Shown: positions 1 to 64,000 of the stretch, one piece after another | Numbering within the stretch: position 1 is the first letter of the stretch | Layout: each line of letters opens with the position of its first letter | The notes under the pieces: model-generated | Database searches by the model: none | What the model saw: only the letters and a program-made list of their open reading frames with translations | What the model was told of the DNA's origin: nothing | NCBI GenBank assembly: GCA_041648975.1 | Contig: JBAZNZ010000001.1 | Location: 40,961 to 104,960 of the forward strand | From: Candidatus Omnitrophota bacterium | GTDB lineage: Bacteria > Omnitrophota > Gorgyraeia > 2-01-FULL-45-10 | Length of the DNA stretch: 64,000 bases | Direction of reading: 5' to 3' | Program-made: the position numbers and the translations under genes

Positions 1-108
1 CTGGTCATATTATTATTCAGTCCGCCCAGGAAAAAGGATCCGTAAGGATGAAAGAGGGGGACCGCTGCCGCATGCTTTACATGAATGCCGCCTTAAGATA
101 TAATCTGG

Positions 109-399
109 TTGGGTGAAATGGCTATGGAAAAGGGAAAAAACGACCCCAAAATAATCTCAAGGATGCTTTTTGTGATCGCGGGCGTTATGGGAATCATAGC
201 GCTGATAGCGGGAATTATATGTGGCGTGGCCGGGGTTAATACCGTTCCGATAATATTGTTTTTCGGGTTGACGGGGATGGTATTGCTTTATGCGGCGATC
301 ATATTGCATTGTATCGTCTCAGGCGATGATGATCATCCTCCCGCCGAAGGTGTAAAAAAACCGGAAGAAACAGGTCCGGCAAGGACCGGCAATGGTTAA
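109..399 (+). CDS. small hydrophobic membrane protein (2 predicted TM helices), function unknown
   Basis: 96-aa ORF with two long hydrophobic stretches (IISRMLFVIAGVMGIIALIAGIICGVAGV / PIILFFGLTGMVLLYAAIILHCIV). No recognisable motif. Confidence 0.35.
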   Translation: MGEMAMEKGKNDPKIISRMLFVIAGVMGIIALIAGIICGVAGVNTVPIILFFGLTGMVLLYAAIILHCIVSGDDDHPPAEGVKKPEETGPARTGNG

Positions 400-541
400 A
401 AAGATCCTGGTCACCATGACCCTGACAGGGGCCAAGGCTTTTTTTGACGCGCGGATCGACGGAAGGATGTTCCGGGCCGTGATTAAAGAAGGCATCTCTG
501 CTTGGACGTCCGAACGTACCCGACGTACCCGAAAAAATCAG

Positions 542-570
542 TTGACATAATTTAAGGTCAGTGCTACTAT
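542..570 (+). promoter_or_regulatory. sigma70-type promoter of the pyr operon (TTGACA-17 nt-TACTAT)
   Basis: TTGACA at 542-547, TACTAT at 565-570, exact 17-nt spacer, about 130 nt upstream of pyrR. Confidence 0.6.
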
Positions 571-597
571 TTACGCAGATATAGCCTTTTAAAGATC

Positions 598-611
598 GGT
601 CCCGAGAGGCC
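598..611 (+). promoter_or_regulatory. PyrR-binding loop motif in the pyr leader RNA
   Basis: GGTCCCGAGAGGCC matches the conserved PyrR binding-loop consensus (UCCnGnGAGG) known from Bacillus-type pyr attenuators. It lies between the promoter and the leader terminator. Confidence 0.6.
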
Positions 612-642
612 GAAAAAGGAGAACCGAAATGCAAGGACATGA

Positions 643-682
643 CCTGTTTATCTTATTTGTGAGATGAACAGGTATTTTTTTT
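643..682 (+). terminator. leader attenuator terminator hairpin of the pyr operon
   Basis: CCTGTT(643-648)...AACAGG(667-672) stem followed by a T run (675-682), directly upstream of the pyrR RBS (GAGGTG) and ATG at 697. Confidence 0.5.
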
Positions 683-696
683 AATGAGGTGTTAAA

Positions 697-1257
697 ATGA
701 CGTTGAAAGAGAAGGCGAAGGTCCTGGATAAAGATTCGATGGAGCGGACTATAGAACGCCTCGCCCATGAGATCATTGAGAAAGTAAAACCCATGGACAA
801 GATCGCCGTCATCGGGATAAAATGCCGGGGCGCTTATATAGGCCAGAGGCTTGCCGGAAAGATAGAGGAAATAGGCGGCAAGAAAATCCCGGTAGGCGCG
901 CTTGATATTACGTTATACAGAGACGACCTTACGCAGGCCTCAGAACAGCCCGTAGTTCACGCCACCGAGATAGATTTTGAGATAGACGGCAAGAAGATAA
1001 TCCTGGTGGACGACGTCCTCTACACAGGCAGGACGGTAAGGTGCGCGCTCGACGCGCTTGTGGATTTCGGCCGTCCCGCCCAGATACAGCTAGCGGTCCT
1101 GGTCGACAGGGGCCACAGGGAACTGCCGATACGGGCGGATTACGTCGGGAAGAACGTGCCGACGTCGATCGACGAGGTTGTCGAGGTAAAGTTGAGCGAA
1201 GTGGATGGCAAGGATGAAGTCGTGTTGTGCGAAAAGCGAAGCGGTAAAGGCAGGTAA
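697..1257 (+). CDS. pyrR: bifunctional pyrimidine operon regulator / uracil phosphoribosyltransferase PyrR
   Basis: 186 aa with a PRTase fold signature ([13 protein letters not shown]). First gene after a PyrR-type attenuator, overlapping the pyrB start (ATGG junction). Confidence 0.9.
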
Positions 1258-2201
1258 TGGATAACAAGCTGGTCTGGACGAAGAAGGACCTTCTCGGTCT
1301 CGAGTACCTTTCAAAAGAAGAGATCGAATTTATTTTATATACCGCCCAGGGCTTTAAAGAGGTCACGACCCGCCAGATCAAAAAAGTCCCCGCGCTTCGC
1401 GGCAAGACGGTGGTCAATCTCTTCTACGAACCCTCGACGAGGACCAGGACTTCCTTTGAACTCGCCGCGAAGAGGCTTTCGGCCGACGTCGTAAACGTCG
1501 AGATAGAGGCCTCCAGCGTAAAGAAGGGCGAAACCTTAATAGACACGGGCCGGAACATAGAGGCCCTTAAGATAGACATAATCGTCGTCCGCCATAGCGC
1601 GAGCGGCGCTCCCAATATACTGGCGCGTTCGGTGAAGTCGAGCGTCGTCAATGCCGGCGACGGCTGGCACGAACATCCCACCCAGGCGCTTCTCGACATG
1701 TTCACGCTCCAATCGAAGCTAGGCTCGATCAAGGACCTGAAGGTTAGCATAATCGGCGACATCGCCCATTCACGCGTAGCCCGTTCCAATATCTGGGGCC
1801 TGACAAAACTGGGCGCGAAGGTAACCGTCTGCGCCCCGAAGCTATTGATACCCGAAGGAATAGAGAGGATGGGCGTCAACATCACCAGCGATATCGACGA
1901 AGCCCTCAAAGGGGCGGACGCGATAAACGTCCTGAGGATGCAATTCGAGAGGGACCAGGCGCTCGCCTTCCCTTCAAAGCTGGAATATTTCAAACAGTTC
2001 GGCATTACGGCCGAAAGGCTCAAGAAGTGCAAGCCTGATATAGTAGTGATGCACCCGGGCCCGATAAACCGCGGCATAGAGATGTCGAGCGAGGTCGCCG
2101 ACGGAAAGAACTCGGTCATACTGGAACAGGTGACGAACGGCATAGCGGTCAGGATGGCGGCGCTGTATCTTGTAAGCCACGCCAAAGAGGTCTCCAAATG
2201 A
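1257..2201 (+). CDS. pyrB: aspartate carbamoyltransferase catalytic subunit
   Basis: 314 aa with STRTR, HPTQ and HPGP motifs of the ATCase/OTCase family, in a pyr operon context. Confidence 0.9.
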   Translation: MDNKLVWTKKDLLGLEYLSKEEIEFILYTAQGFKEVTTRQIKKVPALRGKTVVNLFYEPSTRTRTSFELAAKRLSADVVNVEIEASSVKKGETLIDTGRNIEALKIDIIVVRHSASGAPNILARSVKSSVVNAGDGWHEHPTQALLDMFTLQSKLGSIKDLKVSIIGDIAHSRVARSNIWGLTKLGAKVTVCAPKLLIPEGIERMGVNITSDIDEALKGADAINVLRMQFERDQALAFPSKLEYFKQFGITAERLKKCKPDIVVMHPGPINRGIEMSSEVADGKNSVILEQVTNGIAVRMAALYLVSHAKEVSK

Positions 2202-3481
2202 AGTATCTCATAAAGAACGGACGCCTGATAGATCCGGCTAATTCGATCGACCAGGTATGCGATATTCTTATTGCGGACGGCCTGGTGGAAAAGATAGGCA
2301 AGGACCTGAACGGGAAAGCGGACGAGGCCATAGACGCTTCCGGCCATATCGTAGCGCCGGGATTTGTCGATATGCATACGCACCTGAGGGAGCCGGGCAG
2401 GGAGGACGAAGAGACCGTGCGCACCGGGACCCGTGCCGCGGTCAAGGGCGGGTTCACGAGCGTTGCCTGCATGCCGAATACGGAGCCGGCCATAGACGAC
2501 GGCAATACCGTCCGTGCGTTGAAGGCTATAATTAAGAAGGACGCGATGTGCAACGTCTTCATCGTCGGGGCGATCACCGAGGACAGGCTGGGGAGGAGCT
2601 TAAGCGACTTCAAAGGAATGAAGGCGGAAGGCATCGTGGGGATTTCCGACGACGGATCGCCGGTTGCCGACGAGAAGGTCATGCTGGAGGCGTTGAAAGA
2701 AGCGAAGAGAGACTCGTTAATACTTATAGCGCACTGCGAAGACGTCAGGCTCTCGGCGAACGGCGTGATAAATAAGAGTTTCACGGCTACGAAGATGGGC
2801 CTGCGCGGCATATCCAGGGAATCCGAATACGAGATCGTGAAACGCGACTTAGCTCTGGCGAAGAAGGCTCAGTCGCAGATCCATATCGCGCACGTTAGCT
2901 GCGCCGAATCGGTCGATATTATACGTAAAGCGAAAAAGGACGGCGTAAGAGCGAGCGCCGAGACGGCCCCGCATTATTTTTCCCTTACGGAAGAATGCTG
3001 CGTCACTTACGACACGAACACCAAGATGAACCCGCCGCTCAGGGCCAAAGAGGATGTGGAGGCGATAAAGAGGGCCTTATCCGACGGCACCATAGACGCG
3101 ATAGCCACAGATCACGCCCCGCATACGGATTCGGAGAAGGACGTGGAGTTCGACTTCGCGCCATTCGGCATAATAGGGCTCGAGACGGCGCTCGGCGTCG
3201 CGTTCATGGAGCTGGTCGAGCCGAAAACGATCTCGTGGAGCGGCCTGATAACAAAGATGTCCGTCAATCCGGCGAAGATACTGGGAATAGACAGAGGCAG
3301 CCTCGCGAAGGGGAAGGCTGCGGACATAGTGATAATAGATCCCGAAAAGGAATGGATATATAAGAAAGAGTCGATAGAATCGAAGTCGAGGAACTCGCCG
3401 TTCATAGGCTGGACGATGAGGGCAAAAGCGACGCACCTCTTCGTCGGCGGTAAGCTTGTAATGAAGGACGGCTCTATTTAA
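2198..3481 (+). CDS. pyrC: dihydroorotase (class I, 427 aa)
   Basis: DMHTHLREPG and DHAPH metal-binding motifs. The start overlaps the pyrB stop (ATGA). Confidence 0.9.
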   Translation: MKYLIKNGRLIDPANSIDQVCDILIADGLVEKIGKDLNGKADEAIDASGHIVAPGFVDMHTHLREPGREDEETVRTGTRAAVKGGFTSVACMPNTEPAIDDGNTVRALKAIIKKDAMCNVFIVGAITEDRLGRSLSDFKGMKAEGIVGISDDGSPVADEKVMLEALKEAKRDSLILIAHCEDVRLSANGVINKSFTATKMGLRGISRESEYEIVKRDLALAKKAQSQIHIAHVSCAESVDIIRKAKKDGVRASAETAPHYFSLTEECCVTYDTNTKMNPPLRAKEDVEAIKRALSDGTIDAIATDHAPHTDSEKDVEFDFAPFGIIGLETALGVAFMELVEPKTISWSGLITKMSVNPAKILGIDRGSLAKGKAADIVIIDPEKEWIYKKESIESKSRNSPFIGWTMRAKATHLFVGGKLVMKDGSI

Positions 3482-3492
3482 GGGTGCCTAAG

Positions 3493-4722
3493 ATGTTTAT
3501 AGCGGACCTTCATATCCATTCGAAATATTCACGCGCCACGTCGAAAGAGATGGACCTGGAGAGCCTGACGAAATGGGCAAAGATAAAAGGCGTATCGATG
3601 CTCGGCACAGGGGATTTTACCCATCCCGCCTGGCTTGCCGAATTGAAGAACAAGCTGGAAGAGGTCGAATACGGCGTTTATAAGCGCGAAGGCGTATATT
3701 TCCTGCTGACCACGGAGGTCTCCAATATATATTTTAAGGCCGGCAGGACGCGCAAGGTCCACAACATATTGATCGCTCCAAGCTTCAAGGCCGCGGATGA
3801 GATAAATTCGGCCCTGTCTGAATACGGCAGCCTCTCCTCCGACGGGCGGCCGATACTCAGCCTCGAATGCGACAAGATGGTGCGCGCTCTTTCCGGGATA
3901 GACCCGGACATAATATTCATACCGGGCCACGCATGGACGCCGCATTTCGGCATATTCGGGTCGAACTCGGGGTTCGATTCGCCGGAAGAATGCTTCGAAG
4001 GCGAACTGGGGAAGATATTCTCGATCGAGACCGGACTCTCGAGCGACCCGGCGATGAACTGGCGATGGTCAAAGCTCGACAGGTTCTGCCTCACGTCCCA
4101 TTCGGATGCCCATTCGCCGTCGAAGATCGGCCGCGAGGCGAACGTATTTAAGGATAAGATAAATTATAAAGACCTTGTCGAAATATTGAAGACAAAAGAT
4201 AAGACGAGATTCCTCTATACCGTGGAATTTTTTCCCGAGGAAGGGAAATACCACTGGGACGGGCACAGGAATTGCAAGGTGAGGATGCCTCCCCGGGAAG
4301 CGCTGCGTTCGAACAACCTCTGCCCTGTATGCGGAAAGAAGATCACAATAGGCGTTATGCATAGGGTCGAAGGGCTTGCCGACCGGAAAGAGGGGTATGT
4401 CGACGCCTCGAGCCCGTCGTTCAAGAGGGCGGTCGGGCTCGTCGAGATCATAGGGGACGCGCTGGGCGTCGGAGCCGCGACGCTAACAGTCGAAAGAGAG
4501 TACCTGCGGCTCATAAAGAATTTCGGGAACGAATTCAATATACTGCTGGATATGCCGGAGAGTGAGATAGCGGAAAATTTACCTCCCAGGATAGCAAAAG
4601 GGATCCTGAACGTAAGGCGCGGCAACCTCGAGATAGAGCCCGGTTATGACGGTGAATACGGCAAGGTGAAGATATTCAAAGAAGGCGATAAAGAGGCGGA
4701 GAAGCAGATGAGTTTCCTATGA
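3493..4722 (+). CDS. PHP-domain nuclease, endonuclease Q-like
   Basis: N-terminal PHP motif (ADLHIHSKYSRATS), about 410 aa, C-terminal Cys cluster (NC...CPVCGKK). Domain order and length resemble EndoQ (deaminated-base endonuclease). Start chosen at ATG 3493 (GTG at 3484 also possible). Confidence 0.5.
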   Translation: MFIADLHIHSKYSRATSKEMDLESLTKWAKIKGVSMLGTGDFTHPAWLAELKNKLEEVEYGVYKREGVYFLLTTEVSNIYFKAGRTRKVHNILIAPSFKAADEINSALSEYGSLSSDGRPILSLECDKMVRALSGIDPDIIFIPGHAWTPHFGIFGSNSGFDSPEECFEGELGKIFSIETGLSSDPAMNWRWSKLDRFCLTSHSDAHSPSKIGREANVFKDKINYKDLVEILKTKDKTRFLYTVEFFPEEGKYHWDGHRNCKVRMPPREALRSNNLCPVCGKKITIGVMHRVEGLADRKEGYVDASSPSFKRAVGLVEIIGDALGVGAATLTVEREYLRLIKNFGNEFNILLDMPESEIAENLPPRIAKGILNVRRGNLEIEPGYDGEYGKVKIFKEGDKEAEKQMSFL

Positions 4723-5495
4723 AACAGCTAAAGGCAAAGATAATACAGAACGAAAAGATTGCTGAAGGTTTCTACAGGATGCGCGTGGAGTCGCCGTATC
4801 TTGCCGCGCGCGCGAGGCCGGGCCAGTTCGTGGAGGTCAGGTGTTCCGACGGTGTAGAACCGCTGCTGCGCCGTCCCCTCGGGTGCCACAGGATACTGAA
4901 GAGCGGCATCGATCTGCTGTATGAGGTGGTCGGGGAAGGGACAGGGCTCCTTTCCCGGAAAAAAGCCGGCGAGTATCTGAATGTGATAGGCCCTCTGGGG
5001 AACGGGTTCGATATATGCGGAACGAAACCGGCTATACTTGTCGCCGGAGGCGTCGGGGCCGCGCCGTTATTGGCGTTGGCGGAAAAATTAAGGGCTCAAA
5101 ATATCGAAGTCAATGTATTGATAGGCGCGAGTAAAAAATCGCACGTCCTCTGCGAAAGAGAATTTAAAAAATTGGGATGCAAGGTCAGCGTTTCTACCGA
5201 TGACGGCTCTGCGGGGCGCAAGGGCTTTGTAACGGATCTGCTGTCCATTTTACTTACGACTTACAACTTATCACTTACAACTATATACGCCTGCGGGCCC
5301 AACGCGATGTTGAAAGAGGTTGCGCGCATCGCCGGGAAGCGCGGCGTGCCGTGCCAGGTCTCGCTCGAAGAGCGGATGGCATGCGGCGTCGGCGTCTGCC
5401 TGGGTTGCCCTGTCAAAATAAAAAATTCGAAATTTGTATATAAGATGGTCTGCAAAGACGGGCCGATATTCGATGCCAAAGAGATAGCCTGGTAG
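4719..5495 (+). CDS. pyrK: dihydroorotate dehydrogenase electron-transfer subunit
   Basis: 258 aa, FAD/NAD-binding ferredoxin-reductase fold, C-terminal 2Fe-2S Cys cluster (CGVGVCLGC), immediately upstream of pyrD. Confidence 0.85.
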   Translation: MKQLKAKIIQNEKIAEGFYRMRVESPYLAARARPGQFVEVRCSDGVEPLLRRPLGCHRILKSGIDLLYEVVGEGTGLLSRKKAGEYLNVIGPLGNGFDICGTKPAILVAGGVGAAPLLALAEKLRAQNIEVNVLIGASKKSHVLCEREFKKLGCKVSVSTDDGSAGRKGFVTDLLSILLTTYNLSLTTIYACGPNAMLKEVARIAGKRGVPCQVSLEERMACGVGVCLGCPVKIKNSKFVYKMVCKDGPIFDAKEIAW

Positions 5496-5507
5496 GAAGA
5501 GAGATAT

Positions 5508-6431
5508 ATGAAATCCGATATGTCGGTAAAGATAGGAAAGCTTAAACTGAAAAATCCCGTGATGGCGGCGTCAGGGACATATGGTATGGAATACGCCGAA
5601 CTATCCGGCATCGATACGTTCGGCGCCGTAGTGACGAAGACGATAACATTAAAGGGCCGCGCGGGTAACCCTCCCCCGAGGGTGGCGGAGACGGCATCAG
5701 GCATGCTCAATTCCATAGGCCTCGAGAATAAAGGATTGGAAGACTTCATTATTAATAAACTACCGCTCTACGATAGATTCAAAGGGGCCGTAATAGTAAG
5801 TATATCGGGCGACAACGAGAGTGAATTTGCGAAGCTGGCGTCGGCGCTTGGTTCTATCCGACGCGTAGACGCGCTGGAGCTTAACCTGTCGTGCCCGAAT
5901 CTGATGAGGGGCGCGGAAAAAGGGACAGGCATAATCGCGCAGGACGAAAAAGCGGTATATAAGATCGTTAAAGCCGTGAGAAGGGCCGCTCCCATTACGG
6001 TCATAGCAAAACTTTCGCCTAATGTCACCGATATGGGTAATGTAGCGAGCTCGGCCGAAGCAGGCGGAGCGGATTCGATATCCCTGGTAAATACGTTCCT
6101 GGGGATGGCCGTAGATATTGATACAAAAAAGCCTAAACTCGGCAATATCACGGGCGGCTTAAGCGGTCCGGCGATAAAACCGATAGCTCTCAGGATGGTC
6201 TGGGAGGCGTACAAAGCGGTCGATATCCCGGTAATAGGTATGGGCGGGATAATGGACTGGCGCGACGCGGTTGAATTTATTATATGCGGCGCCTCTGCCG
6301 TCCAGGTGGGGACGGCCAATTTTGTCGATACGGCCGCGGCGGGCGGGATAGTTCGCGGCATTGAAAATTATTTATCGAAGAACAAAATCGGTGGTATAAA
6401 AAGATTAGCAGGAACTCTCAGGTTGGGATGA
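5508..6431 (+). CDS. pyrD: dihydroorotate dehydrogenase catalytic subunit (class 1B)
   Basis: 307-aa TIM-barrel DHOD (NLSCPN, GGISSG-like), paired with pyrK. Confidence 0.9.
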   Translation: MKSDMSVKIGKLKLKNPVMAASGTYGMEYAELSGIDTFGAVVTKTITLKGRAGNPPPRVAETASGMLNSIGLENKGLEDFIINKLPLYDRFKGAVIVSISGDNESEFAKLASALGSIRRVDALELNLSCPNLMRGAEKGTGIIAQDEKAVYKIVKAVRRAAPITVIAKLSPNVTDMGNVASSAEAGGADSISLVNTFLGMAVDIDTKKPKLGNITGGLSGPAIKPIALRMVWEAYKAVDIPVIGMGGIMDWRDAVEFIICGASAVQVGTANFVDTAAAGGIVRGIENYLSKNKIGGIKRLAGTLRLG

Positions 6432-6442
6432 GGAGAAACGGC

Positions 6443-7180
6443 ATGGCAATGAACGCAAGAGACGCCTTGATAGTCGCCCTCGACATGGATAGCGAAGATA
6501 AGGCAATAAAAGCTGTCGAAAAGCTGAAAAACGATGTGCGGTTCTTCAAGGTGGGGCTGGAGCTATTCTCGTCGTGCGGGCCGGACATAGTAAGGCGCAT
6601 TAAAGAGGCCGGATGCGAAGTCTTCCTCGATCTTAAATTCCACGATATACCGAATACTGTAGCTAAGGCCGCCGTGTCCGCGGCAAGGCTCTCGCCGTTC
6701 ATGTTCAATGTTCATGCGCTCGGCGGGTACGATATGATGAAACGGACCGCCGAAGCGGTCGCGGAAGAAGCTAAGAAGTCTCCGGCGCGCTCAAGGCCGA
6801 AAGTCCTCGCGGTCACAATATTGACGAGCATGGACGAAAACGCTTTGGCAAGTATAGGTATAAAAGATAATGTGGAAAAGGCCGTATTAAGGCTGGCGGA
6901 GACGGCAAAGTCGGCCGGTCTTGACGGCGTCGTGGCCTCGCCCGCTGAGACCGCTCTTATAAGAGAGAAACTGGGCAAAGGCTTTTTAATAGTGACGCCG
7001 GGTGTGCGGCCTGCCTGGGCGGCTGTGAACGACCAGAAGAGGATAGCCACACCTAAGGACGCTATCGGCGCGGGGGCCGATTTCATAGTGGTTGGGCGGC
7101 CGATAACGGAAGCAAGAGATCCAGGTAAAGCTGTGCGGGAAATATTGGATGAAATGATCGAAATAGATAGAAATTTATAG
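6443..7180 (+). CDS. pyrF: orotidine 5'-phosphate decarboxylase
   Basis: ALDMD...FLDLKFHDIPNT motif (catalytic Asp/Lys). Start set at ATG 6443 after GAGGAG. The longer ORF begins at 6428. Confidence 0.85.
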   Translation: MAMNARDALIVALDMDSEDKAIKAVEKLKNDVRFFKVGLELFSSCGPDIVRRIKEAGCEVFLDLKFHDIPNTVAKAAVSAARLSPFMFNVHALGGYDMMKRTAEAVAEEAKKSPARSRPKVLAVTILTSMDENALASIGIKDNVEKAVLRLAETAKSAGLDGVVASPAETALIREKLGKGFLIVTPGVRPAWAAVNDQKRIATPKDAIGAGADFIVVGRPITEARDPGKAVREILDEMIEIDRNL

Positions 7181-7217
7181 AAATAAGTTGTGAATTGAAA
7201 AGGTTGAGGTAATTATA

Positions 7218-7829
7218 ATGACGGAAAAAGACGTATTGAAGATATTCGAGGACAACAACGCGCTTTTGACAGGCCACTTTAAGCTTTCAAGCGGCCTTCA
7301 TAGCGAGAAATATTTGCAGTGCGCGCTCGTCCTGCAATTCCCGGAGATCGCCCAGAAGCTGTCTGAGGAGCTGGCGAAGAAGTTTTCTAATCTCGGGAAG
7401 ATCGATCTTGTGGTAGGGCCGGCGCTGGGCGGAGTGACGCTGGCGTATGAGGTCGCGAGGGCGCTCGACGTAAGAGGGCTATTTACGGAGAGGCAAGAGG
7501 GCCCGCCTGCCGCGATAGAAATTCCGAGCAGTCGGGCAGGAAAGATGGTCCTTCGCAGAGGGTTTGCTATTAAAGCGGGTGAGAAGGCCCTGGTCGTGGA
7601 GGATGTCGTGACTACCGGCGGCTCGACGAAAGAGGTCATCGACGTAGTGAAGGCATGCGGGGGCGTAGTCGCGGGGGTCGGAAGCGTTATCGATAGGTCG
7701 AGCGCTCCCGTCGACTTCGGAGTGCCGTTCGCGGCGCTCGCCAGGGTGAAGGTCGAGACCTATAAAGAGGAAGCGTGCCCTCTCTGTAAAAAAGGTGTGC
7801 CGGTATACAAGCCGGGCTCGAGGAAGTAA
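7218..7829 (+). CDS. pyrE: orotate phosphoribosyltransferase
   Basis: 203-aa type I PRTase (VVEDVVTTGGS), last gene of the pyr cluster. Confidence 0.9.
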   Translation: MTEKDVLKIFEDNNALLTGHFKLSSGLHSEKYLQCALVLQFPEIAQKLSEELAKKFSNLGKIDLVVGPALGGVTLAYEVARALDVRGLFTERQEGPPAAIEIPSSRAGKMVLRRGFAIKAGEKALVVEDVVTTGGSTKEVIDVVKACGGVVAGVGSVIDRSSAPVDFGVPFAALARVKVETYKEEACPLCKKGVPVYKPGSRK

Positions 7830-7841
7830 AGCTTGTAATAC

Positions 7842-7887
7842 CAGAACCCTCGTGATATAGTAACATAACACTAATACGAGGGTTCTG
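7842..7887 (+). promoter_or_regulatory. 12-bp-stem hairpin between pyrE and the next ORF (CAGAACCCTCGT...ACGAGGGTTCTG)
   Basis: Perfect inverted repeat at 7842-7853 and 7876-7887 with a 22-nt loop and no T tract. The 3' arm contains the GAGGG RBS of the ORF at 7890. Confidence 0.4.
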
Positions 7888-7889
7888 TA

Positions 7890-8642
7890 ATGAAAGTTGA
7901 GGAAAGAAATAGGGCGCGACAATTACGCTCGAAGGGATGGTCTTTACGTGCCATAGCGTTTGAAATAAAGTGCTCTAAAAGCGTAGTAAGCAAGTGGATA
8001 TCGGACATACAATTAACAGAAAAACAGATAGAAAAATTAAAGGATAATCAAGATAGGGGACGAGCAAGGGCTGCTCAACATCCCAACAGCCCAAAAAAGA
8101 AATGGGAAAGAATAAGAAATGAGATTATCGAACAGTCATCGACAGAGATGCCAACGACCTTTTCAAAAACAGAGCTTAAAATTATAGGAGCCGCCCTATA
8201 TTGGGCTGAGGGATACAATGCTTCTCGAAATTATTTTTTGTTTACTAACTCTAATCCGGATATGATAAAAGTTATGATGCATTTTTTAAAAGAATGTTGC
8301 AATGTGCCGCTTAATAAAATTAAGGGGAGAGTTAATATCCACCCTCATCTGGATATTAAGAAAGCGGAAAAATTTTGGTTAAATGTTACTGGTATGCATA
8401 GATGTAACCTAAACAAACCGCTCCTGGCCGTAAGTAGAGCAAGCAAGCATAAAAAAGACACCTTACCTATGGGTACTTTTAATATAGGGATTTGTGATGT
8501 TTATTTGCTTTCAAAAGTTAAAGGGTGGATAAAAGGAATAGCCAAGGGGGCAGCTAGCTCAGTCGGTAGAGCATCCGGCTTACATCCGGAAGGTTCACAG
8601 GTTCGAGCCCTGTGCTGCCCACCAAATTTTACCAGAGTTTAA
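7890..8642 (+). CDS. HTH plus LAGLIDADG-like homing-endonuclease-like protein. The ORF reads through tRNA-Val, so the true C-terminus is uncertain
   Basis: N-terminal HTH (RNRARQLRSKGWSLRAIAFEIKCSKSVVSKWI), then IIGAALYWAEGY (a LAGLIDADG-like xxGxxxxxEG block). The reading frame has no stop before 8642 and overlaps tRNA-Val (8548-8624). Confidence 0.35.
   Translation: MKVEERNRARQLRSKGWSLRAIAFEIKCSKSVVSKWISDIQLTEKQIEKLKDNQDRGRARAAQHPNSPKKKWERIRNEIIEQSSTEMPTTFSKTELKIIGAALYWAEGYNASRNYFLFTNSNPDMIKVMMHFLKECCNVPLNKIKGRVNIHPHLDIKKAEKFWLNVTGMHRCNLNKPLLAVSRASKHKKDTLPMGTFNIGICDVYLLSKVKGWIKGIAKGAASSVGRASGLHPEGSQVRALCCPPNFTRV
8548..8624 (+). tRNA. tRNA-Val (anticodon TAC)
   Basis: Manual fold: acceptor GGGCAGC/GCTGCCC, anticodon arm TCCGG-CTTACAT-CCGGA, T arm ACAGG-TTCGAGC-CCTGT, encoded CCA. 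Confidence 0.85.
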
Positions 8643-8784
8643 CTCAAGTAAAATTTGTCCTGAGGAAGCTGAAGTTAGACTGTATGCTGACGAGGGGCTA
8701 CCTTTAAAAAGACTGCAGTTGTCTGAAAGGTTTTCCTTAATGTTCCTTTCCAAAATGGATGCAAAGAGGCGCAGAAAATAGTCC

Positions 8785-9033
8785 TTGATGAAAGAATGGG
8801 TTTTATATATAATTAAATGCCGCGACGGTTCATTATATACAGGTATTACGACCGATCTAAATAAGCGGCTTCGGCTTCACAACGAGGGTAAGGCATCGAA
8901 ATATACGCGATCCCGCAGGCCGGTCAGGCTGGCGCGTACAGAGGTCTTTAACAACGAATCTTCGGCAAGGAAGAGGGAGGCCGAGGTCAAAAGCCTTTCC
9001 CGCGCCGAGAAATTAGAATTAACAGCAAAATAG
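8785..9033 (+). CDS. GIY-YIG nuclease family protein (YhbQ/UPF0213-like), 82 aa
   Basis: WVLYIIKCRDGSLYTGITTDLNKRLRLHN is a canonical GIY-YIG signature. It ends 20 nt before tRNA-Asp. Confidence 0.75.
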   Translation: MMKEWVLYIIKCRDGSLYTGITTDLNKRLRLHNEGKASKYTRSRRPVRLARTEVFNNESSARKREAEVKSLSRAEKLELTAK

Positions 9034-9052
9034 CAGTTTAAGACACAAGACT

Positions 9053-9129
9053 GGGGACGTAGTTCAGTTGGTTAGAACGTCAGATTGTCGATCTGAAGGT
9101 CGCGGGTTCGACCCCCGTCGTCCCCGCCA
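9053..9129 (+). tRNA. tRNA-Asp (anticodon GTC), integration target of the island
   Basis: Acceptor GGGGACG/CGTCCCC, anticodon arm TCAGA-TTGTCGA-TCTGA, T arm GCGGG-TTCGACC-CCCGT, CCA encoded. The 3' 19 nt are repeated at 19436-19454. Confidence 0.85.
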
Positions 9130-9133
9130 TATA

Positions 9134-9165
9134 TAGCCGAGGGTAACACCTCGGCTATCTTTTTT
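9134..9165 (+). terminator. rho-independent terminator immediately after tRNA-Asp
   Basis: TAGCCGAGG-gtaaca-CCTCGGCTA stem-loop followed by TCTTTTTT. Confidence 0.6.
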
Positions 9166-9258
9166 ACGTCGGAGATCCTATTTGTCGTCGAGAAATCGTC
9201 GAGAGATAGGATTTTTTGTTTTCATGGCATTCTTGGAAATCTTGGTAATTTAGACACA

Positions 9259-9282
9259 TTTTGTCACGCGCTGTCACGCTGC
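9259..9282 (+). repeat. left arm-type repeat (TTTTGTCACGcgcTGTCACGCTGC), likely an integrase arm-binding site
   Basis: Direct TGTCACG repeats, and nearly the same 24-mer recurs at 19364-19387 near attR. Confidence 0.5.
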
Positions 9283-9398
9283 TACCCCACCGTCATTGCG
9301 AGGGCCGACCTGTCCTCCGAAGCTCGAAGAGCGAAGGAGGAAGGCCCGAAGCAATCTAATTCCCCGGGGATTGCCCCTATTTTTATAGAGGTAGCCCC

Positions 9399-9860
9399 AT
9401 GAAAGGCTACCAATTCCTTGAAAATGACTTCTTTGAACTTTGCCAGACCCGGGAGATAGGCCATACGCCTATGCTTCTCTATATCTACCTCAGAGGCCTA
9501 TTCTGCCGTTTCCAAAAGCCGATCTTTACCTGGCAGGACAAACAAACAATAAAACACCTCGGCATATCTCAAAGCACCCTCCTTAGAGCCAGGGAGTACC
9601 TCCAGACGCGGGGAATGATTAAATATGTGAGCGGCAAAGGCAGTCGGCATACCGAATATACCATGCTCGGCACCGTCCTTTTACCTATCATCAAAAAGAC
9701 GACAGGGTATCGTTACGCCAAGCCCATAAGGTATCGTCAAAATGACGACACCAATAATACGAGTAAAGAAAGATTAAAGAATATAGTAGGGAATGAAATA
9801 TTTAAGGGTATAACCGAAGAAGACAGGGCCTTTTTAAGGAACAAGGGGCTCTATGATTAG
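9399..9860 (+). CDS. hypothetical protein, possible winged-helix DNA-binding (phage/plasmid-like)
   Basis: 153-aa ORF, first gene inside the island. The central region TIKHLGISQSTLLRAREYLQTRGMIKY resembles an HTH. No catalytic motif. Confidence 0.4.
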   Translation: MKGYQFLENDFFELCQTREIGHTPMLLYIYLRGLFCRFQKPIFTWQDKQTIKHLGISQSTLLRAREYLQTRGMIKYVSGKGSRHTEYTMLGTVLLPIIKKTTGYRYAKPIRYRQNDDTNNTSKERLKNIVGNEIFKGITEEDRAFLRNKGLYD

Positions 9861-10074
9861 CCCGTGGAGCCTCATAAGGTGTCTAATATATCCCAAAACC
9901 TATATACGGGTGGATGTAATTTATGCCGCGGAAACCACCAAGGCTGTGTTAATCATATTCGACGGCCGAAAAGCATGGATACCTAAGGCCTGGATTGCGC
10001 GGCTTAAACGGACAGGAGGCAGATCTATTAAGATTAAAATATCAGATTATCACTGGGCCAAAAAATTTGCGTAG
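9853..10074 (+). CDS. hypothetical small protein (73 aa)
   Basis: ORF overlapping the previous stop (ATGA-type junction), basic C-terminus, no motif. Confidence 0.3.
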   Translation: MISPWSLIRCLIYPKTYIRVDVIYAAETTKAVLIIFDGRKAWIPKAWIARLKRTGGRSIKIKISDYHWAKKFA

Positions 10075-10165
10075 CATAGCGTTAAGAATCTAAAGCTAGT
10101 TTATCCCTTATCTATGATAGATGGTGTAAATCGTAAATAAGCACTTTATAATCTACGATACTCAT

Positions 10166-10296
10166 AAATTACTAATAAATTACTAATATCTACTAAATTA
10201 GTAATTTACTTGACATTTTTTTATATATTATGTACACTTATAATTGCAATTAGGCACTAAATACTAACCAATTACTAATGAAAGCTAAATTAGTAA
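10166..10296 (+). promoter_or_regulatory. cluster of AAATTACTAAT/ATTAGTAATTT dyad motifs flanking a TTGACA promoter upstream of the island Fic gene
   Basis: Copies at 10166-10176, 10177-10187 and 10197-10207 (inverted), plus 10270-10279 and 10287-10296 (inverted). TTGACA at 10210-10215. Confidence 0.45.
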
Positions 10297-10330
10297 CGGT
10301 ATATCTTTTGTAACTAAATAGGATGAAAAA

Positions 10331-11722
10331 ATGAAAATACCTGAAAATGCGCCAAAATTGGAATCACTAAAGCCGGGATATTTTGAAAAATTGTTTGATG
10401 TTCAAAGCTCAAAAGAAATGTCTTATATTGCTACATTGGCAAATAAGGAATATCTTTATTGGGATAAATTCAAATATCTTAATTTTCCCGAAACCGTCCC
10501 TCCAGATCTTGCCTGGATATCTCTTAAATTGACGCGAAATTCTCAAATTAAGAAAATACCGCTTCGCGATACTAATGGCCGATATTTCGGATGCTGGCTT
10601 CCGGATGAGGTGTTAAAATATTTGCATGAAATTGATCAAAAAGCAAGCGGCCAGATTCTCGTTGACGATCCAATGACTCATGCAGGCGAGAAAGAGCGAT
10701 ATTTAATTAATTCTATAATGGAAGAAGCTATCGCATCCAGCCAACTTGAGGGGGCAGCTATTACAAGAGAAAAAGCAAAAGAGATGCTGCGATTAGGAAA
10801 AAAGCCGGTCGACATTGCCGAACAGATGATATTAAATAATTATATTACAATAAGGGGTATAAAAAAAATTATAGACAAGCCATTATCCCGAGATCTAATT
10901 ATTAAAATACAGGCCTCAATAACCAAGGATACGCTTGAGAACGCTGATGCTGTGGGACGATTTAAGAAAAAAGGTGAAGAATATCAGGTTGTTGACCAGG
11001 GCGATGGAGTAGTTTTGTTTGATCCGCCGCCGGTGGATGAGATCGACGAGCGAATACAGGCTTTATGTGATTATGCGAACGAAACAAAAAACGATACCTT
11101 TATCCATCCCGTAGTCAAAGCAACCATATTGCATTTTTGGCTTGCGTATATACATCCGTTTGTCGACGGCAATGGAAGAACGGCAAGAGCTCTATTTTAT
11201 TGGCACATGTTAAAAAACAATTATTGGCTATTCGAGTATCTGTCTATTTCGCGAATATTGTACCGAACCCCGGAACAATACAAAAGAGCATTCGTCTATT
11301 CAGAAATTGACGAACAAGATATGACATACTTTTTGATGTTTAATGTGCGTGCAATCGATCTATCTATAAAAAGCCTGCATTTATATTTAGCCAAGCAACA
11401 ACAAGAATTTCAGGAAACAGTCGGACTAATACGAAAATATCCCGGCTTAAATCATCGGCAATGCGATCTTTTATATCATGCAGCTTCTCATCCGCGAGCC
11501 CTGTACACTGTCAAGTTTCAACAGAACGTTCATAATGTAGCATACCAGACCGCCAGGACCGATCTTTTAGAACTTGAGAAAAAAGGGTTTTTATCAAAGA
11601 TAAAAGCAAAAGGCAAGGAGTTTGTTTTTGTCCCAGCGAAAGAACTTCACTCAAAAATTAAAAACTTACTAACAAGTAGAAATTCCCATAATGGGAATAG
11701 CCCAGAAAGTGCCCACCCATGA
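10331..11722 (+). CDS. Fic/DOC family protein (463 aa) with C-terminal winged helix
   Basis: Fic active-site motif HPFVDGNGRTARAL (HPFx[DE]GNGR). Confidence 0.8.
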   Translation: MKIPENAPKLESLKPGYFEKLFDVQSSKEMSYIATLANKEYLYWDKFKYLNFPETVPPDLAWISLKLTRNSQIKKIPLRDTNGRYFGCWLPDEVLKYLHEIDQKASGQILVDDPMTHAGEKERYLINSIMEEAIASSQLEGAAITREKAKEMLRLGKKPVDIAEQMILNNYITIRGIKKIIDKPLSRDLIIKIQASITKDTLENADAVGRFKKKGEEYQVVDQGDGVVLFDPPPVDEIDERIQALCDYANETKNDTFIHPVVKATILHFWLAYIHPFVDGNGRTARALFYWHMLKNNYWLFEYLSISRILYRTPEQYKRAFVYSEIDEQDMTYFLMFNVRAIDLSIKSLHLYLAKQQQEFQETVGLIRKYPGLNHRQCDLLYHAASHPRALYTVKFQQNVHNVAYQTARTDLLELEKKGFLSKIKAKGKEFVFVPAKELHSKIKNLLTSRNSHNGNSPESAHP

Positions 11723-11784
11723 CAACTAGGGTGGCGACAAAAGAAATGAGCGGAGGAGTTAGATGAGAGGAAGAGAAGGGTTTT

Positions 11785-12009
11785 ATGATAAAAATTGCTG
11801 ATAGAGATGTAGTGCTAATGTTTGCCGCAATTCCTATCGTAGTTATAGTTATGTCGATAATTACTTTTGGATTTATTAGCCCCTTTCCTAACCCGTCCAA
11901 AATAAGCTCAGCCATTATTTTACTGTTAATAATAGTTTGGATATTTTTGTTATCGTATCTCATTATCCGCTTCATCATTTGGGCGGTAAAGACATTACGA
12001 AAGAGATGA
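11785..12009 (+). CDS. small membrane protein (74 aa, 2 TM)
   Basis: Two hydrophobic helices. Its stop overlaps the ATG of the next small ORF (ATGA at 12006-12009). Confidence 0.35.
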   Translation: MIKIADRDVVLMFAAIPIVVIVMSIITFGFISPFPNPSKISSAIILLLIIVWIFLLSYLIIRFIIWAVKTLRKR

Positions 12010-12122
12010 AAAATAAGAAATTAGAGATAATGCTTATTTATCTTGCCATATTCGGCGTTCTATTGTTATTTGGATTATATGGAAGGTATATATTTGCGTT
12101 TATATTCCAAATCCCCAACTGA
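12006..12122 (+). CDS. small membrane protein (38 aa, 1 TM), translationally coupled to the previous ORF
   Basis: ATG at 12006 is in frame with the annotated ORF 11937..12122. MKNKKLEIMLIYLAIFGVLLLFGLYG is a single TM helix. The longer 61-aa form is also possible. Confidence 0.3.
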   Translation: MKNKKLEIMLIYLAIFGVLLLFGLYGRYIFAFIFQIPN

Positions 12123-12127
12123 GAAAA

Positions 12128-12173
12128 AATAGGGACAGCGCTCATTTTTCGCAAAATAAATAGTCGCTGATCC
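12128..12173 (+). repeat. island 46-bp repeat copy R1 (AATAGGGACAGCGCTCATTTTTCGCAAAATAAATAGTCGCTGATCC)
   Basis: Member of a 7-copy family, 27 bp before the start of the 12201 gene. Confidence 0.85.
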
Positions 12174-12200
12174 TAAATAAGATGAATATGGAGTAAGCGC

Positions 12201-13448
12201 ATGGCAAGGGATGAAGCATTGTTTTGTAGACTGGGTGATATGCATGATTTTTTGGAAAAGCAAAAGCTTGGATACAGAGCTGAGATCGAATGTTTAAATA
12301 GAGATTACATTTTAAAAGTCAGCGAACAAGATTTATGCAAAAGCCTGATAGATAAACATACCCTAGAAACGCCTGCTTTACATGATGACAAATTATATGC
12401 CCTACCCGCAAGAGACGCAAATATAGATGTAAGCGGTAGGTGTGATTATGCAATATCTAGGCGCGAGAGTCCTTATTATGTTAAAGGTACTTCTATAACA
12501 ATAGCCATTCCATTTGAAGGCGATGGACAATTTTTCGAGTTCAGCCCGTCAGTCTATACATCGTATTTTCCTCGAGGGGTCATAACAGACAATGAAATTC
12601 TTCTCACATATAACGGTGTAAACATGGAACCTGCAAAAGTCAAAAGTGAATACGAAAATGACGTGAAAATAATAAAGGAACATTTGAGATCCATCTCTAA
12701 CATGGTAAAGCAACACAATGGATTTATAGAATCAGAAACAAAACGGCTTGTTGCAAATCGAAAAGACAAAATATTAAAAGAGCATAATTTAGTAGCCGCT
12801 CTCGGAATACCGATAAAAAGGCGGGAAGATTCACCAGCCACTTATACTATTCCTACCGTTCGAAGAAAACCCAAAATAGAATTACCTAAGGTTGGGGGTG
12901 GTGTTTTTAAACCAGAACCCACATTAGCCGAAACCGAATATGAACATATCTTAAAAATAATACACGATATGGCATTGGTGCTCGAAAGAAGTCCACGCGT
13001 ATTTATCGATATTAAAGAAGAAAACTTGCGAACACATTTCTTAGTTCAGCTTAATGGTCAGTATGAAGGAAAAGCAACAGGAGAAACATTTAATTTCAAC
13101 GGAAAAACAGACATTTTAATTCGAGATGACGGAGGAAATATATTTATTGCAGAATGTAAATTCTGGACTGGAGACAAAGGATTTACGGAAACAATAGACC
13201 AACTTTTAAAATATGTAACTTGGCGCGATACCAAAACGGCAATCATTCTTTTTAATAGGAACAAAGAGCTCTCATCTGTTTTATCAAAAATACCAGAGAT
13301 TGTAAAATCTCATAAATGCTTCAAGCGCGAACTTGGTAACAAAAATGAAACGTCTTTTAAGTATGTCTTTCAGCAACCTAGCGATTTGAATAGGGAATTA
13401 CTTTTAACAGTAATGGTGTTTGATGTACCAACAGAATTTAAAAGCTAA
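12201..13448 (+). CDS. PD-(D/E)xK nuclease-fold protein (415 aa), possible standalone defence nuclease
   Basis: C-terminal region E-x(n)-D-x(n)-ECK: KTDILIRDDGGNIFIAECKFW, a restriction-endonuclease-like core. N-terminal 250 aa have no recognisable domain. Confidence 0.45.
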   Translation: MARDEALFCRLGDMHDFLEKQKLGYRAEIECLNRDYILKVSEQDLCKSLIDKHTLETPALHDDKLYALPARDANIDVSGRCDYAISRRESPYYVKGTSITIAIPFEGDGQFFEFSPSVYTSYFPRGVITDNEILLTYNGVNMEPAKVKSEYENDVKIIKEHLRSISNMVKQHNGFIESETKRLVANRKDKILKEHNLVAALGIPIKRREDSPATYTIPTVRRKPKIELPKVGGGVFKPEPTLAETEYEHILKIIHDMALVLERSPRVFIDIKEENLRTHFLVQLNGQYEGKATGETFNFNGKTDILIRDDGGNIFIAECKFWTGDKGFTETIDQLLKYVTWRDTKTAIILFNRNKELSSVLSKIPEIVKSHKCFKRELGNKNETSFKYVFQQPSDLNRELLLTVMVFDVPTEFKS

Positions 13449-13483
13449 AATGACCAAGCAAGTGAGTGTGTCTAATAATAAAA

Positions 13484-13529
13484 AATAGAGACAGCACCTA
13501 TTTTTTGCAAAATAAATAGTCACTAACTC
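13484..13529 (+). repeat. island repeat copy R2 (diverged: AATAGAGACAGCACCTATTTTTTGCAAAATAAATAGTCACTAACTC)
   Basis: Same family, 33 bp upstream of the 13563 ORF. Confidence 0.8.
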
Positions 13530-13562
13530 AAATTGGCAGAAAATAATATTAGGAGATAAAAA

Positions 13563-13781
13563 ATGGAAATAAAAGAATCTGCTAAAGAAATAACTAAAAA
13601 AATGGACTTTATTTCAGGGGAAATAGCAACTTTTAAAGAAGCTCTTTGTACAATTATCGATAAAGCAAATAATACAACCGATAAAATGTTTTGGGCTTCA
13701 ATAATATATTTTTTAGGCAGCCTTATTCTTTCGGGGACTATTGCTTTTGCCGCACTAGTCCAAGCGAAGATATTAAGATGA
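13563..13781 (+). CDS. small protein (72 aa) with a C-terminal TM helix
   Basis: Hydrophilic N-terminus, then IIYFLGSLILSGTIAFAALV TM segment. Confidence 0.35.
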   Translation: MEIKESAKEITKKMDFISGEIATFKEALCTIIDKANNTTDKMFWASIIYFLGSLILSGTIAFAALVQAKILR

Positions 13782-13812
13782 TCTATGCAAAAAAGGCGAA
13801 TGGTTAGAAATG

Positions 13813-13855
13813 AGGAACGGTGTCTATCTTTTGCAGAATAAATAGTCGCCGACCC
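13813..13855 (+). repeat. island repeat copy R3 (diverged)
   Basis: AGGAACGGTGTCTATCTTTTGCAGAATAAATAGTCGCCGACCC, 34 bp upstream of the 13890 ORF. Confidence 0.75.
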
Positions 13856-13889
13856 GATTTAGGATTTTACTCAATTCCATCTAATAATT

Positions 13890-14642
13890 ATGGCTATTAA
13901 TTTTAATTCTATAAGAAATTTTATAAGGTATGGAGTAGATGTTAATAAACCTTTTTTAAAACTGTATGATATAGAAAAATTACGGCTTGATATAGAAGGG
14001 CTAAATCATAATATCAAAACGATCGATTATTATATGAGATCAGACCTTGACCCAGAGAATTTTTATTTAGAGCCAAATAAAGAGTTTTATAAAATGACAT
14101 TAAATGCCCAGGCAAATGTTATGCTGAACAGAATTGGATTTTCTCAAATTGATTGCCTAGTATGTTTTAGTAAAATTAAAGGAGCGGGACTTTTTATTGA
14201 AAAGCCAATCCCGTCTTTTAATATAAATGATAAAAGCCTATCATGGTCCAATAAAAATATTTCTCTCGAAATACAAATTTCATCTGCATTTAGAAATAAC
14301 CCTTTAATCATATCTGGAATTTTAGCGCATGAAATAACACATTTTTATTTTAAAAAGAAAAACTTAGGTAAATTATTCGATGCAAAAATTTCAGAAGAAA
14401 ATAATTGTGACCTGTCATCATTTTTGCTTGGATTTGGTAAGTTTGTTCTTAATAGTATTGGAGAGACAGGTAGAAATAGCGCTGATGCGGCAATTAAAAT
14501 AAAACATTATTTACCATGGTATTACCTTTGCTATATTTATGAAACGATAAATAGGATAAAAGCAATCTCAGAGGATATTTCGCAAAAAAATCTTACCAAT
14601 AGAGCGCTGAGTATGCTGTATGAGATTAACAGATGTTTTTAG
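13890..14642 (+). CDS. hypothetical protein with an HExxH zinc-metallopeptidase-like motif (250 aa)
   Basis: ILAHEITHFYF contains HEITH (HExxH). Asn/Lys-rich, no signal peptide. Confidence 0.4.
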   Translation: MAINFNSIRNFIRYGVDVNKPFLKLYDIEKLRLDIEGLNHNIKTIDYYMRSDLDPENFYLEPNKEFYKMTLNAQANVMLNRIGFSQIDCLVCFSKIKGAGLFIEKPIPSFNINDKSLSWSNKNISLEIQISSAFRNNPLIISGILAHEITHFYFKKKNLGKLFDAKISEENNCDLSSFLLGFGKFVLNSIGETGRNSADAAIKIKHYLPWYYLCYIYETINRIKAISEDISQKNLTNRALSMLYEINRCF

Positions 14643-14659
14643 AAAATTAAGAATACCGA

Positions 14660-14691
14660 AAATTTTTCGCAAAATAAATAGTCGCTGACCC
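14660..14691 (+). repeat. island repeat copy R4 (5'-truncated; no ORF follows before R5)
   Basis: AAATTTTTCGCAAAATAAATAGTCGCTGACCC lacks the GGGACAGCGCCC left part. Confidence 0.75.
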
Positions 14692-14744
14692 TAATTATTC
14701 TACATTGCCACCTCATGAAGGTATGAGAATACCTATAAGGAAAA

Positions 14745-14790
14745 AATAGGCGCAGTGCCCATTTTTCGCAAAATAAATAGTCGCTGACCC
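14745..14790 (+). repeat. island repeat copy R5
   Basis: AATAGGCGCAGTGCCCATTTTTCGCAAAATAAATAGTCGCTGACCC, 53 bp upstream of the 14843 ORF. Confidence 0.85.
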
Positions 14791-14842
14791 CCTTAAACAT
14801 TTAAACATTAAAGCATTAAAGAGAAAAGAATTAGGAGGAGAT

Positions 14843-15106
14843 ATGAACAAAACGTTATTATTTATTCTGGCATTGTTTTTAGTTTTATTACCAAATGTCT
14901 GTTTTTCCCAAATAGATAGGGATATTGACAATGATGGCGTTTGGGATGCTGACAAGGGCGGAGTTGATAGAGACTTAGATAATGACGGAGTTTGGGATTC
15001 CAATCAAGGTGGCGTGGACAGAGATATTGACAATGATGGCGTTTGGGATGCTGACAAGGGCGGAGTTGATCGAGACTTAGACAACGATGGCGTGTGGGAT
15101 CAATAA
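14843..15106 (+). CDS. secreted Ca-binding-repeat protein (87 aa; signal peptide plus 4x DxDxDG loops)
   Basis: N-terminal signal peptide MNKTLLFILALFLVLLPNVCFS. Four DRD(I/L)DNDGVWD loops matching the DxDxDG calcium-binding motif. Confidence 0.55.
   Translation: MNKTLLFILALFLVLLPNVCFSQIDRDIDNDGVWDADKGGVDRDLDNDGVWDSNQGGVDRDIDNDGVWDADKGGVDRDLDNDGVWDQ
14921..15103 (+). repeat. near-perfect 102-bp tandem duplication inside the Ca-binding-repeat gene
   Basis: GATATTGACAATGATGGCGTTTGGGATGCTGACAAGGGCGGAGTTGAT recurs at 14921 and 15023 with a 102-bp period. Each unit contains two 51-bp half repeats. Confidence 0.8.
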
Positions 15107-15118
15107 GAAGAGTAGAGA

Positions 15119-15173
15119 AATAGAACAGCGCCCATTTTTCGCAAAATAAATAGTCGCTGATCCTAATTATCTG
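15119..15173 (+). repeat. island repeat copy R6
   Basis: AATAGAACAGCGCCCATTTTTCGCAAAATAAATAGTCGCTGATCC, about 47 bp upstream of the 15218 ORF. Confidence 0.85.
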
Positions 15174-15217
15174 TTAAAAAGAATTGATATGCTTAAGTCA
15201 ATAGCGGGGGTGTGAGA

Positions 15218-15481
15218 ATGGCTATAAAAGATATAAGAGATTTTACACTCGAAGAAATTGTAAATAAAGCCACGAAAGGAATGGTGCCTCAAGATACCGA
15301 TAAATCTGTCTCTATGATAAGCTCCGCAGATGTTCTTAAAATTGTTGCTGATTTCAAAATTGCTCAGAAGCAGGATGAGCTAAATACAAAATTAATTCGG
15401 CTTACTAAATGGCTTGTTATATTAACTATCACACTTGTTATTTTAACGATTATTTTAACTTACAAAACCGTCAATCCATAA
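15218..15481 (+). CDS. small protein (87 aa) with a C-terminal TM anchor
   Basis: ATG 15218 preceded by GGGGGTG. C-terminal LTKWLVILTITLVILTIILTY helix. Confidence 0.4.
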   Translation: MAIKDIRDFTLEEIVNKATKGMVPQDTDKSVSMISSADVLKIVADFKIAQKQDELNTKLIRLTKWLVILTITLVILTIILTYKTVNP

Positions 15482-15499
15482 GCAGGGTAAATAAGAGAA

Positions 15500-16639
15500 A
15501 TGAAACGAACTATCCTAGCAATAGTTTTTCTTTTCACCTTAGCCCTTACCAGTGCTGCTTACGAATCATCTCCTGCCCAAGTTACCGATATATCCGACCG
15601 AGCGTATGAAGGGGCGATTATAAAGCTGCTCGACAGCGCGAAGCAGTCGATAACCATATCGATGTACACCATCACGCTGGCAAGCGAGAAGCGCAATCCG
15701 ATATCGATGCTTCTGAATGACCTGTTGGAGGCGCGGTCGCGCGGCGTAGCGGTAACCCTCTATCTCAATACGCGGTTCAAAGGCGATAAGGATATCCGCG
15801 GTAACCTGGAACGAAATCCCGCACTCAAGAAACTGCAGGACGCCGGATGCGTGATACACTTCATGGCGCCGAACAAACGGCTCCACGATAAGCTTATCAT
15901 AGTTGACGGCCGGTACGTGGTAGAAGGCTCGACCAACTGGTCTCTCTCGGCGCTATTGGATAATTACGAGTCAGCTACATTGATAGATTCGCCGGGACTC
16001 GCGCGCGTAAAACTCATGCGGCTTCAGGCGATGGCGCTCGCCGGAGAAGAAGCTCCGGGAGCGCTCGAGATAAAGCGCTCATTATATTCGGATAAGATGC
16101 CTGCCGAAATAGGACTACCCGAAGTTCTTCTTACCGATAGGCGGTACTTCCCGAAAATGGTAACAGAGAGAGATGAGCGCGCTATGGACGCGTATCTAGT
16201 CTTGTCGGCTATCTCGGCCGCGGGTGGGGACAATGAATTTTTCGTGGATCTTGAGTCGCTGGCTGTCAGCCTGGGGCTCAAGGCAGACGCCACGGACAGC
16301 GATCTCAGGCGCCAGGCGATCCGCTGGCTGAAAGATCTCGATGAGAACTACAAACTCATAGAGGTCCGCTTCTTCCATGGCAAGGATGCTCATGTGAAAC
16401 TTGTCACGCTTGAGGGGCCCCGCTTCCGGATAGGTTCGGCGATAACGCTCCCTGCGACCGACGGCAAGCTTTCGGCGCGAGTCAAGTTCATGAGAATGAT
16501 TAAGGCATATCTCGATGCACGCGGCGAGGATATAAATGCAATCTCCGACTATGAGCTTGCCGGCCGGTTTTACGCCAGCCGGCGGATGTTTTGTGACGCG
16601 CGAAGGGACATGTTAAAAGGGAATATAGGGGAAAGATAA
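15500..16639 (+). CDS. secreted phospholipase D/nuclease-family (single HKD) protein, 379 aa
   Basis: Signal peptide MKRTILAIVFLFTLALTSAA. HKD motif HDKLIIVDGRYVVEGSTNWS (HxK-x4-D-x6-GSxN), then a C-terminal domain of unknown function. Confidence 0.65.
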   Translation: MKRTILAIVFLFTLALTSAAYESSPAQVTDISDRAYEGAIIKLLDSAKQSITISMYTITLASEKRNPISMLLNDLLEARSRGVAVTLYLNTRFKGDKDIRGNLERNPALKKLQDAGCVIHFMAPNKRLHDKLIIVDGRYVVEGSTNWSLSALLDNYESATLIDSPGLARVKLMRLQAMALAGEEAPGALEIKRSLYSDKMPAEIGLPEVLLTDRRYFPKMVTERDERAMDAYLVLSAISAAGGDNEFFVDLESLAVSLGLKADATDSDLRRQAIRWLKDLDENYKLIEVRFFHGKDAHVKLVTLEGPRFRIGSAITLPATDGKLSARVKFMRMIKAYLDARGEDINAISDYELAGRFYASRRMFCDARRDMLKGNIGER

Positions 16640-16655
16640 ATGAGGGGAGAGTAAT

Positions 16656-16814
16656 ATGGCTGACGGAGGATTCATAATAAAGTTTAACGGAAAAGAGATT
16701 AAGCGATGTTATGCGGTGGCGTTCGATTACGATGAATGGAAATATACGGTTAATGAGAAGGAAGAAAAAGCATTGCCACAAGATGTTAAATCCATTACTA
16801 TTGAGGTAGAATAG
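16656..16814 (+). CDS. possible small ORF (52 aa), unannotated in the 60-aa track
   Basis: ATG 16656 after GAGGGGAGAG. MADGGFIIKFNGKEIKRCYAVAFDYDEWKYTVNEKEEKALPQDVKSITIEVE, stop TAG 16812-16814. Confidence 0.25.
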   Translation: MADGGFIIKFNGKEIKRCYAVAFDYDEWKYTVNEKEEKALPQDVKSITIEVE

Positions 16815-16832
16815 TAATAAAATGAGATCGAA

Positions 16833-17612
16833 ATGAAGAAAACGCTTAAAGGTGATATATATTATTTTGTGGATGAATCGGGCGATCCCTGTTTCTATGA
16901 TAAGAACGGCAATTATATCGTAGGACAAGAAGGGTGTTCAAAAATGCTTATGCTTGGCTTTATCCAAACGGATGAACCTAAGCATATAAGAAAGGCTCTT
17001 GACGAGGTGCGGGAGAAAATTAAGAATGATCAGTATTTAAAAGAGATCCCATCCATTGAAAAATCATTGAAACATTTCCACGCTACCGATGACTGTCCAG
17101 AGGTGAGGCAGGCAGTATATAATTGTTTGAGCACGCTTAATTTTAAGGCCCAATTCGTGGTTGCACGTAAAATCGAAGGTGTTTTTAAGAAGCACGACTG
17201 CGATGAGAATAAGTTCTACGATTCGCTCATAGAGCATTTATTCAAAAACGTTCTTCACAGAGCGGAGACGAACCACATCTATTTTTCAAAGCGCGGATCC
17301 AGCACCAGGCAAGAGCCGCTGGAAAAGGCGATTGACCGCGCCAAGAATCAGTTTGAGAAGAAGTTTTTTATTAAAGTACGCTCTAACGTTGATATTCAGT
17401 CTCAGGTTCCTACAGGGGAGCCGTGTTTACAGGTAATCGATTACATGAACTGGGCCATACAGAGAGTATTTGTAAAGGGTGAGATGAGGTACTTTAATTT
17501 TGTGAAGGATAAGGTGAGTTTTGTCTGGGATATTTATGATACGGGCAAATACCCTAAGAACTTTTATAGCAAGGCGAATGAACTTGATAGCAAAAAAACA
17601 AGCCTTCTATAG
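16833..17612 (+). CDS. DUF3800 family protein (259 aa)
   Basis: N-terminal DIYYFVDESGD motif typical of DUF3800. Confidence 0.6.
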   Translation: MKKTLKGDIYYFVDESGDPCFYDKNGNYIVGQEGCSKMLMLGFIQTDEPKHIRKALDEVREKIKNDQYLKEIPSIEKSLKHFHATDDCPEVRQAVYNCLSTLNFKAQFVVARKIEGVFKKHDCDENKFYDSLIEHLFKNVLHRAETNHIYFSKRGSSTRQEPLEKAIDRAKNQFEKKFFIKVRSNVDIQSQVPTGEPCLQVIDYMNWAIQRVFVKGEMRYFNFVKDKVSFVWDIYDTGKYPKNFYSKANELDSKKTSLL

Positions 17613-17736
17613 CTAGGTGGTTTCCCACACACGGCATGACGCCGGCTTTCGCTATTAGAAGACTCGAGTATTAGTATACCCTAAAATAAACGCAAGTCAA
17701 GGGCTCTCATAAAAAATAAAATAATTAAAAAAGTAC

Positions 17737-17765
17737 TTGACAGATGCCCAAGCATATGCTATTAT
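17737..17765 (+). promoter_or_regulatory. sigma70 promoter (TTGACA-17-TATTAT) for a leaderless cI-like repressor gene, overlapping operator O1
   Basis: TTGACA 17737-17742, TATTAT 17760-17765, ATG at 17773 with no RBS. ATGCCCAAGCAT dyad at 17744-17755. Confidence 0.55.
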
Positions 17766-17772
17766 TTAAACG

Positions 17773-17952
17773 ATGACAGATCAGGAGATCGTAGGGAAGA
17801 TAGAGACATACCTGTCAAAGAATAATCTCCGGCAGTACGAGCTAGCAAAGCAGATAGGCGTTCCAGAATCAACGATTAATAGATGGCTGAAGAGAAAGAC
17901 TAAGATTTCGAACGCCTATAGAGCTGTGTTAAAGACAAAAGGGATTATATGA
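17773..17952 (+). CDS. small HTH (Cro/C1-type) transcriptional regulator, 59 aa
   Basis: NNLRQYELAKQIGVPESTINRWLKRKTKIS is an XRE-family HTH. Not in the ORF track (<60 aa). Stop TGA at 17950-17952. Confidence 0.6.
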   Translation: MTDQEIVGKIETYLSKNNLRQYELAKQIGVPESTINRWLKRKTKISNAYRAVLKTKGII

Positions 17953-17976
17953 TTTTTTTTGGATTCAAAATTAGCA

Positions 17977-18036
17977 TATGCCCAAGCATAAGACAATATT
18001 TTTTTGTCTAAAAAATGAGCATGTGCCAAAGCACAT
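17977..18036 (+). promoter_or_regulatory. operators O2 (TATGCCCAAGCATA, 17977-17990) and O3 (ATGTGCCAAAGCACAT, 18021-18036) upstream of xis
   Basis: Dyad-symmetric motifs related to O1, positioned between the repressor gene and the excisionase RBS (GGAGGTGGGAG, ATG 18054). Confidence 0.5.
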
Positions 18037-18053
18037 AACCATGGAGGTGGGAG

Positions 18054-18239
18054 ATGACGCTTGTAACGGCAAAAGAGGTGTCGGAGAAGTATAGCATTCC
18101 CCCGGGAACGGTCTATTACTATGTCTCAAGGAACGAGATCCCGCACTATCAAATAAGGGGCAGAAGAAAATTTAACCCTGTTGAAATAGAAAATTGGATC
18201 AACCAGGGGAGATCGAGTGTCAATTCTAAAGTTTGGTAG
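18054..18239 (+). CDS. excisionase/Xis-family DNA-binding protein (HTH_17-like), 61 aa
   Basis: YSIPPGTVYYYVSRNEIPHYQIRGRRKF is an excisionase-type HTH, directly upstream of and overlapping the integrase. Confidence 0.65.
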   Translation: MTLVTAKEVSEKYSIPPGTVYYYVSRNEIPHYQIRGRRKFNPVEIENWINQGRSSVNSKVW

Positions 18240-19287
18240 GATATACAGTCGGAACGACAGCCCGTTCTTATGGATCTGGTACTATGATGCCAACGGGAAA
18301 AGGCACAGAGAGAGCACCGAGACAAATAATAAGAAGCTGGCAGAGGAGATACTTCATAGCAGGATTATCGAATTTCAAAGCCTGCAAAACGGCAATAAGA
18401 CAGTCAGCGATATGCCGTATGCACATTTCTCAGCGGAATTTCTAAAGCACTATAAAGCGCGGTATCCCTATGAGACATTTAAATCTCACAGCAGCGCGGT
18501 CAATGAGTTCACCAAATTCTTAAACTTTGCCGGTATAAGCCGATTATCCGAGATCACGACGGCGGTAATAGATAAATATATTACATACCTGAGAGAATCA
18601 AAGGGGAATAGGGCCAATACCTGCAATAACCACCTGAAGAATATCAAAACCCAGTTCAATTTTGCGATCAGTCATAATTTAATGAGAGAGAATCCGGCCA
18701 AGAGTTGCCGGAAGGTCGAAGTAAACGACGCTAAGAAGAAGAGCGCCCTTTCGCCAGATGAATATAAGAGTTTTATGGCGATCGCGGAAAAGGAACACCC
18801 ACACTACTATCCGATATACTACACCTTTATCCATACCGGCCTTAGGTTTACGGAGCTGATCAAATTAAAGTGGCAGGATATCGACTTTGAGAATAAAGTG
18901 CTATGGATCATGAAGCCCAAGTGCAAGAAGAAGCCGGATTTTGTCAGTATGCACGATAGTCTTATAAGGACTCTGGAGGATTTAAAGAAAGAGAGCGACA
19001 GCGAATATGTCTTTACCGATGAAAAAGGCGAGCCGTTTGGATTTAGGACCCGGAAGATCATACGACGGCTGAAAAACATACTAAAAACGGCCAATATTGC
19101 CAGCATAAGCACCGTTCACGAGCTCAGGCATACACATTGCAGCTACCTTTTCAATATAGGGCTCAATACGCGAGAAGTCATGGAGCAGATGAGGCATACA
19201 GAGATGAGGACCACGGAAGGGTATGCGCATATATTTAGGCCGGAAGCCAATAGGAAAATAAAGAAATTGGAGAGGTTGGATCGATGA
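18217..19287 (+). CDS. tyrosine-type site-specific integrase (phage integrase family)
   Basis: Catalytic region TGLRFTELIKLKWQDI...ELRHTHCSYLF...TTEGYAHI (R...HxxR...Y), with an N-terminal SAM-like core-binding domain. Adjacent to attR. Confidence 0.85.
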   Translation: MSILKFGRIYSRNDSPFLWIWYYDANGKRHRESTETNNKKLAEEILHSRIIEFQSLQNGNKTVSDMPYAHFSAEFLKHYKARYPYETFKSHSSAVNEFTKFLNFAGISRLSEITTAVIDKYITYLRESKGNRANTCNNHLKNIKTQFNFAISHNLMRENPAKSCRKVEVNDAKKKSALSPDEYKSFMAIAEKEHPHYYPIYYTFIHTGLRFTELIKLKWQDIDFENKVLWIMKPKCKKKPDFVSMHDSLIRTLEDLKKESDSEYVFTDEKGEPFGFRTRKIIRRLKNILKTANIASISTVHELRHTHCSYLFNIGLNTREVMEQMRHTEMRTTEGYAHIFRPEANRKIKKLERLDR

Positions 19288-19320
19288 ATAGAGATTGCTT
19301 CGCTTCGCTCGCAATAACGA

Positions 19321-19344
19321 TAGGGCACACTAAAGTGTGCCCTA
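19321..19344 (+). promoter_or_regulatory. perfect 10-bp-arm palindrome TAGGGCACAC-TAAA-GTGTGCCCTA just after the int stop
   Basis: Seen directly. No T tract follows, so it may be a terminator-like hairpin or a protein site. Confidence 0.35.
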
Positions 19345-19363
19345 CAATACGATGGGATGGGAT

Positions 19364-19387
19364 TTTGTCACGAAATTGTCACGCTGC
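19364..19387 (+). repeat. right arm-type repeat (TTTTGTCACGaaatTGTCACGCTGC)
   Basis: Matches the left-end 24-mer at 9259-9282. Confidence 0.5.
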
Positions 19388-19404
19388 GAAAAATTCACAC
19401 CAAT

Positions 19405-19809
19405 TTACCGACGGAGAGACCACTTCACGTCACACACCCCCGTCGTCCCCGCCAATTGGTAAAGGGAGCGCTCGATAGATAATGTCGGAAGGTACCTTCC
19501 GACGAAAAATTTATCCGCCGCCATATAAAAGTAGTAACTGGTTAAATACCAGCCCTTTAGCCGTAACAAGTTGATAACACGACTGGTTACGGCTATTTTA
19601 TTTGTCTTGCGTGTTTTGAGAATTAGTAAGTTGACAGACGTCCTATTTAGCACGCTTGAAAGCATAGCTACATCATGTTCAGTGAATGCAAACGGTAATA
19701 TGTAAGAATGTTTCCTTGTTTTGAACTGGTGCCAAATTGGCACCAGTTCCTTCCATTCCTCATCGGTAAGTTGAAACATAAATTCTTTAGGAGATCTCAC
19801 GGGACACAT
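19405..19809 (-). pseudogene. N-terminally truncated ORF6N-domain protein whose 3' end runs into attR
   Basis: FMFQLTDEEWKELV...LPFAFTEHDVAMLSSVLN matches the conserved ORF6N core, but the about 40-aa N-terminal part typical of the family is absent. The last about 10 codons lie in attR/island DNA. Confidence 0.35.
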
Positions 19810-19891
19810 TATTTAATTCAGTTGAATTAGGTATTGTGTCCCCCAAATTTAAGTGGGATGGCCCCACTAGTCAGGTCTGCACAAGCAGGAG

Positions 19892-21052
19892 TTACTTCGG
19901 GTCAAATATTTTTAATAGTTCTTCCGCGCAGTATATCTTCCCGCGTTCTTTATCCGTAGTTTCAGTTAGTATATTCATCGACTCTAACTTCTCTACGGCA
20001 GCCTTGGCCGTATGGAACGAGGTCTTAAGCGCCTCAGCGGTTCTTGGTATGCTTATGTATGGATTTTTTGATATAAGGTCGAGCAATTTAAACACATACA
20101 TGGAAGGTCTTTTTTGCTCAACCCGTTTCCTGTAATTATCCAACAAGGCGAGTATGGCCCTTGAATTTTCGACAGCATTCTTCGACTCATCCGCTATCGC
20201 TTTTAAGAAGAATTTAATCCATCCTGGCCAGTCTCCTCTCTGGCTTACGCCAAGAAGCCTCTCGTAATACTGGCTACGATTCCTATCGAAATAAGCGCTT
20301 AAGCACAACAAAGGATATTTCAAATATTCTCTTTCGCACAAAAAAATCATGGTTAATAACCTGCCCATCCTTCCGTTGCCATCGAGAAATGGATGTATCG
20401 CTTCAAATTGATAATGCGTTACCGCGCACTGCACCAGTCCGTCGAGGGCGTCTCTATTGTGAATAAACTTTTCAAGATCGCTTAACGCATCTTTCATTGC
20501 TTCAACGGGAGGCGGTACATAGGTTGCATCATTAAGAGTGCAGCCTCCGGGACCGATCCAATTTTGACTTTTGCGGAATTCTCCCGGTGTCAAATGCTGA
20601 CCTCTTACACCTTTCATGAGAATAGAGTGTATTTCTTTAATAAGGCGCAGCGATATTGGCAATGTACCGAGTCTTTTAATCCCATAATCGACGGCCTTGA
20701 CATAATTGACGACTTCCAGCACATCTGTCCTGCCGGCCTCTTTTTTCTGCTCGGCCTTACGGGCTGCTTCAAAATAGAATAATTCCGAAAGAGATGTCTG
20801 GGTACCTTCTATCCTGGAACTTAGGACAGCCTCTTTCCTAACGTATGGAATAATCAAAAGCGCCGGATTGGGCAGCTGCATTCCTACACCGTTCAGATTT
20901 CCCAGATTCCGGCTTGCCTCAGACAACAATTGTACAAAACTTTCATCATAAGTAATTTTTGGAGGCAACGGATTGGGAATAAAAGCAAAGTATCCTTTTT
21001 GAGTATTGATTACTTTACCAGCCGAGCTATCCCTGAAGGCATCGTTATCCAT
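19892..21052 (-). CDS. Fic/DOC family protein (386 aa) with Fic_N-like N-terminus
   Basis: HPFLDGNGRMGRLL Fic motif. Second Fic gene, lying outside the island. Confidence 0.8.
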   Translation of the reverse strand: MDNDAFRDSSAGKVINTQKGYFAFIPNPLPPKITYDESFVQLLSEASRNLGNLNGVGMQLPNPALLIIPYVRKEAVLSSRIEGTQTSLSELFYFEAARKAEQKKEAGRTDVLEVVNYVKAVDYGIKRLGTLPISLRLIKEIHSILMKGVRGQHLTPGEFRKSQNWIGPGGCTLNDATYVPPPVEAMKDALSDLEKFIHNRDALDGLVQCAVTHYQFEAIHPFLDGNGRMGRLLTMIFLCEREYLKYPLLCLSAYFDRNRSQYYERLLGVSQRGDWPGWIKFFLKAIADESKNAVENSRAILALLDNYRKRVEQKRPSMYVFKLLDLISKNPYISIPRTAEALKTSFHTAKAAVEKLESMNILTETTDKERGKIYCAEELLKIFDPK

Positions 21053-21219
21053 ATAAATTCCCCTTTCGTGCTATTGAAGTTGACTTCAATTGTACAAATC
21101 GTAATTGAAGAAGTCAAGCATTTTCTTCAATTAGAGCTACGCAGACCTTTAGCTACCCCGGGCCTACTTAATACTAATAATGCACTTGACTACATTAAAA
21201 CTCGTGCTATACTTGTATC

Positions 21220-22506
21220 ATGGATAAAAGATTAGTTACTCGGGAAATATTCAAGGATGTATCCGCGCACCTTAAAGAGCGTGAAGTGACGGTTGTTACC
21301 GGCGCGCGTCAGACAGGCAAGACCACGCTTCTTTTACAACTAAAAGAATGGCTCATTAATAGCTGCGGTATAAAAGAGACCCAAATATTATTTTTTAATC
21401 TGGATCTTATAAATGATTTCACAAACCTTCAGAGTCAGGGAGATTTTATTAAATATCTTCGGGAAGAGATAGCCCAGCACAAATTCCTTTATGTATTTAT
21501 AGACGAGGTCCAGCGATTAACCGATCCGGGAAGATTTCTTAAAGGTATTTACGATATAAAACTCCCCGTTAAGATAATCGTCAGTGGATCATCATCGCTT
21601 GAGATAAGATCCAGGGTGTCCGAATCTTTGACCGGACGAAAGCGCATTTTCCATCTCTGGCCTTTTTCGTTCTCAGAATATATAAGCCATTACGCGCCTA
21701 CTCTTACAAATCCTCTTAATAGAGATGATATGTCAGGTGTGAATAAAAGGAAGATAATAGAGCATATGCATGATTTCCTGGTCTTTGGAGGATATCCGCG
21801 GCTTGTATCGGCTAAGAATAATGAAGATCGCATGGCTATCCTGAATGAAATATACTCAAGCTATATAGAAAAGGACATTGTCGGCTTCATGAAGGTGAAG
21901 AGTCCGATAGCGTTTTCAAAAATGGTCGCGCTGCTTGGCGATCAAATAGGAGGCCTTGTAAACCTTCACGAAATAAGCGCAACTCTTGGCCTCAATTTCA
22001 GAACCGCCGAAAATTATCTTTTCGCGCTTGAGAATACATTTGTAATAAACTTGGCCCGTCCATATTTTACCAATGCGCGAAAAGAATTGACCAAGATGCC
22101 CAAGGTATATTTTGCCGATCCGGGGCTGCGCAATCTTGCCGTGAAATATTTTGCGCCATTTTCTGAAAACAGGGACAAAGGAAAGCTTCTGGAGAATTTT
22201 GTAGCCGCATCTCTAGTAAGGCAACCCCAGACGGCAGTCAATTACTGGCGCACAAAGGACAAGGCCGAAGTAGATTTTATCCTCAAGGATTACCATGGCC
22301 ATATTACACCAATCGAGGTAAAGGCAGCTGAGCTTAACTCTCCGGACATTACCAAAGGCCTAAGGGCGTTTATTGATAAGTATAAACCATCAAAAGCGAT
22401 CGTTGTAAACCTGTCTTTAGAAAAGAATGTAAAATTGAGCTATACCCGGGTAAATTTTATTCTCCCTTATAGTTTAGAGCATCTCCTCCAATCAAGCTCG
22501 AAATAG
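21220..22506 (+). CDS. AAA+ ATPase (COG1373-type, AAA_14 plus DUF4143)
   Basis: Walker A VTGARQTGKTTLL, Walker B VFIDEVQ, 428 aa. Confidence 0.7.
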   Translation: MDKRLVTREIFKDVSAHLKEREVTVVTGARQTGKTTLLLQLKEWLINSCGIKETQILFFNLDLINDFTNLQSQGDFIKYLREEIAQHKFLYVFIDEVQRLTDPGRFLKGIYDIKLPVKIIVSGSSSLEIRSRVSESLTGRKRIFHLWPFSFSEYISHYAPTLTNPLNRDDMSGVNKRKIIEHMHDFLVFGGYPRLVSAKNNEDRMAILNEIYSSYIEKDIVGFMKVKSPIAFSKMVALLGDQIGGLVNLHEISATLGLNFRTAENYLFALENTFVINLARPYFTNARKELTKMPKVYFADPGLRNLAVKYFAPFSENRDKGKLLENFVAASLVRQPQTAVNYWRTKDKAEVDFILKDYHGHITPIEVKAAELNSPDITKGLRAFIDKYKPSKAIVVNLSLEKNVKLSYTRVNFILPYSLEHLLQSSSK

Positions 22507-22569
22507 ACCGCATCGATATTATCACAAAATAATGAAGGTACTCGGCAGGCCGGACTTTACCCGCCTATA

Positions 22570-22660
22570 TTGACTACACCAAGGTTTATAGACGTCCTAT
22601 TTAGGTACACCCTGCAGAGCAGGGTGTCACAAAGTAGGACGTCCGCAGAGTTATAAACCC
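22570..22660 (+). promoter_or_regulatory. large nested inverted-repeat structure upstream of arsR
   Basis: GGTTTATA...TTATAAACC outer arms, GACGTCCTA/TAGGACGTC middle arms, CACCCTGC-AGA-GCAGGGTG inner perfect palindrome. The 15-mer AGACGTCCTATTTAG also occurs at 19634-19648. Confidence 0.4.
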
Positions 22661-22687
22661 CGCGCGCAGACGGCGCAAAAATAATGC

Positions 22688-22716
22688 TTGACAATATTAG
22701 AATATTGCAATATACT
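22688..22716 (+). promoter_or_regulatory. sigma70 promoter TTGACA-17-TATACT driving a leaderless arsR transcript
   Basis: TTGACA 22688-22693, TATACT 22711-22716, first ATG 2 nt downstream and second ATG at 22724. Confidence 0.5.
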
Positions 22717-22723
22717 TATGCCT

Positions 22724-23029
22724 ATGCGAAGAAGAAACGGCAACGCGGAAATAGCGGACATGGCTTTCGCGCTTAAGAGCATCGCCCACCGGGATCGCCT
22801 GAAGATATTGATGCTCCTGGCCTGCAGGAAAGAGCTCTCCGTCTCAGAACTGCAAAAAGGGGTGGGGCTCACTCAGTCGATGACAAGCCAGCACCTCTTG
22901 GCCATGAAGGCGCGGGGAGTGCTCTTGTCCGAGAAGCGGGATAACAGGGTATTCTATTCGATACGGAATAAAAATGTCCTGAAGGTCATGGCGTGCATGA
23001 AGAAGTGCGCCGGGAAAGAGGGGATATGA
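22724..23029 (+). CDS. ArsR/SmtB family transcriptional regulator
   Basis: HTH region DRLKILMLLACRKELSVSELQKGVGLTQSMTSQHLLAMKARG. Start set at ATG 22724 (leaderless). The ORF-track frame begins at TTG 22688. Confidence 0.75.
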   Translation: MRRRNGNAEIADMAFALKSIAHRDRLKILMLLACRKELSVSELQKGVGLTQSMTSQHLLAMKARGVLLSEKRDNRVFYSIRNKNVLKVMACMKKCAGKEGI

Positions 23030-25359
23030 GAGGGATCATCGGTTTTTCAATGCGGCGGCCGAAACTCGTCATAGCGGCCACAGCGGTTTTGACATTGCTG
23101 GCCGCGGCGCAGTTCCTTAAGGTCAAGATCGACACGGATCCCGAGAACATGCTTCCGGAGAAGGAGTTCGTCCGCGTATTTCATAAAGAGATAAAGAAAG
23201 AATTCGTCCTCTACGACCATGTCGTGCTCGGCATAGTGAATGAACAGGACAGCCGCGGCGTCTTTAATCCGCGGACATTGGATAAGATATACCGTATTTC
23301 AGAGTACGCGAAGAGCCTGGACGGCGTTATAGCCTATGAGCTCATCAGCCCGACCACTAAGGATGATATCGAGCAAGCGGGGCCCGGGACCGTCAGTTTC
23401 AAATGGCTTATGAAAGAACCGCCGTATAAGGAAGAAGACGCCGCTAAGATAGGAGCCAGGGCCATGGAGAACCCGCTCTTCTATAATACGGTCGTATCGC
23501 AAGACGGGAAAGCGCTCTGCATTTACGTCCCGATAAAGTCAAAAGATCTCAGTTATGCCGTATCGAAGAAGATACGCTCCTTCGTTTCGGGCTTTAAAGG
23601 CGGCGAAAAATATTACATGACCGGGCTGCCGCTCGCCGAGGACGCTTTTGGCCGGGAGATGTTCGTCCAGATGGCCGTCTCGGCCCCCGCGGCGATGCTT
23701 ATCATATTTCTTCTGCTGCTCCTCTTCTTCAGGAATATACAGCTTGTAATCGCGCCCATGATACTGGCCGGCGTTGTGGTCGTCATGACGATGGGGCTCC
23801 TGGTAGGGATGGGGTTTCCCATACACATCATGAGCTCGATGATACCGATATTTCTCATGCCTATAGCGGTCCTTGATTCGGTCCACATTTTGAGCGAATT
23901 CTCCGATAAGTTCAAGAAATATAACGACAAGGCAAAGACCATCGCCGCCGTAATGAACGGGCTCTTCAGCGCGATGCTCTTTACGTCGCTGACGACGGTA
24001 GCGGGGTTCTTCTCGTTGTCCTTCGCCCCGATACCGCCAATACAGGTCTTCGGCATATTTGTCGCGATCGGAGTCGCTATCGCCTGGATCCTGACGATGA
24101 CGTTCATCCCCGCGTTCATAACGTTGCTCGATCCGTCGCGGTTTAAAGGGTACGGAGAGACGGAGAAACAGATGGAGGGCGGCATTACCAATAAGATACT
24201 ATCGCTGTTTGAAGATACGGCGGTGAAGCGCTGGAAGGCCGTTCTCGCGGTCACGGGGGCCGTGATCGCCGTCTCGATATGGGGGATAACCCGGATAGAA
24301 ATTAACGACAACCCCGTCAAATGGTTTACCGCTAAACATCCGATACGCCTTGCCGATACCGTCCTCAACCGGCATTTCGGCGGCACCTATACCGCGTATC
24401 TTATCCTCGAGGCGCGCGATAAGTCCGGCGAGGTCTTTAAGGAACCGCGGATGCTTGAGTACATAGAAAAGCTGCAGCAATACCTTTACCGGAAAGGCGA
24501 CGTCGGCAAGTCGACGTCTCTGGCCGATGTGACAAAGAAGGTCTATTACGAGCTCCTCGGAGGGGACAAGAGCCGGGCGTCGATACCTCCGACCAAAGAG
24601 GCGGTAGCGCAGTGCCTGATATCGTACGAGAACTCACATAAGCCCGACGATCTCTGGCATTTTGTGACCCCCGATTACGGGAAACTGAACCTGTGGCTGC
24701 AGCTAAGATCCGGTGATAACAGGGATATGACGCGCGTCGTCAGGCAGGTCGAGGAGTTTTTTAGGAGCAACCCGCCGCCGTACCCGCTTCAGTATAACTG
24801 GTCGGGCCTTACCTATATAAATATGATATGGCAGGACCGCATGGTAGTCGGCATGCTCTTCAACTTCATCGGGAGTTTTGTCATAGTGCTCTTCATGATG
24901 ATAGTGCTCTTTAAATCTCCGGTCAAGGGCCTGATATCGATGGTCCCTATGACCGTGACGGTCCTCTTCATCTACGCCACGCTTGGCTTTACGGGCAGGA
25001 ATTACGACATGCCTGTAGCGGTGCTCTCCGCGCTTACGCTCGGTCTTTCGATCGACTTCGCTATCCATTTTCTGCAGCATTCCGTAGAATATTACGAAAA
25101 GAATCCGGATTGGCTCGCGGTCTCCCGTAAGATGTCCGGCGGCCCGGGCAGGGCCCTCATGCGCAACGCCCTGGTTATCGCCATCGGGTTTTTACCCCTC
25201 TTGTTATCGCCGCTCGTACCCTATAATACGGTGGGCATATTCATGTTCCTGATCATGCTTGCATCGAGCGTCGCGACGATGATAATACTGCCGGCCATAA
25301 TAACAGCGATGCCGGCGCTGATGCTTGGAAAACCGAAAAAACGAGGAGAACGGTCATGA
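23026..25359 (+). CDS. RND superfamily MMPL-type exporter (12 TM, two large periplasmic loops)
   Basis: 788-aa ORF with duplicated 6-TM bundles and two large soluble loops. Start ATG 23026 overlaps the arsR stop. Confidence 0.7.
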   Translation: MRGIIGFSMRRPKLVIAATAVLTLLAAAQFLKVKIDTDPENMLPEKEFVRVFHKEIKKEFVLYDHVVLGIVNEQDSRGVFNPRTLDKIYRISEYAKSLDGVIAYELISPTTKDDIEQAGPGTVSFKWLMKEPPYKEEDAAKIGARAMENPLFYNTVVSQDGKALCIYVPIKSKDLSYAVSKKIRSFVSGFKGGEKYYMTGLPLAEDAFGREMFVQMAVSAPAAMLIIFLLLLLFFRNIQLVIAPMILAGVVVVMTMGLLVGMGFPIHIMSSMIPIFLMPIAVLDSVHILSEFSDKFKKYNDKAKTIAAVMNGLFSAMLFTSLTTVAGFFSLSFAPIPPIQVFGIFVAIGVAIAWILTMTFIPAFITLLDPSRFKGYGETEKQMEGGITNKILSLFEDTAVKRWKAVLAVTGAVIAVSIWGITRIEINDNPVKWFTAKHPIRLADTVLNRHFGGTYTAYLILEARDKSGEVFKEPRMLEYIEKLQQYLYRKGDVGKSTSLADVTKKVYYELLGGDKSRASIPPTKEAVAQCLISYENSHKPDDLWHFVTPDYGKLNLWLQLRSGDNRDMTRVVRQVEEFFRSNPPPYPLQYNWSGLTYINMIWQDRMVVGMLFNFIGSFVIVLFMMIVLFKSPVKGLISMVPMTVTVLFIYATLGFTGRNYDMPVAVLSALTLGLSIDFAIHFLQHSVEYYEKNPDWLAVSRKMSGGPGRALMRNALVIAIGFLPLLLSPLVPYNTVGIFMFLIMLASSVATMIILPAIITAMPALMLGKPKKRGERS

Positions 25360-26147
25360 AGAAGATACTGTATCCGCTCTGCGCGGCGGCCGCCCTGATG
25401 GCGGCGGGGCCGCTTAATGCGGAAATAACGGCCGGGGAGATCGTAAAGAACGCCAACCACGCGGCGTATTACGAAGGCAAAGACGGCAGGGCGAAGGCGA
25501 GGATGGTCATCACCGATTCCCAGGGCAGGACGCGGGAGCGGGTCATTACAATACTTAAACTCAATATAGCGGACGGCGGCGAACAGAAGTATTACGTCTA
25601 TTTCCACAAACCGAGCGACGTTAAGAATATGAGCTACCTGGTCTGGAAATACATAGGAAGAGACGACGACAGGTGGCTCTATCTGCCGGCGCTCGATCTG
25701 GTGCGCAGGGTGGCGGCGAGCGATAAACGGTCGAGTTTCGCGGGGACGAACTTCCGGTATGAGGATATCTCAGGCAGGAATCCGGATGAGGATGACCATG
25801 AGCTTGTCGGCTCGGGAGGGGATTTCTATGAATTGAAGAACACGCCGAAGAATCCCGGCTCTGTCGAGTTCGCGTACTATACCGCGCGCATCGACAAGAA
25901 GAACTTCATTCCGATGAAGGCCGATTATTATGACAAGTCCGGCAAGGTCTACCGGATCGTCGAGGCCCTCGAGGTCAAGGAGATAGAGGGGCATCCGACA
26001 ATAACGAAGATGAAAGCCTCGGACCTCAACTCCAACTCCTCGACTGTTACGGAATTCACGGATATTAAGTACGATGTAGGGCTGAATGACGGGATATTCA
26101 CGGAGCGGTATCTGCGCAGGGCTCCGTCGCAATGGATCGGGCAGTAG
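25356..26147 (+). CDS. LolA-like outer-membrane lipoprotein-sorting family protein (periplasmic)
   Basis: Signal peptide MKKILYPLCAAAALMAAGPLNA. Size and position next to the MMPL exporter match the conserved MMPL/LolA-like/beta-barrel triad. Confidence 0.5.
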   Translation: MKKILYPLCAAAALMAAGPLNAEITAGEIVKNANHAAYYEGKDGRAKARMVITDSQGRTRERVITILKLNIADGGEQKYYVYFHKPSDVKNMSYLVWKYIGRDDDRWLYLPALDLVRRVAASDKRSSFAGTNFRYEDISGRNPDEDDHELVGSGGDFYELKNTPKNPGSVEFAYYTARIDKKNFIPMKADYYDKSGKVYRIVEALEVKEIEGHPTITKMKASDLNSNSSTVTEFTDIKYDVGLNDGIFTERYLRRAPSQWIGQ

Positions 26148-26155
26148 GGGTTAAT

Positions 26156-27448
26156 ATGATGAAGATACGAGCCGCCTTATTTACCGCTATGGCTATCCTG
26201 TACGCCTTTGGCGCGGCGTACGCGGCCGATATGCCGAAGCTGCATGGTTTTGTCGAAGCCAATATCGGGTTGAAGGTCAATGACGACAAGCTGGCGGCGA
26301 AGAACGGCTATAACATGGCCGAACAGCGCGCCGAGTTCACGCTCCGTTATTTTCCGGACGAGTTGTATATCCTCAAGAAGTGGAACACCGAGATATTCTT
26401 CAAGACGGACGTCCTTATCGACGAGTATACCGAGCGGCCGAAATGGTGGCTTCCGCGGGAACTCTACGCGGCTTTTACCCCGCTCGATTTTCTCGATCTT
26501 AAGATCGGCGAGCAGATACTCACGTGGGGCACCGGCGACTACATATTCATAAATGATCAATTTCCGAAAGACTACGTCTCATTTATAATAGGAAGAGACG
26601 ACGACTATCTCAAACTGCCTTCCTACGCGGCGAAACTCACGTTCTTTACCAGGATCGCGTCGCTTGACCTGATCGCCATCCCGTACTTTACGCCGAATAA
26701 AGTGCCGGACGGCGGCAGGATATCGTTCTTCGACCCGCTCTTTGGCCGGATAGTCGGCGCGCAGTCGGACAGGTACCTGCACGAACCCGCCGCGCAGTTC
26801 GAGAATACCGAAATAGCCCTCCGGCTCTACGGCACGATAGAAAGTTACGAATGGGCGCTGTATTATAACCACGGCTTCTATAAGAACCCTGCAGGCTATG
26901 AAAATCAGCGGACCGGCATCCTCTATTATCCCCAGCTCGACGTCTACGGCGCGAGCGTCCAGGGGCCCGTCCCCATGATCGGAGGTATCGCCAATTTTGA
27001 GACCGGCCTTTTCAATTCAAAGGAGGACGACTATGGCAGGAACCGGCTGGTTCAGGATTCGACCATGCAGTATCTTGCCGGATATAAGCGGGGTTTCAAG
27101 AACGATCTTGAGGTCGGCATCCAGTACTACATCATCCAGATGCTGCATTACACCGCCTACAAGAAAAGCCTTTTGCCCGGCGACTACCAGGATGACAAGG
27201 TGTATCAGCAGTACACGTTGAGGCTTACGAAACTTTTCGCGGGCCAGACGGTCAACGCGTCTTTATTCGTGTTTTACAGCCCCGTCGATAACGACGCGTA
27301 CTTAAGGCCGGTGCTCTCATGGAAAGCCACCGACTCATGGAGCCTCGTTGTCGGCGGTAATATATTCCTGGGGGACCAGGATAACGCCGATTGGGGGCAG
27401 TATAAAGGCGATTCGAATATTTACGGGCGTTTGCGTTACAGCTACTAA
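26156..27448 (+). CDS. outer-membrane beta-barrel protein (DUF1302-like)
   Basis: Signal peptide, alternating amphipathic strands, C-terminal aromatic (…RLRYSY). Genomic association with the MMPL exporter. Confidence 0.5.
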   Translation: MMKIRAALFTAMAILYAFGAAYAADMPKLHGFVEANIGLKVNDDKLAAKNGYNMAEQRAEFTLRYFPDELYILKKWNTEIFFKTDVLIDEYTERPKWWLPRELYAAFTPLDFLDLKIGEQILTWGTGDYIFINDQFPKDYVSFIIGRDDDYLKLPSYAAKLTFFTRIASLDLIAIPYFTPNKVPDGGRISFFDPLFGRIVGAQSDRYLHEPAAQFENTEIALRLYGTIESYEWALYYNHGFYKNPAGYENQRTGILYYPQLDVYGASVQGPVPMIGGIANFETGLFNSKEDDYGRNRLVQDSTMQYLAGYKRGFKNDLEVGIQYYIIQMLHYTAYKKSLLPGDYQDDKVYQQYTLRLTKLFAGQTVNASLFVFYSPVDNDAYLRPVLSWKATDSWSLVVGGNIFLGDQDNADWGQYKGDSNIYGRLRYSY

Positions 27449-27509
27449 AGGCCGATGTCAGAGACATCGGCACTTAGCCAACAAAGTGGCTGAATAAACT
27501 TGGAGGTAT

Positions 27510-27695
27510 ATGATGGCTGAAAGAATATTAAGGGGCATAGCGGGATCTTTTATTCTCGGGAGCCTCGCGCTTGCGTACTATATTAGCCCGCTGTGGTTAT
27601 GGTTTACGGCTTTTGTGGGGCTTAATCTTCTGCAATCCGCTTTTACGAACTGGTGCCCGATGATGTGGGTAATTAAAAAAATGGGTATCGCATAA
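27510..27695 (+). CDS. DUF2892 (YgaP-like) small inner-membrane protein
   Basis: ERILRGIAG...NWCPM motif typical of DUF2892, 2 TM. Confidence 0.6.
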   Translation: MMAERILRGIAGSFILGSLALAYYISPLWLWFTAFVGLNLLQSAFTNWCPMMWVIKKMGIA

Positions 27696-27696
27696 A

Positions 27697-28410
27697 ATGA
27701 AAACACAGACGATAAGCTTCGACATCAGGGAAAACTACGATAATTATTACGACGGCAGCTCGCAGTGGAGGGGCCTGGCCGCGGCGGATTCGGTAGACCA
27801 CATACTTGCCGCCTGCTCCAAGTATCCGCACGGACGGGTATTGGACATCGGTTCGGGCGAGGGGGCCGTGCTGGAAAGGCTGTCGGATATTAAATTTTGC
27901 GACGCCCTGTATTCGCTCGAAGTGTCCAAGAGCGGCCTCGAGGCCATACGCGCAAGGAAGATCGGGTCATTGGCGGAGGCTAAGCTCTTCGACGGATACG
28001 CGGTACCTTATGAGGACAAGGCCTTTGACCTGGCTATCTTAAGCCACGTCGTGGAGCATCTGGAGTTCCCGAGGATTCTGCTGTATGAAGCGGCCCGCGT
28101 GGCGAGGTATGTCTTCATAGAGGTGCCGCTGGAAGACACGATGAGATTTAAAAGAGACTATGTCCCCGGCCCGATCGGCCATATCAATCCGTATTCGTAT
28201 AAGACGATAAGGAGACTCGCGCAGACCTCCCGCCTCGAGGTATTATCGCAGGCCCTCGCGAACATATCGTACCAGATGTACGAATACCAATACGGCAGGA
28301 AGGCTGCCCTTAGATATTTACCGAAAGAGGCCCTTTTGAGGATCATGCCTGTCATGGCCGCGAGATTTTTCGGTTATAATTGCTACTTGCTCTGCAGGAG
28401 TCTCGCATGA
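27697..28410 (+). CDS. class I SAM-dependent methyltransferase
   Basis: Motif I VLDIGSGEGAV. Confidence 0.7.
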   Translation: MKTQTISFDIRENYDNYYDGSSQWRGLAAADSVDHILAACSKYPHGRVLDIGSGEGAVLERLSDIKFCDALYSLEVSKSGLEAIRARKIGSLAEAKLFDGYAVPYEDKAFDLAILSHVVEHLEFPRILLYEAARVARYVFIEVPLEDTMRFKRDYVPGPIGHINPYSYKTIRRLAQTSRLEVLSQALANISYQMYEYQYGRKAALRYLPKEALLRIMPVMAARFFGYNCYLLCRSLA

Positions 28411-29261
28411 ATATCGCCGAGAAGGTCAAATGGTTCTTGCCGTCATCCTTTAAGAAATTTATAAGGCAGGCGCTCTTTGCGCCTCTGGATATTTTTGAAT
28501 CGATATTCAAGAGAGACGGCGAACTGCGGCCGCCCCGATGGGCCATAGGGGGGAACTATGGGTCCGGTTCCGGGAATTTTAAGGATAGCGGCCGGAGGCT
28601 GCTTAGCCATCTCGTAGACCTGGGCGGCCTGGCCCCGGGGGACGCCGTGCTTGACGTCGGGTGCGGCATAGGAAGGCTGGCGATCCCGCTCACCGGATAT
28701 TTAACAAAGAACGGGAGATATGAAGGGTTCGACGTCATCGGGTATAATATAAAATGGTGCTCCCGGCACATCTCGGCGCGATATCCCAACTTCCGTTTTA
28801 CGCACTCGGATGTATATAATAAATTCTATAACCGGACAGGCCGTTACAAAGCGCGGGATTATGTATTCCCGTACCAAAGCGATTCGTTTGACATGGTCTT
28901 TCTCCTGTCTGTTTTTACTCACATGCTCCCTGAGGACATGGAGCATTATGTGTCTGAAATAAGCCGCGTCACCAAAAGATCCGGGCGGTGTTTCGTTACA
29001 TTTTTCCTGCTGAACCCGGAATCTATCGATCTGATGAATAAAGGCAAGGCCGGCCATACCTTCCGCCGGACAGGCAATGATATCTACAGGGTGGACGACA
29101 AGGATATACAGGAAAGCATCATAGCGTATGACGAAAATTTCGTGAAAGAACTCTTCGCCCGGCATGGATTTATAACACAATCGCCTATTCATTACGGGTC
29201 CTGGTGCGGGAGGAAGGATTCCGCCGATAAGATGGATATACTCATATTTACCAAGGGTTGA
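28407..29261 (+). CDS. class I SAM-dependent methyltransferase (second, translationally coupled)
   Basis: Motif I VLDVGCGIGRLAIPL. ATG 28407 overlaps the upstream TGA (ATGA). Confidence 0.7.
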   Translation: MNIAEKVKWFLPSSFKKFIRQALFAPLDIFESIFKRDGELRPPRWAIGGNYGSGSGNFKDSGRRLLSHLVDLGGLAPGDAVLDVGCGIGRLAIPLTGYLTKNGRYEGFDVIGYNIKWCSRHISARYPNFRFTHSDVYNKFYNRTGRYKARDYVFPYQSDSFDMVFLLSVFTHMLPEDMEHYVSEISRVTKRSGRCFVTFFLLNPESIDLMNKGKAGHTFRRTGNDIYRVDDKDIQESIIAYDENFVKELFARHGFITQSPIHYGSWCGRKDSADKMDILIFTKG

Positions 29262-29496
29262 GGATCGCGCTTGTTTCTTAACCCCAAATATATCAATAGG
29301 TTCGGCAAAAACCTGCCGGATAGAGAAACCCTCCGAAGCAGGCTATTTTCAGATAAAGATGGACAGGCGGGGGAGAACGTGGTAAGATAAGCCATGACCG
29401 ATAATCGTCTTTTTGCCGCTTGGTGAGCGTTTATTTGCCGGGCGGCCTTTTGTTTTTAGCTCAACCGTGGCCGGACCAACAGAAAGGACCGTTAAA

Positions 29497-29703
29497 ATGC
29501 ACAAAGGAAAGATAAAGAAGCTCGTGCGCGACAGGGGCTTCGGGTTTATAGACGATACGGACGGCAGGGAGATATTTTTCCATCAATCCAGCCTGATAGA
29601 CGTAGTTTTTACGGCATTGAACGACGACCAGCAGGTCGAATTTGAAGTCGAGAAGAGCGATAAGGGTCCGCGCGCCATAGATGTGCGCGTGGTCCAACAG
29701 TGA
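29497..29703 (+). CDS. cold-shock domain protein (CspA family)
   Basis: GKIKKLVRDRGFGFIDDTDGREIFFH is the RNP1/RNP2 cold-shock motif. Start ATG 29497. Confidence 0.8.
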   Translation: MHKGKIKKLVRDRGFGFIDDTDGREIFFHQSSLIDVVFTALNDDQQVEFEVEKSDKGPRAIDVRVVQQ

Positions 29704-29868
29704 TATCATGTCGAAAAAGATAAAAACTAACAAAAAACACAGGGTGTGCCGGTTCCCCGGCTGCAAGCAGACGTTGAGCATGTATAACTCAGAGTCTTAT
29801 TGCCATGTCCACCAGCAGGCCGCAATATCAAAAGGGCTGTATACAGCCTCATTCGCGAGGTGTTAAAG

Positions 29869-31131
29869 ATGACGCAGCAGATCCAACATTCGAACGCTTC
29901 TTTTTACGGTCTTGGCATAGCGCCGAAGATCCTTGAGATCCTGGACCGTATGAAATTCACCGTTCCGACGCCTATACAGCACAAGGCTATCCCTGTCGCG
30001 TTAGAGGGTAAGGACATCATAGGGGTGGCGCAGACCGGGACCGGTAAGACATTGGCTTTCGCCATACCGATCATCCAGCGCCTGTCCCAGAGAAAAGGCA
30101 ACTGCCTGGTGCTTGTGCCTACCAGGGAACTTGCCATACAGGTCGACGAGACATTCCAGAAACTGGCGCCGCTATTCGGCATGAAGTCGGCTGTAATCAT
30201 TGGCGGAGCTTCCATGCATCTGCAGATACAGGCGCTGAGGAAGAGCCCGCGCATCATAATAGCCACACCGGGCCGGCTTGTCGATCATATAGGTCAGCGC
30301 AACATTCTTCTCGCGTTTATGAGCATACTGGTCCTGGACGAAGCGGACCGCATGCTCGATATGGGATTCCTGCCGCAGATCGAGCAGATATTGAAATATG
30401 TGCCTAAGGACCGGCAGACGATGCTGTTTTCCGCGACGATACCTACGGAGATCATATCGATAGGCACGGCGCACATGAAGCTTCCCATCAATATAGAAGT
30501 TGCGCCCTCCGGCACGACAGCCGAGCGTGTTATTCAGGAGCTCTTTATAGTAAAAAGAGACTCGAAACGGCCGCTTTTAGGTAAATTGCTGAATCAGTAT
30601 AACGGTTCGGTCCTGTTGTTCACCAGAACGAAGATAGGCGCGGCGAAGATCACGCGTTTAATAAGAGGGATGGGACATTCCGCCGCCGAGATACATTCAA
30701 ACCGTTCGCTCGGCCAGAGAAAAGAGGCGCTGGAAGGTTTTAAGAACGGGAAATACAGGGTGCTTGTCGCGACGGACATAGCCTCCAGGGGCATCGATGT
30801 CACAGGGATAGAGCTCGTCATCAACTACGATCTCCCGGAAGACGCCGAAAATTACGTGCACCGCATAGGCAGGACGGCAAGGGCCGGGCGCGAAGGGCGC
30901 GCCATATCGTTCGCCACGCCGGACCAGAAAGACGACATTAAGAGCATCGAACGGATAATCAAGACTGTATTGCCGATCTCAAAGCATCCGGAATTCGCTA
31001 CGGAGAGCTTCGTCTCAAGCCAGAATTTACCGCAGGGCGTCCGCGGGAGCGGCGCGAGGCCCGGCGGATTTCACCGCAGGAAACACCACTTCGCGGCGCA
31101 ATTCCACCGTCCGAAAAGACATACCGGGTAA
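29869..31131 (+). CDS. DEAD-box ATP-dependent RNA helicase
   Basis: AQTGTGKT, PTRELA, VLDEADRMLDMGF (DEAD), SAT, HRIGRTARAGREG motifs. Start ATG 29869 after GAGGTG. Confidence 0.9.
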   Translation: MTQQIQHSNASFYGLGIAPKILEILDRMKFTVPTPIQHKAIPVALEGKDIIGVAQTGTGKTLAFAIPIIQRLSQRKGNCLVLVPTRELAIQVDETFQKLAPLFGMKSAVIIGGASMHLQIQALRKSPRIIIATPGRLVDHIGQRNILLAFMSILVLDEADRMLDMGFLPQIEQILKYVPKDRQTMLFSATIPTEIISIGTAHMKLPINIEVAPSGTTAERVIQELFIVKRDSKRPLLGKLLNQYNGSVLLFTRTKIGAAKITRLIRGMGHSAAEIHSNRSLGQRKEALEGFKNGKYRVLVATDIASRGIDVTGIELVINYDLPEDAENYVHRIGRTARAGREGRAISFATPDQKDDIKSIERIIKTVLPISKHPEFATESFVSSQNLPQGVRGSGARPGGFHRRKHHFAAQFHRPKRHTG

Positions 31132-31166
31132 CCATTTCATGATTTAAAAGGAAAGGAAGGGGCGGG

Positions 31167-32159
31167 GTGAAGATCAAAGAGTTGGCTATATTGGTAAAGG
31201 GAGTATCCGAAGGCGACGACGATATAAATATCACGGGATTGAGCGGCATAGAGTCCGCCCGTCTGGGAGATCTCACCTTTGCCGTGGATGAGGCGCATTT
31301 AAAAAGCGCCGAGGACAGCGACGTCTCCTGCGTCCTGACCGACGACCGCCTTAGAAAATCTACCAAGCCTCTGATAAGGGTAAAAAACCCGAAGCTCTCT
31401 TTTCTCATTATCTATAATAAATTTCACACGAAGGAGATCAAGAACGCTTTTGTGCATTCCACGGCGGTCGTCTCGGCTTCCGCGCATATCGGGAACAATG
31501 TCTGGATAGGGCCCGGGGTGGTGGTGGAGGATGCCGTTGACATAGGCGATCATACTATTATCGAATCGAACTCCGTAGTGAAGAAGAATTCCGCGATCGG
31601 GGCATTTTCCCACATCTATCCGAATGTTACACTTTATGAGAATACGAAGCTGGGGAAGAACGTCATCCTGCATGCCGGGGTTGTAATAGGGTCGGATGGG
31701 TTCGGTTATGTAAAAGATGACGGCAATATCTATAAATTTCCTCAGCTTGGGTCTGTTATCGTCGGAGATGGTGTCGAGATCGGCGCCAATACCACCATAG
31801 ATCGCGGCTCTTTGAGCGATACCATAATAGGCTCGGGAACAAAGATAGATAATCTCTGCCAGATCGCGCATAATGTCAAGATCGGTAAGAATGTCCTTAT
31901 AGCGGCCCAGTGCGGCATATCCGGCAGCACGGTCATCGGCAACGACGTCACTATGGCCGGCAAAGTAGGGGTGGTCGATAATGTATCGATAGGAGATAAT
32001 GTGACTATAGGCGGCGGCAGCGCCGTCATAGGAGACATAAAAAAGAACTCTGTCGTATGGGGAATGCCGGCAAGGCCGATCAACCAGACAAAAAAACAGA
32101 TGGCCGTCCTATCGTGGCTCACCAAAAACTTCAAAGCCGTATCAAAGTCTATAAAATAG
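31167..32159 (+). CDS. lpxD: UDP-3-O-acylglucosamine N-acyltransferase LpxD
   Basis: 330 aa. N-terminal LpxD-specific domain, then a left-handed beta-helix with hexapeptide repeats (IGxNVxIG...). GTG start. Confidence 0.8.
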
Positions 32160-32341
32160 GCCCCGCCCGGACCCGGATTTGTCTTGATTTTTGGTGAAAA
32201 AGCGGTAAAATATGAGCCGATAACGTTGTAGTAGTCCCAAGTTTGAAGGTGGGTCTGGATCGTGAATAAAGAGAAACCTTTGCTAATTAGGCGATGCCTG
32301 ATAGCGAAGGTTTTTTGCGCTTAAAAGCGCCTGAAATTAAT

Positions 32342-34138
32342 ATGATAAATTTTTTATCAAAAGAACTCTTTCTTTTGGATCCCCTGGCAATATTCTTCCT
32401 TGCGGTCATAGGTTTCGTTTCGATACCCTCGGCGATATTTTCGATAGGTTATATGAGCGGCGAATCGATGGGGAAGAAACTGCTCGACTGGGCGCTCCTG
32501 GCGGCATTCATAATATCGATGTGCCTCGTAGTAACCGCAGGCAACCTCTTCTCATTCCTCATATTCTGGGAGCTGATGTCGCTCGCTTCATATTTTCTCG
32601 TAGTATCCGACTATAAGCATGAAAGGTCCATACAGGCCGGCACGATATACTTCATCATGACCCATGTGGGCACAGCCTGTCTCATGGCGGCCTTCTTCAC
32701 CCTTTATAATTACAGTAATTCCTTCGATTTTTCCGCGGTCATTCAGGGGGCCGCAGTAATGCCTCCCCAAATACGCAATGTCGTCTTCCTGCTTCTATTG
32801 ACCGGATTTTCGACGAAGGCGGGCGTCGTGCCTTTACATATCTGGCTGCCTTACGCGCATCCTCAAGCGCCGAGCCACGTCTCGAGCATAATGTCGGGCG
32901 TGATGATAAAGATCGCGATATACGGCATGATACGTTTCTTTGTGACGCTTCTGGGCCCCGGATCCGCGTGGTGGGGCGCGCTTATTTTGGTCCTCGGAAT
33001 GATATCGTGCCTTGTCGGCGTAATATATGCCCTCATGGACCACGACCTGAAGAAATTGCTGGCCTATCATAGCGTCGAGAATATCGGGATAATCCTTTTG
33101 GGCGTAGGCGCCGCCATCTTTTTCGGGAACCTCGGCTTAGGCGCCGTCGCGGCGCTGGCCATGTGCGCAGGGCTGTACCATCTGATAAACCACGCGTTAT
33201 TTAAAGGGCTTCTATTCCTTTGTTCGGGGAGCGTATTTAAGGCGACGGGGCTGCGCGACATGGAGAAGATGGGAGGCCTTATCAAGACTATGCCGCAGAC
33301 CGCCTTCTTTTTCCTGGTCGGGGCAATGGGCATCTCCGCGCTTCCCCCCTTGAACGGATTTGTCAGCGAGTGGCTCACCTTCCAGGCGTTCTTCTTGGGC
33401 GTCCTGCAGTCGCAGGGGGCCGTAAAGATATTTATGGTCCTGTCCGCGGCGGTGTTGGCCCTGACGAGCGGTCTCGCGGCGGCCTGTTTCGTTAAGGCGT
33501 TCGGCATCGCATTCCTTGCCATGCCGCGGAGTAAGCGCGCCCGGGAATCGAAAGAGGTTTCATTTTCGATGAAGGCAGGCATGGCGCTATTGGCCGTTGG
33601 TGTGGTGGTATTCGGCATGGGGGCAGGATTTGTCGCGCCCTTGATCATGGGAGTTTCACAGGATGCGCTTGGGATGGAAAAGGCCGCGGGGCCTTTTCAT
33701 CTCGTATCGGCCCTGCCTCCGATGATCGCGGCGGCATTACTTGTTATAGGAGGTGTGATCTTCCTGTGGTTCAAATTCGGGTTACGCCGAAAACAGGTCC
33801 GCTACAATACGTGGGATTGCGGATATTATGCCCTCGACAGCCGTAACGAATATACGGCGACCGCATTCTCGAAGCCGTTCAGGATAGCGTTCAGCTTTTT
33901 CCTGTTGCCATACCGGAAGAGCGAGAAGATAAGAGATTCTTTCTACCATATCCGCAAATTTACATACGAGACGCATACTACCCTGGTATTTAAAAATTAT
34001 TTTTACGACCCGCTGGTGCGCATGGTCTACCAGGCAGCGGTCAAGATACGCAAGCTGCAGCCGGGGAGCATACATCTGTATATCCTTTATATCTTCATCA
34101 CCCTGGCGACGTTGCTGATAATCACGGCGGTCTTCTAA
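32342..34138 (+). CDS. hydrogenase-4 component B-like / NuoL-type antiporter-like membrane subunit
   Basis: About 600-aa polytopic protein with Mrp/ND5-family signatures (WLPxAHxxAPxxVSxxxHSxTMV-like: WLPYAHPQAPSHVSSIMSGVMIK). Confidence 0.75.
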   Translation: MINFLSKELFLLDPLAIFFLAVIGFVSIPSAIFSIGYMSGESMGKKLLDWALLAAFIISMCLVVTAGNLFSFLIFWELMSLASYFLVVSDYKHERSIQAGTIYFIMTHVGTACLMAAFFTLYNYSNSFDFSAVIQGAAVMPPQIRNVVFLLLLTGFSTKAGVVPLHIWLPYAHPQAPSHVSSIMSGVMIKIAIYGMIRFFVTLLGPGSAWWGALILVLGMISCLVGVIYALMDHDLKKLLAYHSVENIGIILLGVGAAIFFGNLGLGAVAALAMCAGLYHLINHALFKGLLFLCSGSVFKATGLRDMEKMGGLIKTMPQTAFFFLVGAMGISALPPLNGFVSEWLTFQAFFLGVLQSQGAVKIFMVLSAAVLALTSGLAAACFVKAFGIAFLAMPRSKRARESKEVSFSMKAGMALLAVGVVVFGMGAGFVAPLIMGVSQDALGMEKAAGPFHLVSALPPMIAAALLVIGGVIFLWFKFGLRRKQVRYNTWDCGYYALDSRNEYTATAFSKPFRIAFSFFLLPYRKSEKIRDSFYHIRKFTYETHTTLVFKNYFYDPLVRMVYQAAVKIRKLQPGSIHLYILYIFITLATLLIITAVF

Positions 34139-34140
34139 CT

Positions 34141-35022
34141 ATGATAAATATGGATAATATTATCGCGGTCATATGGAAGACGGTTCTGCTGGCGCTCGCC
34201 GCGCCGCTCGTGAGCGGCGTCATACGAAAGATCAAAAACAACCTCCGCATGCGGAAAGGGCCGACCATATTCCAACCCTACTTAGACGCGCGCAAACTTT
34301 TCCTGAAGGATGAGGTCGTTTCAAATAACGCGTCGTGGATATTTTACGCGGCGCCTGTCATAGTCTTTGCCTCGAGCGTATGCGCGCTTACAATGATCTT
34401 AGCCGCGGGCAAGGCGCCTTTAATGAATGACGGCCTGGCGATCCTCATAGCCGCGCTATTTGTGCTGGGCCTGGGACGCTTCTTCCTGGCCCTGGCCGGT
34501 CTCGACGCAGGCTCCTCGTTCGGCGGGATGGGTTCGTCCCGGGAGATGTTCATTTCAAGTTTTGCCGAGCCGGCGGCTTTCATCGCCGTATTTGTCCTGT
34601 GCATGGGCGGCGGGGACGGATTCAGGATCTCGAACGTTCTGGCGGGATTCGCGCTCTCGATGGTCGCGCTCGCCGAGACTTCGCGGATACCTGTGGACAA
34701 CCGGGAGACGCATCTGGAATTGACGATGGTCCACGAGGCGATGGTGCTCGAATATTCGGGCAGGTCGCTGGCGCTCATAGAATTGGCAAGCCATATAAAA
34801 CAGATGGCGTTCTTTACTCTGATCACCTTCTTTTTTATAGCGCCTGCCGCCTTATGCCCGGCATGGCCGCAATTTGCGGTCAAAATAGCGGTGATCGCTT
34901 TAGTCTTTGCGCTCGTAGAAATATCGGTGGCAAAGATGCGGCTCTTCAGGGTGGTGGATTTTCTGACTTTTTCTTTTTTTGTAGCGCTCATCGCAACGAT
35001 CGCGGCGGGCCTGGGGCTATGA
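34141..35022 (+). CDS. NuoH/HycD-like membrane subunit
   Basis: Conserved ETHLELTMVHEAMVLEYSGRSLALIE region (E...E...YSG, as in NuoH/HycD). Confidence 0.65.
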   Translation: MINMDNIIAVIWKTVLLALAAPLVSGVIRKIKNNLRMRKGPTIFQPYLDARKLFLKDEVVSNNASWIFYAAPVIVFASSVCALTMILAAGKAPLMNDGLAILIAALFVLGLGRFFLALAGLDAGSSFGGMGSSREMFISSFAEPAAFIAVFVLCMGGGDGFRISNVLAGFALSMVALAETSRIPVDNRETHLELTMVHEAMVLEYSGRSLALIELASHIKQMAFFTLITFFFIAPAALCPAWPQFAVKIAVIALVFALVEISVAKMRLFRVVDFLTFSFFVALIATIAAGLGL

Positions 35023-35086
35023 AGCCCATGGTTATAATCGTCGGGGCGGAATCCCGCCCCGAGCAGGACAAATAGCGGGATAAGAA

Positions 35087-35725
35087 ATGACACTCACATT
35101 CATACTTAGCGGTTTTTTGATAGTAACCTTTCTCCTCGTGACCGCGAAGAGGATCACGGCGCTCATCCGGACGTTCAGGATCCAGTCCGTATTCTTATTC
35201 CTTTACACATTTTATATGGCATATAACCAGAATCATCTTGAGCTCTTTGTCGTATGCGGCCTGGTCTTCGCGCTTAAAGCGGTGGTCATCCCGTTCGTAC
35301 TTCTTCGCATTATGCGGCGCATCAAAGCGGAAGAGGACCTGGGCCTCCTGGTGAATCCCCAGATCTCGCTTGTCATAGCGCTCATCTTCGCGTACCTTTC
35401 GTATCTTTTTGCCCATAACGCGATGTCGCTCGGGAATTCTCCGGAATCCGCGGCGTTCGTAGTTTCGATAACGGCGCTGTGCGTCGGTTTCTTCATAATG
35501 GTAAGCCGGATGAAGGCATTCGGCCAGATCATCGGGCTCCTGGTTATGGAAAACGGCATATTTCTCGCCGCGGCGGCCATAGCCGGCGGCATGCCGTTCT
35601 TCGTCGAGATCGCGCTCTTTTTCGACGTCTTCGTCTTCGTTATAATATTGGAAATATTCATATATAAAGTGAACAGGCTCTTTACGCACATCGATACCTC
35701 TAAGATGAAATCGTTAAAAGGATAG
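35087..35725 (+). CDS. HyfE-like small membrane subunit (212 aa)
   Basis: Polytopic protein of the size and position of hydrogenase-4 component E in hyf-type operons. Confidence 0.5.
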   Translation: MTLTFILSGFLIVTFLLVTAKRITALIRTFRIQSVFLFLYTFYMAYNQNHLELFVVCGLVFALKAVVIPFVLLRIMRRIKAEEDLGLLVNPQISLVIALIFAYLSYLFAHNAMSLGNSPESAAFVVSITALCVGFFIMVSRMKAFGQIIGLLVMENGIFLAAAAIAGGMPFFVEIALFFDVFVFVIILEIFIYKVNRLFTHIDTSKMKSLKG

Positions 35726-35727
35726 AC

Positions 35728-37191
35728 ATGCTTATCGCTTCGATAGTAATTATACCTGTGATCTTATTGATCCTCTCTCCGCTTGTAAAGAAGGTGAAGT
35801 TGTTGGGGGTCATAAACGCTTCAGGTTACCTGGTTTTGCTTGCAGCTTGCGTCTTCTTCTTAAAGGATTTTTCGGCTGCAGGGAGCGCCGCTGTAAGCCT
35901 ATGGGGATGGGTCTACATCGATTCTTTAAGCGTCTTCTTCCTGTTTACTACGGCAATAGTAAGTTTTGCCGCGGCCGTATATTCTATCGGTTATATCACC
36001 TCGGAGGTGGAGGAAGGGAAGATATCCGCCCACAAGGCATGCGCGTACTATCAATTATTTAACCTCTTTTCACTAACAATGCTTGTCGTCCCGCTTCTGA
36101 ACAACCTTGCGCTTGTGTGGATCGCAATAGAGATGACGACGCTCATATCGGCGTTCCTTGTCGGGTTCCATAACGTGAAGGAGTCGATCGAGGCGGCGTG
36201 GAAATATATCATCATCTGCTCTGTCGGGATCACCTTCGCGCTTTTGGGAATAATATTCTTTTATTACACCTCTTCAAGGGACGCAGGGGTCAAGTCCCTG
36301 GAGTGGGCAAGCATGCTTGCCGGGTCGGGAATGTTCGATCCTAAGATAGTGAAGCTCGCGCTCGTCTTCATCATGGTCGGATATGGCACGAAGGCGGGTT
36401 TTTCGCCGATGCATAACTGGCTACCGGATGCCCACAGCCAGGCTCTTTCTCCTATAAGCGGGTTATTATCCGGGGTGCTTCTCAAGATATCGTTGTACGC
36501 TATATTGCGTTTCGTGATGCTCGCTAACCTCTCGGCAGGATATGCGTACAGCGCGAAGCTGTTTATCCTCTTTGGCATCGTCTCCATGGGTATAGCGGGC
36601 TCCTTTATCCTGGTGCAGAAAGACCTGAAGAGGCTTCTGGCTTATTCGAGCATAGAGAATATAGGGCTCGTATCTTTAGGCCTGGGATTCGGGCCGTTCG
36701 GCGGGATATTCGCCGGCCTCCTCCAGGCATTTAACCACGCCGTGACCAAGGCGCTTATGTTCTTCTCGGCCGGGGAAGCCGTTCGCGCTTACCGCGGTAA
36801 TAATATGAACCAGATGCAGGGCATGATAAGGCTTATGCCTTTCGCGGGGACGGCGCTCTTCCTCGGATTTTTCGCTCTTGTCGGGATGCCGCCTTTCTCC
36901 ATATTTGTAAGCAAATTATCGATACTCATAGCGGCGTTCCAGGGCGGGTATTTTCTCATCGCGAGCCTCGCGCTTATATTTATAGCCCTTGCTTTCGCCG
37001 GGCTTCTCTATCACATATCAAGGATAGCCCTGGGGAATGTGCCCCATACAGCGTGGGCGCAAAAAGAGCCGCTTAGCTCGAAGATAGCCTTACTCTTCTT
37101 AGGTATATTTATCCTGGGATTCGGTTTATATATTCCTCAAACGTTTTTGAACCTGCTTGCCGGCTGCGAGCGGCTTATTTTGGGCAGATAG
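35728..37191 (+). CDS. NuoM/N (HyfF)-type antiporter-like membrane subunit
   Basis: 487 aa, proton-conducting membrane transporter family (WLPDAHSQALSPISGLLSGVLLK). Confidence 0.7.
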   Translation: MLIASIVIIPVILLILSPLVKKVKLLGVINASGYLVLLAACVFFLKDFSAAGSAAVSLWGWVYIDSLSVFFLFTTAIVSFAAAVYSIGYITSEVEEGKISAHKACAYYQLFNLFSLTMLVVPLLNNLALVWIAIEMTTLISAFLVGFHNVKESIEAAWKYIIICSVGITFALLGIIFFYYTSSRDAGVKSLEWASMLAGSGMFDPKIVKLALVFIMVGYGTKAGFSPMHNWLPDAHSQALSPISGLLSGVLLKISLYAILRFVMLANLSAGYAYSAKLFILFGIVSMGIAGSFILVQKDLKRLLAYSSIENIGLVSLGLGFGPFGGIFAGLLQAFNHAVTKALMFFSAGEAVRAYRGNNMNQMQGMIRLMPFAGTALFLGFFALVGMPPFSIFVSKLSILIAAFQGGYFLIASLALIFIALAFAGLLYHISRIALGNVPHTAWAQKEPLSSKIALLFLGIFILGFGLYIPQTFLNLLAGCERLILGR

Positions 37192-38775
37192 ATGGATAAT
37201 ATAAAAATTGTTTCGGATATACTGGCTTCCAAAAAGATCGATGTGACGGATCTGGCTGTTCTGCACCGGAACGAATTGTATATTGCCGTGTCCGGAGAAC
37301 ATTTCGTAAAGGCCTGCAACCTTCTGCATAAGGCCTTAAACTCTCCGGTAATGATGTTATTCGCGGAAGACATGCGGCCGTCGTCGGGCGTATATATGCT
37401 TTATTGCGTATTCTTGAACGTCCATACGCGTTGCTGGATATTTGTGCGGCAGGAGATCGCGCCCGGCGATATGAAGTTCTACTCTCTCGCGAAGGACATA
37501 TACTCCGCCAGCCTTTTTGAACGCGAGGTAAAAGAGATGTTCGGTATTGAGCCGTCAGGCAATCCCGACACCAGGAGGCTCAAGCTTCACAATGAGGTCT
37601 GGCCCGGAGGATATTATCCTCTGCGCAAAGATTTTATCCCTCCCCGGGACGACATTGGCGGGGAGTCGCTCTACCAATTTAAGCGCGTGGAAGGCGAGGG
37701 CGTTTTTGAAGTCCCTGTCGGTCCCGTCCATGCGGGCATAATAGGCCCGGGACATTTCAGGTTCAGCGTGGCGGGCGAGCCCATAATCAATTTGGAGACA
37801 AGGCTTGGCTGGACGCATAGAGGCGTAGAGAAACTGCTCGAAGGCAAAGACCCGCGTGAGGCGGTAAAGATATTCGAATGCGTAAGCGGCGACACGGCGT
37901 TCGGATACAGCCAGGCGTTCTGCCAGAGCGTCGAAAAGGTCCTTGGTTTAGAGATCCCCGATAGGGCGCAAATTATACGCGTATTATGTCTCGAACTCGA
38001 GCGGCTGTACAATCACGCCAATGACATGGGCGGGATCGCCCTCGATGTCGGTTTCAGCTTTCCCGCGCAATTCGCAAGCCTTGTTAAAGAGAATATCCTT
38101 CAGCTTAACCAAAGCCTTAGCCTCTCGCGGTATCTTAAAGGCATTAACGCCATCGGAGGGGTAGAGCAGGACATCGGCCCGGAGAAGATAGCGCTTATTC
38201 AAAAAGCGCTGCCGAATATTCAAAAAGATCTCCTCGCCCTCGAAGAGATGCTCTTCTCCAGCGTATCTTTTATGGACCGGGTAGACACAACCGGGACACT
38301 GCGTGTCACAACGGCGCGCGATCTCGGGGTAACCGGAGTTGCCGCGCGAGCTAGCGGCATAGCGCTCGATATACGAAAGGGTTTTCCCGGCGCGTACGGC
38401 AAATTTTCTTTCAATATCGCAAAAGAACATTCGGGAGATGTGGCCGCACGCCTGAAGGTCAGGTGCATAGAGGCGAAGGAATCGATCAGTCTCGTCCGGC
38501 AGTGCATAGAGAAGCTAGGAAGCTGTGAAGGCTCCCTTAAAGCCGCGGCGCAATATAAGGAAGGCATCGCATTGGGAGTTGTGGAGGCATGGCGCGGCCC
38601 GGTGCTCGTATGGACGCGGCTGAACATCGAAGGCAGGATCGCGCGGTGTAAGATAGTAGATCCTTCTTTCCACAATTGGGAGGGGCTCTCTTACGCCGTC
38701 ATCGGCAATATAATCCCGGATTTCCCGTTGTGCAATAAAAGTTTCGACCTGTCATATTCAGGTAACGACCTATGA
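37192..38775 (+). CDS. fused NuoC-NuoD / HycE-like large subunit LACKING the [NiFe]-binding cysteines (Ehr-like)
   Basis: Strong similarity to HycE (HAGIIGPGHFRF; ...VEKVLGLEIPDRA). The N-terminal RxCGxCxxxH motif is replaced by ECVSGDTAFGY, and the C-terminal DPCxxCxxR motif by DFPLCNKSF, so at most one Cys per motif. Confidence 0.7.
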   Translation: MDNIKIVSDILASKKIDVTDLAVLHRNELYIAVSGEHFVKACNLLHKALNSPVMMLFAEDMRPSSGVYMLYCVFLNVHTRCWIFVRQEIAPGDMKFYSLAKDIYSASLFEREVKEMFGIEPSGNPDTRRLKLHNEVWPGGYYPLRKDFIPPRDDIGGESLYQFKRVEGEGVFEVPVGPVHAGIIGPGHFRFSVAGEPIINLETRLGWTHRGVEKLLEGKDPREAVKIFECVSGDTAFGYSQAFCQSVEKVLGLEIPDRAQIIRVLCLELERLYNHANDMGGIALDVGFSFPAQFASLVKENILQLNQSLSLSRYLKGINAIGGVEQDIGPEKIALIQKALPNIQKDLLALEEMLFSSVSFMDRVDTTGTLRVTTARDLGVTGVAARASGIALDIRKGFPGAYGKFSFNIAKEHSGDVAARLKVRCIEAKESISLVRQCIEKLGSCEGSLKAAAQYKEGIALGVVEAWRGPVLVWTRLNIEGRIARCKIVDPSFHNWEGLSYAVIGNIIPDFPLCNKSFDLSYSGNDL

Positions 38776-39302
38776 GCATAAATATCATTAAGAACAGTTT
38801 TAGAAAAGGGAGAGTCACTATTTCGCTCGACCCAAAGCTTTCGCCTCTGCCTCCCGAGATAGAGAAGATGGGGCCGACGCTTAAGAGGGCGATCCACGCG
38901 AAATTCGGGAGGTCTTTCCATATCCGTGAAGTGGATACAGGCTCCTGCGGCGCATGCGAATCGGAGATAATCGCCTGCTCGAATCCTTTGTATGATATAC
39001 AGCGTTTTGGGATAGATTTTGTCGCTTCCCCCCGCCATGCGGACGCGCTCCTGGTCACGGGTCCGGTCTCAAAAAATATGGAGCTTGCGCTCAAAAAAAC
39101 CTACGACGCGATGCCCGACCCGAAATTCGTGATAAGCCTGGGCGATTGCGCGAAAGACGGGGGACTGTTTAAGGGTTCCTACTATACCTGCGGCGGCGTT
39201 AAGAATGTCCTGCCTGTCGTTTTACACATACCGGGATGTCCGCCGGATCCGGCTACGATAATTAAAACATTATTGGCTTTTCTGTCCCGCCGCAAGCCAT
39301 GA
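38772..39302 (+). CDS. NuoB/HycG-like small subunit retaining 4 Cys for a [4Fe-4S] cluster
   Basis: GSCGACESE, LGDCAKDGG, IPGCPP motifs (group-4 small-subunit pattern GSCNGC...C...GCPP). Confidence 0.7.
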   Translation: MSINIIKNSFRKGRVTISLDPKLSPLPPEIEKMGPTLKRAIHAKFGRSFHIREVDTGSCGACESEIIACSNPLYDIQRFGIDFVASPRHADALLVTGPVSKNMELALKKTYDAMPDPKFVISLGDCAKDGGLFKGSYYTCGGVKNVLPVVLHIPGCPPDPATIIKTLLAFLSRRKP

Positions 39303-39368
39303 AACAAATCAAATCATCCTCTCTAAAAAATACCCTTGCATAATCCGAAAGGTATGATATAATTAGTT

Positions 39369-39442
39369 ATGAACATACGTTCATAATGTAATATATCATC
39401 CAAAATAATTTCTTCGAGTAGCCGACATTTAAATGTCGGCTA
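39369..39442 (+). promoter_or_regulatory. two perfect palindromes upstream of the ars-type cluster (TATGAACATACGTTCATA 39369-39386; TAGCCGACATTTAAATGTCGGCTA 39419-39442)
   Basis: Seen directly. AT-rich cores with no T tract, so candidate operators rather than terminators. Confidence 0.45.
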
Positions 39443-39498
39443 CGACATCAACGAAACACTTTTTACGCTGATATATTACTTCATAACTGAAAGGCGGT

Positions 39499-39804
39499 AT
39501 GCGCCCGAAAAAGACGAGATGGATAAAGTGCCGCCCAGGTGAGAGGTGTTTTAAGCCGATGTGCAAGCCTTTAGGTAAGGTAAAGAGCGTATGCCTTACT
39601 CTGGACGAATTCGAGGCGATACGGCTCTCCGACCTGGAAGGGTTGGAACAGCTTGCCGCGGCCAAACAGTTTAAGATATCGCGTCCGACGTTCTCGAGGA
39701 TATTGTCGGCGGCGCGTAATAAGATAGCTGACGGCCTGGTCAATATCAAGGCGATCAGGATAGAAGGCGGCTGCTGTCAAATCATCAAAGGGAGCGGAAA
39801 GTGA
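39499..39804 (+). CDS. DUF134 (UPF0251) predicted DNA-binding protein
   Basis: 101 aa with the C-terminal sigma70-region-4-like HTH typical of DUF134 (EFEAIRLSDLEGLEQLAAAKQFKISRPTFSRIL). Confidence 0.65.
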   Translation: MRPKKTRWIKCRPGERCFKPMCKPLGKVKSVCLTLDEFEAIRLSDLEGLEQLAAAKQFKISRPTFSRILSAARNKIADGLVNIKAIRIEGGCCQIIKGSGK

Positions 39805-40973
39805 AAGATTGGAAGAAACTTTTATACGTTGTAGCGGCTTTTTTGGCGTGTTTCTACCTGCCGATCGAGAATTTGCGGTTTACCAACGCTATATTTGAAG
39901 CTTTGGCTTTGGTTAAATGGTACGCCCGCGAGCACGTTCTTCTATGCCTCGTGCCGGCGTTCTTTATAGCAGGAGCTATATCGGTATTTGTCAGTCAGGC
40001 TTCCGTCATGAAATATTTTGGAGCCAGGGCGAATAAAATTCTTTCTTACAGCGTGGCTTCCGCGTCGGGAACAATCCTCGCCGTATGTTCCTGCACTGTT
40101 TTGCCTCTATTCTCAGGGATTTATAAAAGAGGGGCAGGGCTTGGCCCTGCGATGGCTTTTCTGTATTCGGGGCCGGCTATAAATGTTTTAGCTATCATTT
40201 TGACCGCACGCATTCTTGGCTGGCAGTTAGGCTTGGCCAGAACCATAGGTGCGGTGCTATTTAGCGTAGTTATCGGCATTCTTATGCACCTTATATTTTT
40301 AAAGGAGGAACGCGCGCGCCATGTTTCCGGAGATCTTCAGTTTGGCGAAGTTAAAACAACAAGGCCGCTTTGGAAAGATATGGTTTATTTCTTCTCTATG
40401 GTCGCAATACTTGTTTTCGCTAATTGGGGGAAGCCTTTAGAGGGTGATACGGGAATATGGAGCGTAATCTACGGCTATAAATGGTGGATAACAGGATTTT
40501 TCTTAGCGGTTTTAACATATACTCTTTTTAGCTGGTTCAAGAAAGATGAGTTAAAAGATTGGACTCAAGCCAGCTGGGGATTCGCTTTACAGATATTACC
40601 GCTGCTTCTGGGAGGCGTTTTAATATCCGGATTCCTTCTGGGCAGAGTTGGTCATGAAGGCATTATTCCTTCCCGTTGGGTGGAGGCGCTGGTTGGAGGA
40701 AATTCTTTAAGAGCGAATTTCTTTTCCTCAATTGTGGCGGCGTTTATGTATTTCGCCACGCTTACCGAGGTGCCTATTTTACAGGGCTTGATCGGGTCCG
40801 GGATGGGTAAAGGGCCCGCCCTGGCGCTTCTACTGGCCGGACCCGCTTTGAGCCTGCCGAGTATGCTGGTTATTCGAGGAGTTATAGGCACAAAGAAAAC
40901 CGTTGTTTATGTCAGTCTCGTTGTGGTTATGGCGACGATAAGCGGCATGATATTTGGAGCGATAGTTAAATGA
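39801..40973 (+). CDS. ArsP-like permease (DUF318/YraQ family), putative organoarsenical efflux
   Basis: Two-repeat permease. AVCSCTVLP resembles the ArsP TPFCSCS motif. Gene context is arsM/acr3/arsC. Confidence 0.5.
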   Translation: MKDWKKLLYVVAAFLACFYLPIENLRFTNAIFEALALVKWYAREHVLLCLVPAFFIAGAISVFVSQASVMKYFGARANKILSYSVASASGTILAVCSCTVLPLFSGIYKRGAGLGPAMAFLYSGPAINVLAIILTARILGWQLGLARTIGAVLFSVVIGILMHLIFLKEERARHVSGDLQFGEVKTTRPLWKDMVYFFSMVAILVFANWGKPLEGDTGIWSVIYGYKWWITGFFLAVLTYTLFSWFKKDELKDWTQASWGFALQILPLLLGGVLISGFLLGRVGHEGIIPSRWVEALVGGNSLRANFFSSIVAAFMYFATLTEVPILQGLIGSGMGKGPALALLLAGPALSLPSMLVIRGVIGTKKTVVYVSLVVVMATISGMIFGAIVK

Positions 40974-41752
40974 GAAACGATGCTGATAAAATTAAAAAGA
41001 TCGTCAGGGATGGCTATGCGAAGGCAGTGACACAGAAGTCTTCATGCTGTTCTACTAAATCTTGTTGCGGAGGCATAGACCAAGCTAAAGATATAAGCAA
41101 GATCGTCGGCTATAGTGATTCAGAAATAAACGCTGTTCCCGAAGGGGCGAATTTAGGCTTTGGGTGCGGTAATCCGGTTGCGCTTGCCTCGTTAAAAGAA
41201 GGCGATGTTGTGCTTGATCTGGGCAGCGGGGCGGGGTTTGACGCATTTTTGGCAGCGCAGAGAGTCGGCAAGACAGGCAGGGTTATCGGCGTTGATATGA
41301 CTCCGGAGATGCTCGCAAAGGCGAAGGAAAATGCGAAGAAAGGTAAGTATACCAACGTGGAGTTTCGCTTAGGTGATATTGAAAAGCTTCCGGTTGAAGA
41401 TGATTCTATCGATGTGATCATTTCAAACTGTGTTATTAACCTCTCGCCTGATAAAGAGGAAGTATTTAAAGACGCTTACAGGGTCTTGAAGGCAGGAGGC
41501 CGATTGATGGTCTCGGATTTGGTGTTAGCAAAAGATCTGCCACAAGAAATCAAGGACTCTGTCGAGGCGTATGTGGGATGCCTTGCCGGAGCCATTAAAA
41601 AAGAGGAATATCTGTGTTGTATTGAACAGGCGGGATTCCAAGATATCAAAATTATAAGCGAATCGAGTTATCCGGTAGATGCCATGTTTGATGATCTTGA
41701 GGCCGCTCAGGACGCGATAGTAAGTGTCAAAGTCGCGGCGGTTAAAAAATAA
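40970..41752 (+). CDS. arsM: arsenite S-adenosylmethionine methyltransferase ArsM
   Basis: Conserved Cys pairs (CCSTKSCCGG) plus SAM motif VLDLGSGAGFDAF. 260 aa. Confidence 0.7.
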   Translation: MRNDADKIKKIVRDGYAKAVTQKSSCCSTKSCCGGIDQAKDISKIVGYSDSEINAVPEGANLGFGCGNPVALASLKEGDVVLDLGSGAGFDAFLAAQRVGKTGRVIGVDMTPEMLAKAKENAKKGKYTNVEFRLGDIEKLPVEDDSIDVIISNCVINLSPDKEEVFKDAYRVLKAGGRLMVSDLVLAKDLPQEIKDSVEAYVGCLAGAIKKEEYLCCIEQAGFQDIKIISESSYPVDAMFDDLEAAQDAIVSVKVAAVKK

Positions 41753-41764
41753 CGGAGGCATAAA

Positions 41765-41998
41765 ATGAAAATCGAAATATTAGGTGTCGGTTGTCCCAAA
41801 TGCAAACAGCTTACCGCTAATGCTGAGGCGGCTGTCAAGGAGCTGAACATTCAGGCGGAGATTGGGAAAATTACGGATATCGACAAGATTACTGAATATG
41901 GAGTGATGATGACTCCGGGCCTTGCGGTCGATGGAACAGTGGTTTCAGCGGGCAAGGTATTGAGCAAAGACGAGATCAAAAAGATTTTATCGAAATAA
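41765..41998 (+). CDS. thioredoxin-family small redox protein (redox-active disulfide protein 2-like)
   Basis: MKIEILGVGCPKCKQL is a CPKC active site in a 77-aa protein. Confidence 0.65.
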   Translation: MKIEILGVGCPKCKQLTANAEAAVKELNIQAEIGKITDIDKITEYGVMMTPGLAVDGTVVSAGKVLSKDEIKKILSK

Positions 41999-42010
41999 GG
42001 GAGGACATTA

Positions 42011-42415
42011 ATGGGCAATTGCATGTGTCAAGAGGCGGGTGTTTTGATATTTCCGTGCTCCGGCGGGTCGGATGTGGGCGAACTGTCTGACCGCGTAGCT
42101 CGCAAGATGGCCAAATGCGGGCAGGCGAAGATGTTTTGTCTGGCTGGTGTTGGGGCGCATATCCCGGGGATGATTGAGTCAACAAAGGCGGCGAATAAAA
42201 TTATCGCTATCGACGGATGTCAGGTTTTATGTTCGAAAAAGATTCTTGAACACGCTGGATTCAATCCAATTTCTTTTAATCTTAAAGAAATGGGATTTGA
42301 GAAAGGCAAGACTCAGATTACTGAGGAAATTATCGAAAAAGCGGCTAATAAAATTTCAGGAGGTAAAAGTGAAGAGACTTCTTCTCGTAATTCTGGCGGC
42401 TGTTGCGGTAATTAG
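42011..42415 (+). CDS. DGC-domain putative metal-binding protein
   Basis: Cys-rich (CMCQ..FPCSGG..AIDGCQVLC). The eponymous DGC motif is present. Confidence 0.5.
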   Translation: MGNCMCQEAGVLIFPCSGGSDVGELSDRVARKMAKCGQAKMFCLAGVGAHIPGMIESTKAANKIIAIDGCQVLCSKKILEHAGFNPISFNLKEMGFEKGKTQITEEIIEKAANKISGGKSEETSSRNSGGCCGN

Positions 42416-42788
42416 CTCCGCGATAGCCTTCGCGGCAGATAGCAATTCAGTGAAAGTCATAGCGTATTATTTTCATGGGTCATTCCGTTGCCCCACGTGT
42501 ATGAATATGGAGAAGTATTCAAGGGAAGCGATTGATTCAAATTTCAAAGACGCTCTTGCTTCAGGCAATCTTGAGTTCAAGGTTGTTGATGTGGAGGAGC
42601 GCGGCAACGAGCATTTCGTGAATGACTATAAGCTATATACCAAAACGCTTATCCTCTCGATGATCAAGGATGGTAAGGAAGTTAAATCAAAAAATCTTGA
42701 TAAGATTTGGGAGCTCGCCCGCAATAAGCAGAAATTCATCGAGTACGTTGCCGGAGAAGTGAACGCTTTTATGAAGGACGCTCGATAA
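42369..42788 (+). CDS. periplasmic thioredoxin-fold protein (CPTC), partner of CcdA
   Basis: GTG start 42369 after AGGAGG. Signal peptide, then YYFHGSFRCPTCMNME. Immediately upstream of a DsbD/CcdA-type membrane protein. Confidence 0.5.
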   Translation: MKRLLLVILAAVAVISSAIAFAADSNSVKVIAYYFHGSFRCPTCMNMEKYSREAIDSNFKDALASGNLEFKVVDVEERGNEHFVNDYKLYTKTLILSMIKDGKEVKSKNLDKIWELARNKQKFIEYVAGEVNAFMKDAR

Positions 42789-43474
42789 TGGAATTATTAA
42801 TCGCTTTCGGTTCGGCATTATGGCTGGGGATATTGACCTCGATCAGCCCTTGTCCTTTGGCCACGAATATCGCGGCGGTGTCGTTTCTTTCAAAGAAGAT
42901 AGCCCATCCATTTATGGTGTTTGTATCCGGGCTCGCCTATACGCTGGGCAGGATGGCTGCTTATGCGGTTCTTGGCTGGATCATTATAAGTTCTCTTTTA
43001 AGCGTGCCGCAGGTGGCTCAGTTTTTGCAGAAATACATGGTTAAGGCTTTAGGCCCTCTACTCATAATCACCGGATTATTTTTGCTGGAAGCGCTTACGA
43101 TAAAATTGCCCGGCGTGGCGTTATCTCAAAAGCATCACAATAAGCTGGTGGAGTCCGGCGCACCGGGGGCTTTTCTTTTGGGCCTTATCTTCGCCCTGGC
43201 GTTTTGTCCGGTTTCAGCGGCGTTATTCTTCGGAAGTCTTATTCCTCTGGCGCTTAATAGTAAGGCGGGAACTTTGCTGCCGTTTATTTACGGTGTAGGG
43301 ACAGGGCTTCCGGTCTTGATATTCGCTATTGCTATTGCATTAGGCGTCACTTCAATGAGCCGCTGGTTTAGTAAGATCACAAAGCTTGAATACTATACCC
43401 GCAGGATCACCGGAGGGATTTTTATTCTTGTCGGGTTGTATTACGCGGGGATTTACATCTGGAAATTGTTTTAA
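42788..43474 (+). CDS. CcdA/DsbD-family transmembrane thiol-disulfide electron transporter
   Basis: SISPCPL and a second Cys in TM helices. 6 TM. Confidence 0.65.
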   Translation: MELLIAFGSALWLGILTSISPCPLATNIAAVSFLSKKIAHPFMVFVSGLAYTLGRMAAYAVLGWIIISSLLSVPQVAQFLQKYMVKALGPLLIITGLFLLEALTIKLPGVALSQKHHNKLVESGAPGAFLLGLIFALAFCPVSAALFFGSLIPLALNSKAGTLLPFIYGVGTGLPVLIFAIAIALGVTSMSRWFSKITKLEYYTRRITGGIFILVGLYYAGIYIWKLF

Positions 43475-43482
43475 GGTAGACG

Positions 43483-44292
43483 GTGGAAATAGACAAAGAT
43501 AAGCGTTACGAAATAATAGTTTTTTCTAATCAAGAGGAAGGCCTGAAGGCCCAAAGGATACTGGTTACAAAAGGCATAGGTTTTAAACATATTTCGACAT
43601 TAGCGGTTGTGGTGCCCGGATCCGAGCGGCAGATGATCTGTAAAACTCTTATCGATGAAGGCGCTTCGATAAGCGGTTATTATGATTTCCTCTACCGTGA
43701 TTATGAAGATGATTTTTTTAGGAAGGCAGAGAGTTACAAGGCATCCGACAAGGGCGGTGAATTTTTAAAGAATATCACATTGTGTTATGTCGCGCCCTGT
43801 ATGGCTGATGAGAAGAAGATACGGCTGATCGCGTATTTTGACCGCAACATAACAGAAATCCTGCCGTATCTGAATGCAGTTATAAAAAGAGCTTCGTATA
43901 ATAAAAACGCTTCTACATTAACCTACGCAAAAGAAAAGCGCCTTATTAATCTATATAATGTTAAGGTAACGATTGCCAAGGCTGACGACATTATTGACGC
44001 ATGGGTTGTGCTGGATGAGATCAAAAGACTTATTAACGATACTTATAGCCAAAAGGACAGCATAAAACCCAGTTATGAAGAAAAGATCAAGGTAACCGCT
44101 CTTCAAATTTACGGCTGGCTCCCGAAGACAAATTGCAGGGCTTGCGGCGAAGCGACGTGTCTTGCTTTTGCGTGCAGGCTTTTACTGGGAGAACAGAAAC
44201 TTTCAAAATGCGTTCCATTGTCAACAGAACAAAAATTTGCGGAGAATAGAGAGATTATGCAAGAGATGGCAGAAGCATTAGGCGTCGCTTGA
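43483..44292 (+). CDS. DUF3343-like N-terminal domain fused to a C-terminal putative Fe-S cluster domain (CX2CX4CX16C)
   Basis: C-terminus [26 protein letters not shown]. The N-terminus resembles the small Se/S-carrier-like DUF3343. Confidence 0.4.
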
Positions 44293-44311
44293 TAAGGATA
44301 AGGAGGCAGAT

Positions 44312-45358
44312 ATGGGCGAAGGTATTGTTAAAAAACTATCATTCTTGGATAGATTCCTGACTCTATGGATATTTTTAGCTATGGCGACCGGTGTGCTCTG
44401 GGGATATTTCTATCCTTCGGTCGTCGGTTTTTGGAATAAATTCCAAGTCGGAACTACTAATATTCCGATTGCCATAGGACTGATCCTTATGATGTACCCG
44501 CCGCTTGCCAAGGTGCGTTATGAGGACCTTGGAGATGTGCTGCGCGATAAAAAGGTGCTTATTTTATCGCTTATACAGAACTGGATCATCGGTCCTGCGC
44601 TCATGTTTGTCCTGGCAATTATATTCCTCAGGGGATATCCGGAGTATATGGTCGGGCTTATCCTTATCGGCATTGCCAGGTGCATTGCCATGGTGATCGT
44701 TTGGAATGAGCTTGCCAGGGGGGATACGGAATATTGCGCCGGCCTGGTCGCTTTCAATTCTTTTTTTCAGGTAATATTTTATTCAGCGTATGCCTGGTTC
44801 TTCATTACGATCGCCCCTACATGGTTCGGGCTTAAGGGCATGGTTGCGCCGGTATCCATGGCACAGATCGCGCACAGCGTGTTTATTTATTTGGGCATTC
44901 CTTTTATCGCGGGTATGCTGACGCGTTTTGTTGTGATTAAAATAAAAGGTAAAATCTGGCATCATGAAAAATTTATCCCTCGCATCAGCCCTTTGACATT
45001 GATAGCGCTATTATTCACCATAGTCGTTATGTTCTCTATGAAGGGCGAATATATCGTTAAGATACCCCTGGATGTCGTAAGGATCGCGATACCGCTTCTT
45101 ATTTACTTTGTTATTATGTTTATCGTTTCATTCTATATGAGCAGTAAGGCCAGGGCCGGCTACGCCAAGAGCGCGACACTTTCGTTTACTGCGGCAAGTA
45201 ATAACTTTGAGCTTGCGATCGCTGTGGCCGTCGCGGTGTTCGGGATAAATTCAGGGCAGGCGTTTGCCGCGGTCATTGGGCCGCTGGTCGAAGTGCCGGC
45301 GCTCATCGGGTTGGTCAATGTGGCGCTCTATTTCAAAAGGAAGCATTTTGGTGAATAA
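44312..45358 (+). CDS. acr3: ACR3-family arsenite efflux transporter
   Basis: 348-aa, 10-TM BART-superfamily protein with an N-terminus typical of Acr3 ([20 protein letters not shown]). Confidence 0.8.
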
Positions 45359-45761
45359 GAAAAAAGTTCTATTTCTTTGTACGGGTAATTCCTGTCGTAG
45401 TCAGATGGCAGAGGGGTTTTTACGTTCTCTGGCCGGCGACAAGTTTGAGGTATTTAGCGCAGGTGTAAAGCCGACGCAGGTTAATCCGTTGGCTATAAAA
45501 GTAATGGCCGAGGCAGGTATAGATATATCTAAACACAGATCTAAATCCGCGATGGAATTTATCGGCCAACAGTTTGATTATGTGATTACGGTGTGCGACA
45601 ATGCCAGGCAGACATGCCCAATCTTTCCCGGTAAGTATGAAAAAATCCACTGGGACCTGGAAGATCCGGCAGAGGCGCAGGGTAGCGAGGAAGAACGAAT
45701 GGTGGTATTTAGAAAAATACGAGATGAGATAAAAAAAAGAATTGAAGAATGGAATAGATGA
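45351..45761 (+). CDS. arsC: arsenate reductase ArsC (LMW-PTPase, thioredoxin-coupled type)
   Basis: [14 protein letters not shown]-loop (CX5R), with downstream Cys residues. GTG start overlapping the acr3 end. Confidence 0.75.
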
Positions 45762-45869
45762 TAGGCGTGGCAAGAAAGAGCGCAAATAAGAAAATGCTCA
45801 AGCATGGAGCGGTTGCCATTTGCAAAAAAGCGTGATATACTTTTTCTGCGGTCTTTATAACCATGAGGT

Positions 45870-47321
45870 GTGATGAGATTTAAAAATAAAATATTAATAG
45901 TAGGCTTCGGATCCGTCGGAAAATGCGCCCTTCCCGTACTTCTCGAACATATCGATGTCCCATACCAGAATATAACCATCGTAGATTTCGCCGATAAACG
46001 CGCCGCCCTTGCCCCCTGGATAAAAAAAGGCATACGATATTCCCAGGAAAAGATCACTCCTTTGAACTTTACGAAGGTGCTCTCAAAATATGTCAGCGCA
46101 GGAGGGCTTATAATAGACCTTTCCTGGAACATCGAGTGCACCGATATGCTTACCTGGTGTCACAATAACAAGGTATTCTATGTGAATACCTCTGTCGAGG
46201 AATGGGATCCGTACGCGGCCATCTACAATAAGAGCCCTTTTAAAAAATCACTCTATTATAAGCAGATGGAGATCCGCGACATGATCGCGAGATGGAACAA
46301 CGGCGCGATAACGGCCGTGTTGGACCATGGCGCGAATCCGGGGCTCATCTCGCATTTCGTGAAGAAGGGCCTCGTGGACCTGGCCGGCAGGATGCTGGAG
46401 GATAATGCCGTGCCGAAGACCGAAAAAAAGAAGATAGAACAATGCCTGCATGAGAAAGATTTTCCGCGGCTTGCCATGGAGACGGGCGTCAAGGTAATAC
46501 ATTGCAGTGAGCGCGATACCCAGATAAGCGGCAGGCCCAAGGAAGTGGACGAGTTCGTCGGGACGTGGAGCATAGAGGGGCTGCGCGAAGAGGGGACGGC
46601 CCCGGCTGAAATGGGCTGGGGCACGCACGAGAAGAAGCTCCCCAGGCACGCGCACGTGCCACCGTACGGCCCGAAGAACCAGATCTTCCTGTCGCAGATG
46701 GGGATGAATACCTGGGTCAGGTCATGGGCTCCTTACGGCGAGATAGTGGGAATGGTCATAAGGCACGCCGAGGCTTTTTCGATCTCCGACTACCTTACGG
46801 TAAGGAAAGGCAACAAGGTAATATACCGCCCGACGGTGCATTACGCTTACATGCCGTGCGACGCTACGATAGCGTCTCTCCATGAGCTCCGCGCCAGAGG
46901 CTATGAACTGCAGCCGAAGCAGAGGATAATGGGCGACGAGATAACAGGCGGAGAAGATACGCTGGGAGCCCTGCTGATGGGGCACAGGTATAATTCGTGG
47001 TGGACCGGTAGTGTCTTAAGCATAGAAAAGTCGCGGAAGCTGGTGCCCGGCCAGAACGCGACTACCGTTCAGGTGGCTATCGGAGTGGTCTCGGCTGTCA
47101 TGTGGGTGATCGAGAACCAGGGTAAAGGCGTATGCCTGCCCGACCACCTGCCGCATGACTATATATTGAAGATAGCCATCCCGTATCTCGGGAAGTTCGT
47201 TTCAGGGCCTGTCGATTGGACGCCTTTCAAGAACTACCAGATATTTTTCAAGGAAAATCCAGAGCTCTATCTGGATAAGAAAAACGTCTGGAGCTTCCAA
47301 AACTTCCTTTGCCGCTATTAG
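45870..47321 (+). CDS. hss: homospermidine synthase (saccharopine-dehydrogenase-like NAD-binding)
   Basis: ILIVGFGSVGKCALPVLLEH...VNTSVEEWDPY N-terminal pattern and about 480-aa length match bacterial HSS. Confidence 0.6.
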   Translation: MMRFKNKILIVGFGSVGKCALPVLLEHIDVPYQNITIVDFADKRAALAPWIKKGIRYSQEKITPLNFTKVLSKYVSAGGLIIDLSWNIECTDMLTWCHNNKVFYVNTSVEEWDPYAAIYNKSPFKKSLYYKQMEIRDMIARWNNGAITAVLDHGANPGLISHFVKKGLVDLAGRMLEDNAVPKTEKKKIEQCLHEKDFPRLAMETGVKVIHCSERDTQISGRPKEVDEFVGTWSIEGLREEGTAPAEMGWGTHEKKLPRHAHVPPYGPKNQIFLSQMGMNTWVRSWAPYGEIVGMVIRHAEAFSISDYLTVRKGNKVIYRPTVHYAYMPCDATIASLHELRARGYELQPKQRIMGDEITGGEDTLGALLMGHRYNSWWTGSVLSIEKSRKLVPGQNATTVQVAIGVVSAVMWVIENQGKGVCLPDHLPHDYILKIAIPYLGKFVSGPVDWTPFKNYQIFFKENPELYLDKKNVWSFQNFLCRY

Positions 47322-47330
47322 ATCCGCTTA

Positions 47331-48968
47331 TTATTGATGCGGGTGATGGTGCTCATGCGCTTGATGGTGCGCCGGGGGTTGGTATGCCTTATGTAGAGCG
47401 CTGTTCCTTATCCCGTAAGAGAAATAGACCACAAGGCCTAAGATAAGCCATATTACAAAACGCACCCAGGTAACGCCCGGCAGTCCGGTCATGAGGAAGA
47501 TACACGACGCGACGCCAAGTAGCGGCGTCACGGGGCTGAAGGGCACTTTGAAGGTGCGGTGCCTGGACGGGTCCTTTACGCGGAGTATTATTATCCCGAA
47601 GCATACCAGGACGAACGCGAAGAGCGTGCCTATATTCGTGAGGTCGACCATTTCGTCGATATTCGTGAAGGCGGCGATGGACGCGATGAGTATCCCTACG
47701 GTGATCGTCGTGACGTGAGGTGTTTTGAATTTCTTGTGGACGCGCGAGAAAATTCCCGGCAAGAGCCCGTCGCGGGCCATCGAGAAGAATATCCTCGATT
47801 GCCCGAGCTGCAGGACGAGGAGGACGGCGATGTGCGCTACGATAGAACCGAAAGCGACGATGATAGCGGCCCAGCCGAGGTTTATGTGCTGCATGGCGAG
47901 CGTCAACGGTTCCGCCTTCTCGTGGGCGAGCGCCGTCTTTAATTGCGCGAACGGCACTATCCCGGTAAATACCGCCGCGACCAATATATAGATGATGGTG
48001 CAGATGATAAGCGACCCTATTATTCCGATCGGCATATCACGTTTGGGGTTACGCGTCTCCTCGGCCACGGTCGAGACGCAATCGAACCCTATATAAGCGA
48101 AGAACGCTATGGCCGCGCCCGCTTTTATTCCCGCGAAACCATTAGGAGCGAACGGCACCCAATTCTGCGGTTTTACGAAGAACGACCCCAGCGCTACGAA
48201 GAAACCGAGTACAAGCAATTTTACCGTGACCATCGCTATATTGAAACGCGAGCTCTCCTTTATGCCGCGGACGAGTATCACGGTCAGGAGAAGGACGATG
48301 ATGAACGCGGGGACGTTGCATATGAGCGGGAATCCTAATATGTTGGGCGCGTTGTGCACAGCGTACCAGGCCTTCTGCATCGCCGGATTGAGCGCTTCGA
48401 AAGCGACGCCGCTGTTTAACAGGTCGGAGGCTTTTACAAAACCGTGTATGGCCGACCGGTAGTCGATAGTGGCCCACGCCGGAAGAGAAATTCCGAAACC
48501 GTTAAGTAACGCCGTGAAATAACCGGACCAGCTTATCGCGACCGCGATACTTCCGACGCAATATTCCAGCATCAGGTCCCACCCGATTATCCACGCTATG
48601 AGTTCGCCGAATGTGGCGTATGAATAAGTATACGCGCTGCCGGAAATAGGGACGAGCGAGGCGAATTCCGCGTAGCAGAGCGCCGCGAAGCAGCACGCCA
48701 CCGCGGTGATCGCGAAAGAGAGCATTAGGGCGGGCCCGGCGCCGGGACGGAGACTGTCGCCCGCGGCAGCTGTGCCGACGGTCGCGAATATTCCCGCGCC
48801 TATAATGACGCCGATACCGAACAGGATGAGCTCGAACGGGCCGAGGGCCTTCTTGAGCTTATGCTCGGGGTCGTGGCTTTCAGCCAGGATCTGGTTAAGG
48901 TCTTTAAGTTTGAATAGCCTGCGCGCCAGGTTTTTCATCGCTAGCGGATATTCTACTAAAAAAGACAC
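47331..48968 (-). CDS. APC-family amino acid/polyamine permease
   Basis: 545 aa, 12+ TM, APC superfamily pattern, divergent to hss. Confidence 0.7.
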
Positions 48969-49041
48969 GTTTTTTAAATAAAAAACTCGTCCTTTTTAAT
49001 TTTCTTGACCATATGAGGATCAGGCGTTATGATAACCGTTA

Positions 49042-49401
49042 ATGAGAGAAATATTGTTCCTTATATTAGGACTTTCGGCCGGTACGCTCTCCGGCTTGTT
49101 CGGGATCGGAGGCGGCGTCATATTGATACCGGGCCTTGTCTTCCTGGCGGGATTGACACAGCATGAAGCTCAAGGCACGACGCTTGCCATATTGCTCCTT
49201 CCAATAGGGCTTCTTGCCGTCCTGCGATATTATAAGGGCGGCCATGTCAACCTGTATATCGCGTTATTCATCTGCGTAGGATTTTTTATCGGCGGGCTTC
49301 TCGGCGCGAATATCGCCGAAGGCATATCGAATCTCGTATTGAGAAGGGCCTTCGGGGCATTTTTGCTGATAGTCGCGTTCTATACCATATTCTCGAAATG
49401 A
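49042..49401 (+). CDS. TSUP (DUF81/TauE-like) half-size membrane protein
   Basis: GLFGIGGGVILIPGL motif, 119 aa (4 TM). Confidence 0.5.
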   Translation: MREILFLILGLSAGTLSGLFGIGGGVILIPGLVFLAGLTQHEAQGTTLAILLLPIGLLAVLRYYKGGHVNLYIALFICVGFFIGGLLGANIAEGISNLVLRRAFGAFLLIVAFYTIFSK

Positions 49402-50981
49402 TCATGAAAAATATTATTTTTACGCTGATCGCCACCGTCCTGGTATTCGCGGCGGCCGAAGGGGCGAGCAGGCTATTTGTCCATCCGGGCTCGTATGATT
49501 TCATAGAGCGGCGCGCTATGGAGCAGAGCCTGAAACATAATAAGGCCGGCGGAGAAATACGTATACTCCTTTTCGGCGAATCGACCATGTTCGGCGGCTC
49601 CCTCTATCCGTATTCGACGATAGACAAGTGGCTGAAGATGTATCTTGCCGACCTCCTTCCCGAAGAGGAATATAAGCGCGTAACGGTGATGAATTTCGCC
49701 AGGCTTGGCGTGGACAGCCGGTTTGTATCGACCGCTTTTATCGACCTCATCCCTTACAAGCCCGATCTCGCCGTCTTTTACACCGTCCACAACGATTTTA
49801 TACAGCCGGGCAGCCGGCGCGTCCTGCTCGGCGGGGAATCGCCCGCAAAAGAACGCAGAGAATATTTTAGGCGCCTCCGCAAAAAGAGCGCTTTTCTCAA
49901 TCTCTTAAACAGGCTTATTATCAGGTGGAAGATGTATCGCAGCTCGATAAAGGACGCCAGGGCAAAGAGCTCCGACGATTGGTATCTTGAAGGGGACGCG
50001 GGTGACGGCATCTGCAAAAATGAATCCGACCTCCTGCGGCCGGACTCGCCGGGTTACGAAGTCATTAAAAAGAATTTCGAAAATAATATCAACAGGATCA
50101 TTTCCGCAGGCGCCCGGAACTCGATACCGGTAATATTTTTCGAAGGGTTGTCGAAATGGAAGGGTTATGAGCCGGTGAGGCCCTTCCACGGGAGACTCAT
50201 GACCCCGGAGCTTCTGGCCGCATGGTCGAGAGGCTTCGACACGGCCGAAGCGGACTTCCGTCTCGGGCAGTATGAGAGCGCGCTTAAGATGTACGCCGCC
50301 TGTAAAGAGGCGGATCCGGAGTACGCGCTTACTTATTACAGGATGGGACAATGCTTTGAAGGCCTGAGGCAGTTCAGCCGCGCCAATGAATATTACGCGA
50401 CGGCTAACGATAAAGACCATTACCCGATACGCGCGCCGGCGTTCGTCAACCGGGTATATGAAAAACTGCGCCTCTCGAGGGTCCCGCGGGTCTATTTCAT
50501 AAGAACCCAGAAATTATTCGAAGAACGCTCTCCTGACGGCATAATAGACGACAGCCTGGTCATAGACCAGATCCATCCCACTATCGAAGGGCAGGCGATG
50601 ATGGCGCTTGAATTGGCCAGGACGATTTACGATAACGGCCTTTTAATCCCGAAAGATAAGTGGCGATGGGACCGGCTGCGGAGCGCGGCGGAGATGAAGA
50701 AGTCCCTTCGCCTGGATGAGGATGCGGAATTCGATATATGCCTGGCATCGGCAGGTTATGTGGCAAGAGCCTACTCAAAGGCTGCCGAATTTTTAGAGCA
50801 GGCCGTAAAGATAAGGCCGCGTTCCGTATTCGCCAGAAGTTGGCTCGCATGGTCGTATTGGAAAGACGGCAGTAAGGCAAAGGCCGTCAACCTGTATAAT
50901 GAGCTTTACCGGAAAGCCCCGGACAAGGCTTCGGTATTTTTGGACAAATACCCCGAGATAAGGAAAGCGCTCCCCATATAA
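49398..50981 (+). CDS. membrane-anchored SGNH/GDSL-like hydrolase fold protein with C-terminal TPR repeats
   Basis: N-terminal TM, RILLFGESTMFGG (block I-like GDS(L) motif), TPR-like C-terminal half. Confidence 0.45.
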   Translation: MIMKNIIFTLIATVLVFAAAEGASRLFVHPGSYDFIERRAMEQSLKHNKAGGEIRILLFGESTMFGGSLYPYSTIDKWLKMYLADLLPEEEYKRVTVMNFARLGVDSRFVSTAFIDLIPYKPDLAVFYTVHNDFIQPGSRRVLLGGESPAKERREYFRRLRKKSAFLNLLNRLIIRWKMYRSSIKDARAKSSDDWYLEGDAGDGICKNESDLLRPDSPGYEVIKKNFENNINRIISAGARNSIPVIFFEGLSKWKGYEPVRPFHGRLMTPELLAAWSRGFDTAEADFRLGQYESALKMYAACKEADPEYALTYYRMGQCFEGLRQFSRANEYYATANDKDHYPIRAPAFVNRVYEKLRLSRVPRVYFIRTQKLFEERSPDGIIDDSLVIDQIHPTIEGQAMMALELARTIYDNGLLIPKDKWRWDRLRSAAEMKKSLRLDEDAEFDICLASAGYVARAYSKAAEFLEQAVKIRPRSVFARSWLAWSYWKDGSKAKAVNLYNELYRKAPDKASVFLDKYPEIRKALPI

Positions 50982-51063
50982 TAGCCGCCCGTTACTGCCG
51001 GCAATCTTCGACAAAGGGAACTTTTCAGCCGCTTCAGGCTGTCTAAAGTAGTGAAAGGCGCGC

Positions 51064-51627
51064 ATGAACAATATATCGCAGGAGCTCCTCGCGAGGGCTT
51101 CGAACGGCGACATGGGAGCGTTCGAGGAGATATATAAAGCCTCTTCGGGGTTTGTCTATAACGTATGCCTCAGGATAACGCAGGATATACCCGACGCGGA
51201 AGAGGCGACGCAGGATGTTTTTTTGAAGATTCACAGGAACCTGAAGGATTTCGCGTTCCGGTCATCTTTCAAGACATGGATATACAGGATAGCTGTCAAC
51301 GCGGCGATTAACAGGTACAGGGTCTCAGCGAGGAATAGAGGAAGATATTTAAGCTATGACGAGGGGAGCGGGAACGACGCATTTCCGGTGGAAAGCCAGG
51401 TGTATGAATCTGCCGACAAGGAAGAGCGTAAAGCGATGGTCGACTCGCTCCTGTCGAGCTTAAGCGCGGAGTTAAGGTCATGCATAGTGTTGAGGGAGAT
51501 AGAGGGCATGGATTATAAAGAGATAGCCAGGACCCTGGATATACCTATAAATACGGTCCGCTCGAGATTAAAGAGGGCGAGGGAAAAGCTGCTTATATAT
51601 GCGGCGGGGGGAGGCGGTAGATCATGA
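51064..51627 (+). CDS. ECF-subfamily RNA polymerase sigma factor
   Basis: Regions 2 and 4 (FEEIY...VYNVCLRIT..DAEEATQDVFLKIH; ...MDYKEIARTLDIPINTVRSRLKRAR). Confidence 0.85.
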   Translation: MNNISQELLARASNGDMGAFEEIYKASSGFVYNVCLRITQDIPDAEEATQDVFLKIHRNLKDFAFRSSFKTWIYRIAVNAAINRYRVSARNRGRYLSYDEGSGNDAFPVESQVYESADKEERKAMVDSLLSSLSAELRSCIVLREIEGMDYKEIARTLDIPINTVRSRLKRAREKLLIYAAGGGGRS

Positions 51628-52094
51628 GGTGCAAAGAGATCCGTGAGTTGATCATGACCGATTATCTGGACGGAGAGCTGAAGGGCAAGACGCTCGAAGA
51701 GGTAAGGCTCCATATAGAAGGATGCGCGGAGTGCCGCGCGATCGAGATACGCCTTAAGGGGCTGGGCGCGTCTTTAAAAAAGGCTGTTCCAGCCGAGCCG
51801 AGAGGCGAGGTATGGGAGCGCATCCGCGCAGATCTGACCTCCGGAAAGGCGTACCGGCCCGGGATATTCGCGGAAGCCCGGGAGGGCCTTAGGGCGTTTC
51901 TGCTGGGGCCGAGATTTGTTTTTGCGAGGACGGCCGCGGTTGCCGCTGTGGTCGTCATCATGCTCGTAAGCTCGATGTGGCTGCGGGGCAGTACGACGAT
52001 AAGCGGTGAGGACGCATTTATTACATACCTTTCGAACGGCACGGCCGACGCCGGGCAGGATTTCGGGACGTCCATTGAGGAATATTTCCTTTAG
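51624..52094 (+). CDS. anti-sigma factor (zinc-finger HxxxCxxC, single TM)
   Basis: HIEGCAECRA ZAS-type motif, central TM helix, overlapping the sigma stop. Confidence 0.7.
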   Translation: MRCKEIRELIMTDYLDGELKGKTLEEVRLHIEGCAECRAIEIRLKGLGASLKKAVPAEPRGEVWERIRADLTSGKAYRPGIFAEAREGLRAFLLGPRFVFARTAAVAAVVVIMLVSSMWLRGSTTISGEDAFITYLSNGTADAGQDFGTSIEEYFL

Positions 52095-52108
52095 GGAGGT
52101 GAATTGAT

Positions 52109-52573
52109 ATGAAGAAGATAGCAAGTGTTCTGATGGCTATTTTCGCGGCTTTTGCGGTGTTTACATCGAGTGTATACGCCTATGATAAAGGATGCGGCAG
52201 CGAAAAGACGCATATGGGGAAGAAATGGGAGAGCCTGACGAAAGAGCTCGGCCTGACGCCGGAGCAGGACCGGAAGCTCGAGGCCAACCGCAAGGCGCAA
52301 TTCGAAAAGATGAAAGGCTTCCGCAAGGCGATGAAAGAGAAGGGGGATGAGCTGGCGAAGGCGCTGGAGAACCCCGCAGCTACGCGCTCGAGCGTAGAGC
52401 CAATCGCCGCCGGGATGAAGGCGCTGGAGTCGCAGTCGGTCGACCAGAGGATCGACGGTATCTTTTCCGTGAAAGAGATACTGACGCCAGAGCAGTTCGC
52501 GAAGTTCAATTCGCTTATGGAGAAGAAGAGGCTTGAGCGCAAAGAGCGGGGCAGAGGCGGCTGGGAGCGTTAA
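52109..52573 (+). CDS. periplasmic Spy/CpxP-family protein
   Basis: Signal peptide plus two LTPEQ motifs (LGLTPEQDRKLE, ILTPEQFAKFNS). Confidence 0.65.
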   Translation: MKKIASVLMAIFAAFAVFTSSVYAYDKGCGSEKTHMGKKWESLTKELGLTPEQDRKLEANRKAQFEKMKGFRKAMKEKGDELAKALENPAATRSSVEPIAAGMKALESQSVDQRIDGIFSVKEILTPEQFAKFNSLMEKKRLERKERGRGGWER

Positions 52574-52590
52574 TAGAAGTACCGGTAATG

Positions 52591-52636
52591 AGACGGAAGA
52601 TGGCGTGGTTATATTCGCTATCTTCCGTCTTTTTTA
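52591..52636 (+). terminator. rho-independent terminator after the ECF module
   Basis: AGACGGAAGAT...ATCTTCCGTCT 11-bp stem followed by TTTTTT. Confidence 0.7.
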
Positions 52637-52711
52637 TACCCGCAAATAATATTCTGATTTATATTATTTATGATATAATATGAAAACATACCTATAATAA
52701 CAGGAGGAGCC

Positions 52712-53032
52712 ATGGCCAGTTTCGAGGATTTTAAAAAACTGGAATTCAAGACAGCGAAGATAAAAGAGGTGAACGACCACCCTAATGCCGACAGGCTATA
52801 CGTGATAATGCTCGACGTGGGGGATAAGACAAAACAGGTCGTTGCAGGCATAAAGAACGCGTATAAGAAAGAGGATCTCGTCGGTCGCCAGGTCGTCCTG
52901 GTCGATAATCTCGATCCGGCTATGCTGCGCGGCGTGGAGAGCCAGGGCATGATACTGGCCGCTTCCGACGATAAGGGGATGGCGATAGTGACGCCCGACA
53001 AAGAGATGACGCCGGGGAGCGTCGTAAAGTAA
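52712..53032 (+). CDS. tRNA-binding protein (CsaA/EMAP-like domain)
   Basis: KIKEVNDHPNADRLYV...GIKNAY signature of the Myf/EMAP tRNA-binding fold. Confidence 0.7.
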   Translation: MASFEDFKKLEFKTAKIKEVNDHPNADRLYVIMLDVGDKTKQVVAGIKNAYKKEDLVGRQVVLVDNLDPAMLRGVESQGMILAASDDKGMAIVTPDKEMTPGSVVK

Positions 53033-53117
53033 AGTTTTGCGCGTCTGTCCTCCTTCGCTCTTCAGAGTGAGATTATGGTAGAGCTTCGGCGGGACTGGGC
53101 GCCGGAGTAAGAATGGA

Positions 53118-53233
53118 GCGCCTGTAGCTCAGTTGGATAGAGTATCTTCCGCCTATGCTGCACAGAAAAACAACACATGGCGGATCCGCCATGAATAGTT
53201 TTGAGTTGGGTTTAGGCGGAGGCTACGAACCAG
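53118..53233 (+). pseudogene. degenerate tRNA-Arg fragments (5' acceptor and D arm at 53118-53144; anticodon-loop 13-mer at 53221-53233) separated by a 76-nt insert
   Basis: GCGCCTGTAGCTCAGTTGGATAGAGTA matches the first 27 nt of tRNA-Arg at 53482 with 3 mismatches. GGCTACGAACCAG is identical to its anticodon region. No T arm or acceptor 3' strand follows. Confidence 0.5.
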
Positions 53234-53243
53234 AGTATGTTTT

Positions 53244-53504
53244 ATGTATAACGTGTATGCGTTGCTTAGTCTAAAAAATGGCAAGAGATATATCGGCTTT
53301 ACGTCCAAAACTCCGGAGTTGAGGTTGAAAGAGCATAACAAGGGATGCAACAGTTGGGCTCGCCAGAATAGGCCATTTGAACTTATTTATATGGAAGAGT
53401 GTGATACTTCAAAAGAAGCGAGAAATAGAGAAAAATTTCTCAAATCAGGTCAAGGTAGAAGGGAAATAGACAATGTTTTGCGCGCCCGTAGCTCAACTGG
53501 ATAG
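53244..53504 (+). CDS. GIY-YIG nuclease family protein whose 3' end overlaps tRNA-Arg
   Basis: VYALLSLKNGKRYIGFTSKTPELRLKEHN GIY-YIG motif. The last 7 codons and stop (TAG inside GGATAG of the D arm) are encoded by the tRNA. Confidence 0.7.
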   Translation: MYNVYALLSLKNGKRYIGFTSKTPELRLKEHNKGCNSWARQNRPFELIYMEECDTSKEARNREKFLKSGQGRREIDNVLRARSSTG

Positions 53505-53558
53505 AGTAACTGGCTACGAACCAGTAGGTTGGCCGTTCGAGCCGGCCCGGGCGCGCCA
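53482..53558 (+). tRNA. tRNA-Arg (anticodon ACG)
   Basis: Acceptor GCGCCCG/CGGGCGC, anticodon arm ACTGG-CTACGAA-CCAGT, T arm GGCCG-TTCGAGC-CGGCC, CCA encoded. Confidence 0.85.
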
Positions 53559-53574
53559 CTCTTGAAGAACATAT

Positions 53575-54039
53575 ATGACCAGGATCGACGAAATATACAT
53601 GACGGAGGCTTTGAGGGAGGCAAAGAAGGCCTTTGAAAAGGACGAAGTCCCCGTCGGAGCTGTAATAGTCCACAGCGGCAGGGTAATAGCCAGGGCACAT
53701 AACCAGATAAAGATGCTGAAGGACCCTACGGCGCACGCCGAGATGATAGCGGTCACGCAGGCCGCATCTTATCTGGGAAGCGAACGGTTGCTTGAGAGCG
53801 CGATCTATGTTACTATTGAGCCTTGTGCGATGTGCGCGGGCGCCCTTATCCTGGCAAGGGTGAATAGGTTGTGTTTTGGGGCCCCCGATGCTAAGACGGG
53901 CGCGTTCGGTTCCGTCCTGGATATCAATAAGAAGAAGCTGAACCACAGGATATCGGTAACAAAAGGCGTGTTGGAAGAAAGATGCGCCGGGATATTGAAA
54001 GAGTTCTTTAAGAAGAAACGAAATACAAAGTCTTTTTAG
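53575..54039 (+). CDS. tadA: tRNA-specific adenosine-34 deaminase TadA
   Basis: HAEMIAV...TIEPCAMCAGAL zinc-binding CDA motifs. 154 aa, typical TadA size. Confidence 0.8.
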   Translation: MTRIDEIYMTEALREAKKAFEKDEVPVGAVIVHSGRVIARAHNQIKMLKDPTAHAEMIAVTQAASYLGSERLLESAIYVTIEPCAMCAGALILARVNRLCFGAPDAKTGAFGSVLDINKKKLNHRISVTKGVLEERCAGILKEFFKKKRNTKSF

Positions 54040-54113
54040 ATGTAGTCCCTCGCATCATGAATTAGGCAATATATGCTCGGGACGATTTACCTCAAGTTAA
54101 ATGACAGTAAATC

Positions 54114-54207
54114 GGAGAGATCGCCTAGTGGTCTAGGGCAGCGGTTTGCTAAACCGCCATGCGCTTGAAAAGGTGCATCGAGAGTTCAAATCTCTCTCTC
54201 TCCGCCA
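54114..54207 (+). tRNA. tRNA-Ser (anticodon GCT)
   Basis: Acceptor GGAGAGA/TCTCTCC, anticodon arm GCGGT-TTGCTAA-ACCGC, long variable arm, T arm GAGAG-TTCAAAT-CTCTC, CCA encoded. Confidence 0.8.
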
Positions 54208-54327
54208 TTTTTTTGGTGAACCCTCCGACGAGAGCCATAGCTAGTTTTGGCTTGCGCAGAAGGGGATTCGAATTACGGATAAATATTTGTTAAGTGGAAA
54301 AATTATTATGCTGAAAAGGGATGAACA

Positions 54328-54566
54328 ATGCAGTTCTCGGTAGTCATCCCGGCCCGAAATGAAGCTGAGCGTATCGGTGCATGTCTGGAGTCAATTTTAC
54401 CGCATCCCAATCCTATACGGGGCAGACCGAGATCATAGTTGTGCTCAACCGATGTACAGACTCTACAGGAGATATCGCGCGAAAATACGGCGCACGTATT
54501 GTCAATGATTCCGAATTTGGGGTCATCCTACAAGAGGGCACTCTACAAGATGGACGCGAAATTTAA
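54328..54566 (+). pseudogene. N-terminal fragment of a family-2 glycosyltransferase, frameshifted and truncated
   Basis: MQFSVVIPARNEAERIGACLESIL in one frame continues as YTGQTEIIVVLNRCTDSTGDIARKYGARIVN in another. Only about 70 aa of an expected about 250. Confidence 0.55.
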
Positions 54567-54624
54567 GATTCTAGGCTGTCCCTAAATAGGATGGCTCCAA
54601 AGCATATATCTTCTGCCGCCCCAA

Positions 54625-54651
54625 CTTGAGGTCACAAATTGTGACCTCAAG
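54625..54651 (+). promoter_or_regulatory. 27-bp perfect palindrome CTTGAGGTCACAA-A-TTGTGACCTCAAG
   Basis: 13-bp arms with a 1-nt centre, in an AT-rich degraded intergenic region. Confidence 0.35.
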
Positions 54652-55046
54652 ATTGTAAGTTCTTGCCTCTTATCTGAAATATTATGCTCTCAATCTTCTC
54701 GATCGACACAAGCTTCATTATTATTCCTCCTTCTGTTATATGCACAAAAAATCCCGCCCGAATCTTTAAAAATTCAAGCAGGATCTAGTACTCTATTACA
54801 GACGCGAACCCAATATATCATATAGCATATTTTTGCCAAGAAAATTCAGCCTTGTGTTAGAGTAAATACATTGTATAATATCACCAATAACCCGGGTTAA
54901 GTCCAAAAAGGGCAGGTTTAATCGCGTCCCCCGTGGACCTGGTTCCGAAGCCACGGGTTGGCCGCAACCGGCTAATGCTTGTTTATTGCTGGGGAAAGTA
55001 ATATAATATCAGTCGGAAAAGGCGGTTTTTTAACCTGGGGGATATC

Positions 55047-55889
55047 ATGAAAAGGCTTTTTATTTTTATTATGGCAGTATCGATGCTCATCGCCGCGGAC
55101 GTGTTCGCTGCGGGGATCGACGAATTGATGCCGGTACTTAAGCAGGTGAAGCAGAGTATCAACGCTACGTTGTCGGAAATAGACAAAGATCTCGCCTCCG
55201 CGGCGAAGCAGCTGTCTGTCGTGGACCTGAAAGGGGAGGCCGCGCGGAAGATATTGAACGACTTGCGCAAATTCCGGCCTTATGTGGTAAATTGCTCTAT
55301 TATTGACGCGAACGGTTTAAAAATTACGGTTGAACCGCAGACATACCAGAAGTATGAAGGCGCCGACAGGGCGGAACTGCCGTCGGTGATCAGGCTGCTG
55401 AAGGACAAAAAGCCTGTGGTGAGCGACGTCTACTATGCGGCAGAAGGCATTAACGCTATAAGCATAGGTTATCCCATATTTTCAGATAAGGGCGAATTAT
55501 TAGGGGCTGTCAGGATGCTTATAAGACATGAATTGTTCCTGAAACCTATGGTCGAGGGCAAGCCCTGCATGATATGGATAATGCAGCCTAACGGACTCCT
55601 TATGTACGATCCGGACCCCGGAGAGACAGGCAAGAATATATTTACCGACCCGCTCTTTAAACCGTTTGAGGACCTGGTCTCTTTTTCCAAGACCGTCGCG
55701 TTATCTAATAGCGGCGCGGGGTCATATGATTTTTACGCTAACGGGCTTCAGGACAAGACGCTTACCAGGAAGATGGCGGTCTGGGATACCGTCGGGCTGT
55801 ACGGCACCGAATGGCGGGTTATAGCGGTGGATATTGAAAGGACGCTGGAAGAAAAACAGCTTGCCTCCGCTGCCCAAATAAAGGATTAA
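55047..55889 (+). CDS. secreted Cache-like (dCache) sensor-domain protein without an output domain
   Basis: Signal peptide, then about 250-aa periplasmic sensor-like fold. Immediately upstream of a PilZ gene. Confidence 0.45.
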   Translation: MKRLFIFIMAVSMLIAADVFAAGIDELMPVLKQVKQSINATLSEIDKDLASAAKQLSVVDLKGEAARKILNDLRKFRPYVVNCSIIDANGLKITVEPQTYQKYEGADRAELPSVIRLLKDKKPVVSDVYYAAEGINAISIGYPIFSDKGELLGAVRMLIRHELFLKPMVEGKPCMIWIMQPNGLLMYDPDPGETGKNIFTDPLFKPFEDLVSFSKTVALSNSGAGSYDFYANGLQDKTLTRKMAVWDTVGLYGTEWRVIAVDIERTLEEKQLASAAQIKD

Positions 55890-55902
55890 ACAGGAGGAAA
55901 GC

Positions 55903-56364
55903 ATGTCGGAACAACAGACTGCCGAGCGCCGTCATTACTTAAGACATCCGTTGAACTTTCCGCTCGAATATAAGGTGTTGGAAAAAGGCTCGCCCGGACA
56001 GCTTAAAGGAGTGCGGTCCTCGACGCTCAATATAAGCCACGCCGGGTTGATGTTCTCGGCTAAGCAGCCGGTAGATATCAAAACTGTGATAAGGATAAAG
56101 ATGCCGGTCCAGTCGAAGGTGTTCAATATAAAGGCCGAGGTCGCCCACTGTGATAAGGACGAGGAGACCGGCCTTTACAACATAGGCGTGTCGTTCCGCA
56201 GGTTCAGCGATGCGTTTAAGACTAAGCTTGTCGAGCAGATATACCTGATAATAGAATACCGCGACATACGCAGCCTCCAGCTAGGCAGGGATATGTCGCT
56301 CGAAGAGGCGTCGAGGGAATGGATAAAACGTTATTCGGAGAGGTTCAAGAAGCTCTACTGGTGA
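55903..56364 (+). CDS. PilZ-domain c-di-GMP-binding protein
   Basis: RRHYLRHPL (RxxxR) and LNISHAGLMF (D/NxSxGG) PilZ motifs. Confidence 0.7.
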   Translation: MSEQQTAERRHYLRHPLNFPLEYKVLEKGSPGQLKGVRSSTLNISHAGLMFSAKQPVDIKTVIRIKMPVQSKVFNIKAEVAHCDKDEETGLYNIGVSFRRFSDAFKTKLVEQIYLIIEYRDIRSLQLGRDMSLEEASREWIKRYSERFKKLYW

Positions 56365-56397
56365 TGTGGTTGGTTGCAAAAAAAAGGAGGCAGGAAG

Positions 56398-56679
56398 ATG
56401 AAGAAACTGGCGGTTATATTAGCGGCGGCGGCAGTGGTTTTAGTGTCGATGCAGGTATTTGCCGATGACGGCGGCGGCAAGTCGATATTCCAGTCGATGT
56501 ATGACGCAATGAACGTGCCGTGCAAGGCGCCGGCTAAGAGTGAGAGCGCGGATGTAAAAGAGGCTAAGAAAGAGATTGAGGCGGTGAAAAAAGTGCAGAT
56601 ATTTCAGAATATGGCCGACGGGATAAAAGAAGGGTCCGCGAAAGCGAAGCAGATGTCGTTGCGCACACGTACGAAATAA
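56398..56679 (+). CDS. small secreted protein (signal peptide, Lys/Ala-rich)
   Basis: ATG 56398 after GGAGG. MKKLAVILAAAAVVLVSMQVFA signal peptide. Confidence 0.4.
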   Translation: MKKLAVILAAAAVVLVSMQVFADDGGGKSIFQSMYDAMNVPCKAPAKSESADVKEAKKEIEAVKKVQIFQNMADGIKEGSAKAKQMSLRTRTK

Positions 56680-56832
56680 GGTCGCCTACGAAGCACCTAC
56701 GAGGTGTGACGGGTCTAAGTAATCACTCCTCGTAGGTGAAATACGGTTCGCAGTAGCAAGATTGTAGCAAGAAGGTGCTTCGGCAGCTAAGGCTGTCTCA
56801 GCATCGCTTGCCGGAGTAAGATTGTAGCAAGC

Positions 56833-56922
56833 GGAGGAGTGGCAGAGCGGTTGAATGCGGCGGTCTTGAAAACCGTTAGAGACGTAAGTCTCTCGAGGGT
56901 TCGAATCCTTCCTCCTCCGCCA
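56833..56922 (+). tRNA. tRNA-Ser (anticodon TGA)
   Basis: Acceptor GGAGGAG/CTCCTCC, anticodon arm GCGGT-CTTGAAA-ACCGT, long variable arm, T arm GAGGG-TTCGAAT-CCTTC, CCA encoded. Confidence 0.8.
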
Positions 56923-57137
56923 GTTTTCGCCATAGACTAAGTCACGCGAAAATTGATCCCGAGTAGCTATGGTTAGACCGAGGCTACGAGGGACTACCGC
57001 TAAAAGGACGCTATTAAATAGTGTTAAGCAGACGTCAAAAAGGTACGCCCTATAGGCTGTTCCCAAACAGGATGGCCCCAATAACACAATGCAAATATAG
57101 CTGTCTGTATTGATGTGGCTATGTTAGGAGAAAAGTG

Positions 57138-57293
57138 ATGATTAAATTCAGCCCGTATCAGGTCGTAGCGGCCCTGGGCTCATTACTGCTCGTTGTTTCC
57201 GGGATAATGCGGTTTTCTCAATCCGGCAGTCCGAAAGAAATTCTTATCGGGTTACTTTATTTTGCCGCCAATATTATTATATTTTGCTTTTAG
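57138..57293 (+). CDS. possible small membrane protein (51 aa)
   Basis: ATG 57138 after AGGAGA. Two hydrophobic segments. Not in the 60-aa ORF track. Confidence 0.25.
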   Translation: MIKFSPYQVVAALGSLLLVVSGIMRFSQSGSPKEILIGLLYFAANIIIFCF

Positions 57294-57316
57294 ATAGCGC
57301 GTTTCGGGAAACAGCC

Positions 57317-58048
57317 ATGGAAATTTACGATAAGATAGCCGAGAGTTACACCAGGCAGAGCCTTTCCGACGTTAAAAGGCGCCTTACTGTCGATTATACT
57401 TTTTTAAACTTGATCGGGGACGTGCGGGGAAAAAACGTGCTGGATCTTGCCTGCGGAGACGGGCATTACTGCCGCCCGTTGAAGCGCTCCGGGGCGGCCG
57501 AGGTGGTCGGAGTGGATATTTCAAGCAGGATGATAGATCTTGCAAAAAACGGAGAGAAGAAGAACCCATTAGGCATCAGGTATGAATGCATGGATGCGCT
57601 GAAACTGCCTGTTGTAGGCAAGTTCGATATCGCGCTGGGCTCGTTCCTCCTGCACTACAGCAGGACAAGAGACGAGCTTTTTGCCATGTGCAGGAATATC
57701 TACGCTAATCTTAGGGATGGCGGAAGATTTGTCGGAGTAAATGACTCTCCCGACAAGCCGCTGCAATCGGATCCAAGATATGGCATCACCAGGACCTGCG
57801 AAGACCCGGTTAAGGAGGGATCCATTATCAAGGTCACGTTATACGAGGATGGTAAACCGGCGTGTGTTTTCGATAACTATCATTGGGCGAGGAAGACCTA
57901 CGAAGACGCTTTTATTTCCGCCGGTTTCAAAAATATCATGTGGCACGGGCTGAAGGTATCTCAAGAGGGCCTCGATAAATTCGGATCCCGATTCTGGGAG
58001 CCATACCTGAAGCAGCCGGGAGTGGTCATTTTTGAATGCGGCGGATAA
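57317..58048 (+). CDS. class I SAM-dependent methyltransferase
   Basis: VLDLACGDGHY motif I. The ORF-track frame begins at TTG 57284. Confidence 0.7.
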   Translation: MEIYDKIAESYTRQSLSDVKRRLTVDYTFLNLIGDVRGKNVLDLACGDGHYCRPLKRSGAAEVVGVDISSRMIDLAKNGEKKNPLGIRYECMDALKLPVVGKFDIALGSFLLHYSRTRDELFAMCRNIYANLRDGGRFVGVNDSPDKPLQSDPRYGITRTCEDPVKEGSIIKVTLYEDGKPACVFDNYHWARKTYEDAFISAGFKNIMWHGLKVSQEGLDKFGSRFWEPYLKQPGVVIFECGG

Positions 58049-58559
58049 TATGAAGCACAGATTAAATCCTGAATATATGAAGCTGGCGGTTAAGGCGGCC
58101 CAAAAAAGCATCAAGACTTTGGGCGGAGGCCCTTTCGGCGCCTGCGTAGTCAAGTCCGGTAAAGTGGTGGCTGTCGCCGGGAACACTGTATTTAAGGAAG
58201 ACGCTACCTGCCATGCGGAAGTCAATGCCATAAGGATAGCCTCGAAGAAGCTTAAGTCATACGATCTTTCGGGATGTGTCATGTATACCACTACAGAGCC
58301 GTGCCCGATGTGTTTCAGCGCCATACACTGGTCCGGGATAGGCCTCGTCATATTCGGCTCCAGGATAGCCGACGCGGCAAAGGCCGGGTTTAACGAGCTT
58401 TCCATATCCGCGAAAAAGATGAAAAAAGAGGGCGGGAGCAGAGTTAAAATATGCCCGGGTTTTCTTGCAAAGGATTGCGGGAAACTGTATAAAGAATGGG
58501 AAGCCCTGGAAAAAGGGAGGGCCGGCCTGATAGACCATAAATCTCCTTATTTCAAGTAA
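58032..58559 (+). CDS. CMP/dCMP-type nucleoside (guanine/cytosine-like) deaminase
   Basis: CHAEVNAI and PCPMC zinc-binding motifs. Confidence 0.7.
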   Translation: MNAADNMKHRLNPEYMKLAVKAAQKSIKTLGGGPFGACVVKSGKVVAVAGNTVFKEDATCHAEVNAIRIASKKLKSYDLSGCVMYTTTEPCPMCFSAIHWSGIGLVIFGSRIADAAKAGFNELSISAKKMKKEGGSRVKICPGFLAKDCGKLYKEWEALEKGRAGLIDHKSPYFK

Positions 58560-58560
58560 A

Positions 58561-59355
58561 ATGCCGACAGCAAAACTGAATAATATATTCCTATATTACG
58601 AGATCTACGGCAAGGACCATCCGCTATTATTGATATCGGGCGTTAACTCGGATAACGCGAGCTGGTCCGGTGTGCGCGGAAAGCTGGCGAAGCATTTCCG
58701 CGTCATAACATTCGATAATCGCGCCTCCGGCAGGAGCGATGACCCTGGTAAAAAATTCACGATTCGCGACATGGCCGATGACGCGATAGGTCTCCTTGAC
58801 CATTTGCGGATAAAGAAATGCCATTGTATTGGCCATTCGATGGGCGGTTACATCGCCCAGGAACTGGCTATAAATTATCCGGAGCGCGTCGAAAAACTTG
58901 TGCTCGAAGCCACCGCCCCTGTCTCATCGGCCCGCAATAATATGTTATTGAACGATTTTTTAAACCGCTTCGAAAAAGACCGCGATAACGAAGCGTTGAT
59001 GCGGTCGTGGGCATACTGGTCGTTCTCTCCGAAAACATTCGAACGTAAAAGTTATATAGCGGCATTCGTAAAATACGCGTCGACTTATCCGTATTCGCAA
59101 TCGGCCGAAGGGTTCAAAAGTCAGATAGGAGCCGTCGCTTTATTTGACGCGCGCGCCAGGATAAAAAATATTAAAGCCGGGACGCTTGTTGTTATCGGAA
59201 GCGACGACATACTCATTTACCCGGCAGAATCGATGAAGCTTGTAAAGGGTGTCAAAGGCAGCGTCCTTGAGAAAATAAAGGACGCCGGCCATTGCGCGCA
59301 TGTTGAAAAACCCGATCTATTTGCGTCTGTGGTTACGCGATTCTTAAAAAAGTAG
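58561..59355 (+). CDS. alpha/beta-hydrolase fold protein
   Basis: GHSMGG nucleophile elbow, with Asp/His downstream (DAGHCAHVEKP). Confidence 0.75.
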   Translation: MPTAKLNNIFLYYEIYGKDHPLLLISGVNSDNASWSGVRGKLAKHFRVITFDNRASGRSDDPGKKFTIRDMADDAIGLLDHLRIKKCHCIGHSMGGYIAQELAINYPERVEKLVLEATAPVSSARNNMLLNDFLNRFEKDRDNEALMRSWAYWSFSPKTFERKSYIAAFVKYASTYPYSQSAEGFKSQIGAVALFDARARIKNIKAGTLVVIGSDDILIYPAESMKLVKGVKGSVLEKIKDAGHCAHVEKPDLFASVVTRFLKK

Positions 59356-59371
59356 TTATTATAACAAGAAT

Positions 59372-59417
59372 AATAGGGACAGCGACCATTTTTCACAAAA
59401 TAAATAGTCGCTAACCC
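59372..59417 (+). repeat. orphan chromosomal copy (R7) of the island 46-bp repeat
   Basis: AATAGGGACAGCGACCATTTTTCACAAAATAAATAGTCGCTAACCC, 54 bp upstream of the 59472 ORF and 40 kb from the island. Confidence 0.85.
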
Positions 59418-59471
59418 ATTTTTGCAATGGTTATGACGCCGCGATGTACGATATGGGGATGTAATAGGTAG

Positions 59472-60485
59472 ATGCAAAAAATTCGATACGAGATAGATCC
59501 TTACAACAGGCTGGTTCTCGACGCTCCCTCAGCGAAAAGCGACCTGCAGAAATTCCGGCAGGTCCTGGACGGCCGGTTCAAGATCGGCCGGAACAACAAC
59601 CTCTCCTACCATATAAAGGCGCCGCTCGCCTGGCGCGGATGCCTGCCCAACCAGGTCACGCTGAAAGGCGAATGGTCGCTCTCGGACAGCCACGAACTGC
59701 GGCTTACCCTGGACAAGTCGTCCAGGGAGACGTTCGGCGACCGGATAACTTTGAAAGGGGACATTTCGGATGTGAGCGATAATTCCATCACATTCGCCGT
59801 CGCTGCGACATCGAAGGACGGCAAACAATCGGCTTATAACGTAAGCCTGGGCGGATCATGGAAGGCGGATGAAAATAACCGCCTTACTTTTTATGTAAAG
59901 AAGGAAGGCGCCCGGCGCGATATCCTGACCTTCGGCGGCGTGTGGGAAGTAAATAAAAACCACGAGCTGATATATAAGTATGAGAAGGCCTCTCTCATAA
60001 AAAAGAAGAGACAGGCCCATACGTTGACGTTCAAGGGGCATTGGGACATAAGGGATGCGCTGCGCCTGTCGTATGCCCTGGGCGGCGCGACGGATTCGAC
60101 GTTCAATTTCAAGGCGAGCGCCGGTATGTTCAAGGAAGGCACGATCCGTTACGAGATAGGGATAGGCCTGGACGCCTGCCCGGATCCCGTAAGGCGGGTT
60201 GTTACGCTGTCCGGCAAATGGAATTTAAAGAAAGACGTGGGCCTCGTCTTCGAAATGGGATTTGGAAATAAGAGAAGACGTGCTATAATATTTGGTGCCG
60301 ACGCGAGGATTACCGGTAAAGATACGGTATCGTTCAGGCTCAGGAACGCAGCGGATAATAAGGACCTCGGGGTTGAGTTGAAGCTGTCCCATAAGATATT
60401 AAAAGGCGACGGAGAGATCTTCTTTCGGGCGCTCGCTTCGCGGCCCGAATCTGCCGTTTACGCCGGCGCCGCGTGGAGATGGTGA
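59472..60485 (+). CDS. hypothetical protein (337 aa), the only non-island gene preceded by the island repeat
   Basis: No signal peptide. Repetitive beta-rich sequence with internally similar approx 60-80-aa segments (KGEWSLSDSHELRLTL / GGSWKADENNRLTFYV / GGVWEVNKNHELIYKY / KGHWDIRDALRLSYAL / SGKWNLKKDVGLVFEM). Confidence 0.45.
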   Translation: MQKIRYEIDPYNRLVLDAPSAKSDLQKFRQVLDGRFKIGRNNNLSYHIKAPLAWRGCLPNQVTLKGEWSLSDSHELRLTLDKSSRETFGDRITLKGDISDVSDNSITFAVAATSKDGKQSAYNVSLGGSWKADENNRLTFYVKKEGARRDILTFGGVWEVNKNHELIYKYEKASLIKKKRQAHTLTFKGHWDIRDALRLSYALGGATDSTFNFKASAGMFKEGTIRYEIGIGLDACPDPVRRVVTLSGKWNLKKDVGLVFEMGFGNKRRRAIIFGADARITGKDTVSFRLRNAADNKDLGVELKLSHKILKGDGEIFFRALASRPESAVYAGAAWRW

Positions 60486-60591
60486 CAGGATAAAAATATT
60501 ACAAATACCGCTTGACAGAAAACCGGTCAGATGGTATATTTTTTTACAGGATTTATGTAAACGATTACATTTTAAAAGAGAGGTGACGGCG

Positions 60592-61617
60592 ATGGGCCCG
60601 GGAAAGAGCAAGATCAGCCGGATAGTCAAGGCCACAGGTTTTTCTATAGCCACCGTATCCAGGGCATTGAACGAGGGCACGGCGTCTATGGTCAAGCCGC
60701 AGACGCGGGACAGGATAATGCGCGCCGCGGAGAAGTTCGACTACATACCCGACAGGGCGGCCAGGTCGCTAAGGAAACAGCATGCGGACACGTTCGGGTT
60801 CCTTATAAACTTCGAGATGGATACGATAAGCGGCTACGTGCATGAAGTCCTGGACGGCATCATGGCCGGATTGAAAGGCACCGGGTTCGATCTCAAGATA
60901 ATTTCGACCAACCACCACAATACTATCGACGGGATAATACGGACGCACGGATTGGACGGCCTCATACTGCCTCACGGCTTTGGCCACGTATTCCGCGATA
61001 TGGCCTCGGAGAGCGAGAAGCACAAGCATAAGCCGTGGCCGGTCGTCGTCATAAACGACTACCATCCGAAATTCCGCGTGAACCAGTTATACGGCGACAA
61101 TGAACACGCTGCCCGGTATATGGCCGACTACCTGATCGGCAGGGGATTTAAGAAATTCTTTCTTGTCGGATGCGGCGACGATTCCCCCGACGCGACCGCG
61201 AGAAAAAAAGGTTTCCTGGACGCGCTTAATGAGGCTGAGATACGTTTTGACCCGGCGCAGGACGCCGCTAACGGTTATTTTCAGGAGATAGGCGGCTACA
61301 AGGCCGCGATCAACCTTTTCAGTAAACGGCCCGACTATCGCGGCGTCGTCTTCTGCGTGAACGACGCGATGGCATTCGGCGTATTACGCGCTGTAGGCGA
61401 GGTGGGCCTTAGATGCCCTCAGGAGGTCGTGGTAACGGGCTTTGACGGGATAGCGGCAGGTGAGTTCTCAAACCCCTCCCTTACGACGATAAAGTTCGAG
61501 TTATATGAAATGGGAAAAGCCGCGGTCGGGATGCTGAAGGATATAGTTTCCGGCAGCCAGAAGAAGGTCGTAAAGCGTAAATTCCCTTTCAGGCTTATAG
61601 AACGGCGTTCAACATAA
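60592..61617 (+). CDS. LacI-family transcriptional regulator
   Basis: N-terminal HTH (ISRIVKATGFSIATVSRALN) plus a periplasmic-binding-protein-like sugar-binding domain. Confidence 0.8.
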   Translation: MGPGKSKISRIVKATGFSIATVSRALNEGTASMVKPQTRDRIMRAAEKFDYIPDRAARSLRKQHADTFGFLINFEMDTISGYVHEVLDGIMAGLKGTGFDLKIISTNHHNTIDGIIRTHGLDGLILPHGFGHVFRDMASESEKHKHKPWPVVVINDYHPKFRVNQLYGDNEHAARYMADYLIGRGFKKFFLVGCGDDSPDATARKKGFLDALNEAEIRFDPAQDAANGYFQEIGGYKAAINLFSKRPDYRGVVFCVNDAMAFGVLRAVGEVGLRCPQEVVVTGFDGIAAGEFSNPSLTTIKFELYEMGKAAVGMLKDIVSGSQKKVVKRKFPFRLIERRST

Positions 61618-61631
61618 AAGAAGGAGAGGAT

Positions 61632-64000
61632 ATGAAAGTTAAAATCGTAATTCTTTTAACAGCGATTTTTCTTGTTACGGGTGCCGGGATGTCTGATGCC
61701 GCCGCGCATAAAGCAAACTATGCGCCGAGGGCCAATACCCTTACGCCTTCGCGTGGGTCTGCCCTGGCGGCGACGCCGGTCAACTTTACGTCTTCATATG
61801 CAGACAATAACGGGTATTCGGATATCAAGACGGCGATATGCCAGGTCAATACCTCCACTAACCGCAAAAAGGCTTTCTGCGGTTATTATAACAGGACTAC
61901 GAACAGGCTGTACCTATATAATGACGCCGGCACAGGGTTTGTGCCCGGAAACGGCGCTCCCGGCTCGGATGTCATCCTGGAAAATTCGTACGCGAAACTC
62001 GACTGCTCCCGGACCAGGGTGAGCGCTTCGGGTAAGGTGCTTGTGGTGAACTGGAACGTCACATTTAAAACCCCCGCCGTTTCCAGAACGCCGAAAAAGA
62101 TATATCTCTATGCGGCCGATTCGAAGAACGCCGCGACCGGATGGGTCCAAAAAGGGACATGGCAGGTCAAGGAAGCCGTTGTGGCACCGGCCGCTGATTT
62201 CACCGCAGATCCGGCGAGCGGCGATACCCCGCTTACGGTTCGGTTCACGGATAAGACGACAGGATCCGTTACAAGCCGTTCGTGGGATTTCGGCGACGGC
62301 GTCAGGAGCACAGCGACAAATCCGGCCCACGCTTATTCACTCGTGAGCCCGTGGGATGTCGATTATCAGGCCGATGATCTGCCTCAGGACGCAGGGGCAG
62401 GATGGACGCGGCATATTCGCGGGACGCCCGAGACCGAATCTATAGAGGCCGGAGTCCTGCATAATAAGTGCAACTATACCGCGGGCCAGGCGGCCTGGTA
62501 TGACAGGAGCGCCGACTTCTCGGCCGCGTCTCTCTATACGGTAGAGGCCCGTATGCGGCTTGCGTCATTCGCGGGCATTTCATACGGGGCGATGTGCCTC
62601 GGCGCCTACGACAGCGTTTACGCCTGGAGGCTCGACATTACGCCCAATAACATCAATCTTGGCTGGAGCGCCGAATATAAAGCGACTTATGAAATGGATA
62701 CGACCTCCGATTTTCACACGTACCGCGTAAAAGTCCTGAACGGTGTTGTCAGTGTATATGTGGACGGGGTGAGACGGATGACCGCCGATATGAAACACAC
62801 CGCGGCGCACGGCTATCCTTCGAGCGTATATTTCGGCCAGATAATAGCCTCCGGCGTTGTTTTGCCGTATCCGCCCACGACGCCCGAATACATAGAAGCA
62901 TACTGGGACCATATTAAGATAGATAATACTTTAAGCCAGCCGCCGTCGCAGCGTTATTATACGGTAGCGCTTACCGCGACCGGTCCTGGCGGTTCGAACA
63001 CGAAGACCGTAACAAATCGCGTAAATGTGCTTGCCCCCGCCCCCGAGATATTCACTAAAGGCCTTGCAGACGGCGTGGTCAATGAACGCTATGCGGAGAC
63101 GCTGTACGCGGATAACGGCGTCCTGCCGTATACGTGGTCTGTCGTGAGCGGCTCAATACCTTCGGGGCTCAGCCTCAAAAGCTCGACGGGCGAGATCACC
63201 GGATGGCCGAGCGCCGCCGGGGCATACGAATTTATCGTGGAGGCGAGGGACTATAAAGGAAGGACAGATATGCAGGCCATCAGTATAAGCGTTGCGCCAT
63301 ACCCGGCGCTGACAGATTTGCAATTGTTATGGGAAACGGAGGCAAAGTCCGCGGCTTACTTCTATTATGAAGCGCTGTCGAACGGTTTCGTGAAAGACAG
63401 CACCATGAACAGTTACTGCGCGAGTATAGGCGCCACCGGGTTCGGTCTCGCCGCGATGTGCGCCATCGCGAACAATAGCCTGATCGACTCCCCGACTTCC
63501 CCGTGGAAGATAACCGGCGCGCAGGCGCGCGAAAGGGTCATACAGATCCTAGATAACTGCATCGCGTACCAGAATATGCAGACGGACTACGGCAACGAAT
63601 ACGGTTACGGCGGATTCCTGCCGCATTTTATAGAGTCGGACGGGACGTGTTATGATAACCGTGAGGTTTCCACGGTGGATATGGCGCTCTTCATGGCCGG
63701 CGCGGTAACGGCAGGCGAGTATTTCGGCCTCGAGGTCAAGGAGAAGGTCGAGACTATATATAATAAGCTCCAGTGGAGGCTGTTCCTGAACATCTACTCC
63801 AAACAGTTCTCGCACGGCTGGGACCCGAAGACGGGCAGTATCATCTCCCAGACCTGGGACAGGCCCGGCGACGAGACGATACTCGTATCGGTGATGGCCC
63901 TCGGCAAGGAACCGGACGCGATGGACTTCCTCGAGACTATGTACAGCTGGCCGCGCACCGTGCGCCGGTACGGCGGGTACGATGTGGTGAACTCGTATTT
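61632..64000 (+). CDS. large secreted multidomain protein (signal peptide, PKD domain, putative-Ig/cadherin-like domain, C-terminal alpha-rich domain), 3' partial
   Basis: ATG 61632 after AAGGAGAGGA. Signal peptide MKVKIVILLTAIFLVTGAG. PKD signature ...TVRFTDKTTGSVTSRSWDFGDG at about 62230-62300. LPYTWSVVSGSIPSGLSLKSSTGEITGWPS at about 63123-63210 (He_PIG-type Ig). The frame is open to the window end. Confidence 0.6.
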   Translation, partial: MKVKIVILLTAIFLVTGAGMSDAAAHKANYAPRANTLTPSRGSALAATPVNFTSSYADNNGYSDIKTAICQVNTSTNRKKAFCGYYNRTTNRLYLYNDAGTGFVPGNGAPGSDVILENSYAKLDCSRTRVSASGKVLVVNWNVTFKTPAVSRTPKKIYLYAADSKNAATGWVQKGTWQVKEAVVAPAADFTADPASGDTPLTVRFTDKTTGSVTSRSWDFGDGVRSTATNPAHAYSLVSPWDVDYQADDLPQDAGAGWTRHIRGTPETESIEAGVLHNKCNYTAGQAAWYDRSADFSAASLYTVEARMRLASFAGISYGAMCLGAYDSVYAWRLDITPNNINLGWSAEYKATYEMDTTSDFHTYRVKVLNGVVSVYVDGVRRMTADMKHTAAHGYPSSVYFGQIIASGVVLPYPPTTPEYIEAYWDHIKIDNTLSQPPSQRYYTVALTATGPGGSNTKTVTNRVNVLAPAPEIFTKGLADGVVNERYAETLYADNGVLPYTWSVVSGSIPSGLSLKSSTGEITGWPSAAGAYEFIVEARDYKGRTDMQAISISVAPYPALTDLQLLWETEAKSAAYFYYEALSNGFVKDSTMNSYCASIGATGFGLAAMCAIANNSLIDSPTSPWKITGAQARERVIQILDNCIAYQNMQTDYGNEYGYGGFLPHFIESDGTCYDNREVSTVDMALFMAGAVTAGEYFGLEVKEKVETIYNKLQWRLFLNIYSKQFSHGWDPKTGSIISQTWDRPGDETILVSVMALGKEPDAMDFLETMYSWPRTVRRYGGYDVVNSY

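Follow-up and report, generated by a model that had tools for sequence, protein, structure and literature searches.

Why should small genes of nuclease type stand directly against the 5′ ends of tRNA genes in a bacterium of the Candidatus Omnitrophota? The window, meaning the whole 64-kb stretch of DNA analysed here, holds five tRNA genes, namely Val(TAC), Asp(GTC), Arg(ACG) and two tRNA-Ser, as found by ARAGORN and Rfam. A first-pass annotation had proposed that three of the five carry a small nuclease-type gene at their 5′ side, and this was seen at Val, Asp and Arg. HMM searches and six-frame translation of the 64 kb found ORFs 7890-8642, 8785-9033 and 53244-53504 to be the sole window members of the two families concerned; by a rough estimate, a single ORF has a chance of about 0.002 of ending no more than some 60 nt before any of five same-strand tRNAs. 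The ORFs and their tRNAs are as follows.

7890..8642, + strand: ORF of 250 aa, with an N-terminal HTH (about residues 1-60), an alpha/beta domain (about 86-219) and a tRNA-derived tail (220-250)
8548..8624, + strand: tRNA-Val(TAC), intact; its D loop, AGTCGGTAGA, lacks the in-frame TAG that closes most homologous ORFs
8785..9033, + strand: 82-aa GIY-YIG ORF limited to the catalytic domain (PF01541, 2e-19), 19 nt before tRNA-Asp
9053..9129, + strand: tRNA-Asp(GTC), intact; a terminator-like hairpin comes next, at 9133-9158
53244..53504, + strand: GIY-YIG ORF of 86 aa (PF01541, 2e-16), overlapping tRNA-Arg by 23 nt
53482..53558, + strand: tRNA-Arg(ACG), intact

Reading frames that enter tRNA genes

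ORF 7890 had been described as open into tRNA-Val, and it is: no stop codon occurs before or inside the tRNA, and codons 220-245 (GAASSVGRASGLHPEGSQVRALCCPP) are translated tRNA-Val, followed by five codons and TAA. The frame stays open through the entire tRNA because this tRNA has no in-frame D-loop TAG. The same arrangement was said to recur at tRNA-Arg, where GIY-YIG ORF 53244-53504 was indeed found. Since this ORF overlaps its tRNA by 23 nt, two ORFs of the window invade a tRNA (7890-8642 and 53244-53504) and not one, as had been thought. Its last seven codons and stop, a D-loop TAG, are tRNA-Arg sequence, and homologs P0122 and P0127 also have a tRNA-derived tail. The remaining ORF lies before tRNA-Asp as stated, at a distance of 19 nt rather than 20 nt.

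In the window and in six other loci, the G + C content of the ORFs is low compared with that of their flanks; ORF 7890 has 37%, against 54% for pyrF-pyrE. A known RNA around the window ORFs, whether a group I intron or other, was considered and rejected: Rfam scans returned tRNAs alone, and Intron_gpI had no match at E ≤ 10 in window positions 7700-9400 or 52900-54300. A classic integrase island occupies 9130-19454 at the 3′ end of tRNA-Asp, where 18217-19287 encodes the integrase and 19436-19454 is a 19-nt direct repeat of the tRNA 3′ end.

The GIY-YIG proteins

ORFs 8785-9033 and 53244-53504 scored 69.9 and 60.4 bits, respectively, against PF01541, for which the cut-off is 22.6. Alignment of the homologs found Y5, Y16, G18 and E63 to be invariant and R27 and H31 nearly so, and all of these catalytic residues are present in both window proteins. 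The homologs are 77-111 aa long, with the domain spanning almost the entire protein. Classical GIY-YIG homing endonucleases (I-TevI and Seg type) total about 200-250 aa and have a separate DNA-binding domain, which is absent from these 80-86 aa proteins; as that domain is the source of specificity in the known enzymes, its absence counts against a homing function. So does the breadth of the ORF 8785 family, which is very large and has distant members in ordinary operons, away from tRNAs.

ORF 7890 and its family

ORF 7890 has 191 homologs, usually 221-230 aa in length. Many residues are invariant in the alignment, and the family is therefore taken to be under purifying selection. The first-pass annotation read the protein as an HTH joined to a LAGLIDADG-like domain, of which the first part stands, on a weak match (HTH_38, 5e-6, slightly below the Pfam cut-off); against NCBIfam, weak matches to transposase HTH regions and nothing else were obtained. 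The LAGLIDADG part found no support in Pfam, PDB-sequence or fold searches. LAGLIDADG_1, _2 and _3 had no match at E ≤ 1 in the window protein, 54 homologs or 10 distant homologs, and the C-terminal domain gave no Pfam, PDB-sequence or significant fold match. A profile search of PDB sequences with the family returned no LAGLIDADG enzyme; hhalign gave no match to I-DmoI and I-CreI (approximate sequences) and aligned the HTH alone with the true LAGLIDADG protein of locus L173. Two AF2 models of the family (pLDDT 87-89) had no LAGLIDADG match in the PDB by Foldseek, the top matches being OmpA-like with a TM of about 0.44. All matches in BFVD were sub-threshold, and several concerned homing-endonuclease- or intein-bearing proteins (TM 0.40-0.46).

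What is left is a motif resemblance. The motif L103-Y104-W105-A-E107-G108 (LYWAEG) is invariant in the family and resembles the second motif of I-DmoI, LYVAEG; the family HMM alignment at this motif is weak (6 bits). A HUH nuclease or serine recombinase, considered for the C-terminus on account of an H-P-H motif and conserved Tyr and Ser, was rejected for want of any profile or fold match.

Two further elements lie directly upstream of the ORF.

7833..7861, + strand: promoter-like TTGTAA-17-TATAGT of the ORF 7890 cassette, from a consensus scan
7842..7887, + strand: perfect 12-bp inverted repeat (arms 7842-7853 and 7876-7887) with the -10 box between its arms, from a repeat search

A TTGACA...TATAAT element is kept upstream of 22 homologs. 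The inverted repeat, whose right arm holds a GAGG ribosome-binding site, is kept in the family as well (83% of cells paired; slid controls, 33-47%), with compensatory changes in 7 of its 12 pairs.

Association with tRNA genes in related loci

About 170 related loci from Candidatus Omnitrophota and Patescibacteria were compared. Of the 74 evaluable loci of the 7890 family, 61 have a same-strand tRNA that begins no more than about 100 nt from the stop codon, as do 66 of 74 loci of the GIY-YIG clade to which ORF 53244 belongs. Adjacency thus holds for 82-89% of evaluable loci in the two families, against a chance expectation well below 1%, and without exception the ORF is on the same strand as the tRNA and on its 5′ side. 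Related cassettes share their tRNA type and clades are tRNA-specific. Partners of the 7890 family are Val(TAC) in 22 cases, Phe(GAA) with a group I intron in 12, Gly in 9, Glu(CTC) in 8, Pro in 4, Met in 3, Phe in 2, and Asn with a group I intron in 1.

The stop codon is frequently a TAG of the tRNA itself, at a position that varies with the frame. In the 53244 clade the commonest offset is -10, that is, the stop codon is T8-A9-G10 of the tRNA. C-terminal tails of homologs, such as ...SSVG* and ...SGLHPEG..., are translated tRNA.

Group I introns were found in relatives, in the tRNA-Phe and tRNA-Asn genes next to the ORFs, and are frequent in Patescibacteria, in which 7890-type ORFs lie 1-27 nt upstream of tRNA-Phe(GAA) genes split by such an intron and GIY-YIG ORFs lie upstream of intron-bearing tRNA-Asn genes. 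ARAGORN called the latter tRNA-Thr. What resembled a tmRNA 3′ end upstream of several Patescibacteria ORFs proved to be the 3′ part of a group I intron and the tRNA 3′ exon.

tRNA scars and GC-rich hairpins

Fragments of tRNA 5′ ends were found upstream of the ORFs in these loci, covering Lys 1-36, Asn 1-29, Val 1-17, His 1-40 and Arg 1-43. The Arg fragment is that of the window, where blastn-short, sequence reading and a repeat search resolved it into three parts.

53118..53147, + strand: scar of an old tRNA-Arg, nt 1-30, with 24 of the first 27 nt identical
53148..53220, + strand: GC-rich hairpin insert within the scar, with outer stem TCCGCCTA/TAGGCGGA and inner palindrome CATGGCGGATCCGCCATG
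53221..53233, + strand: scar, tRNA-Arg nt 31-43 (anticodon loop), 13/13 identical, 10 nt before the ORF start

In the window, no tRNA-Val or tRNA-Asp scar is recognisable upstream of ORF 7890 or ORF 8785. Their relatives do have them: tRNA-Val 1-23 precedes the 7890-type ORF in L020, scars of this family occur also in L014 and L017, and in L006 tRNA-Asp 1-32 lies upstream of the ORF 8785 homolog. Locus L176 has tandem GIY-YIG copies with a scar between them. Scar and neighbouring intact tRNA often show 100% identity.

The insert at 53148-53220 is a positional homolog of twin-hairpin inserts in L176 and in the Asn loci L099 and L100. Hairpin units of the form TCNGCC-NNN-GGCNGA lie within 150 nt upstream of a GIY-YIG ORF in 119 of 183 cases, and at least one unit occurs in 64 of 80 loci of the 53244 clade; in loci of the 7890 family the units are about 10-fold less dense. 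The variable stem position is Watson-Crick paired in 151 of 155 units, twin units are preceded by T in 39 of 46 cases, and the units sit at defined tRNA positions. The window has no canonical unit; the variant inside the Arg scar is its only representative.

Empty sites, alternative occupants and synteny

A search of tRNA flanks in related genomes for empty sites, which the first-pass annotation had suggested, found them for both kinds of cassette. Cassettes orthologous to that of ORF 8785 lie between tRNA-Val and tRNA-Asp in L006, L008, L013 and L170-L173 and are missing from about 15 related loci; in L004, L014, L015 and L024 the empty Val-Asp spacer measures 56-66 nt. For the 7890 type, ntpK or pyrE is followed by tRNA-Val with no ORF between them in L170, L171 and L172. 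Orthologous sites are elsewhere held by other genes: a GIY-YIG gene (L134 and L139), an ORF of 23S-rRNA-IVS type (L019) or a true double-LAGLIDADG gene (L173). Empty and filled alleles both exist, which is the sporadic presence characteristic of free-standing homing endonuclease genes. Adjacency rates, 5′ fragments, empty sites and alternative occupants all support the earlier proposal of a preferred landing site for selfish nuclease genes at tRNA 5′ flanks.

That proposal was to be given up if the ORFs turned out to be ancient and syntenic rather than inserted, and here the answer is divided. The order ntpK or pyrE, ORF, tRNA-Val, tRNA-Asp was found in at least 17 Omnitrophota loci, so that the 7890-type ORF at tRNA-Val is syntenic in many Omnitrophota, yet the empty and otherwise occupied sites exist. 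Because of this synteny the 7890-type cassette at tRNA-Val is taken as old and mostly vertically inherited in Omnitrophota, with loss or replacement in some lineages. The synteny is also compatible with a vertically inherited host gene, and to that extent counts against homing.

Proposed selfish cassettes that replace tRNA 5′ ends

Taken together, the three ORFs are probably free-standing selfish cassettes of homing-endonuclease type that target tRNA genes and replace the 5′ part of the tRNA. Such a cassette would bring along a leader of its own and a small nuclease-type ORF, and at its 3′ end a copy that substitutes for the opening part of the tRNA. It would enter within the tRNA gene, so that its 3′ end and the resident tRNA 3′ part make up an intact tRNA, and the displaced old 5′ part would be left upstream as a scar, which in the window is that of tRNA-Arg at 53118-53233. 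In the GIY-YIG clade the scars would then have been split further by 15-nt GC-rich hairpin units, mostly paired. The stop codon would commonly be the U8-A9-G10 TAG or the D-loop TAG of the tRNA because the ORF abuts the regenerated tRNA. The proteins are presumed to cut cassette-free tRNA alleles, and the cassettes to spread by double-strand-break repair (homing). Cassette and tRNA may be co-transcribed, in which case the RNase P cut at the tRNA 5′ end would leave a nuclease mRNA without a stop codon and limit expression. Given the frequent identity of scar and intact tRNA, how the host tRNA escapes cleavage at intron-less loci, all three window loci included, is a problem for the homing reading. 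The want of recognisable Val and Asp scars in the window and of any match for the C-terminal domain of ORF 7890 also speaks against it.

A bolder proposal, which we consider speculative and rather doubtful, is that the loci in Omnitrophota and Patescibacteria represent an undescribed class of mobile element on tRNA genes, combining GIY-YIG nucleases of about 80 aa and hairpins with cleave-and-rescue and throttling by RNase P. The 15-nt hairpins, placed at fixed tRNA positions, would be recognition or immunity elements, with which minimal nucleases lacking a DNA-binding domain might cooperate. The cassette would knock out the resident tRNA copy and supply a rebuilt one, and RNase P, by stripping the stop codon from the mRNA along with the tRNA, would throttle nuclease expression.

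Other explanations

It is unlikely that the ORFs are host genes, ordinary or domesticated, whose function is tied to tRNAs and which are inherited vertically and occasionally lost. The HTH protein might then act as a transcription factor on the tRNA operon and on its own gene, and the GIY-YIG proteins might be housekeeping repair nucleases sharing tRNA promoters. The gene order kept from ntpK/pyrE to tRNA-Asp in at least 17 Omnitrophota loci would fit such genes, as would the purifying selection implied by invariant residues, a promoter of the family's own with a conserved, operator-like inverted repeat, and the large ORF 8785 family with its distant members in ordinary operons. However, both synteny contexts also occur without the ORF (L170-L172), one site is occupied by different gene families, tRNA scars and tandem copies exist, clades differ in their tRNA, some of them intron-bearing, and G + C is 8-15 points under that of the flanks. 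Chance is a still poorer account. Small foreign ORFs might land anywhere and persist beside well-transcribed tRNA "safe harbours", with tRNA overlap an accident of ORF calling. tRNA genes are established hot spots for foreign DNA, their 3′ ends being targeted by integrases, as the island at tRNA-Asp in the window illustrates, and the stop positions are opportunistic and frame-dependent. But junctions inside tRNA sequence with duplicated 5′ parts, the invariable strand and 5′ side, tRNA-specific clades and an adjacency of 82-89% where chance gives well below 1% make such passive accumulation very improbable.

The hairpins raise another alternative, in which the GIY-YIG protein and the GC-rich hairpins form a transposon-like system and a structure-specific nuclease mobilises the hairpins and itself into tRNA genes; its logic would resemble REP/RAYT or IS200/IS605 more than classical homing. 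The tight linkage of the units to the 53244 clade (119/183 units; 64/80 loci), their paired variable position (151/155), the T before twin units (39/46), their defined places in the tRNA and the want of a DNA-binding domain in the proteins all point this way. Yet bacterial GIY-YIG proteins are not known to have transposase-like chemistry, the window has a variant hairpin and no canonical unit, and the hairpins are confined to dead tRNA copies, so that they may be secondary colonisers or have been selected as repeat breakers. We regard this alternative as quite unlikely, and return to the selfish, tRNA-replacing cassette.

Implications

If such cassettes are real, they constitute a second, mechanistically different selfish exploitation of tRNA genes, at the 5′ end, in large uncultured phyla. 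The loci form a natural series of empty site, cassette, cassette with scar, tandem cassettes, and cassette with intron-bearing tRNA, on which the proposal that mobile introns arose from free-standing endonucleases (collaborative homing) could be tested in cellular genomes. Annotation is affected too, with tRNA-invading ORFs, pseudo-tRNA fragments and intron-split tRNAs mis-called in these genomes. The proteins might be a source of compact sequence- or structure-specific nucleases.

Comparison with known systems

No account of the arrangement turned up in the searchable literature. Integrase islands at tRNA 3′ ends are alike in that a tRNA is the target and is rebuilt by a carried copy of the displaced part. 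The tRNA cassettes differ in using the opposite end of the tRNA, in their size of 0.3-0.8 kb and in having no integrase: no tyrosine integrase was found within the cassettes, and their repeats are of the tRNA 5′ end, not the 3′ end.

In fungal mitochondria, a mobile endonuclease ORF reportedly duplicates the displaced end of its host gene, as in the case of atp6. The likeness is to a free-standing endonuclease ORF in a conserved gene that carries a replacement for the displaced end and has GC-rich double hairpins nearby, whereas here the host gene is a tRNA gene, its 5′ end is replaced and the setting is bacterial. Short GC-rich double-hairpin elements (DHEs) are known from fungal mitochondria (PMC10085805, citing Paquin et al.), and our hairpins are likened to them by description.

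The GIY-YIG homing endonuclease SegB of phage T4 recognises a T-psi-C motif of tRNA (PMC2330249). There, as here, a free-standing GIY-YIG gene lies among tRNA genes; the site recognised by SegB includes a conserved tRNA motif, and the gene segB is missing from related genomes (PMC2330249, PMC2988022). SegB, however, is full-length, has a DNA-binding region, and is phage-borne between tRNA genes, whereas the proteins described here are catalytic domains of 80-86 aa on bacterial chromosomes. Unlike segB, their cassettes run up to or into the tRNA 5′ end and have duplicated tRNA 5′ parts and hairpin inserts, and their products are predicted nucleases.

In collaborative (trans) homing, a free-standing endonuclease gene lies beside a gene with an ORF-less group I intron (PMC2988022, PMC2790892). 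The Patescibacteria ORFs directly upstream of intron-split tRNA-Phe and tRNA-Asn genes resemble this arrangement. The reported cases are phage protein-coding genes, and the tRNAs of the window are without an intron.

Insertion sequences in rRNA genes of CPR bacteria carry LAGLIDADG, GIY-YIG and 23S-rRNA-IVP genes (PMC11270868); that paper nowhere mentions tRNA. They share their lineages and these three gene families with the tRNA cassettes, and in both cases the targets are highly conserved genes for structured RNAs. The rRNA insertions interrupt the gene and need to be removed from the RNA, whereas the tRNA cassettes are placed outside the mature tRNA, which they rebuild.

Nuclease-type ORFs and tRNA genes in the window

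Five tRNA genes were found in the window using ARAGORN and confirmed by Rfam. HMMs of both ORF families, run against the six-frame translation, matched no members in the 64 kb beyond three ORFs; thus all members in the window are docked 5′ of a same-strand tRNA.

Features of the window (window positions)
7833-7861: promoter-like site, enclosing part of the leader inverted repeat
7842-7853 and 7876-7887: arms of a perfect 12-bp inverted repeat
7890-8642: ORF 7890, an HTH ORF of 250 aa; residues 220-245 are translated tRNA-Val, followed by five codons and TAA
8548-8624: tRNA-Val(TAC)
8785-9033: GIY 8785, GIY-YIG domain (Pfam 2e-19)
9053-9129: tRNA-Asp(GTC)
53118-53147: scar, nt 1-30 of tRNA-Arg, followed by a 73-nt hairpin insert
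53221-53233: scar, nt 31-43 of tRNA-Arg
53244-53504: ORF 53244, GIY-YIG domain (2e-16); its last 23 nt are tRNA-Arg and its stop is the D-loop TAG
53482-53558: tRNA-Arg(ACG)
Also two tRNA-Ser genes

As described in the first-pass annotation, ORF 7890 is open up to and through tRNA-Val, with no stop before or inside the tRNA, and the arrangement is repeated at tRNA-Arg. The overlap at tRNA-Arg measures 23 nt. GIY 8785 does lie upstream of tRNA-Asp, but the gap measures 19 nt and not 20. The G + C content of ORF 7890 is 37%, versus 54% in the adjoining pyrF-pyrE.

tRNA-Arg(ACG) is flanked by a stand-alone tRNA-binding-domain protein (52712-53032, PF01588) and a deaminase of the tadA type (53575-54039); tadA edits A34 in this very tRNA. 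At the 3′ end of tRNA-Asp lies a classic integrative island (9130-19454; G + C down to 25-40%): a repeat of the tRNA's 3′-terminal 19 nt is found at 19436-19454, beside a tyrosine integrase (18217-19287). Among the cargo genes are those for a Fic-domain protein (10331-11722), a PLD-like nuclease (15500-16639) and a DUF3800 protein (16833-17612). tRNA-Asp thus has an occupant at each end, GIY 8785 at the 5′ and the island at the 3′.

tRNA association in related genomes

A protein database search gave 191 homologs of ORF 7890, almost all of them from Candidatus Omnitrophota assemblies, with 53-78% identity and a usual length of 221-230 aa. Most end in KGWIxGLxxWAxSSVG, which is the translated tRNA acceptor stem and D arm, stopped by the D-loop TAG; longer homologs continue via SGLHPEG, the anticodon arm of tRNA-Val(TAC). 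Scanning of one genome per species gave 80 loci, 74 of them evaluable with tRNA calls that included intron-aware ones, and a same-strand tRNA started less than 100 nt from the ORF stop in 61/74.

tRNAs downstream of 7890-family ORFs
Val(TAC): 22 loci, close Omnitrophota relatives; stop mostly 10 or 23 nt into the tRNA
Glu(CTC): 8 loci, another Omnitrophota clade
Gly(GCC): 9 loci, Patescibacteria
Pro(TGG): 4 loci, Patescibacteria
Met(CAT): 3 loci, Patescibacteria
Uninterrupted Phe(GAA): 2 loci, Patescibacteria
Group I intron-split tRNA: 13 loci, 12 Phe(GAA) and 1 Asn by ARAGORN; ORF ends 1-27 nt before the tRNA, in one locus 10 nt inside it

Some members have no tRNA downstream: the ORF starts about 15-60 nt past tRNA-Glu(TTC) in L051, L056, L071 and L078, and is divergent beside a tRNA 5′ end in L047, L055, L058, L072 and L079. 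The association may not always be with the 5′ side and the same strand. Two copies within a few kb, in dense tRNA clusters, were seen in L026 (4001-4663 and 4809-5486; order tRNA-Leu, tRNA-Val, ORF, tRNA-Phe, ORF, tRNA-Gly), L032 and L041. The gene of L004 (4001-4736) is probably a decaying copy: its reading frame is closed early by a stop at 4162, yet similarity persists up to the tRNA.

A metagenome scan for the GIY-YIG clade of ORF 53244 likewise gave 80 loci, 74 evaluable, and 66/74 had a same-strand tRNA within about 100 nt downstream. The commonest stop-to-tRNA offset was -10 (22 loci), the stop codon being T8-A9-G10 of the tRNA. The tRNAs were Asn(GTT) (about 30, including intron-bearing ones), Val(TAC) and Lys(TTT) (8 each), Ile(TAT) and Val(GAC) (5 each) and several others, and cassettes (proposed units of leader, nuclease-type ORF and replacement tRNA 5′ part) alike in DNA have the same tRNA type. 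The GIY 8785 family is large, and its more distant members do not adjoin tRNAs, so that in this family tRNA association is a property of the Omnitrophota branch.

Conserved leader of the 7890 family

The 7890-family ORFs are preceded by a conserved leader, whose consensus reads TTGACA - GAACCTCTGTA - TTATAAT - loop - TACAGAGGTTC - N4 - ATG. Its two arms form an inverted repeat, with 83% paired cells versus 33-47% in slid controls and compensatory changes at 7/12 pairs (both from 22 loci). As a GAGG ribosome-binding site sits in the right arm, the repeat could be a putative operator of the HTH protein, or could act as a hairpin silencing translation of read-through transcripts.

Scars and hairpin units

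When each tRNA was compared with its own locus, the ORF was repeatedly found between an older copy of the 5′ part of the tRNA (scar), on its upstream side, and the intact tRNA; tRNA-Arg in the window is arranged in this way too. Such scars cover nt 1-36 of tRNA-Lys, 1-29 or 1-22 of tRNA-Asn, 1-17 of tRNA-Val, and 1-17 plus 18-40 of tRNA-His. In L176, a 65%-identical relative located at tRNA-Arg(ACG), a scar whose break points are those of the window separates two tandem GIY-YIG copies. The other two families also have scars: tRNA-Asp 1-32 precedes a GIY 8785 homolog in L006, and tRNA-Val 1-23 precedes the 7890-type ORF of L020, while the remnants in L014 and L017 are shorter. An extra partial copy (hairpin insert plus tRNA 3′ part) follows the intact tRNA in L086, L099, L125/126, L130 and L160, and may stem either from terminal repeats of a cassette or from independent events.

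The GIY-YIG-clade scars are broken by 15-nt units, TC[A/C]GCC-NNN-GGC[T/G]GA, mostly paired, after gene nt 8, 12, 17, 29/30 or 36. At least one unit was present in 64/80 loci of this clade and 119/183 units lay no more than 150 nt upstream of the ORF; density was about 10 times lower in 7890-family loci. The variable stem position was Watson-Crick paired in 151/155 units (80 C-G, 69 A-T), and 39/46 twin units were preceded by T.

Filled, empty and alternative sites

The 7890-type ORF appears, from these comparisons, to be both mobile and ancient. At least 11 loci have the order ntpK - ORF - tRNA-Val - tRNA-Asp, and pyrF or pyrE - ORF - tRNA-Val is seen in the window, L006, L008, L009, L015 and L025; ORF identity to the window protein is within the range shown by neighbouring genes. 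Empty sites were nevertheless found, at tRNA-Val in L170 and L171 (ntpI-ntpK-tRNA-Val) and L172 (pyrF-pyrE-tRNA-Val, with pyrE 69% identical to that of the window), and, for the GIY 8785-type ORF, in the Val-Asp spacer. A GIY-YIG gene sits at the tRNA-Val site in L134 (pyrF - scar - GIY - Val - Asp) and in L139, where atpD is followed by scars - GIY - Val - Asp; in L001, by contrast, atpD is followed by 7890-type ORF - Val - Asp. The Val-Asp spacer varies widely.

Val-Asp spacer among loci
Empty, 56-66 nt: L004, L014, L015, L024
80-190 nt: 7 loci
GIY 8785-type ORF: window, L006, L008, L013, L170-L173
23S-rRNA-IVS-type ORF: L019
GIY plus LAGLIDADG gene: L173

The L019 ORF (4803-5162) encodes a 23S-rRNA-intervening-sequence protein (PF05635, 1e-19), a family whose other reported occurrences are in rRNA insertions of CPR bacteria.

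The first-pass annotation had proposed tRNA 5′ flanks as a preferred site of selfish nuclease genes and had named ancient synteny as something that would speak against it. The tRNA adjacency in both surveys, the scars and the empty sites support the preference; the 7890-type ORF is indeed syntenic and old in Omnitrophota, but empty and alternative sites exist.

Is ORF 7890 a LAGLIDADG protein?

The sole domain detected in ORF 7890 is the N-terminal HTH (HTH_38 and HTH_23, weak there and clearer in homologs). The C-terminal domain (residues about 86-219) had no Pfam match among 65 family members and no PDB match by sequence. Confident AF2 models (pLDDT 87-89) had no significant Foldseek match in PDB, the top one being OmpA-like (TM 0.44), and a BFVD search gave only sub-threshold matches, several to homing-endonuclease or intein-bearing proteins (TM 0.40-0.46, E above 0.3). 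An LYWAEG motif, invariant in the family, lies at a helix end and resembles the second motif of I-DmoI; HMM alignment across it gave 6 bits, not significant. The secondary-structure order may be compatible with a LAGLIDADG core in which an insertion separates strands 3 and 4. The earlier label "LAGLIDADG-like" is thus unproven, since only the motif resemblance was left after the sequence and fold searches. In L173, a site of the same kind is occupied by a genuine HTH plus double-LAGLIDADG_3 protein (Pfam 1.3e-13), with the stop 10 nt into tRNA-Asp. This gene (1769-2728, also in L174; 319 aa, HTH_23 and two LAGLIDADG_3) has a GIY-YIG gene on one side and tRNA-Asp on the other; of the two stacked cassettes, it is the one beside the tRNA.

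Mechanism and comparison with known systems

The best-supported reading is that the cassettes are of free-standing homing-endonuclease type. They would insert inside tRNA genes, the tRNA being regenerated from the 5′ part carried by the cassette, and the proteins would have nuclease activity, target specificity and homing. The ORFs would read into the tRNA because of tight packing, and in most loci reading ends at a TAG provided by the tRNA. Since no terminator-like sites lie between, ORF 7890, tRNA-Val, the GIY-YIG ORF and tRNA-Asp may be co-transcribed from the promoter at 7833 up to a terminator-like site at 9133. RNase P cleavage, an established step of tRNA processing, would then take the stop codon from the ORF mRNA.

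Full-text searches of the literature outside subscription journals yielded no account of nuclease cassettes located at the 5′ ends of bacterial tRNAs; given that coverage, this absence is not proof. A study on homing endonucleases in CPR rRNA genes makes no mention of tRNA (PMC11270868).

In Patescibacteria-type contigs, genes for tRNA-Phe(GAA) and tRNA-Asn(GTT) are interrupted in the anticodon loop by group I introns, roughly 190-560 nt in length (L045, L050, L053, L057, L059, L060, L063, L064, L067, L073, L074, L076, L077; L089, L098, L101, L105, L108, L114, L137, L143 and L145). ARAGORN mostly misread the intron-bearing Asn genes as tRNA-Thr(TGT). The introns of L108 and L137 contain ORFs with a CxxC...H motif that looks HNH-like.

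The hairpin units are reminiscent of double-hairpin elements in fungal mitochondria (PMC10085805), and a hairpin-plus-minimal-nuclease reading is a possibility. For the homing-endonuclease reading, a precedent is SegB of phage T4, a GIY-YIG homing endonuclease able to recognise tRNA gene sequence (PMC2330249). In the proposed collaborative homing, an intron interrupting the endonuclease target protects the host (PMC2988022); this layout is matched in Patescibacteria by the introns of the adjacent tRNA-Phe and tRNA-Asn genes, whereas the window tRNAs carry no intron.

Follow-up and report, generated by a model that had tools for sequence, protein, structure and literature searches.

Anti-phage systems are concentrated at hotspots in P4-like satellites and P2-like phages (PMC9122126), and defence islands of E. 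coli are found on integrative elements (PMC10121019). Pipolins, like other tRNA-flanked integrative platforms, serve as stores of defence genes that can be exchanged (PMC11551731). A further point of comparison is provided by lambda-type elements that use the 3' end of a tRNA gene, among them P4-, P22- and HP1-type prophages and tRNA-linked islands.

Here we describe a locus in a Candidatus Omnitrophota bacterium. The window, by which we mean the whole 64-kb stretch of DNA that was analysed, contains at positions 9130–19454 a segment that we read as a site-specific integrative genomic island, with a probability of about 85%. Because it combines its own integration and excision machinery with anti-phage genes, it would be an ordinary kind of element, found in a little-studied phylum. 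Like the lambda-type elements, the island has a full catalytic set, a core equal to the 3' end of a tRNA, arm repeats to the left and right of the core, an excisionase candidate in the form of a small HTH protein encoded beside int, a Cro/CI-type regulator with palindromic operators, and an attP in a related phage; as in lambda, the integrase gene reads toward the att site. It differs from them in that its integrase belongs to an Omnitrophota-restricted family without a close characterised relative, the putative arm-binding domain at the N-terminus of this enzyme has no counterpart among known profiles, the integrase gene and the intact tRNA are at opposite ends, and phage structural and lysis genes are absent. 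With P4-like satellites, P2-like phages and the defence islands of E. coli it shares small size, a fixed backbone and a defence slot that varies between close relatives, and with the satellites and P2-like phages it also shares an integrase and att module common to a temperate phage. Unlike those satellites and phages, it comes from a different phylum, has no identified helper phage and contains no detectable primase or replicase, Psu/Sid-like or capsid genes or cos site; its backbone genes g1 and g2 are unrelated to theirs. Pipolins likewise have direct repeats as their borders, sit at a tRNA gene and contain exchangeable defence genes, but the island is much smaller, lacks a primer-independent PolB and has a different backbone.

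Anatomy of the island and its attachment sites

Integration has left the tRNA-Asp(GTC) gene whole. The attL core, ACCCCCGTCGTCCCCGCCA, is made up of the final 19 nt of this gene and recurs exactly as attR (Table 1). These two copies are the only ones in 64 kb, a count unchanged when two mismatches are allowed; 0 of 100 shuffled sequences contained a match (chance expectation 0), and there is no third or decayed copy within the window. Identity is confined to the 19 bp. Flanking sequences are unlike on both sides, so the core repeat does not belong to any larger duplicated segment. The bracketed segment measures 10,325 bp, with a GC content of 39.7% versus about 51–53% in the core flanks. A preliminary description of this DNA had proposed the exact repeat of the tRNA-Asp 3' end, an island whose genes all read in one direction and an island-borne terminator immediately after the reconstituted tRNA. 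All three were borne out: every called gene is on the + strand, and the terminator hairpin begins 4 nt past the tRNA end. An analogous hairpin directly follows the CCA in the attP of a related phage.

Five occurrences of TGTCACG were found in the window, four of which form two tandem pairs (starting at 9262/9272 and 19366/19377). The 24-mers that contain these pairs, TTTTGTCACGCGCTGTCACGCTGC and TTTGTCACGAAATTGTCACGCTGC, had been called near-identical; their half-sites and right flank are indeed the same, but the spacing is 10 versus 11 nt, which makes the term slightly generous. In most relatives, a TGYYACG-like P'-arm pair is kept directly 3' of the integrase stop codon, with more degenerate pairs in L014 and L016. 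The left arms are conserved among relatives as well, and variants of the arm repeat co-vary within an island, as in L010, where TGTTACG occurs at both ends. The P-arm palindrome recurs with compensating changes (AACCCTAyTTAyCGTCG..rTAGGGTT) in L005, L009, L010, L050 and the phage attP; judging by this conservation, an accessory protein such as Xis or a host factor, or else the integrase, probably binds there.

Table 1. Features of the island and its borders, in window coordinates
Feature	Position	Strand	Details
tRNA-Asp(GTC)	9053-9129	+	ARAGORN; Rfam RF00005, 72.9 bits
attL core, 19-bp direct repeat	9111-9129	+	Exact match search
Intrinsic terminator	9133-9165	+	10-bp stem then CTTTTTT; hairpin at 9133-9158 plus T run
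P-arm palindrome, ATCCTATTTGTCGTCG...CGTCGAGAGATAGGAT	9175-9212	.	Conserved in relatives
P-arm, TGTCACG x2	9262-9278	+	10-nt period; putative arm-type integrase sites
g1, winged-helix DNA-binding protein (predicted)	9399-9860	+	153 aa; backbone
g2	9853-10074	+	73 aa; backbone; homologues at same position in L009, L010, L011
Promoter-like TTGACA-17-TACACT	10210-10238		Before Fic gene
Fic/DOC-family protein, SoFic-like defence candidate	10331-11722	+	463 aa; PF02661 4.7e-21; PADLOC SoFic 1.7e-45
ORF	11785-12009	+	74 aa; reads hydrophobic by eye
PADLOC defence candidate PDC-S54	12201-13448	+	415 aa; PDLC05036 1.1e-150, full length
ORF	13563-13781	+	72 aa
ORF with HEITH (HExxH) motif	13890-14642	+	250 aa; ENA gene call starts at 14034
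DRDxDNDGVWD-repeat protein	14843-15106	+	87 aa; signal-peptide-like N-terminus; 51-nt DNA repeats
Imperfect-hairpin repeat, ~55 nt, x6	12125-12179, 13481-13535, 13807-13861, 14643-14697, 14742-14796, 15115-15169	+
ORF	15212-15481	+	89 aa; hydrophobic C-terminus
PLD-family protein (Nuc/NucT/DrmC-like)	15500-16639	+	379 aa; PLDc_2 3e-21; DrmC 2.5e-20
ORF	16656-16814	+	52 aa; L005 counterpart 81% identical
DUF3800 protein	16833-17612	+	259 aa; PF12686 2.7e-8; PADLOC DUF3800_VII 5.7e-32
Sigma-70-like promoter, best of island	17737-17765	+	TTGACA-17-TATTAT with TG
Operator-like palindrome O1	17742-17756		Inside spacer of promoter 17737-17765
Cro/CI-type HTH protein	17773-17952	+	59 aa; HTH_3 1.1e-6; PHROG repressor families
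Operator-like palindromes O2, O3	17976-17990, 18021-18035	.	Between HTH gene and xis
Putative excisionase / recombination directionality factor	18054-18239	+	61 aa; HTH_17, PF12728 4.1e-11
Tyrosine integrase	18217-19287	+	356 aa; PF00589 7.5e-26; Phage_int_SAM_5
P'-arm, TGTCACG x2	19366-19383	+	11-nt period; putative arm-type integrase sites
attR core, second copy of ACCCCCGTCGTCCCCGCCA	19436-19454	+	Exact match search

The recombination module and a proposed mechanism

The repressor-xis-int module named in the preliminary description was recovered in full, as genes matching HTH_3, HTH_17 and PF00589 together with three operator-like palindromes. Integrase residues R210, K235, H301, R304, H327 and Y336 are invariant across 32 homologues. 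The protein is organized into an N-terminal segment of ~65 aa, a SAM-like core-binding domain and a catalytic domain. The N-terminal segment has no profile match; its position and conservation point to an arm-binding role. The best solved relatives of the integrase, by profile only, are XerA (5hxy, 8e-28) and an "Int protein" (6en0), which we take to be the Tn1549 integrase. The putative excisionase scores 25 bits against TIGR01764, under the cutoff of 28.8, and its homologue lies immediately upstream of the integrase gene in 12 of 12 relatives (L005–L016). The gene for the 59-aa HTH protein, a putative repressor or switch protein, is conserved in L005, L006, L007 and L011. O2 and O3 sit in two 44-nt tandem repeats that are also present in L046 and L005. 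The window contains three matches to the operator-like palindrome, against 0.04 expected.

We propose a mechanism in which the tyrosine integrase would have recombined the 19-bp attP core with the same 19 bp at the 3' end of the tRNA-Asp(GTC) gene in the chromosome. Because the core equals the tRNA 3' end, this event would have reconstituted the tRNA, with the island supplying the 3' end and a new terminator and the second core remaining as attR. Like members of the lambda integrase family, the enzyme would bind two kinds of site: core-type sites around the crossover and the arm-type TGTCACG pairs, which lie ~135–150 nt inside attL and 55–70 nt inside attR and are probably contacted through the ~65-residue N-terminal domain. 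The HTH_17 protein, coded just upstream of the integrase gene and overlapping its start, would act as the excisionase. The level of xis-int expression would be set by the 59-aa Cro/CI-like protein acting on three palindromic operators, one inside its own promoter and two before xis. The rest of the conserved backbone consists of g1 and g2 at the left end, and exchangeable cargo, mainly anti-phage defence candidates both here and in relatives, occupies the space between the backbone modules. The present copy may still excise.

Relatives, the empty site and the phage attachment site

The full set of lambda-type structural elements is present in the island and conserved in its relatives, which supports the integrative-island reading put forward in the preliminary description. 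Integrase homologues of at least 34% identity that bear a source name are all named Omnitrophota; in a genome scan, these homologues fell in metagenome-assembled genomes (MAGs) titled Omnitrophota or, in some assemblies, "uncultured Planctomycetia". Judged by these matches, the island is a member of a family restricted to the phylum Omnitrophota. Three other complete islands and approximately nine right ends in Omnitrophota MAGs have in common the arm architecture, the tRNA-Asp core and the g1/g2...HTH-xis-int backbone. The complete islands, each bounded by tRNA-Asp and the core repeat, measure ~9.8 kb (L009), 10.3 kb (L010) and 7.7 kb (L050). Past the integrase stop codon, L007–L014, L016, L046 and L050 contain, always in this order, a tandem TGYYACG-like pair, a CCGACG motif and, ~100 nt downstream, a tRNA-Asp 3' fragment. 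Cargo differs among the islands while the backbone stays, and includes IetA plus IetS and HEC-09 in L009, AbiEi plus AbiEii in L010 and, among the relatives, methyltransferase-helicase sets.

A search of sequence data for an unoccupied site revealed one in a related population. In the metagenome contig L044, the sequence immediately after an intact tRNA-Asp is the post-attR flank, 91% identical to the window over 93 bp and 88% identical to L016 over 1491 bp. L044 represents a different species in which the DNA upstream of the tRNA differs, and the flank that it shares with the window is the inverted-repeat end of a serine-recombinase element; what the contig proves is therefore where the right junction lies, not excision in the same strain. 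In the window, the DNA next to attR belongs to this different mobile element, one end of which is located here within a second defence segment of low GC. The attP junction was also looked for. In a related unintegrated phage genome (viral contig L053/L134), a 73%-identical integrase gene is followed by contiguous P' arm, core and P arm without a tRNA, and genes for a DnaB-like helicase, a DnaD-like loader and a terminase large subunit lie downstream. When the two ends of each island are joined at the repeat, they align colinearly with this attP.

For this strain, neither an attP nor an attB junction was found, and three of three public assemblies that contain the island show an occupied site. 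Recovery of occupied sites only would be expected of a fixed remnant, that is, a decayed prophage or old insertion that is immobile and now serves solely for defence, as an island at a tRNA hotspot of the chromosome. Several features lean in the same direction. Most relatives have kept the P'-arm motif TTGACA...TAGAAT, but the window carries a degenerate form of it, which could mean some decay. Low-GC defence genes carry on past attR without any att scar, which shows that immobile defence DNA accumulates at the locus. A hairpin repeat common to the cargo and a core locus of the same genome suggests long residence. However, the core repeats are identical at 19 of 19 positions, the int, xis and HTH genes are full length with catalytic residues and operators all intact, and no phage structural gene fragments are present in the island. 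Moreover, the existence of four complete islands of similar small size with the same backbone argues that the element is small by design and did not arise by random decay of a phage. We regard a fixed remnant as unlikely.

The phage attP bears on another alternative, in which the locus would be a phage satellite or phage-dependent mobilisable island whose integrase and attachment system are common to temperate Omnitrophota phages. Helper infection would cause excision and replication, with g1 as initiator or target of derepression, and packaging in helper capsids; the defence cargo would shield host and island from competing phages, as in P4-like satellites or PICIs. Consistent with this scheme, the phage fragment is unintegrated and combines the 73%-identical integrase and the same attP architecture with neighbouring replication and terminase genes. 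Island sizes of 7.7–11 kb, the stable backbone and the variable defence slot resemble the satellites described in PMC9122126, and the place of g1, after attP, is that of the replication genes in the phage. The g1 protein has at least 176 homologue clusters, in which every organism-bearing source name is Omnitrophota, and no Pfam domain. Its AlphaFold2 model (mean pLDDT 70) has a winged-helix core, for which the best Foldseek matches are CodY, MarR and plasmid RepA N-terminal domains (E of at least 5e-3); a weak match links it to the DnaD-like phrog_186 (8.5e-4). The protein may be a regulator or a DnaD/Rep-like initiator. Yet g1 is not detectably homologous to the DnaD-like loader of the phage (hhalign probability 2%), the integrase is the sole island protein that matches the 7-kb phage fragment, and only a single such fragment is known. 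Furthermore, no primase, helicase, small terminase, capsid-remodelling gene or cos/pac feature was detected in the island. We consider dependence on a phage quite improbable. No relaxase, conjugation or capsid genes are present in the element, and no transfer functions were identified in it, which counts against the integrative-island reading.

Cargo genes and the hairpin repeat

Most of the cargo in the window consists of candidate anti-phage genes, namely the SoFic-like Fic, PDC-S54, DrmC/NucT-like PLD and DUF3800 proteins; these roles are PADLOC profile matches, and several of the families are themselves classed as "candidate". Family profiles agree with the initial Fic, PLD and DUF3800 assignments. 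The Fic protein falls far under the NCBIfam SoFic equivalog cutoff (59.8 versus 550 bits), and the match of the PLD protein to NucT (3e-13) is below cutoff. The PLD gene is semi-conserved cargo with 53% GC; L005 contains a homologue at 57% identity and L046 a PLDc_2 gene of similar size (378 aa). The protein first called nuclease-fold is a full-length PDC-S54 defence candidate without a Pfam or PDB match, and the nuclease label has motif-level support: a D...ECK (D...ExK) motif near its C-terminus is suggestive of a PD-(D/E)xK nuclease. Likewise, the HEITH motif behind the label peptidase-like is present in the 250-aa ORF, but neither a family nor a PDB match accompanies it. The 74-aa ORF has no family match. 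The 87-aa protein resembles calcium-binding TSP type-3 repeats (TSP_3 E 0.0024, below the Pfam cutoff); its N-terminus and the signal-peptide-like N-terminus of the PLD protein, read by eye, suggest that some of the cargo may be secreted, as had been proposed.

Each of the six ~55-nt hairpin repeats in the cargo (core TTTTCGCAAAATAAATAGTCGCTGAYCC) lies 0–30 nt past the stop codon of a small gene. Our leading guess is that the repeat is terminator-like or REP-like. It is very doubtful that the AT-rich cargo at 12.1–15.2 kb is an integron-like or novel gene-cassette array with the hairpins as sites for capture and shuffling of single genes, even though six same-orientation copies, each after one small ORF, are packed into 3 kb, compared with a single copy in ~70 kb of DNA from elsewhere in the genome, one 99-bp unit is "empty", three hairpin pairs carry compensatory changes and GC is lower here (34%) than anywhere else in the island. 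As in integrons and CALINs, co-oriented single-gene units are followed by imperfect hairpins that fold better on the non-coding strand (-10.85 versus -6.15 kcal/mol). Unlike in those systems, the aligned repeats lack the attC consensus boxes (R''/R', RYYYAAC/GTTRRRY), and there is no IntI-type integrase; the enzyme of the island reaches 74 bits, with a cutoff of 265 (TIGR02249), and 38.8 against 435 (PRK15417). A seventh copy is located at 59.4 kb, with an ordinary core gene on either side. None of the other loci examined contains the repeat, and these include the island with 92% integrase identity. In the L009 island, the cargo genes are followed by GC-hairpin-plus-T-run repeats of a different, unrelated kind, a pattern that looks like lineage-specific terminators or REP-like elements.

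Boundaries of the island

Judged by its sequence-level defining features, the island is a lambda-type, tRNA-targeting integrative element in its working; the integrative interpretation of the preliminary description is supported, and its observations are borne out in all essentials. The island is delimited by two exact copies of the 19-nt 3′ end of tRNA-Asp (ACCCCCGTCGTCCCCGCCA; 9111–9129 and 19436–19454), as had been reported, the first of which ends an intact tRNA-Asp(GTC) gene identified by ARAGORN and Rfam (9053–9129). The 64-kb window still contains only these two copies when two mismatches are permitted, and shuffled sequences give no matches. The DNA flanking the copies differs on both sides and identity is confined to 19 bp; the repeat is therefore a short direct repeat rather than the edge of a larger duplication. 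This rules out both a chance match and the longer, unrelated duplication that had been named as one observation that would refute an integrative origin. The 10,325 bp between the core repeats have a GC content of 39.7%, and the core genes on either side have 51–53%. All called genes of the island lie on the + strand, which agrees with the co-directionality described previously, and the terminator placed just past the reconstituted tRNA corresponds to a 10-bp hairpin and T run that lie beyond the core, within the island. The predicted attB and attP junction sequences of the island are GGTTCGACCCCCGTCGTCCCCGCCAATTGGTAAAGGGAGC and CACGTCACACACCCCCGTCGTCCCCGCCATATATAGCCGAGG, respectively. Two contigs match the island at 100% identity: ERZ27247363 k141_1098625, an ENA metagenome contig, and one from the Logan assembly of SRR8542065. 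Over 21 kb, the ENA contig departs from the window only at 8 clustered SNPs (24651–24769) in an MMPL-family gene, a cluster that could be a local recombination tract or the result of strain mixing.

Integration module and its putative regulation

The right end of the island encodes the repressor-xis-int module that had been recognized there, consisting of genes for an HTH protein, an HTH_17 protein, and a tyrosine integrase that span 17773–19287. The integrase matches PF00589 (7.5e-26) and contains the tyrosine-recombinase catalytic set R-K-H-x-x-R-H/W-Y; the catalytic residues R210, K235, H301, R304, H327, and Y336 are invariant among 32 homologues. An HTH_17 gene adjoins int in all relatives. 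The window has five TGTCACG sequences; all but one belong to two tandem pairs (9262/9272 and 19366/19377). The near-identical 24-mers previously noted inside both ends have their half-sites and right flank in common, but their spacing is unequal (10 versus 11 nt). Designation of the tandems as putative arm-type sites holds up, given that TGYYACG pairs are kept in both arms of relatives. Arm-type integrase sites combined with a recombination directionality factor are a defining feature of this class of elements, and on sequence evidence the island has putative counterparts of both.

Among promoter matches in the island, the best is a TTGACA-17-TATTAT sequence (17737–17765) that has a TG upstream and directly precedes the HTH gene. 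The window contains three copies of a palindromic motif, ATRTGCCMAAGCAYA, against 0.04 expected: one at this promoter and two in the gap between the HTH gene and xis. The 44-nt tandem repeats of this gap are also present in two related loci, L046 and L005. In the simplest reading, these elements would constitute a Cro/CI-like switch in which the HTH protein represses its own gene and gates expression of xis-int.

Features of the island, its predicted products, and complete related islands
Feature	Position	Strand	Size	Remark
Hairpin with T run	9133–9158		10 bp	4 nt past tRNA-Asp
Operator-like palindrome	17742–17756			Within spacer of promoter
Cro/CI-type HTH gene	17773–17952	+	59 aa	
Operator-like palindromes (two)	17976–17990 and 18021–18035			In two 44-nt tandem repeats, HTH gene to xis
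HTH_17 excisionase-type gene	18054–18239	+	61 aa	
Tyrosine integrase gene	18217–19287	+	356 aa	Reads toward attR
Fic protein			463 aa	SoFic profile, 1.7e-45 (PADLOC); far below NCBI SoFic equivalog cutoff
PDC-S54 defence candidate			415 aa	1.1e-150, full length (PADLOC)
PLD protein			379 aa	DrmC-like nuclease profile, 2.5e-20 (PADLOC); also NucT-like
DUF3800 protein			259 aa	DUF3800_VII, 5.7e-32 (PADLOC)
Related island L009			about 9.8 kb	
Related island L010				Core repeats 10,288 bp apart
Related island L050			about 7.7 kb	

Related islands and their backbone

A scan of one genome per species yielded about 15 loci related to the island. All integrase homologues with at least 34% identity and a source name are named Omnitrophota, and the genomes recovered by the scan are MAGs titled Omnitrophota or, in some assemblies, “uncultured Planctomycetia”. 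Analysis by tblastn revealed a conserved backbone of two genes at the left end, g1 (153 aa) and g2 (73 aa), and HTH-xis-int at the right end; the genes between the two ends vary. Complete islands between an intact tRNA-Asp and a distal core copy are found at three other loci (L009, L010, and L050); in these loci, as in the window, an intact tRNA gene ends in one of the direct repeats.

The region 3′ of the integrase stop codon contains one common series of elements in loci L007–L014, L016, L046, and L050. A tandem TGYYACG-like pair (TGTCACG, TGTTACG, or TGCCACG; more degenerate in L014 and L016) is followed by an A/T-rich stretch, a CCGACG motif that in most relatives lies within a TTGACA-N17-TAGAAT-like sequence, and a tRNA-Asp 3′ fragment ending in CCCGTCGTCCCCGCCA about 100 nt past the stop codon. 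The TTGACA-N17-TAGAAT sequence points outward across the core in most relatives (L007–L013; for example, L013 1340–1380), and upon circularization it would read toward g1. The window has a degenerate version (19393–19430). Left arms can be aligned for the window, L005, L009, L010, and L050 and share the order core, variable segment, palindrome (AACCCTAyTTAyCGTCG...rTAGGGTT; 9175–9212 in the window), second tandem TGYYACG pair, and first gene. The arm pairs of L010 carry the TGTTACG variant at both ends, as expected if the arm repeats are read by the island’s own integrase.

Two related loci depart from this arrangement. In L005 (9461–14470), a MAG contig which encodes an integrase that is 91% identical, an attR-type arm faces an attL-type arm and g1; the arms are separated by 4.7 kb of DNA bounded by inverted repeats (320 bp, 97% complementary) and encoding HTH_3 and HATPase_c_3 proteins, and the core is broken off after ACCCCCGT. 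A cointegrate or tandem arrangement could account for this layout, as could a misassembly. In L015 (10001–11231), the integrase gene (46% identity) points toward an intact tRNA-Asp encoded on the other strand. Relative to the tRNA, that island thus has a reversed orientation, which implies an inverted core in the attP of its lineage.

Homologues of g1 form at least 176 clusters, and every source name that gives an organism is Omnitrophota; the exact g1 protein is a hypothetical protein entry of a Candidatus Omnitrophota MAG. No Pfam domain was found in g1. The AlphaFold2 model (mean pLDDT of 70) is well predicted for residues 10–95, which adopt a winged helix-turn-helix. Foldseek comparison with the PDB returned generic winged-helix matches only (E ≥ 5e-3), including CodY, MarR-type regulators, and the N-terminal domains of plasmid RepA, and PHROGs gave a weak DnaD-like match (8.5e-4). 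Homology to the DnaD-like loader of the phage described below is unsupported, the two proteins having no detectable relation. The g1 protein may be a regulator or an initiator. A g1 homologue adjoins tRNA-Ser(GGA) in the complete Omnitrophota genome CP070780 (L049 9761–10465), and a tRNA-Ser gene opens two of three loci that encode integrases with 33–35% identity (L017 12–104 and L018 101–188). A sister lineage of the island family therefore probably targets tRNA-Ser.

Unoccupied site and attP

The preliminary description made its case depend on the existence of an unoccupied tRNA-Asp site and of an attP junction. We searched a metagenome collection with a pattern in which the tRNA T-arm and 3′ end are joined to the DNA past attR, and one contig, L044, was matched. 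An intact tRNA-Asp in this contig (1469–1546) is followed at once by the post-attR flank, with the junction exactly at CCA; the flank is 91% identical to the window over 93 bp and 88% identical to L016 over 1491 bp. L044 is thus an unoccupied site relative to the islands of the window and L016. It comes from another species, and the DNA upstream of its tRNA-Asp differs. The flank common to L044, the window, and L016 is one arm of an inverted repeat of about 105 bp around a gene for a large serine recombinase, which indicates that more than one element uses the 3′ flank of tRNA-Asp as a landing site. The recombinase encoded within the inverted repeat of L044 has Resolvase, Recombinase, and Zn ribbon domains, and a single arm of the repeat is left in the window. 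DNA past attR is about 88–98% conserved in the two other populations (L044 1547–1650 and 3057–3162; L016 8611–8714), and in the window this segment (19455–19530) contains a perfect palindrome, GTCGGAAGGTACCTTCCGAC, at 19484–19503.

A second search, of viral contigs for the core followed by the palindrome of the P arm, identified IMGVR_UViG_3300033064_005435 (L053/L134). The integrase encoded by this contig is 73% identical, and its gene precedes the P′ arm and the core ACTCCCGTCGTCCCCGCCA, to which a P arm with hairpin, palindrome, and tandem TGTTACG is directly joined; a tRNA is absent. Genes downstream encode a DnaB-like helicase (1.5e-87), a DnaD-like loader (2.3e-17), and the large subunit of terminase (3.1e-87). 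The contig is a temperate phage genome in the unintegrated configuration that contains a real, contiguous attP. When the ends of the islands in the window, L009, L010, or L050 are joined at the repeat, they align colinearly with this attP. An alignment-based scan of viral contigs for relatives of the integrase gave identities of 29% or less among the matches listed, and a single-protein scan with the integrase returned the attP phage contig only.

Given the L044 junction and the phage attP, both points are answered at the level of the family, not for this strain. The unoccupied site exists in another species, but exact-protein look-ups of the flanking genes in this strain recovered occupied contigs only; likewise, the attP junction exists in the related phage, but the joined form was not found for the island of the window or any island of its family. 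Recovery of occupied sites only makes it possible that the island has become fixed and is no longer mobile. However, the repeats are identical and int, xis, the HTH gene, and the operators are intact, which favors a competent island.

Cargo and candidate defence genes

PADLOC profiles agree with the previous assignment of Fic, PLD-family, and DUF3800 proteins to the cargo. The protein described as nuclease-fold matches the defence candidate PDC-S54, and a PDB sequence search with it returned nothing significant; the 250-aa protein described as peptidase-like contains an HEITH motif, but neither a family nor a PDB match was found for it. As to the suggestion that some of the cargo is secreted, the N-termini of the PLD protein and of an 87-aa protein with DRDxDNDGVWD repeats look signal-peptide-like as read by eye. 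On these profile matches, several neighboring genes fall into established or candidate defence families, which qualifies the island as a putative defence island. The related islands carry IetA and IetS with an HEC-09/NYN protein (L009); AbiEi and AbiEii (L010); an N6/N4 methyltransferase, a ResIII/HNH helicase, and PLD (L046); a methyltransferase set (L050); and a type I restriction R subunit with PLD (L005). The variable slot is therefore mainly a slot for defence genes.

A second segment of low GC content (42%; 19531–22687) lies past attR. Just outside the island, it encodes a full-length SoFic protein on the − strand (19892–21052; 2.7e-123) and a PDC-S01 AAA_14/DUF4143 ATPase (21220–22506; 1.9e-88). 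A third or decayed att copy bounding this DNA was not found in the window at four or fewer mismatches, nor was a tRNA-like remnant. Because the segment has no bounding att scar, the locus appears to be a broader defence hotspot.

Repeats behind cargo genes

Six copies of an imperfect hairpin of about 55 nt, the 3′ half of which is highly conserved (TTTTCGCAAAATAAATAGTCGCTGAYCC), lie behind small cargo genes between 12125 and 15169, with starts at 12125, 13481, 13807, 14643, 14742, and 15115. Except for copy 4, the copies begin 0–30 nt past a stop codon and end 27–57 nt ahead of the next start; copy 4 (14643) is directly followed by copy 5, which makes an “empty” unit of 99 bp. A seventh copy (59373–59415) is located between two ordinary core genes. 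The predicted folding energy is −10.85 kcal/mol on the strand opposite the genes versus −6.15 on the other, and a T run follows the hairpin on the − strand, whereas the genes are on the + strand. Compensatory changes occur at three pairs. Rfam contains no family that matches at the gathering threshold or at E ≤ 1, and a promoter/terminator scan placed neither a sigma-70 promoter nor a + strand terminator on the repeat. An additional 10 kb from this genome and the related loci yielded no further copies, and a single match in IMG/VR is attributable to chance; these results weaken a genome-wide REP reading. L009 has its own intergenic GC hairpin (AAAGGGGTCTGACCCCTTT) with a T run, five copies of which lie behind five cargo genes (6211–8480); its position parallels that of the 55-nt repeat, and its sequence is unrelated. 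In light of these separate hairpins, a lineage-specific terminator or REP-like role is the most economical for the 55-nt repeat, although it does not account for the enrichment of six copies in 3 kb.

Relationship to other mobile elements

Searches of Pfam, PHROGs, and NCBIfam revealed no domains of relaxase, type IV secretion, or coupling proteins in ORFs of the island, and genes for capsid, portal, terminase, tail, and lysis proteins are likewise absent from it; the related phage fragment has a terminase. The island is neither an ICE nor a strict-sense IME, and it is not a prophage. Classification as a phage satellite is unlikely, though the integrase and attP shared with a phage speak for it: the island has no hallmark genes, and packaging genes were not detected in it. 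The only candidate for a satellite-type replication gene is g1, with its winged helix and weak DnaD-like and Rep-like similarity. It is less likely still that the island represents a family, as yet undescribed but phylum-wide in Omnitrophota, of small “defence shuttles” that depend on temperate phages for transfer and whose AT-rich cargo consists of hairpin-bounded, single-gene exchange units, in effect a cassette system without an integron integrase. Such a scheme would draw together the more than 170 g1 clusters, the probable targeting of tRNA-Ser by sister lineages, and the integrase and attP module common to islands and temperate phages. An integron can be dismissed, inasmuch as the integrase scores 74 bits against a cutoff of 265 bits for TIGR02249 and 38.8 against 435 for PRK15417, and the R′′/R′ boxes of attC sites (GTTRRRY and RYYYAAC) are missing from the cargo repeats.

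Omnitrophota are uncultivated, often ultra-small bacteria. To our knowledge, their mobile elements and phage defences have barely been described, and we know of no genetic tools for the phylum. The locus and its relatives define a compact, recognizable integrative element in which g1-g2 mark the left end and HTH-xis-int the right; its attP is known to the level of arm repeats, and it is tied to a temperate phage with the same attachment site. Searching for the element offers a way to defence cargo in Omnitrophota, since PDC-S54, DUF3800, PLD, IetAS, and AbiE ride on it, and the element provides a candidate integrase and att pair for the phylum. A literature search found no paper on this island family in Omnitrophota. 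The host phylum, the backbone family, and the connection with a phage are new; the mechanism is textbook, and conceptually the island is a further example that introduces no new principle. Its lifestyle is akin to those of satellites that carry defence genes, prophage hotspots, and defence platforms linked to tRNA genes in E. coli and elsewhere (PMC9122126, PMC10121019, PMC11551731).

Other features of the window

Small GIY-YIG ORFs precede two tRNA genes, one directly upstream of tRNA-Asp (8785–9033; 82 aa) and one directly upstream of tRNA-Arg (53244–53504; 86 aa), the latter of which overlaps the start of the tRNA. An HTH_38 ORF (7890–8642) extends into tRNA-Val. The region between 39000 and 46000 combines a lowered GC content (44–47%) with a strong positive GC skew.

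Follow-up and report, generated by a model that had tools for sequence, protein, structure and literature searches.

The window analysed here is a 64,000-nt stretch of DNA from the MAG of an uncultivated Candidatus Omnitrophota bacterium, and it contains a 10.3 kb island integrated at tRNA-Asp. The island is bounded by two exact 19-nt direct repeats, attL (9111..9129, +), which is the 3' end of tRNA-Asp, and the identical attR (19436..19454, +), and on the basis of this repeat pair its limits were set at 9130-19454. A Fic/SoFic-like gene (10331..11722, +), preceded by a promoter-like site TTGACA-17-TACACT (10210-10238), forms the left flank of an array of cargo modules. Module 1 (12201..13448, +) encodes a 415-aa protein with a full-length match to PDC-S54, a candidate single-gene defence system (E = 1e-150). 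The products of modules 2-5 (13563..15481, +), namely a 72-aa TM protein, a 250-aa protein, an 87-aa protein with TSP3-like repeats and an 89-aa protein, had no family match. The backbone to the right of the array (15500..17612, +) consists of a PLD-family (DrmC-like) gene, a 52-aa ORF and a DUF3800 gene; the first two were also found in sister islands, and DUF3800 recurred only in locus L012 and in one context known without its DNA. The maintenance module (17773..19287, +) contains a Cro/CI-type HTH, an excisionase-like HTH_17 (18054-18239) and a tyrosine integrase (18217-19287) that is paired with the excisionase for tRNA-Asp integration. This integrase was 94% identical to that of island L017, and its assignment as an integron integrase was rejected (74 bits against a cutoff of 265 bits).

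The modules of this array are separated by a repeat of about 56 nt, which appears to be previously undescribed. Its 25-nt core TTTTYGCAAAATAAATAGTCGCYRA had seven matches in the window at no more than two mismatches, all on the + strand (positions 12146, 13502, 13828, 14664, 14763, 15136 and 59390), versus none in 100 shuffles (chance expectation 0). Six of the seven copies were located in the island, which makes up 16% of the window (binomial p = 1e-4), and the 54 kb of non-island sequence contained one. All seven were intergenic and had the orientation of the neighbouring genes. R1 (12124..12179, +) begins 2-3 nt past the stop codon of a 38-aa TM ORF, and its end is 21 nt upstream of the PDC-S54-like gene. 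R2 (13480..13537, +), with one core mismatch and a degenerate 3' arm, is diverged, and R3 (13806..13862, +), with two core mismatches, is the most diverged copy in the window. R4 (14643..14697, +), 1 nt past the stop of the 250-aa gene, has a perfect core and a degenerate 5' arm; it is followed in tandem by R5 (14741..14796, +) with no gene between them, which constitutes one empty unit, and the 87-aa repeat protein is encoded 46 nt downstream of R5. R6 (15115..15170, +) is the last copy of the array, after which come the 89-aa gene and then PLD with no more copies. The orphan R7 (59368..59425, +) is chromosomal and lies between an alpha/beta hydrolase gene and a 337-aa gene of no known function. 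An earlier note on this DNA had listed seven copies with their starting positions, four near-identical and three diverged, and had described their co-orientation and their distances to the upstream stop and downstream start; all of this agreed with our results. Its length of 46 nt was too short, and R4, which it had taken for a 5'-truncated copy, is a 55-nt copy (82% identical) whose degenerate 5' arm still matches R1 at about 11 of 20 positions by manual comparison.

The element has roughly the form RG-AAAAWTAGGGACAGCG-CCCATTTTTCGCAAAATAAATAGT-CGCTGACCCTATTTT, with inverted arms of at least 15 nt; its consensus, an extended imperfect palindrome, has at its centre an asymmetric core that is strongly conserved. 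This core is more tightly constrained than the arms (7% versus 20% divergence; p = 7e-4). At its 5' end the element has a sharp boundary with RG before it. Better-preserved copies outside the window end in CCCTATTTT(C), a T-run, so that the statement in the earlier note that there is no T tract is true of the window copies and does not extend to those elsewhere. The window copies also have no short-loop hairpin, and an identity of the element as a canonical terminator was rejected. About 71-74% of arm cells were paired, compared with 30-44% in slid controls. As the earlier note had observed, however, the pairing is lost in the diverged copies, and it was no better than in column shuffles (352/500 and 386/500), with no covariation or compensatory change; by manual reading of the alignment, the arm changes were mostly uncompensated transitions. 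Strong folding was seen in intact copies (z from -4.8 to -6.4), R7 among them (z = -4.8), whereas R2, R3 and R5 folded no better than shuffles. No Rfam family was matched, even at E <= 10. In addition, all three forward reading frames are stopped within 17 of 19 copies, and the stretch that is identical between copies amounts to only about 26-31 nt.

Beyond the window, 12 further copies were identified on five other Omnitrophota-type contigs, all intergenic, bringing the total to 19. Of these, 18 were co-oriented with the downstream gene and lay 8-91 nt before its start. Of 16 cases, 10 had the 5' edge no more than 14 nt from the upstream stop; L012 copies e2 and e3 themselves supply that stop, through the element's own TAG. 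Most of the junctions marked by copies involved defence genes of the stand-alone type (PDC-S54, SoFic, OLD-like nucleases, a DpnI-like enzyme and patatin, among others), and copies were found between defence systems and never inside them. The distribution was patchy among sister islands and genomes. When a strict pattern was run over 185,579 species genomes, one match was obtained, and the MAG of L001 contained only that one; the element was not found in IMG/VR or GenBank phages. Partial copies differed in their breakpoint: the 3' arm is missing from L012e2, and in L003 a 5'-arm fragment stands by itself right past a stop. Similarity within arrays did not exceed that between arrays (permutation p = 0.78 for the 5' half, 0.57 for the core and 0.17 for the 3' half); therefore, copies come with modules and not from duplication in situ, each having its own history. 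A weak match in an unrelated intergenic region (L008, 5445-5499) had a like architecture and another sequence.

Comparison of the loci revealed how the cargo is arranged around the copies. With E denoting the element, the window array reads Fic - small ORFs - five E-gene units and one empty unit - PLD; that of L002 reads Fic (68% aa identity) - E - 251 aa - E - patatin - PLD (55%); and that of L012 reads DpnI-like ... E - 365 aa - E - OLD-like - E - REase+NucS - E - three genes - E - ... PLD (73%) - DUF3800. All three arrays terminate in PLD and have no cargo gene in common, and none of them has a copy that closes the last unit before PLD. The cargo is largely defence-related (PDC-S54, SoFic, OLD/GajA-like, methyl-directed REase and CBASS-type patatin). 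A 232-aa protein of L001 and a 229-aa protein of L012, which were 40% identical and formed a family with no other member among 5.8e9 proteins, are each encoded directly 3' of a copy, with different upstream genes. In L003, two copies bracket a GDSL lipase gene on the opposite strand, ahead of a gene whose window ortholog lacks a copy. On the other hand, no copy and no substitute repeat occurred at five more PLD-anchored loci, of which three share the Xis-integrase module, and their cargo still varied, so the element is not needed for cargo turnover. Among close relatives, no single element-bounded gain or loss was mapped, and the only near-identical contigs, L010 and L011, had the same array. 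Taken as they stand, the copies mark junctions of unrelated modules, and related islands hold different element-separated modules.

The closest known counterparts are the promoter-early stem-loop (PeSL) elements, mobile regulatory cassettes of T4-type phages that have been proposed to serve as linkers for gaining, losing and exchanging ORF cassettes (PMC2839356, PMC4122927). Both PeSL and the present element are short conserved composite intergenic motifs with a stem-loop, which are concentrated in hyper-variable regions, flank unrelated accessory ORFs and lie after a stop codon and ahead of the next ribosome-binding site. However, the defining parts of a PeSL are a consensus sigma70 early promoter and a terminator, and PeSLs reside in phages, whereas our element has no fixed-position promoter, is not terminator-like in its window copies and resides in a bacterial integrative island; its conserved part, unlike that of PeSLs, is a 26-nt asymmetric core. 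In its behaviour the element resembles the boundary of a cassette more than a riboswitch, an integron site or an ordinary promoter or terminator. We tentatively favour the explanation that it is a PeSL-like module linker, which would arrive with each defence module and mark points of exchange.

A cis-regulatory role was also considered, in which the element would be a protein site (a promoter or operator of a sigma factor or regulator) that moves with its gene as a 'putative mobile promoter' (PMP) and so brings acquired genes under shared control. The PMP class comprises conserved non-coding sequences of 50-100 nt that share at least 80% identity and lie ahead of non-homologous genes, both within and between genomes (PMC3488235), and the element falls under this operational definition, although PMP is a descriptive class without a mechanism and promoter activity of the element is unsupported by its sequence. 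Several observations agree with such a role: the asymmetric core is kept far better than the arms even in old-looking copies, nearly all copies lie shortly before a co-oriented start, the element stays with its downstream gene in L001 and L012, and R1, L001 and L012e1 leave no space for another promoter before the start codon. Moreover, L012e1 reads as a 10/12 sigma70 promoter (TTCGCA-18-TATAAT) after a two-base loss, and about 12 of 19 copies have TTGCGA-17-TATTTT (7-9/12) on the opposite strand, always at the same position, from where it would fire antisense into the upstream gene and, in L003, towards the lipase. Nevertheless, a sigma70 consensus scan gave no promoter inside any window copy, forward -35/-10 pairs of at least 8/12 never occupied one position in more than three copies, and sigma54 and ECF spacings did not fit the element on manual reading. 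The ECF sigma gene at 51064 has a promoter of its own, GGAACTT-N17-GTCTAA, which is unlike the element. The island HTH gene is flanked by another dyad, ATGCC(C/A)AAGCA(T/C), which is kept in sister islands and is its likely operator; the element as operator of this HTH was rejected. The gene after the second L003 copy retains TTGCCA-N17-TATAYT, as used by its copy-free ortholog in the window, a convergent gene comes after the first L003 copy and no gene after R4, and the five PLD-anchored loci mentioned above, which are of the same kind, carry their cargo without the element. The private regulon in the form given in the earlier note was thus not supported, in view of the sigma70, ECF, HTH and L003 results. 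It is possible that the element is a sequence-specific protein site for some factor, but we consider the cis-regulatory explanation unlikely, if still deserving attention.

The cassette-array alternative in the earlier note fared better, being favoured by the variable arrays, the bracketed gene of L003 and the two-member family, although its proposed likeness to attC is architectural only. The known systems to compare here are integron attC sites, CALIN arrays and sedentary chromosomal integrons, the last as banks of defence cassettes (PMC4889954; bioRxiv 10.1101/2024.07.02.601686). Like the element, attC sites are co-oriented imperfect palindromes that separate unrelated genes, including many compact anti-phage systems; they also adjoin or include the stop codon upstream, differ among themselves within an array and may cluster without a nearby integrase. 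Identity with attC was rejected, however, as RYYYAAC/GTTRRRY boxes and IntI are absent; besides, attC maintains structure and varies in sequence, whereas the element keeps its central sequence and not its pairing, and it tracks the downstream rather than the upstream gene and leaves the last unit without a following site. A new non-integron system, in which a trans-encoded Xer-like, tyrosine or serine recombinase moves circles of element plus gene, would draw on the same array evidence as the linker explanation, together with the direct orientation of all copies in each array, the sharp boundary after RG, the empty R4-R5 unit and the heterogeneity of copies, which resembles attC in mobile integrons. 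The core can be read as 13-8-13, CAGCGCCCATTTT-TCGCAAAA-TAAATAGTCGCTG, with 10/13 arm symmetry; the spacer is asymmetric and would give the site its direction. In size the conserved core presumably corresponds to the core site of a tyrosine recombinase, and, as in dif-like sites, one arm is more conserved than the other. By eye against the dif consensus, which may not be that of this lineage, it matched the XerC (left) arm at 7/11, the central region at 4/6 and the XerD arm at 3/11, so the likeness is confined to the left arm and spacer. In pdif/Xer-dependent modules, accessory genes are likewise bounded by short sites and the host recombinase is encoded elsewhere, but pdif sites are inverted around modules and conserve the XerD arm, whereas our copies are direct repeats with a poor putative XerD arm. 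No recombinase gene lay beside the element on the five external contigs, the sole island recombinase is the tRNA-Asp integrase, close homologs of which occur in related element-free loci, the varied breakpoints of partial copies fit poorly with a single crossover point, and a terminal copy before PLD is missing; such a system appears improbable. A selfish or neutral palindromic repeat that inserts into permissive intergenic DNA, and builds up in islands through being tolerated there, seems more improbable still. Similar to REP/REPIN (RAYT) repeats and MITEs, the element is short, palindromic and found near gene 3' ends with biased orientation, its copies decay through uncompensated arm changes, its occurrence is patchy, and L008 offers the same architecture with a different sequence; uniform orientation could also reflect the direction of replication instead of the genes. 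In contrast with those families, it is of very low copy number and concentrated in one island array, its unpaired centre is selectively conserved, it avoids the interior of defence systems and stays with a rare gene family across contexts, no target-site duplication was visible by eye at the junctions, and no associated transposase or IS200/RAYT-type gene was present among the annotated genes of the examined loci. The least probable explanation, in our view a very remote one, is an intercistronic RNA hairpin within one long island transcript, at which the RNA would be processed or its 3' end stabilised, so that the mRNAs of neighbouring modules have independent fates; REP hairpins and the RNase III sites between phage T7 genes are analogues. 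The co-oriented array with its short gaps and upstream promoter-like site, the strong folding of intact copies, the adjacency to upstream stops and the closed forward frames are consistent with it. On the other hand, covariation and an Rfam family are absent, three window copies lack significant folding, G.U changes on the forward strand were about as common as A.C (manual reading), so that there is no strand preference, and the unpaired centre is the best-conserved part.

The module-linker explanation itself is not free of difficulties. Frequent homologous exchange should homogenise the copies of an array, which is not so, and an identity of 26-31 nt is marginal for RecA-type recombination. 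Neither PeSL-style half, terminator or promoter, is established, and the conservation of the core despite decayed arms points to a sequence-specific function in situ that lies outside the linker model; the core would be a putative protein-binding site. In the linker model, as with PeSL cassettes, a circle or fragment bearing one or two copies would recombine with a resident copy, and we prefer such homology-driven exchange to a dedicated recombinase, since the element has no recombinase travelling with it. An intact element would also punctuate expression by closing the reading frames that come in from upstream, and its hairpin and T-run could insulate transcription. On our best reading, the element is located at the 5' edge of each horizontally acquired module, in the variable cargo region of the tRNA-Asp island family and occasionally elsewhere in the chromosome. 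Modules consisting of the element and its gene or genes may thus circulate in a shared pool, and would enter, leave and replace each other through recombination within the common element.

A search with the 25-nt core of the repeat recovered seven copies in the window (R1–R7), all on the plus strand with at most two mismatches, and none in 100 dinucleotide-preserving shuffles, which bears out where the earlier note had placed them. Six (R1–R6) form a co-oriented array that takes up 3.05 kb inside a genomic island, R7 is a chromosomal orphan, and all seven are intergenic between co-oriented ORFs; a profile built from all copies and run over the window gave no additional one. The length of 46 bp proposed earlier was too short. 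Alignment with copies from elsewhere gave an element of about 56 nt, RG-AAAAWTAGGGACAGCG / CCCATTTTTCGCAAAATAAATAGT / CGCTGACCCTATTTT, which is an imperfect palindrome whose arms, of at least 15 nt, enclose a 24-nt centre and in which one A.A mismatch recurs. R4, previously described as 5'-truncated, does have a 5' arm, though a degenerate one. R1, R4, R5 and R6, which precede unrelated genes, share 82–85% identity across 55 nt. Divergence among the window copies was 7% in the centre vs 20% in the arms (p = 7e-4), and this contrast is no artefact of how external copies were found. CpG hypermutability was not significant as a cause of the variable positions (p = 0.33). The sequence of the asymmetric core is under selection, and this suggests that the core is a protein-binding site.

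To characterize the distribution of the element, a degenerate 24-nt pattern covering all seven window copies was used as the query. One locus (L001) was found among 185,579 species-representative genomes, together with five metagenome contigs and nothing in IMG/VR. One of these contigs (L004) was a chance match, as the hit lies inside an ORF, lacks the arms and is on a contig of 29% GC. Three IMG/VR scans with shorter sub-patterns turned up no more than two chance matches of 18 nt, which had neither the arms nor the remaining core, and blastn against 50,697 phage and 72,556 plasmid records gave no match; a phage or plasmid origin was therefore rejected. Contigs retrieved with the Fic and PLD proteins of the island added a five-copy array (L012), and 19 distinct copies are now known, those of the window included. 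It should be noted that several L012 copies fail the strict pattern, so that the genome and metagenome counts are lower bounds. As far as can be judged, every copy is on an Omnitrophota-type contig, and the element is an undescribed repeat family of narrow distribution. An nhmmer match on another contig (L008, 5445–5499; E = 0.004) is an intergenic hairpin, AATAGGGTGAGCGGCC...GCCGCTGGCCCCGATTT, with an architecture like that of the element and a different sequence, in unrelated surroundings outside any island; a distant relationship is possible and would hint at a wider hairpin superfamily. In addition, several short assemblies begin or end in or beside a copy (both ends of L011, 1–30 and 2595–2640; L013, 50–105; L006, 3189–3244), as expected if an identical repeat of at least 31 nt breaks the assembly graph. 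Such breaks could hide population-level variants of the arrays.

The window has about 52% GC, and a segment of 34–44% GC adjoins tRNA-Asp. The final 19 nt of this tRNA gene (9111–9129) are repeated exactly at 19436–19454, and the two repeats bound an integrated island of 10.3 kb, which contains six of the seven window copies (p = 1e-4) and has a Cro/CI-type HTH gene, an excisionase-like HTH_17 gene and a tyrosine integrase gene at its right end. Left of the island, the window is syntenic with the Omnitrophota MAG L001 (57–68% amino acid identity), including the pair of tRNA-Val and tRNA-Asp, and its PLD protein has a match of 100% identity in a MAG that carries the annotation Candidatus Omnitrophota. 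On contig L017, the integrase and excisionase (Xis) are 94% and 92% identical to those of the window, and the islands thus belong to one family. Two left-end genes of 153 and 73 aa (window 9399–10074; L020 4719–5394), neither assigned to a family, keep their size and order in the sister islands L020 and L021 and probably belong to the island backbone. Just past the right attachment repeat, a low-GC segment is bracketed by a 21-nt direct repeat (19630–19650 and 22584–22604; 90% identical) and encodes a second Fic protein (Fic_N with a SoFic-like C-terminal domain) and an AAA_14/DUF4143 ATPase. This segment (19630–22604) and the tRNA-Asp island may be two insertions in tandem. Within the array, an 87-aa secreted protein is encoded with three 51-nt tandem repeats (14915–15100; 73–90% identical), whose D-x-D-x-D-G-V-W-D units are calcium-binding-like and match thrombospondin type 3 repeats weakly.

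All 19 copies are intergenic and 18 share the orientation of the gene downstream. The 5' edge of the element lies at most 14 nt from the upstream stop codon in 10 of 16 cases, and in two copies of the five-copy array (L012e2 and L012e3) the stop codon of the upstream gene is a TAG within the element itself; the distance to the next start codon is 8–91 nt (median about 42). The flanked genes encode largely stand-alone defence functions, including PDC-S54 (full-length match, E = 1e-150), SoFic, OLD/GajA-like ATPase-Toprim proteins, a DpnI-like methyl-directed endonuclease, a REase-ARP protein with NucS_C, a CBASS-type patatin, and two methylases with an HNH gene, and several have no family assignment. 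The copies fall between defence systems and never split one. They mark the points at which unrelated modules, most of them for defence, adjoin in the variable region of a family of integrative islands.

Three variants of the island could be compared. The window array runs from Fic through two small TM ORFs, five element–gene units and the gene-less R4–R5 pair to PLD, a 52-aa ORF and DUF3800. On L002, Fic (68%) is followed by a copy, a 251-aa gene, a second copy, the patatin gene and PLD (55%). On L012, a DpnI-like gene precedes a series in which copies separate a 365-aa gene, an OLD-like gene, a REase+NucS gene and a group of 229, 66 and 205 aa; PLD (73%), a 54-aa ORF and DUF3800 lie beyond the fifth copy. 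Thus, the element-separated genes differ between the three arrays and PLD stands at the end of each, as the cassette reading in the earlier note had implied for variable content. The only close relatives found (L010 and L011) have an identical array and no variants. A 232-aa protein of L001 and the 229-aa protein of L012 are 40% identical and, in a set of 5.8 billion clustered proteins, make up their whole family. Both genes are directly 3' of a copy and their upstream neighbours differ (Fic in L001, NucS_C in L012), which indicates that the element stays with the downstream gene. On contig L003, a GDSL lipase gene in the opposite orientation has a copy on either side, and after the preceding stop codon there is a 5'-arm fragment on its own; breakpoints differ between partial copies. 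In no part of the element did similarity within arrays exceed that between arrays (p = 0.78, 0.57 and 0.17), so in-situ duplication and within-array homogenisation were both rejected. The copies have histories of their own and selection has conserved the core; from these comparisons, it looks as if each copy arrived with its own module.

Five other PLD-anchored loci (L016, L020/L021, L022, L023 and L026) have no copy, and no substitute repeat was found in the sister islands. The cargo of these loci is as variable as that of the element arrays. L020/L021 and L023 share the Xis-integrase module of the window island without the element, and L020, a complete sister island, adjoins the same pyrimidine-biosynthesis genes and has the 153-aa and 73-aa genes at its left end too. 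A tie between the element and Fic was also rejected: the Fic gene of the Omnitrophota MAG L007 (86% identical) and those of L008 and L009 are not followed by a copy. Thus, the element is an optional feature of a subset of modules.

Predicted folding differed among copies. A long hairpin is predicted for the well-preserved copies R7, L002a, L003b and L006 (-17 to -23 kcal/mol, z -4.8 to -6.4) and L003a (-15 kcal/mol, z -2.8); R2, R3, R5 and L001 fold no better than shuffles. With 14 and then 19 copies, 71–74% of cells pair vs 30–44% in slid controls. Pairing was no better than in column shuffles (352/500 and 386/500) and compensatory changes were at chance level, so a conserved hairpin was rejected; the earlier remark that flanking pairing is not conserved in diverged copies holds. 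The palindrome therefore belongs to the consensus and is lost as resident copies decay.

A consensus scan found no sigma70-type promoter inside any window copy, and a forward -35/-10 pair of at least 8/12 at a common position could be observed in no more than 3 of the 19 copies. The only good forward promoter, TTCGCA-18-TATAAT, is in L012e1, a copy that has lost two bases. By eye, sigma54 and MerR-type long-spacer promoters were also dismissed, as the spacing or the required dyad is absent. On the reverse strand, about 12 of the 19 copies have a weak promoter-like TTGCGA-17-TATTTT/TAATTT pair (7–9 of 12) at a fixed position (alignment columns 46 to 16), from which antisense transcripts would begin at the upstream gene's stop codon. 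The L003 gene that follows copy b has TTGCCA-N17-TATATT (minus strand, about 830–860), placed downstream of the element, and its window ortholog (45870) has TTGCCA-N17-TATACT at 45813–45841 without any element; the element is therefore not the promoter of this gene. The TTGCCA-N17-TATAYT promoter of the saccharopine-dehydrogenase gene is kept in two genomes whose proteins are 73% identical, indicating that the lineage uses canonical sigma70 promoters. Two regulators named in the earlier note do not fit the element. The ECF sigma gene at 51064 has a textbook ECF promoter about 18 nt upstream, GGAACTT-N17-GTCTAA (51017–51046), is probably autoregulated, and was rejected because this promoter has no counterpart in the element. 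The Cro/CI-type HTH gene at 17773 is flanked by three dyads, ATGCC(C/A)AAGCA(T/C), at 17744–17755, 17978–17989 and 18023–18034, the first of which overlaps the strong TTGACA-17-TATTAT promoter of the gene (17737–17765). The motif is found at the equivalent place in L020 and L023, sister islands without the element. These dyads are probably the operator of a lysogeny-like switch of the island, and this HTH protein was rejected as the binder of the element.

Several explanations for the element were weighed against these data. A purely regulatory site seems somewhat unlikely: the element fits the operational class of putative mobile promoters, which are 50–100 nt long, at least 80% identical and upstream of non-homologous CDSs (PMC3488235), and the promoter scans gave no forward pair common to more than three copies. 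A selfish REP-like repeat is improbable. REP/REPIN sequences and MITEs have many dispersed copies per genome, whereas the element has one in the 54 kb of the window outside the island; the genome search with the strict pattern, which misses diverged copies, gave a single locus as a lower bound. By eye, the junctions of the 19 copies in the alignment showed no target-site duplication, and no transposase was seen among the genes annotated on the examined loci. An RNA-level element is very unlikely. The array copies R1–R6 have no T-run, and a terminator scan of all window copies found no intrinsic terminator, the loop being about 24 nt vs a criterion of 3–8 nt. In a by-eye reading of the alignment, changes that lead to G.U on the forward strand were about equal in frequency to those that lead to A.C, so neither strand is favoured as RNA. 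Rfam gave no match at the gathering threshold over the window, nor at E <= 10 over 12000–15400; without a match or covariation, known structured RNAs (riboswitch, ribozyme or leader) were rejected, including the pistol ribozyme, which was considered for an AAAUAGU...CCCUAA likeness.

A new, integron-independent site-specific recombination site, that is, a cassette-capture system of Candidatus Omnitrophota, is also unlikely. A trans-encoded recombinase would act on a lox- or dif-sized asymmetric core and move units of a site and a defence gene between islands and chromosomal loci. Like integrons and CALINs, the arrays have at least two co-oriented sites between ORFs (R1–R6 in the window; L002 and L012), and integron defence cassettes are the closest architectural precedent (PMC4889954; bioRxiv 10.1101/2024.07.02.601686). 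The attC analogy of the earlier note stood for this architecture and failed for R boxes, conserved structure and IntI, and the likeness is architectural only. No attC R'' (RYYYAAC) or R' (GTTRRRY) box was seen by eye, the arms AAAAWTAGGGACAGCG / CGCTGACCCTATTTT having no AAC...GTT ends. Moreover, attC sites conserve structure and vary in sequence, whereas the unpaired centre is the best conserved part of the element and its pairing equals that of shuffles. The only recombinase in the island is its integrase, which is paired with an excisionase and tRNA-Asp att repeats and fell well short of the IntI cutoffs (TIGR02249, 74 vs 265 bits; NF011946, 38.8 vs 435 bits). It was rejected as a cassette recombinase because it is not IntI-like, its att core ACCCCCGTCGTCCCCGCCA is unrelated to the element, and close homologs occur in related loci without a copy. 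We tentatively favour a reading in which the element is the boundary of element-plus-gene modules that are exchanged by recombination within the shared element. Such units would circulate among Omnitrophota genomes, with the shared element as their joining point. The closest functional precedent is the PeSL cassette of T4-type phages (PMC2839356; PMC4122927), which is likewise enriched in hyper-variable regions beside non-homologous accessory ORFs; PeSL has a consensus sigma70 promoter in its motif, whereas the element has none at a fixed position. A PeSL also contains a stem-loop that can terminate or attenuate transcription; here, the intact, folding copies L002a, L003a, L003b and L006 end in TATTTT and R7 in ATTTTT, and the array copies R1–R6 lack such a T-run. 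The weak points of this boundary reading are that no single exchange event was caught, that related loci exchange cargo without the element, and the cause of the constancy of the core.

Defence islands are known mosaics, and what is understood of the entry and exit of single systems comes chiefly from integrons and a small number of prophage hotspots. In the present case, the module junctions of a defence-gene array are occupied by a conserved short repeat without integron hallmarks, and the phylum is uncultivated and little studied. If the element were a regulatory site, it would be a cross-genome control signal for acquired genes in Omnitrophota. If it were a site-specific recombination site, libraries of defence genes would be built by a route that evolved separately from IntI/attC. 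If the repeat is the exchange point, it would represent a second, independent solution to the cassette-wise stockpiling of defence genes, and would offer a simple sequence tag by which unknown defence genes could be collected from metagenomes of Omnitrophota.
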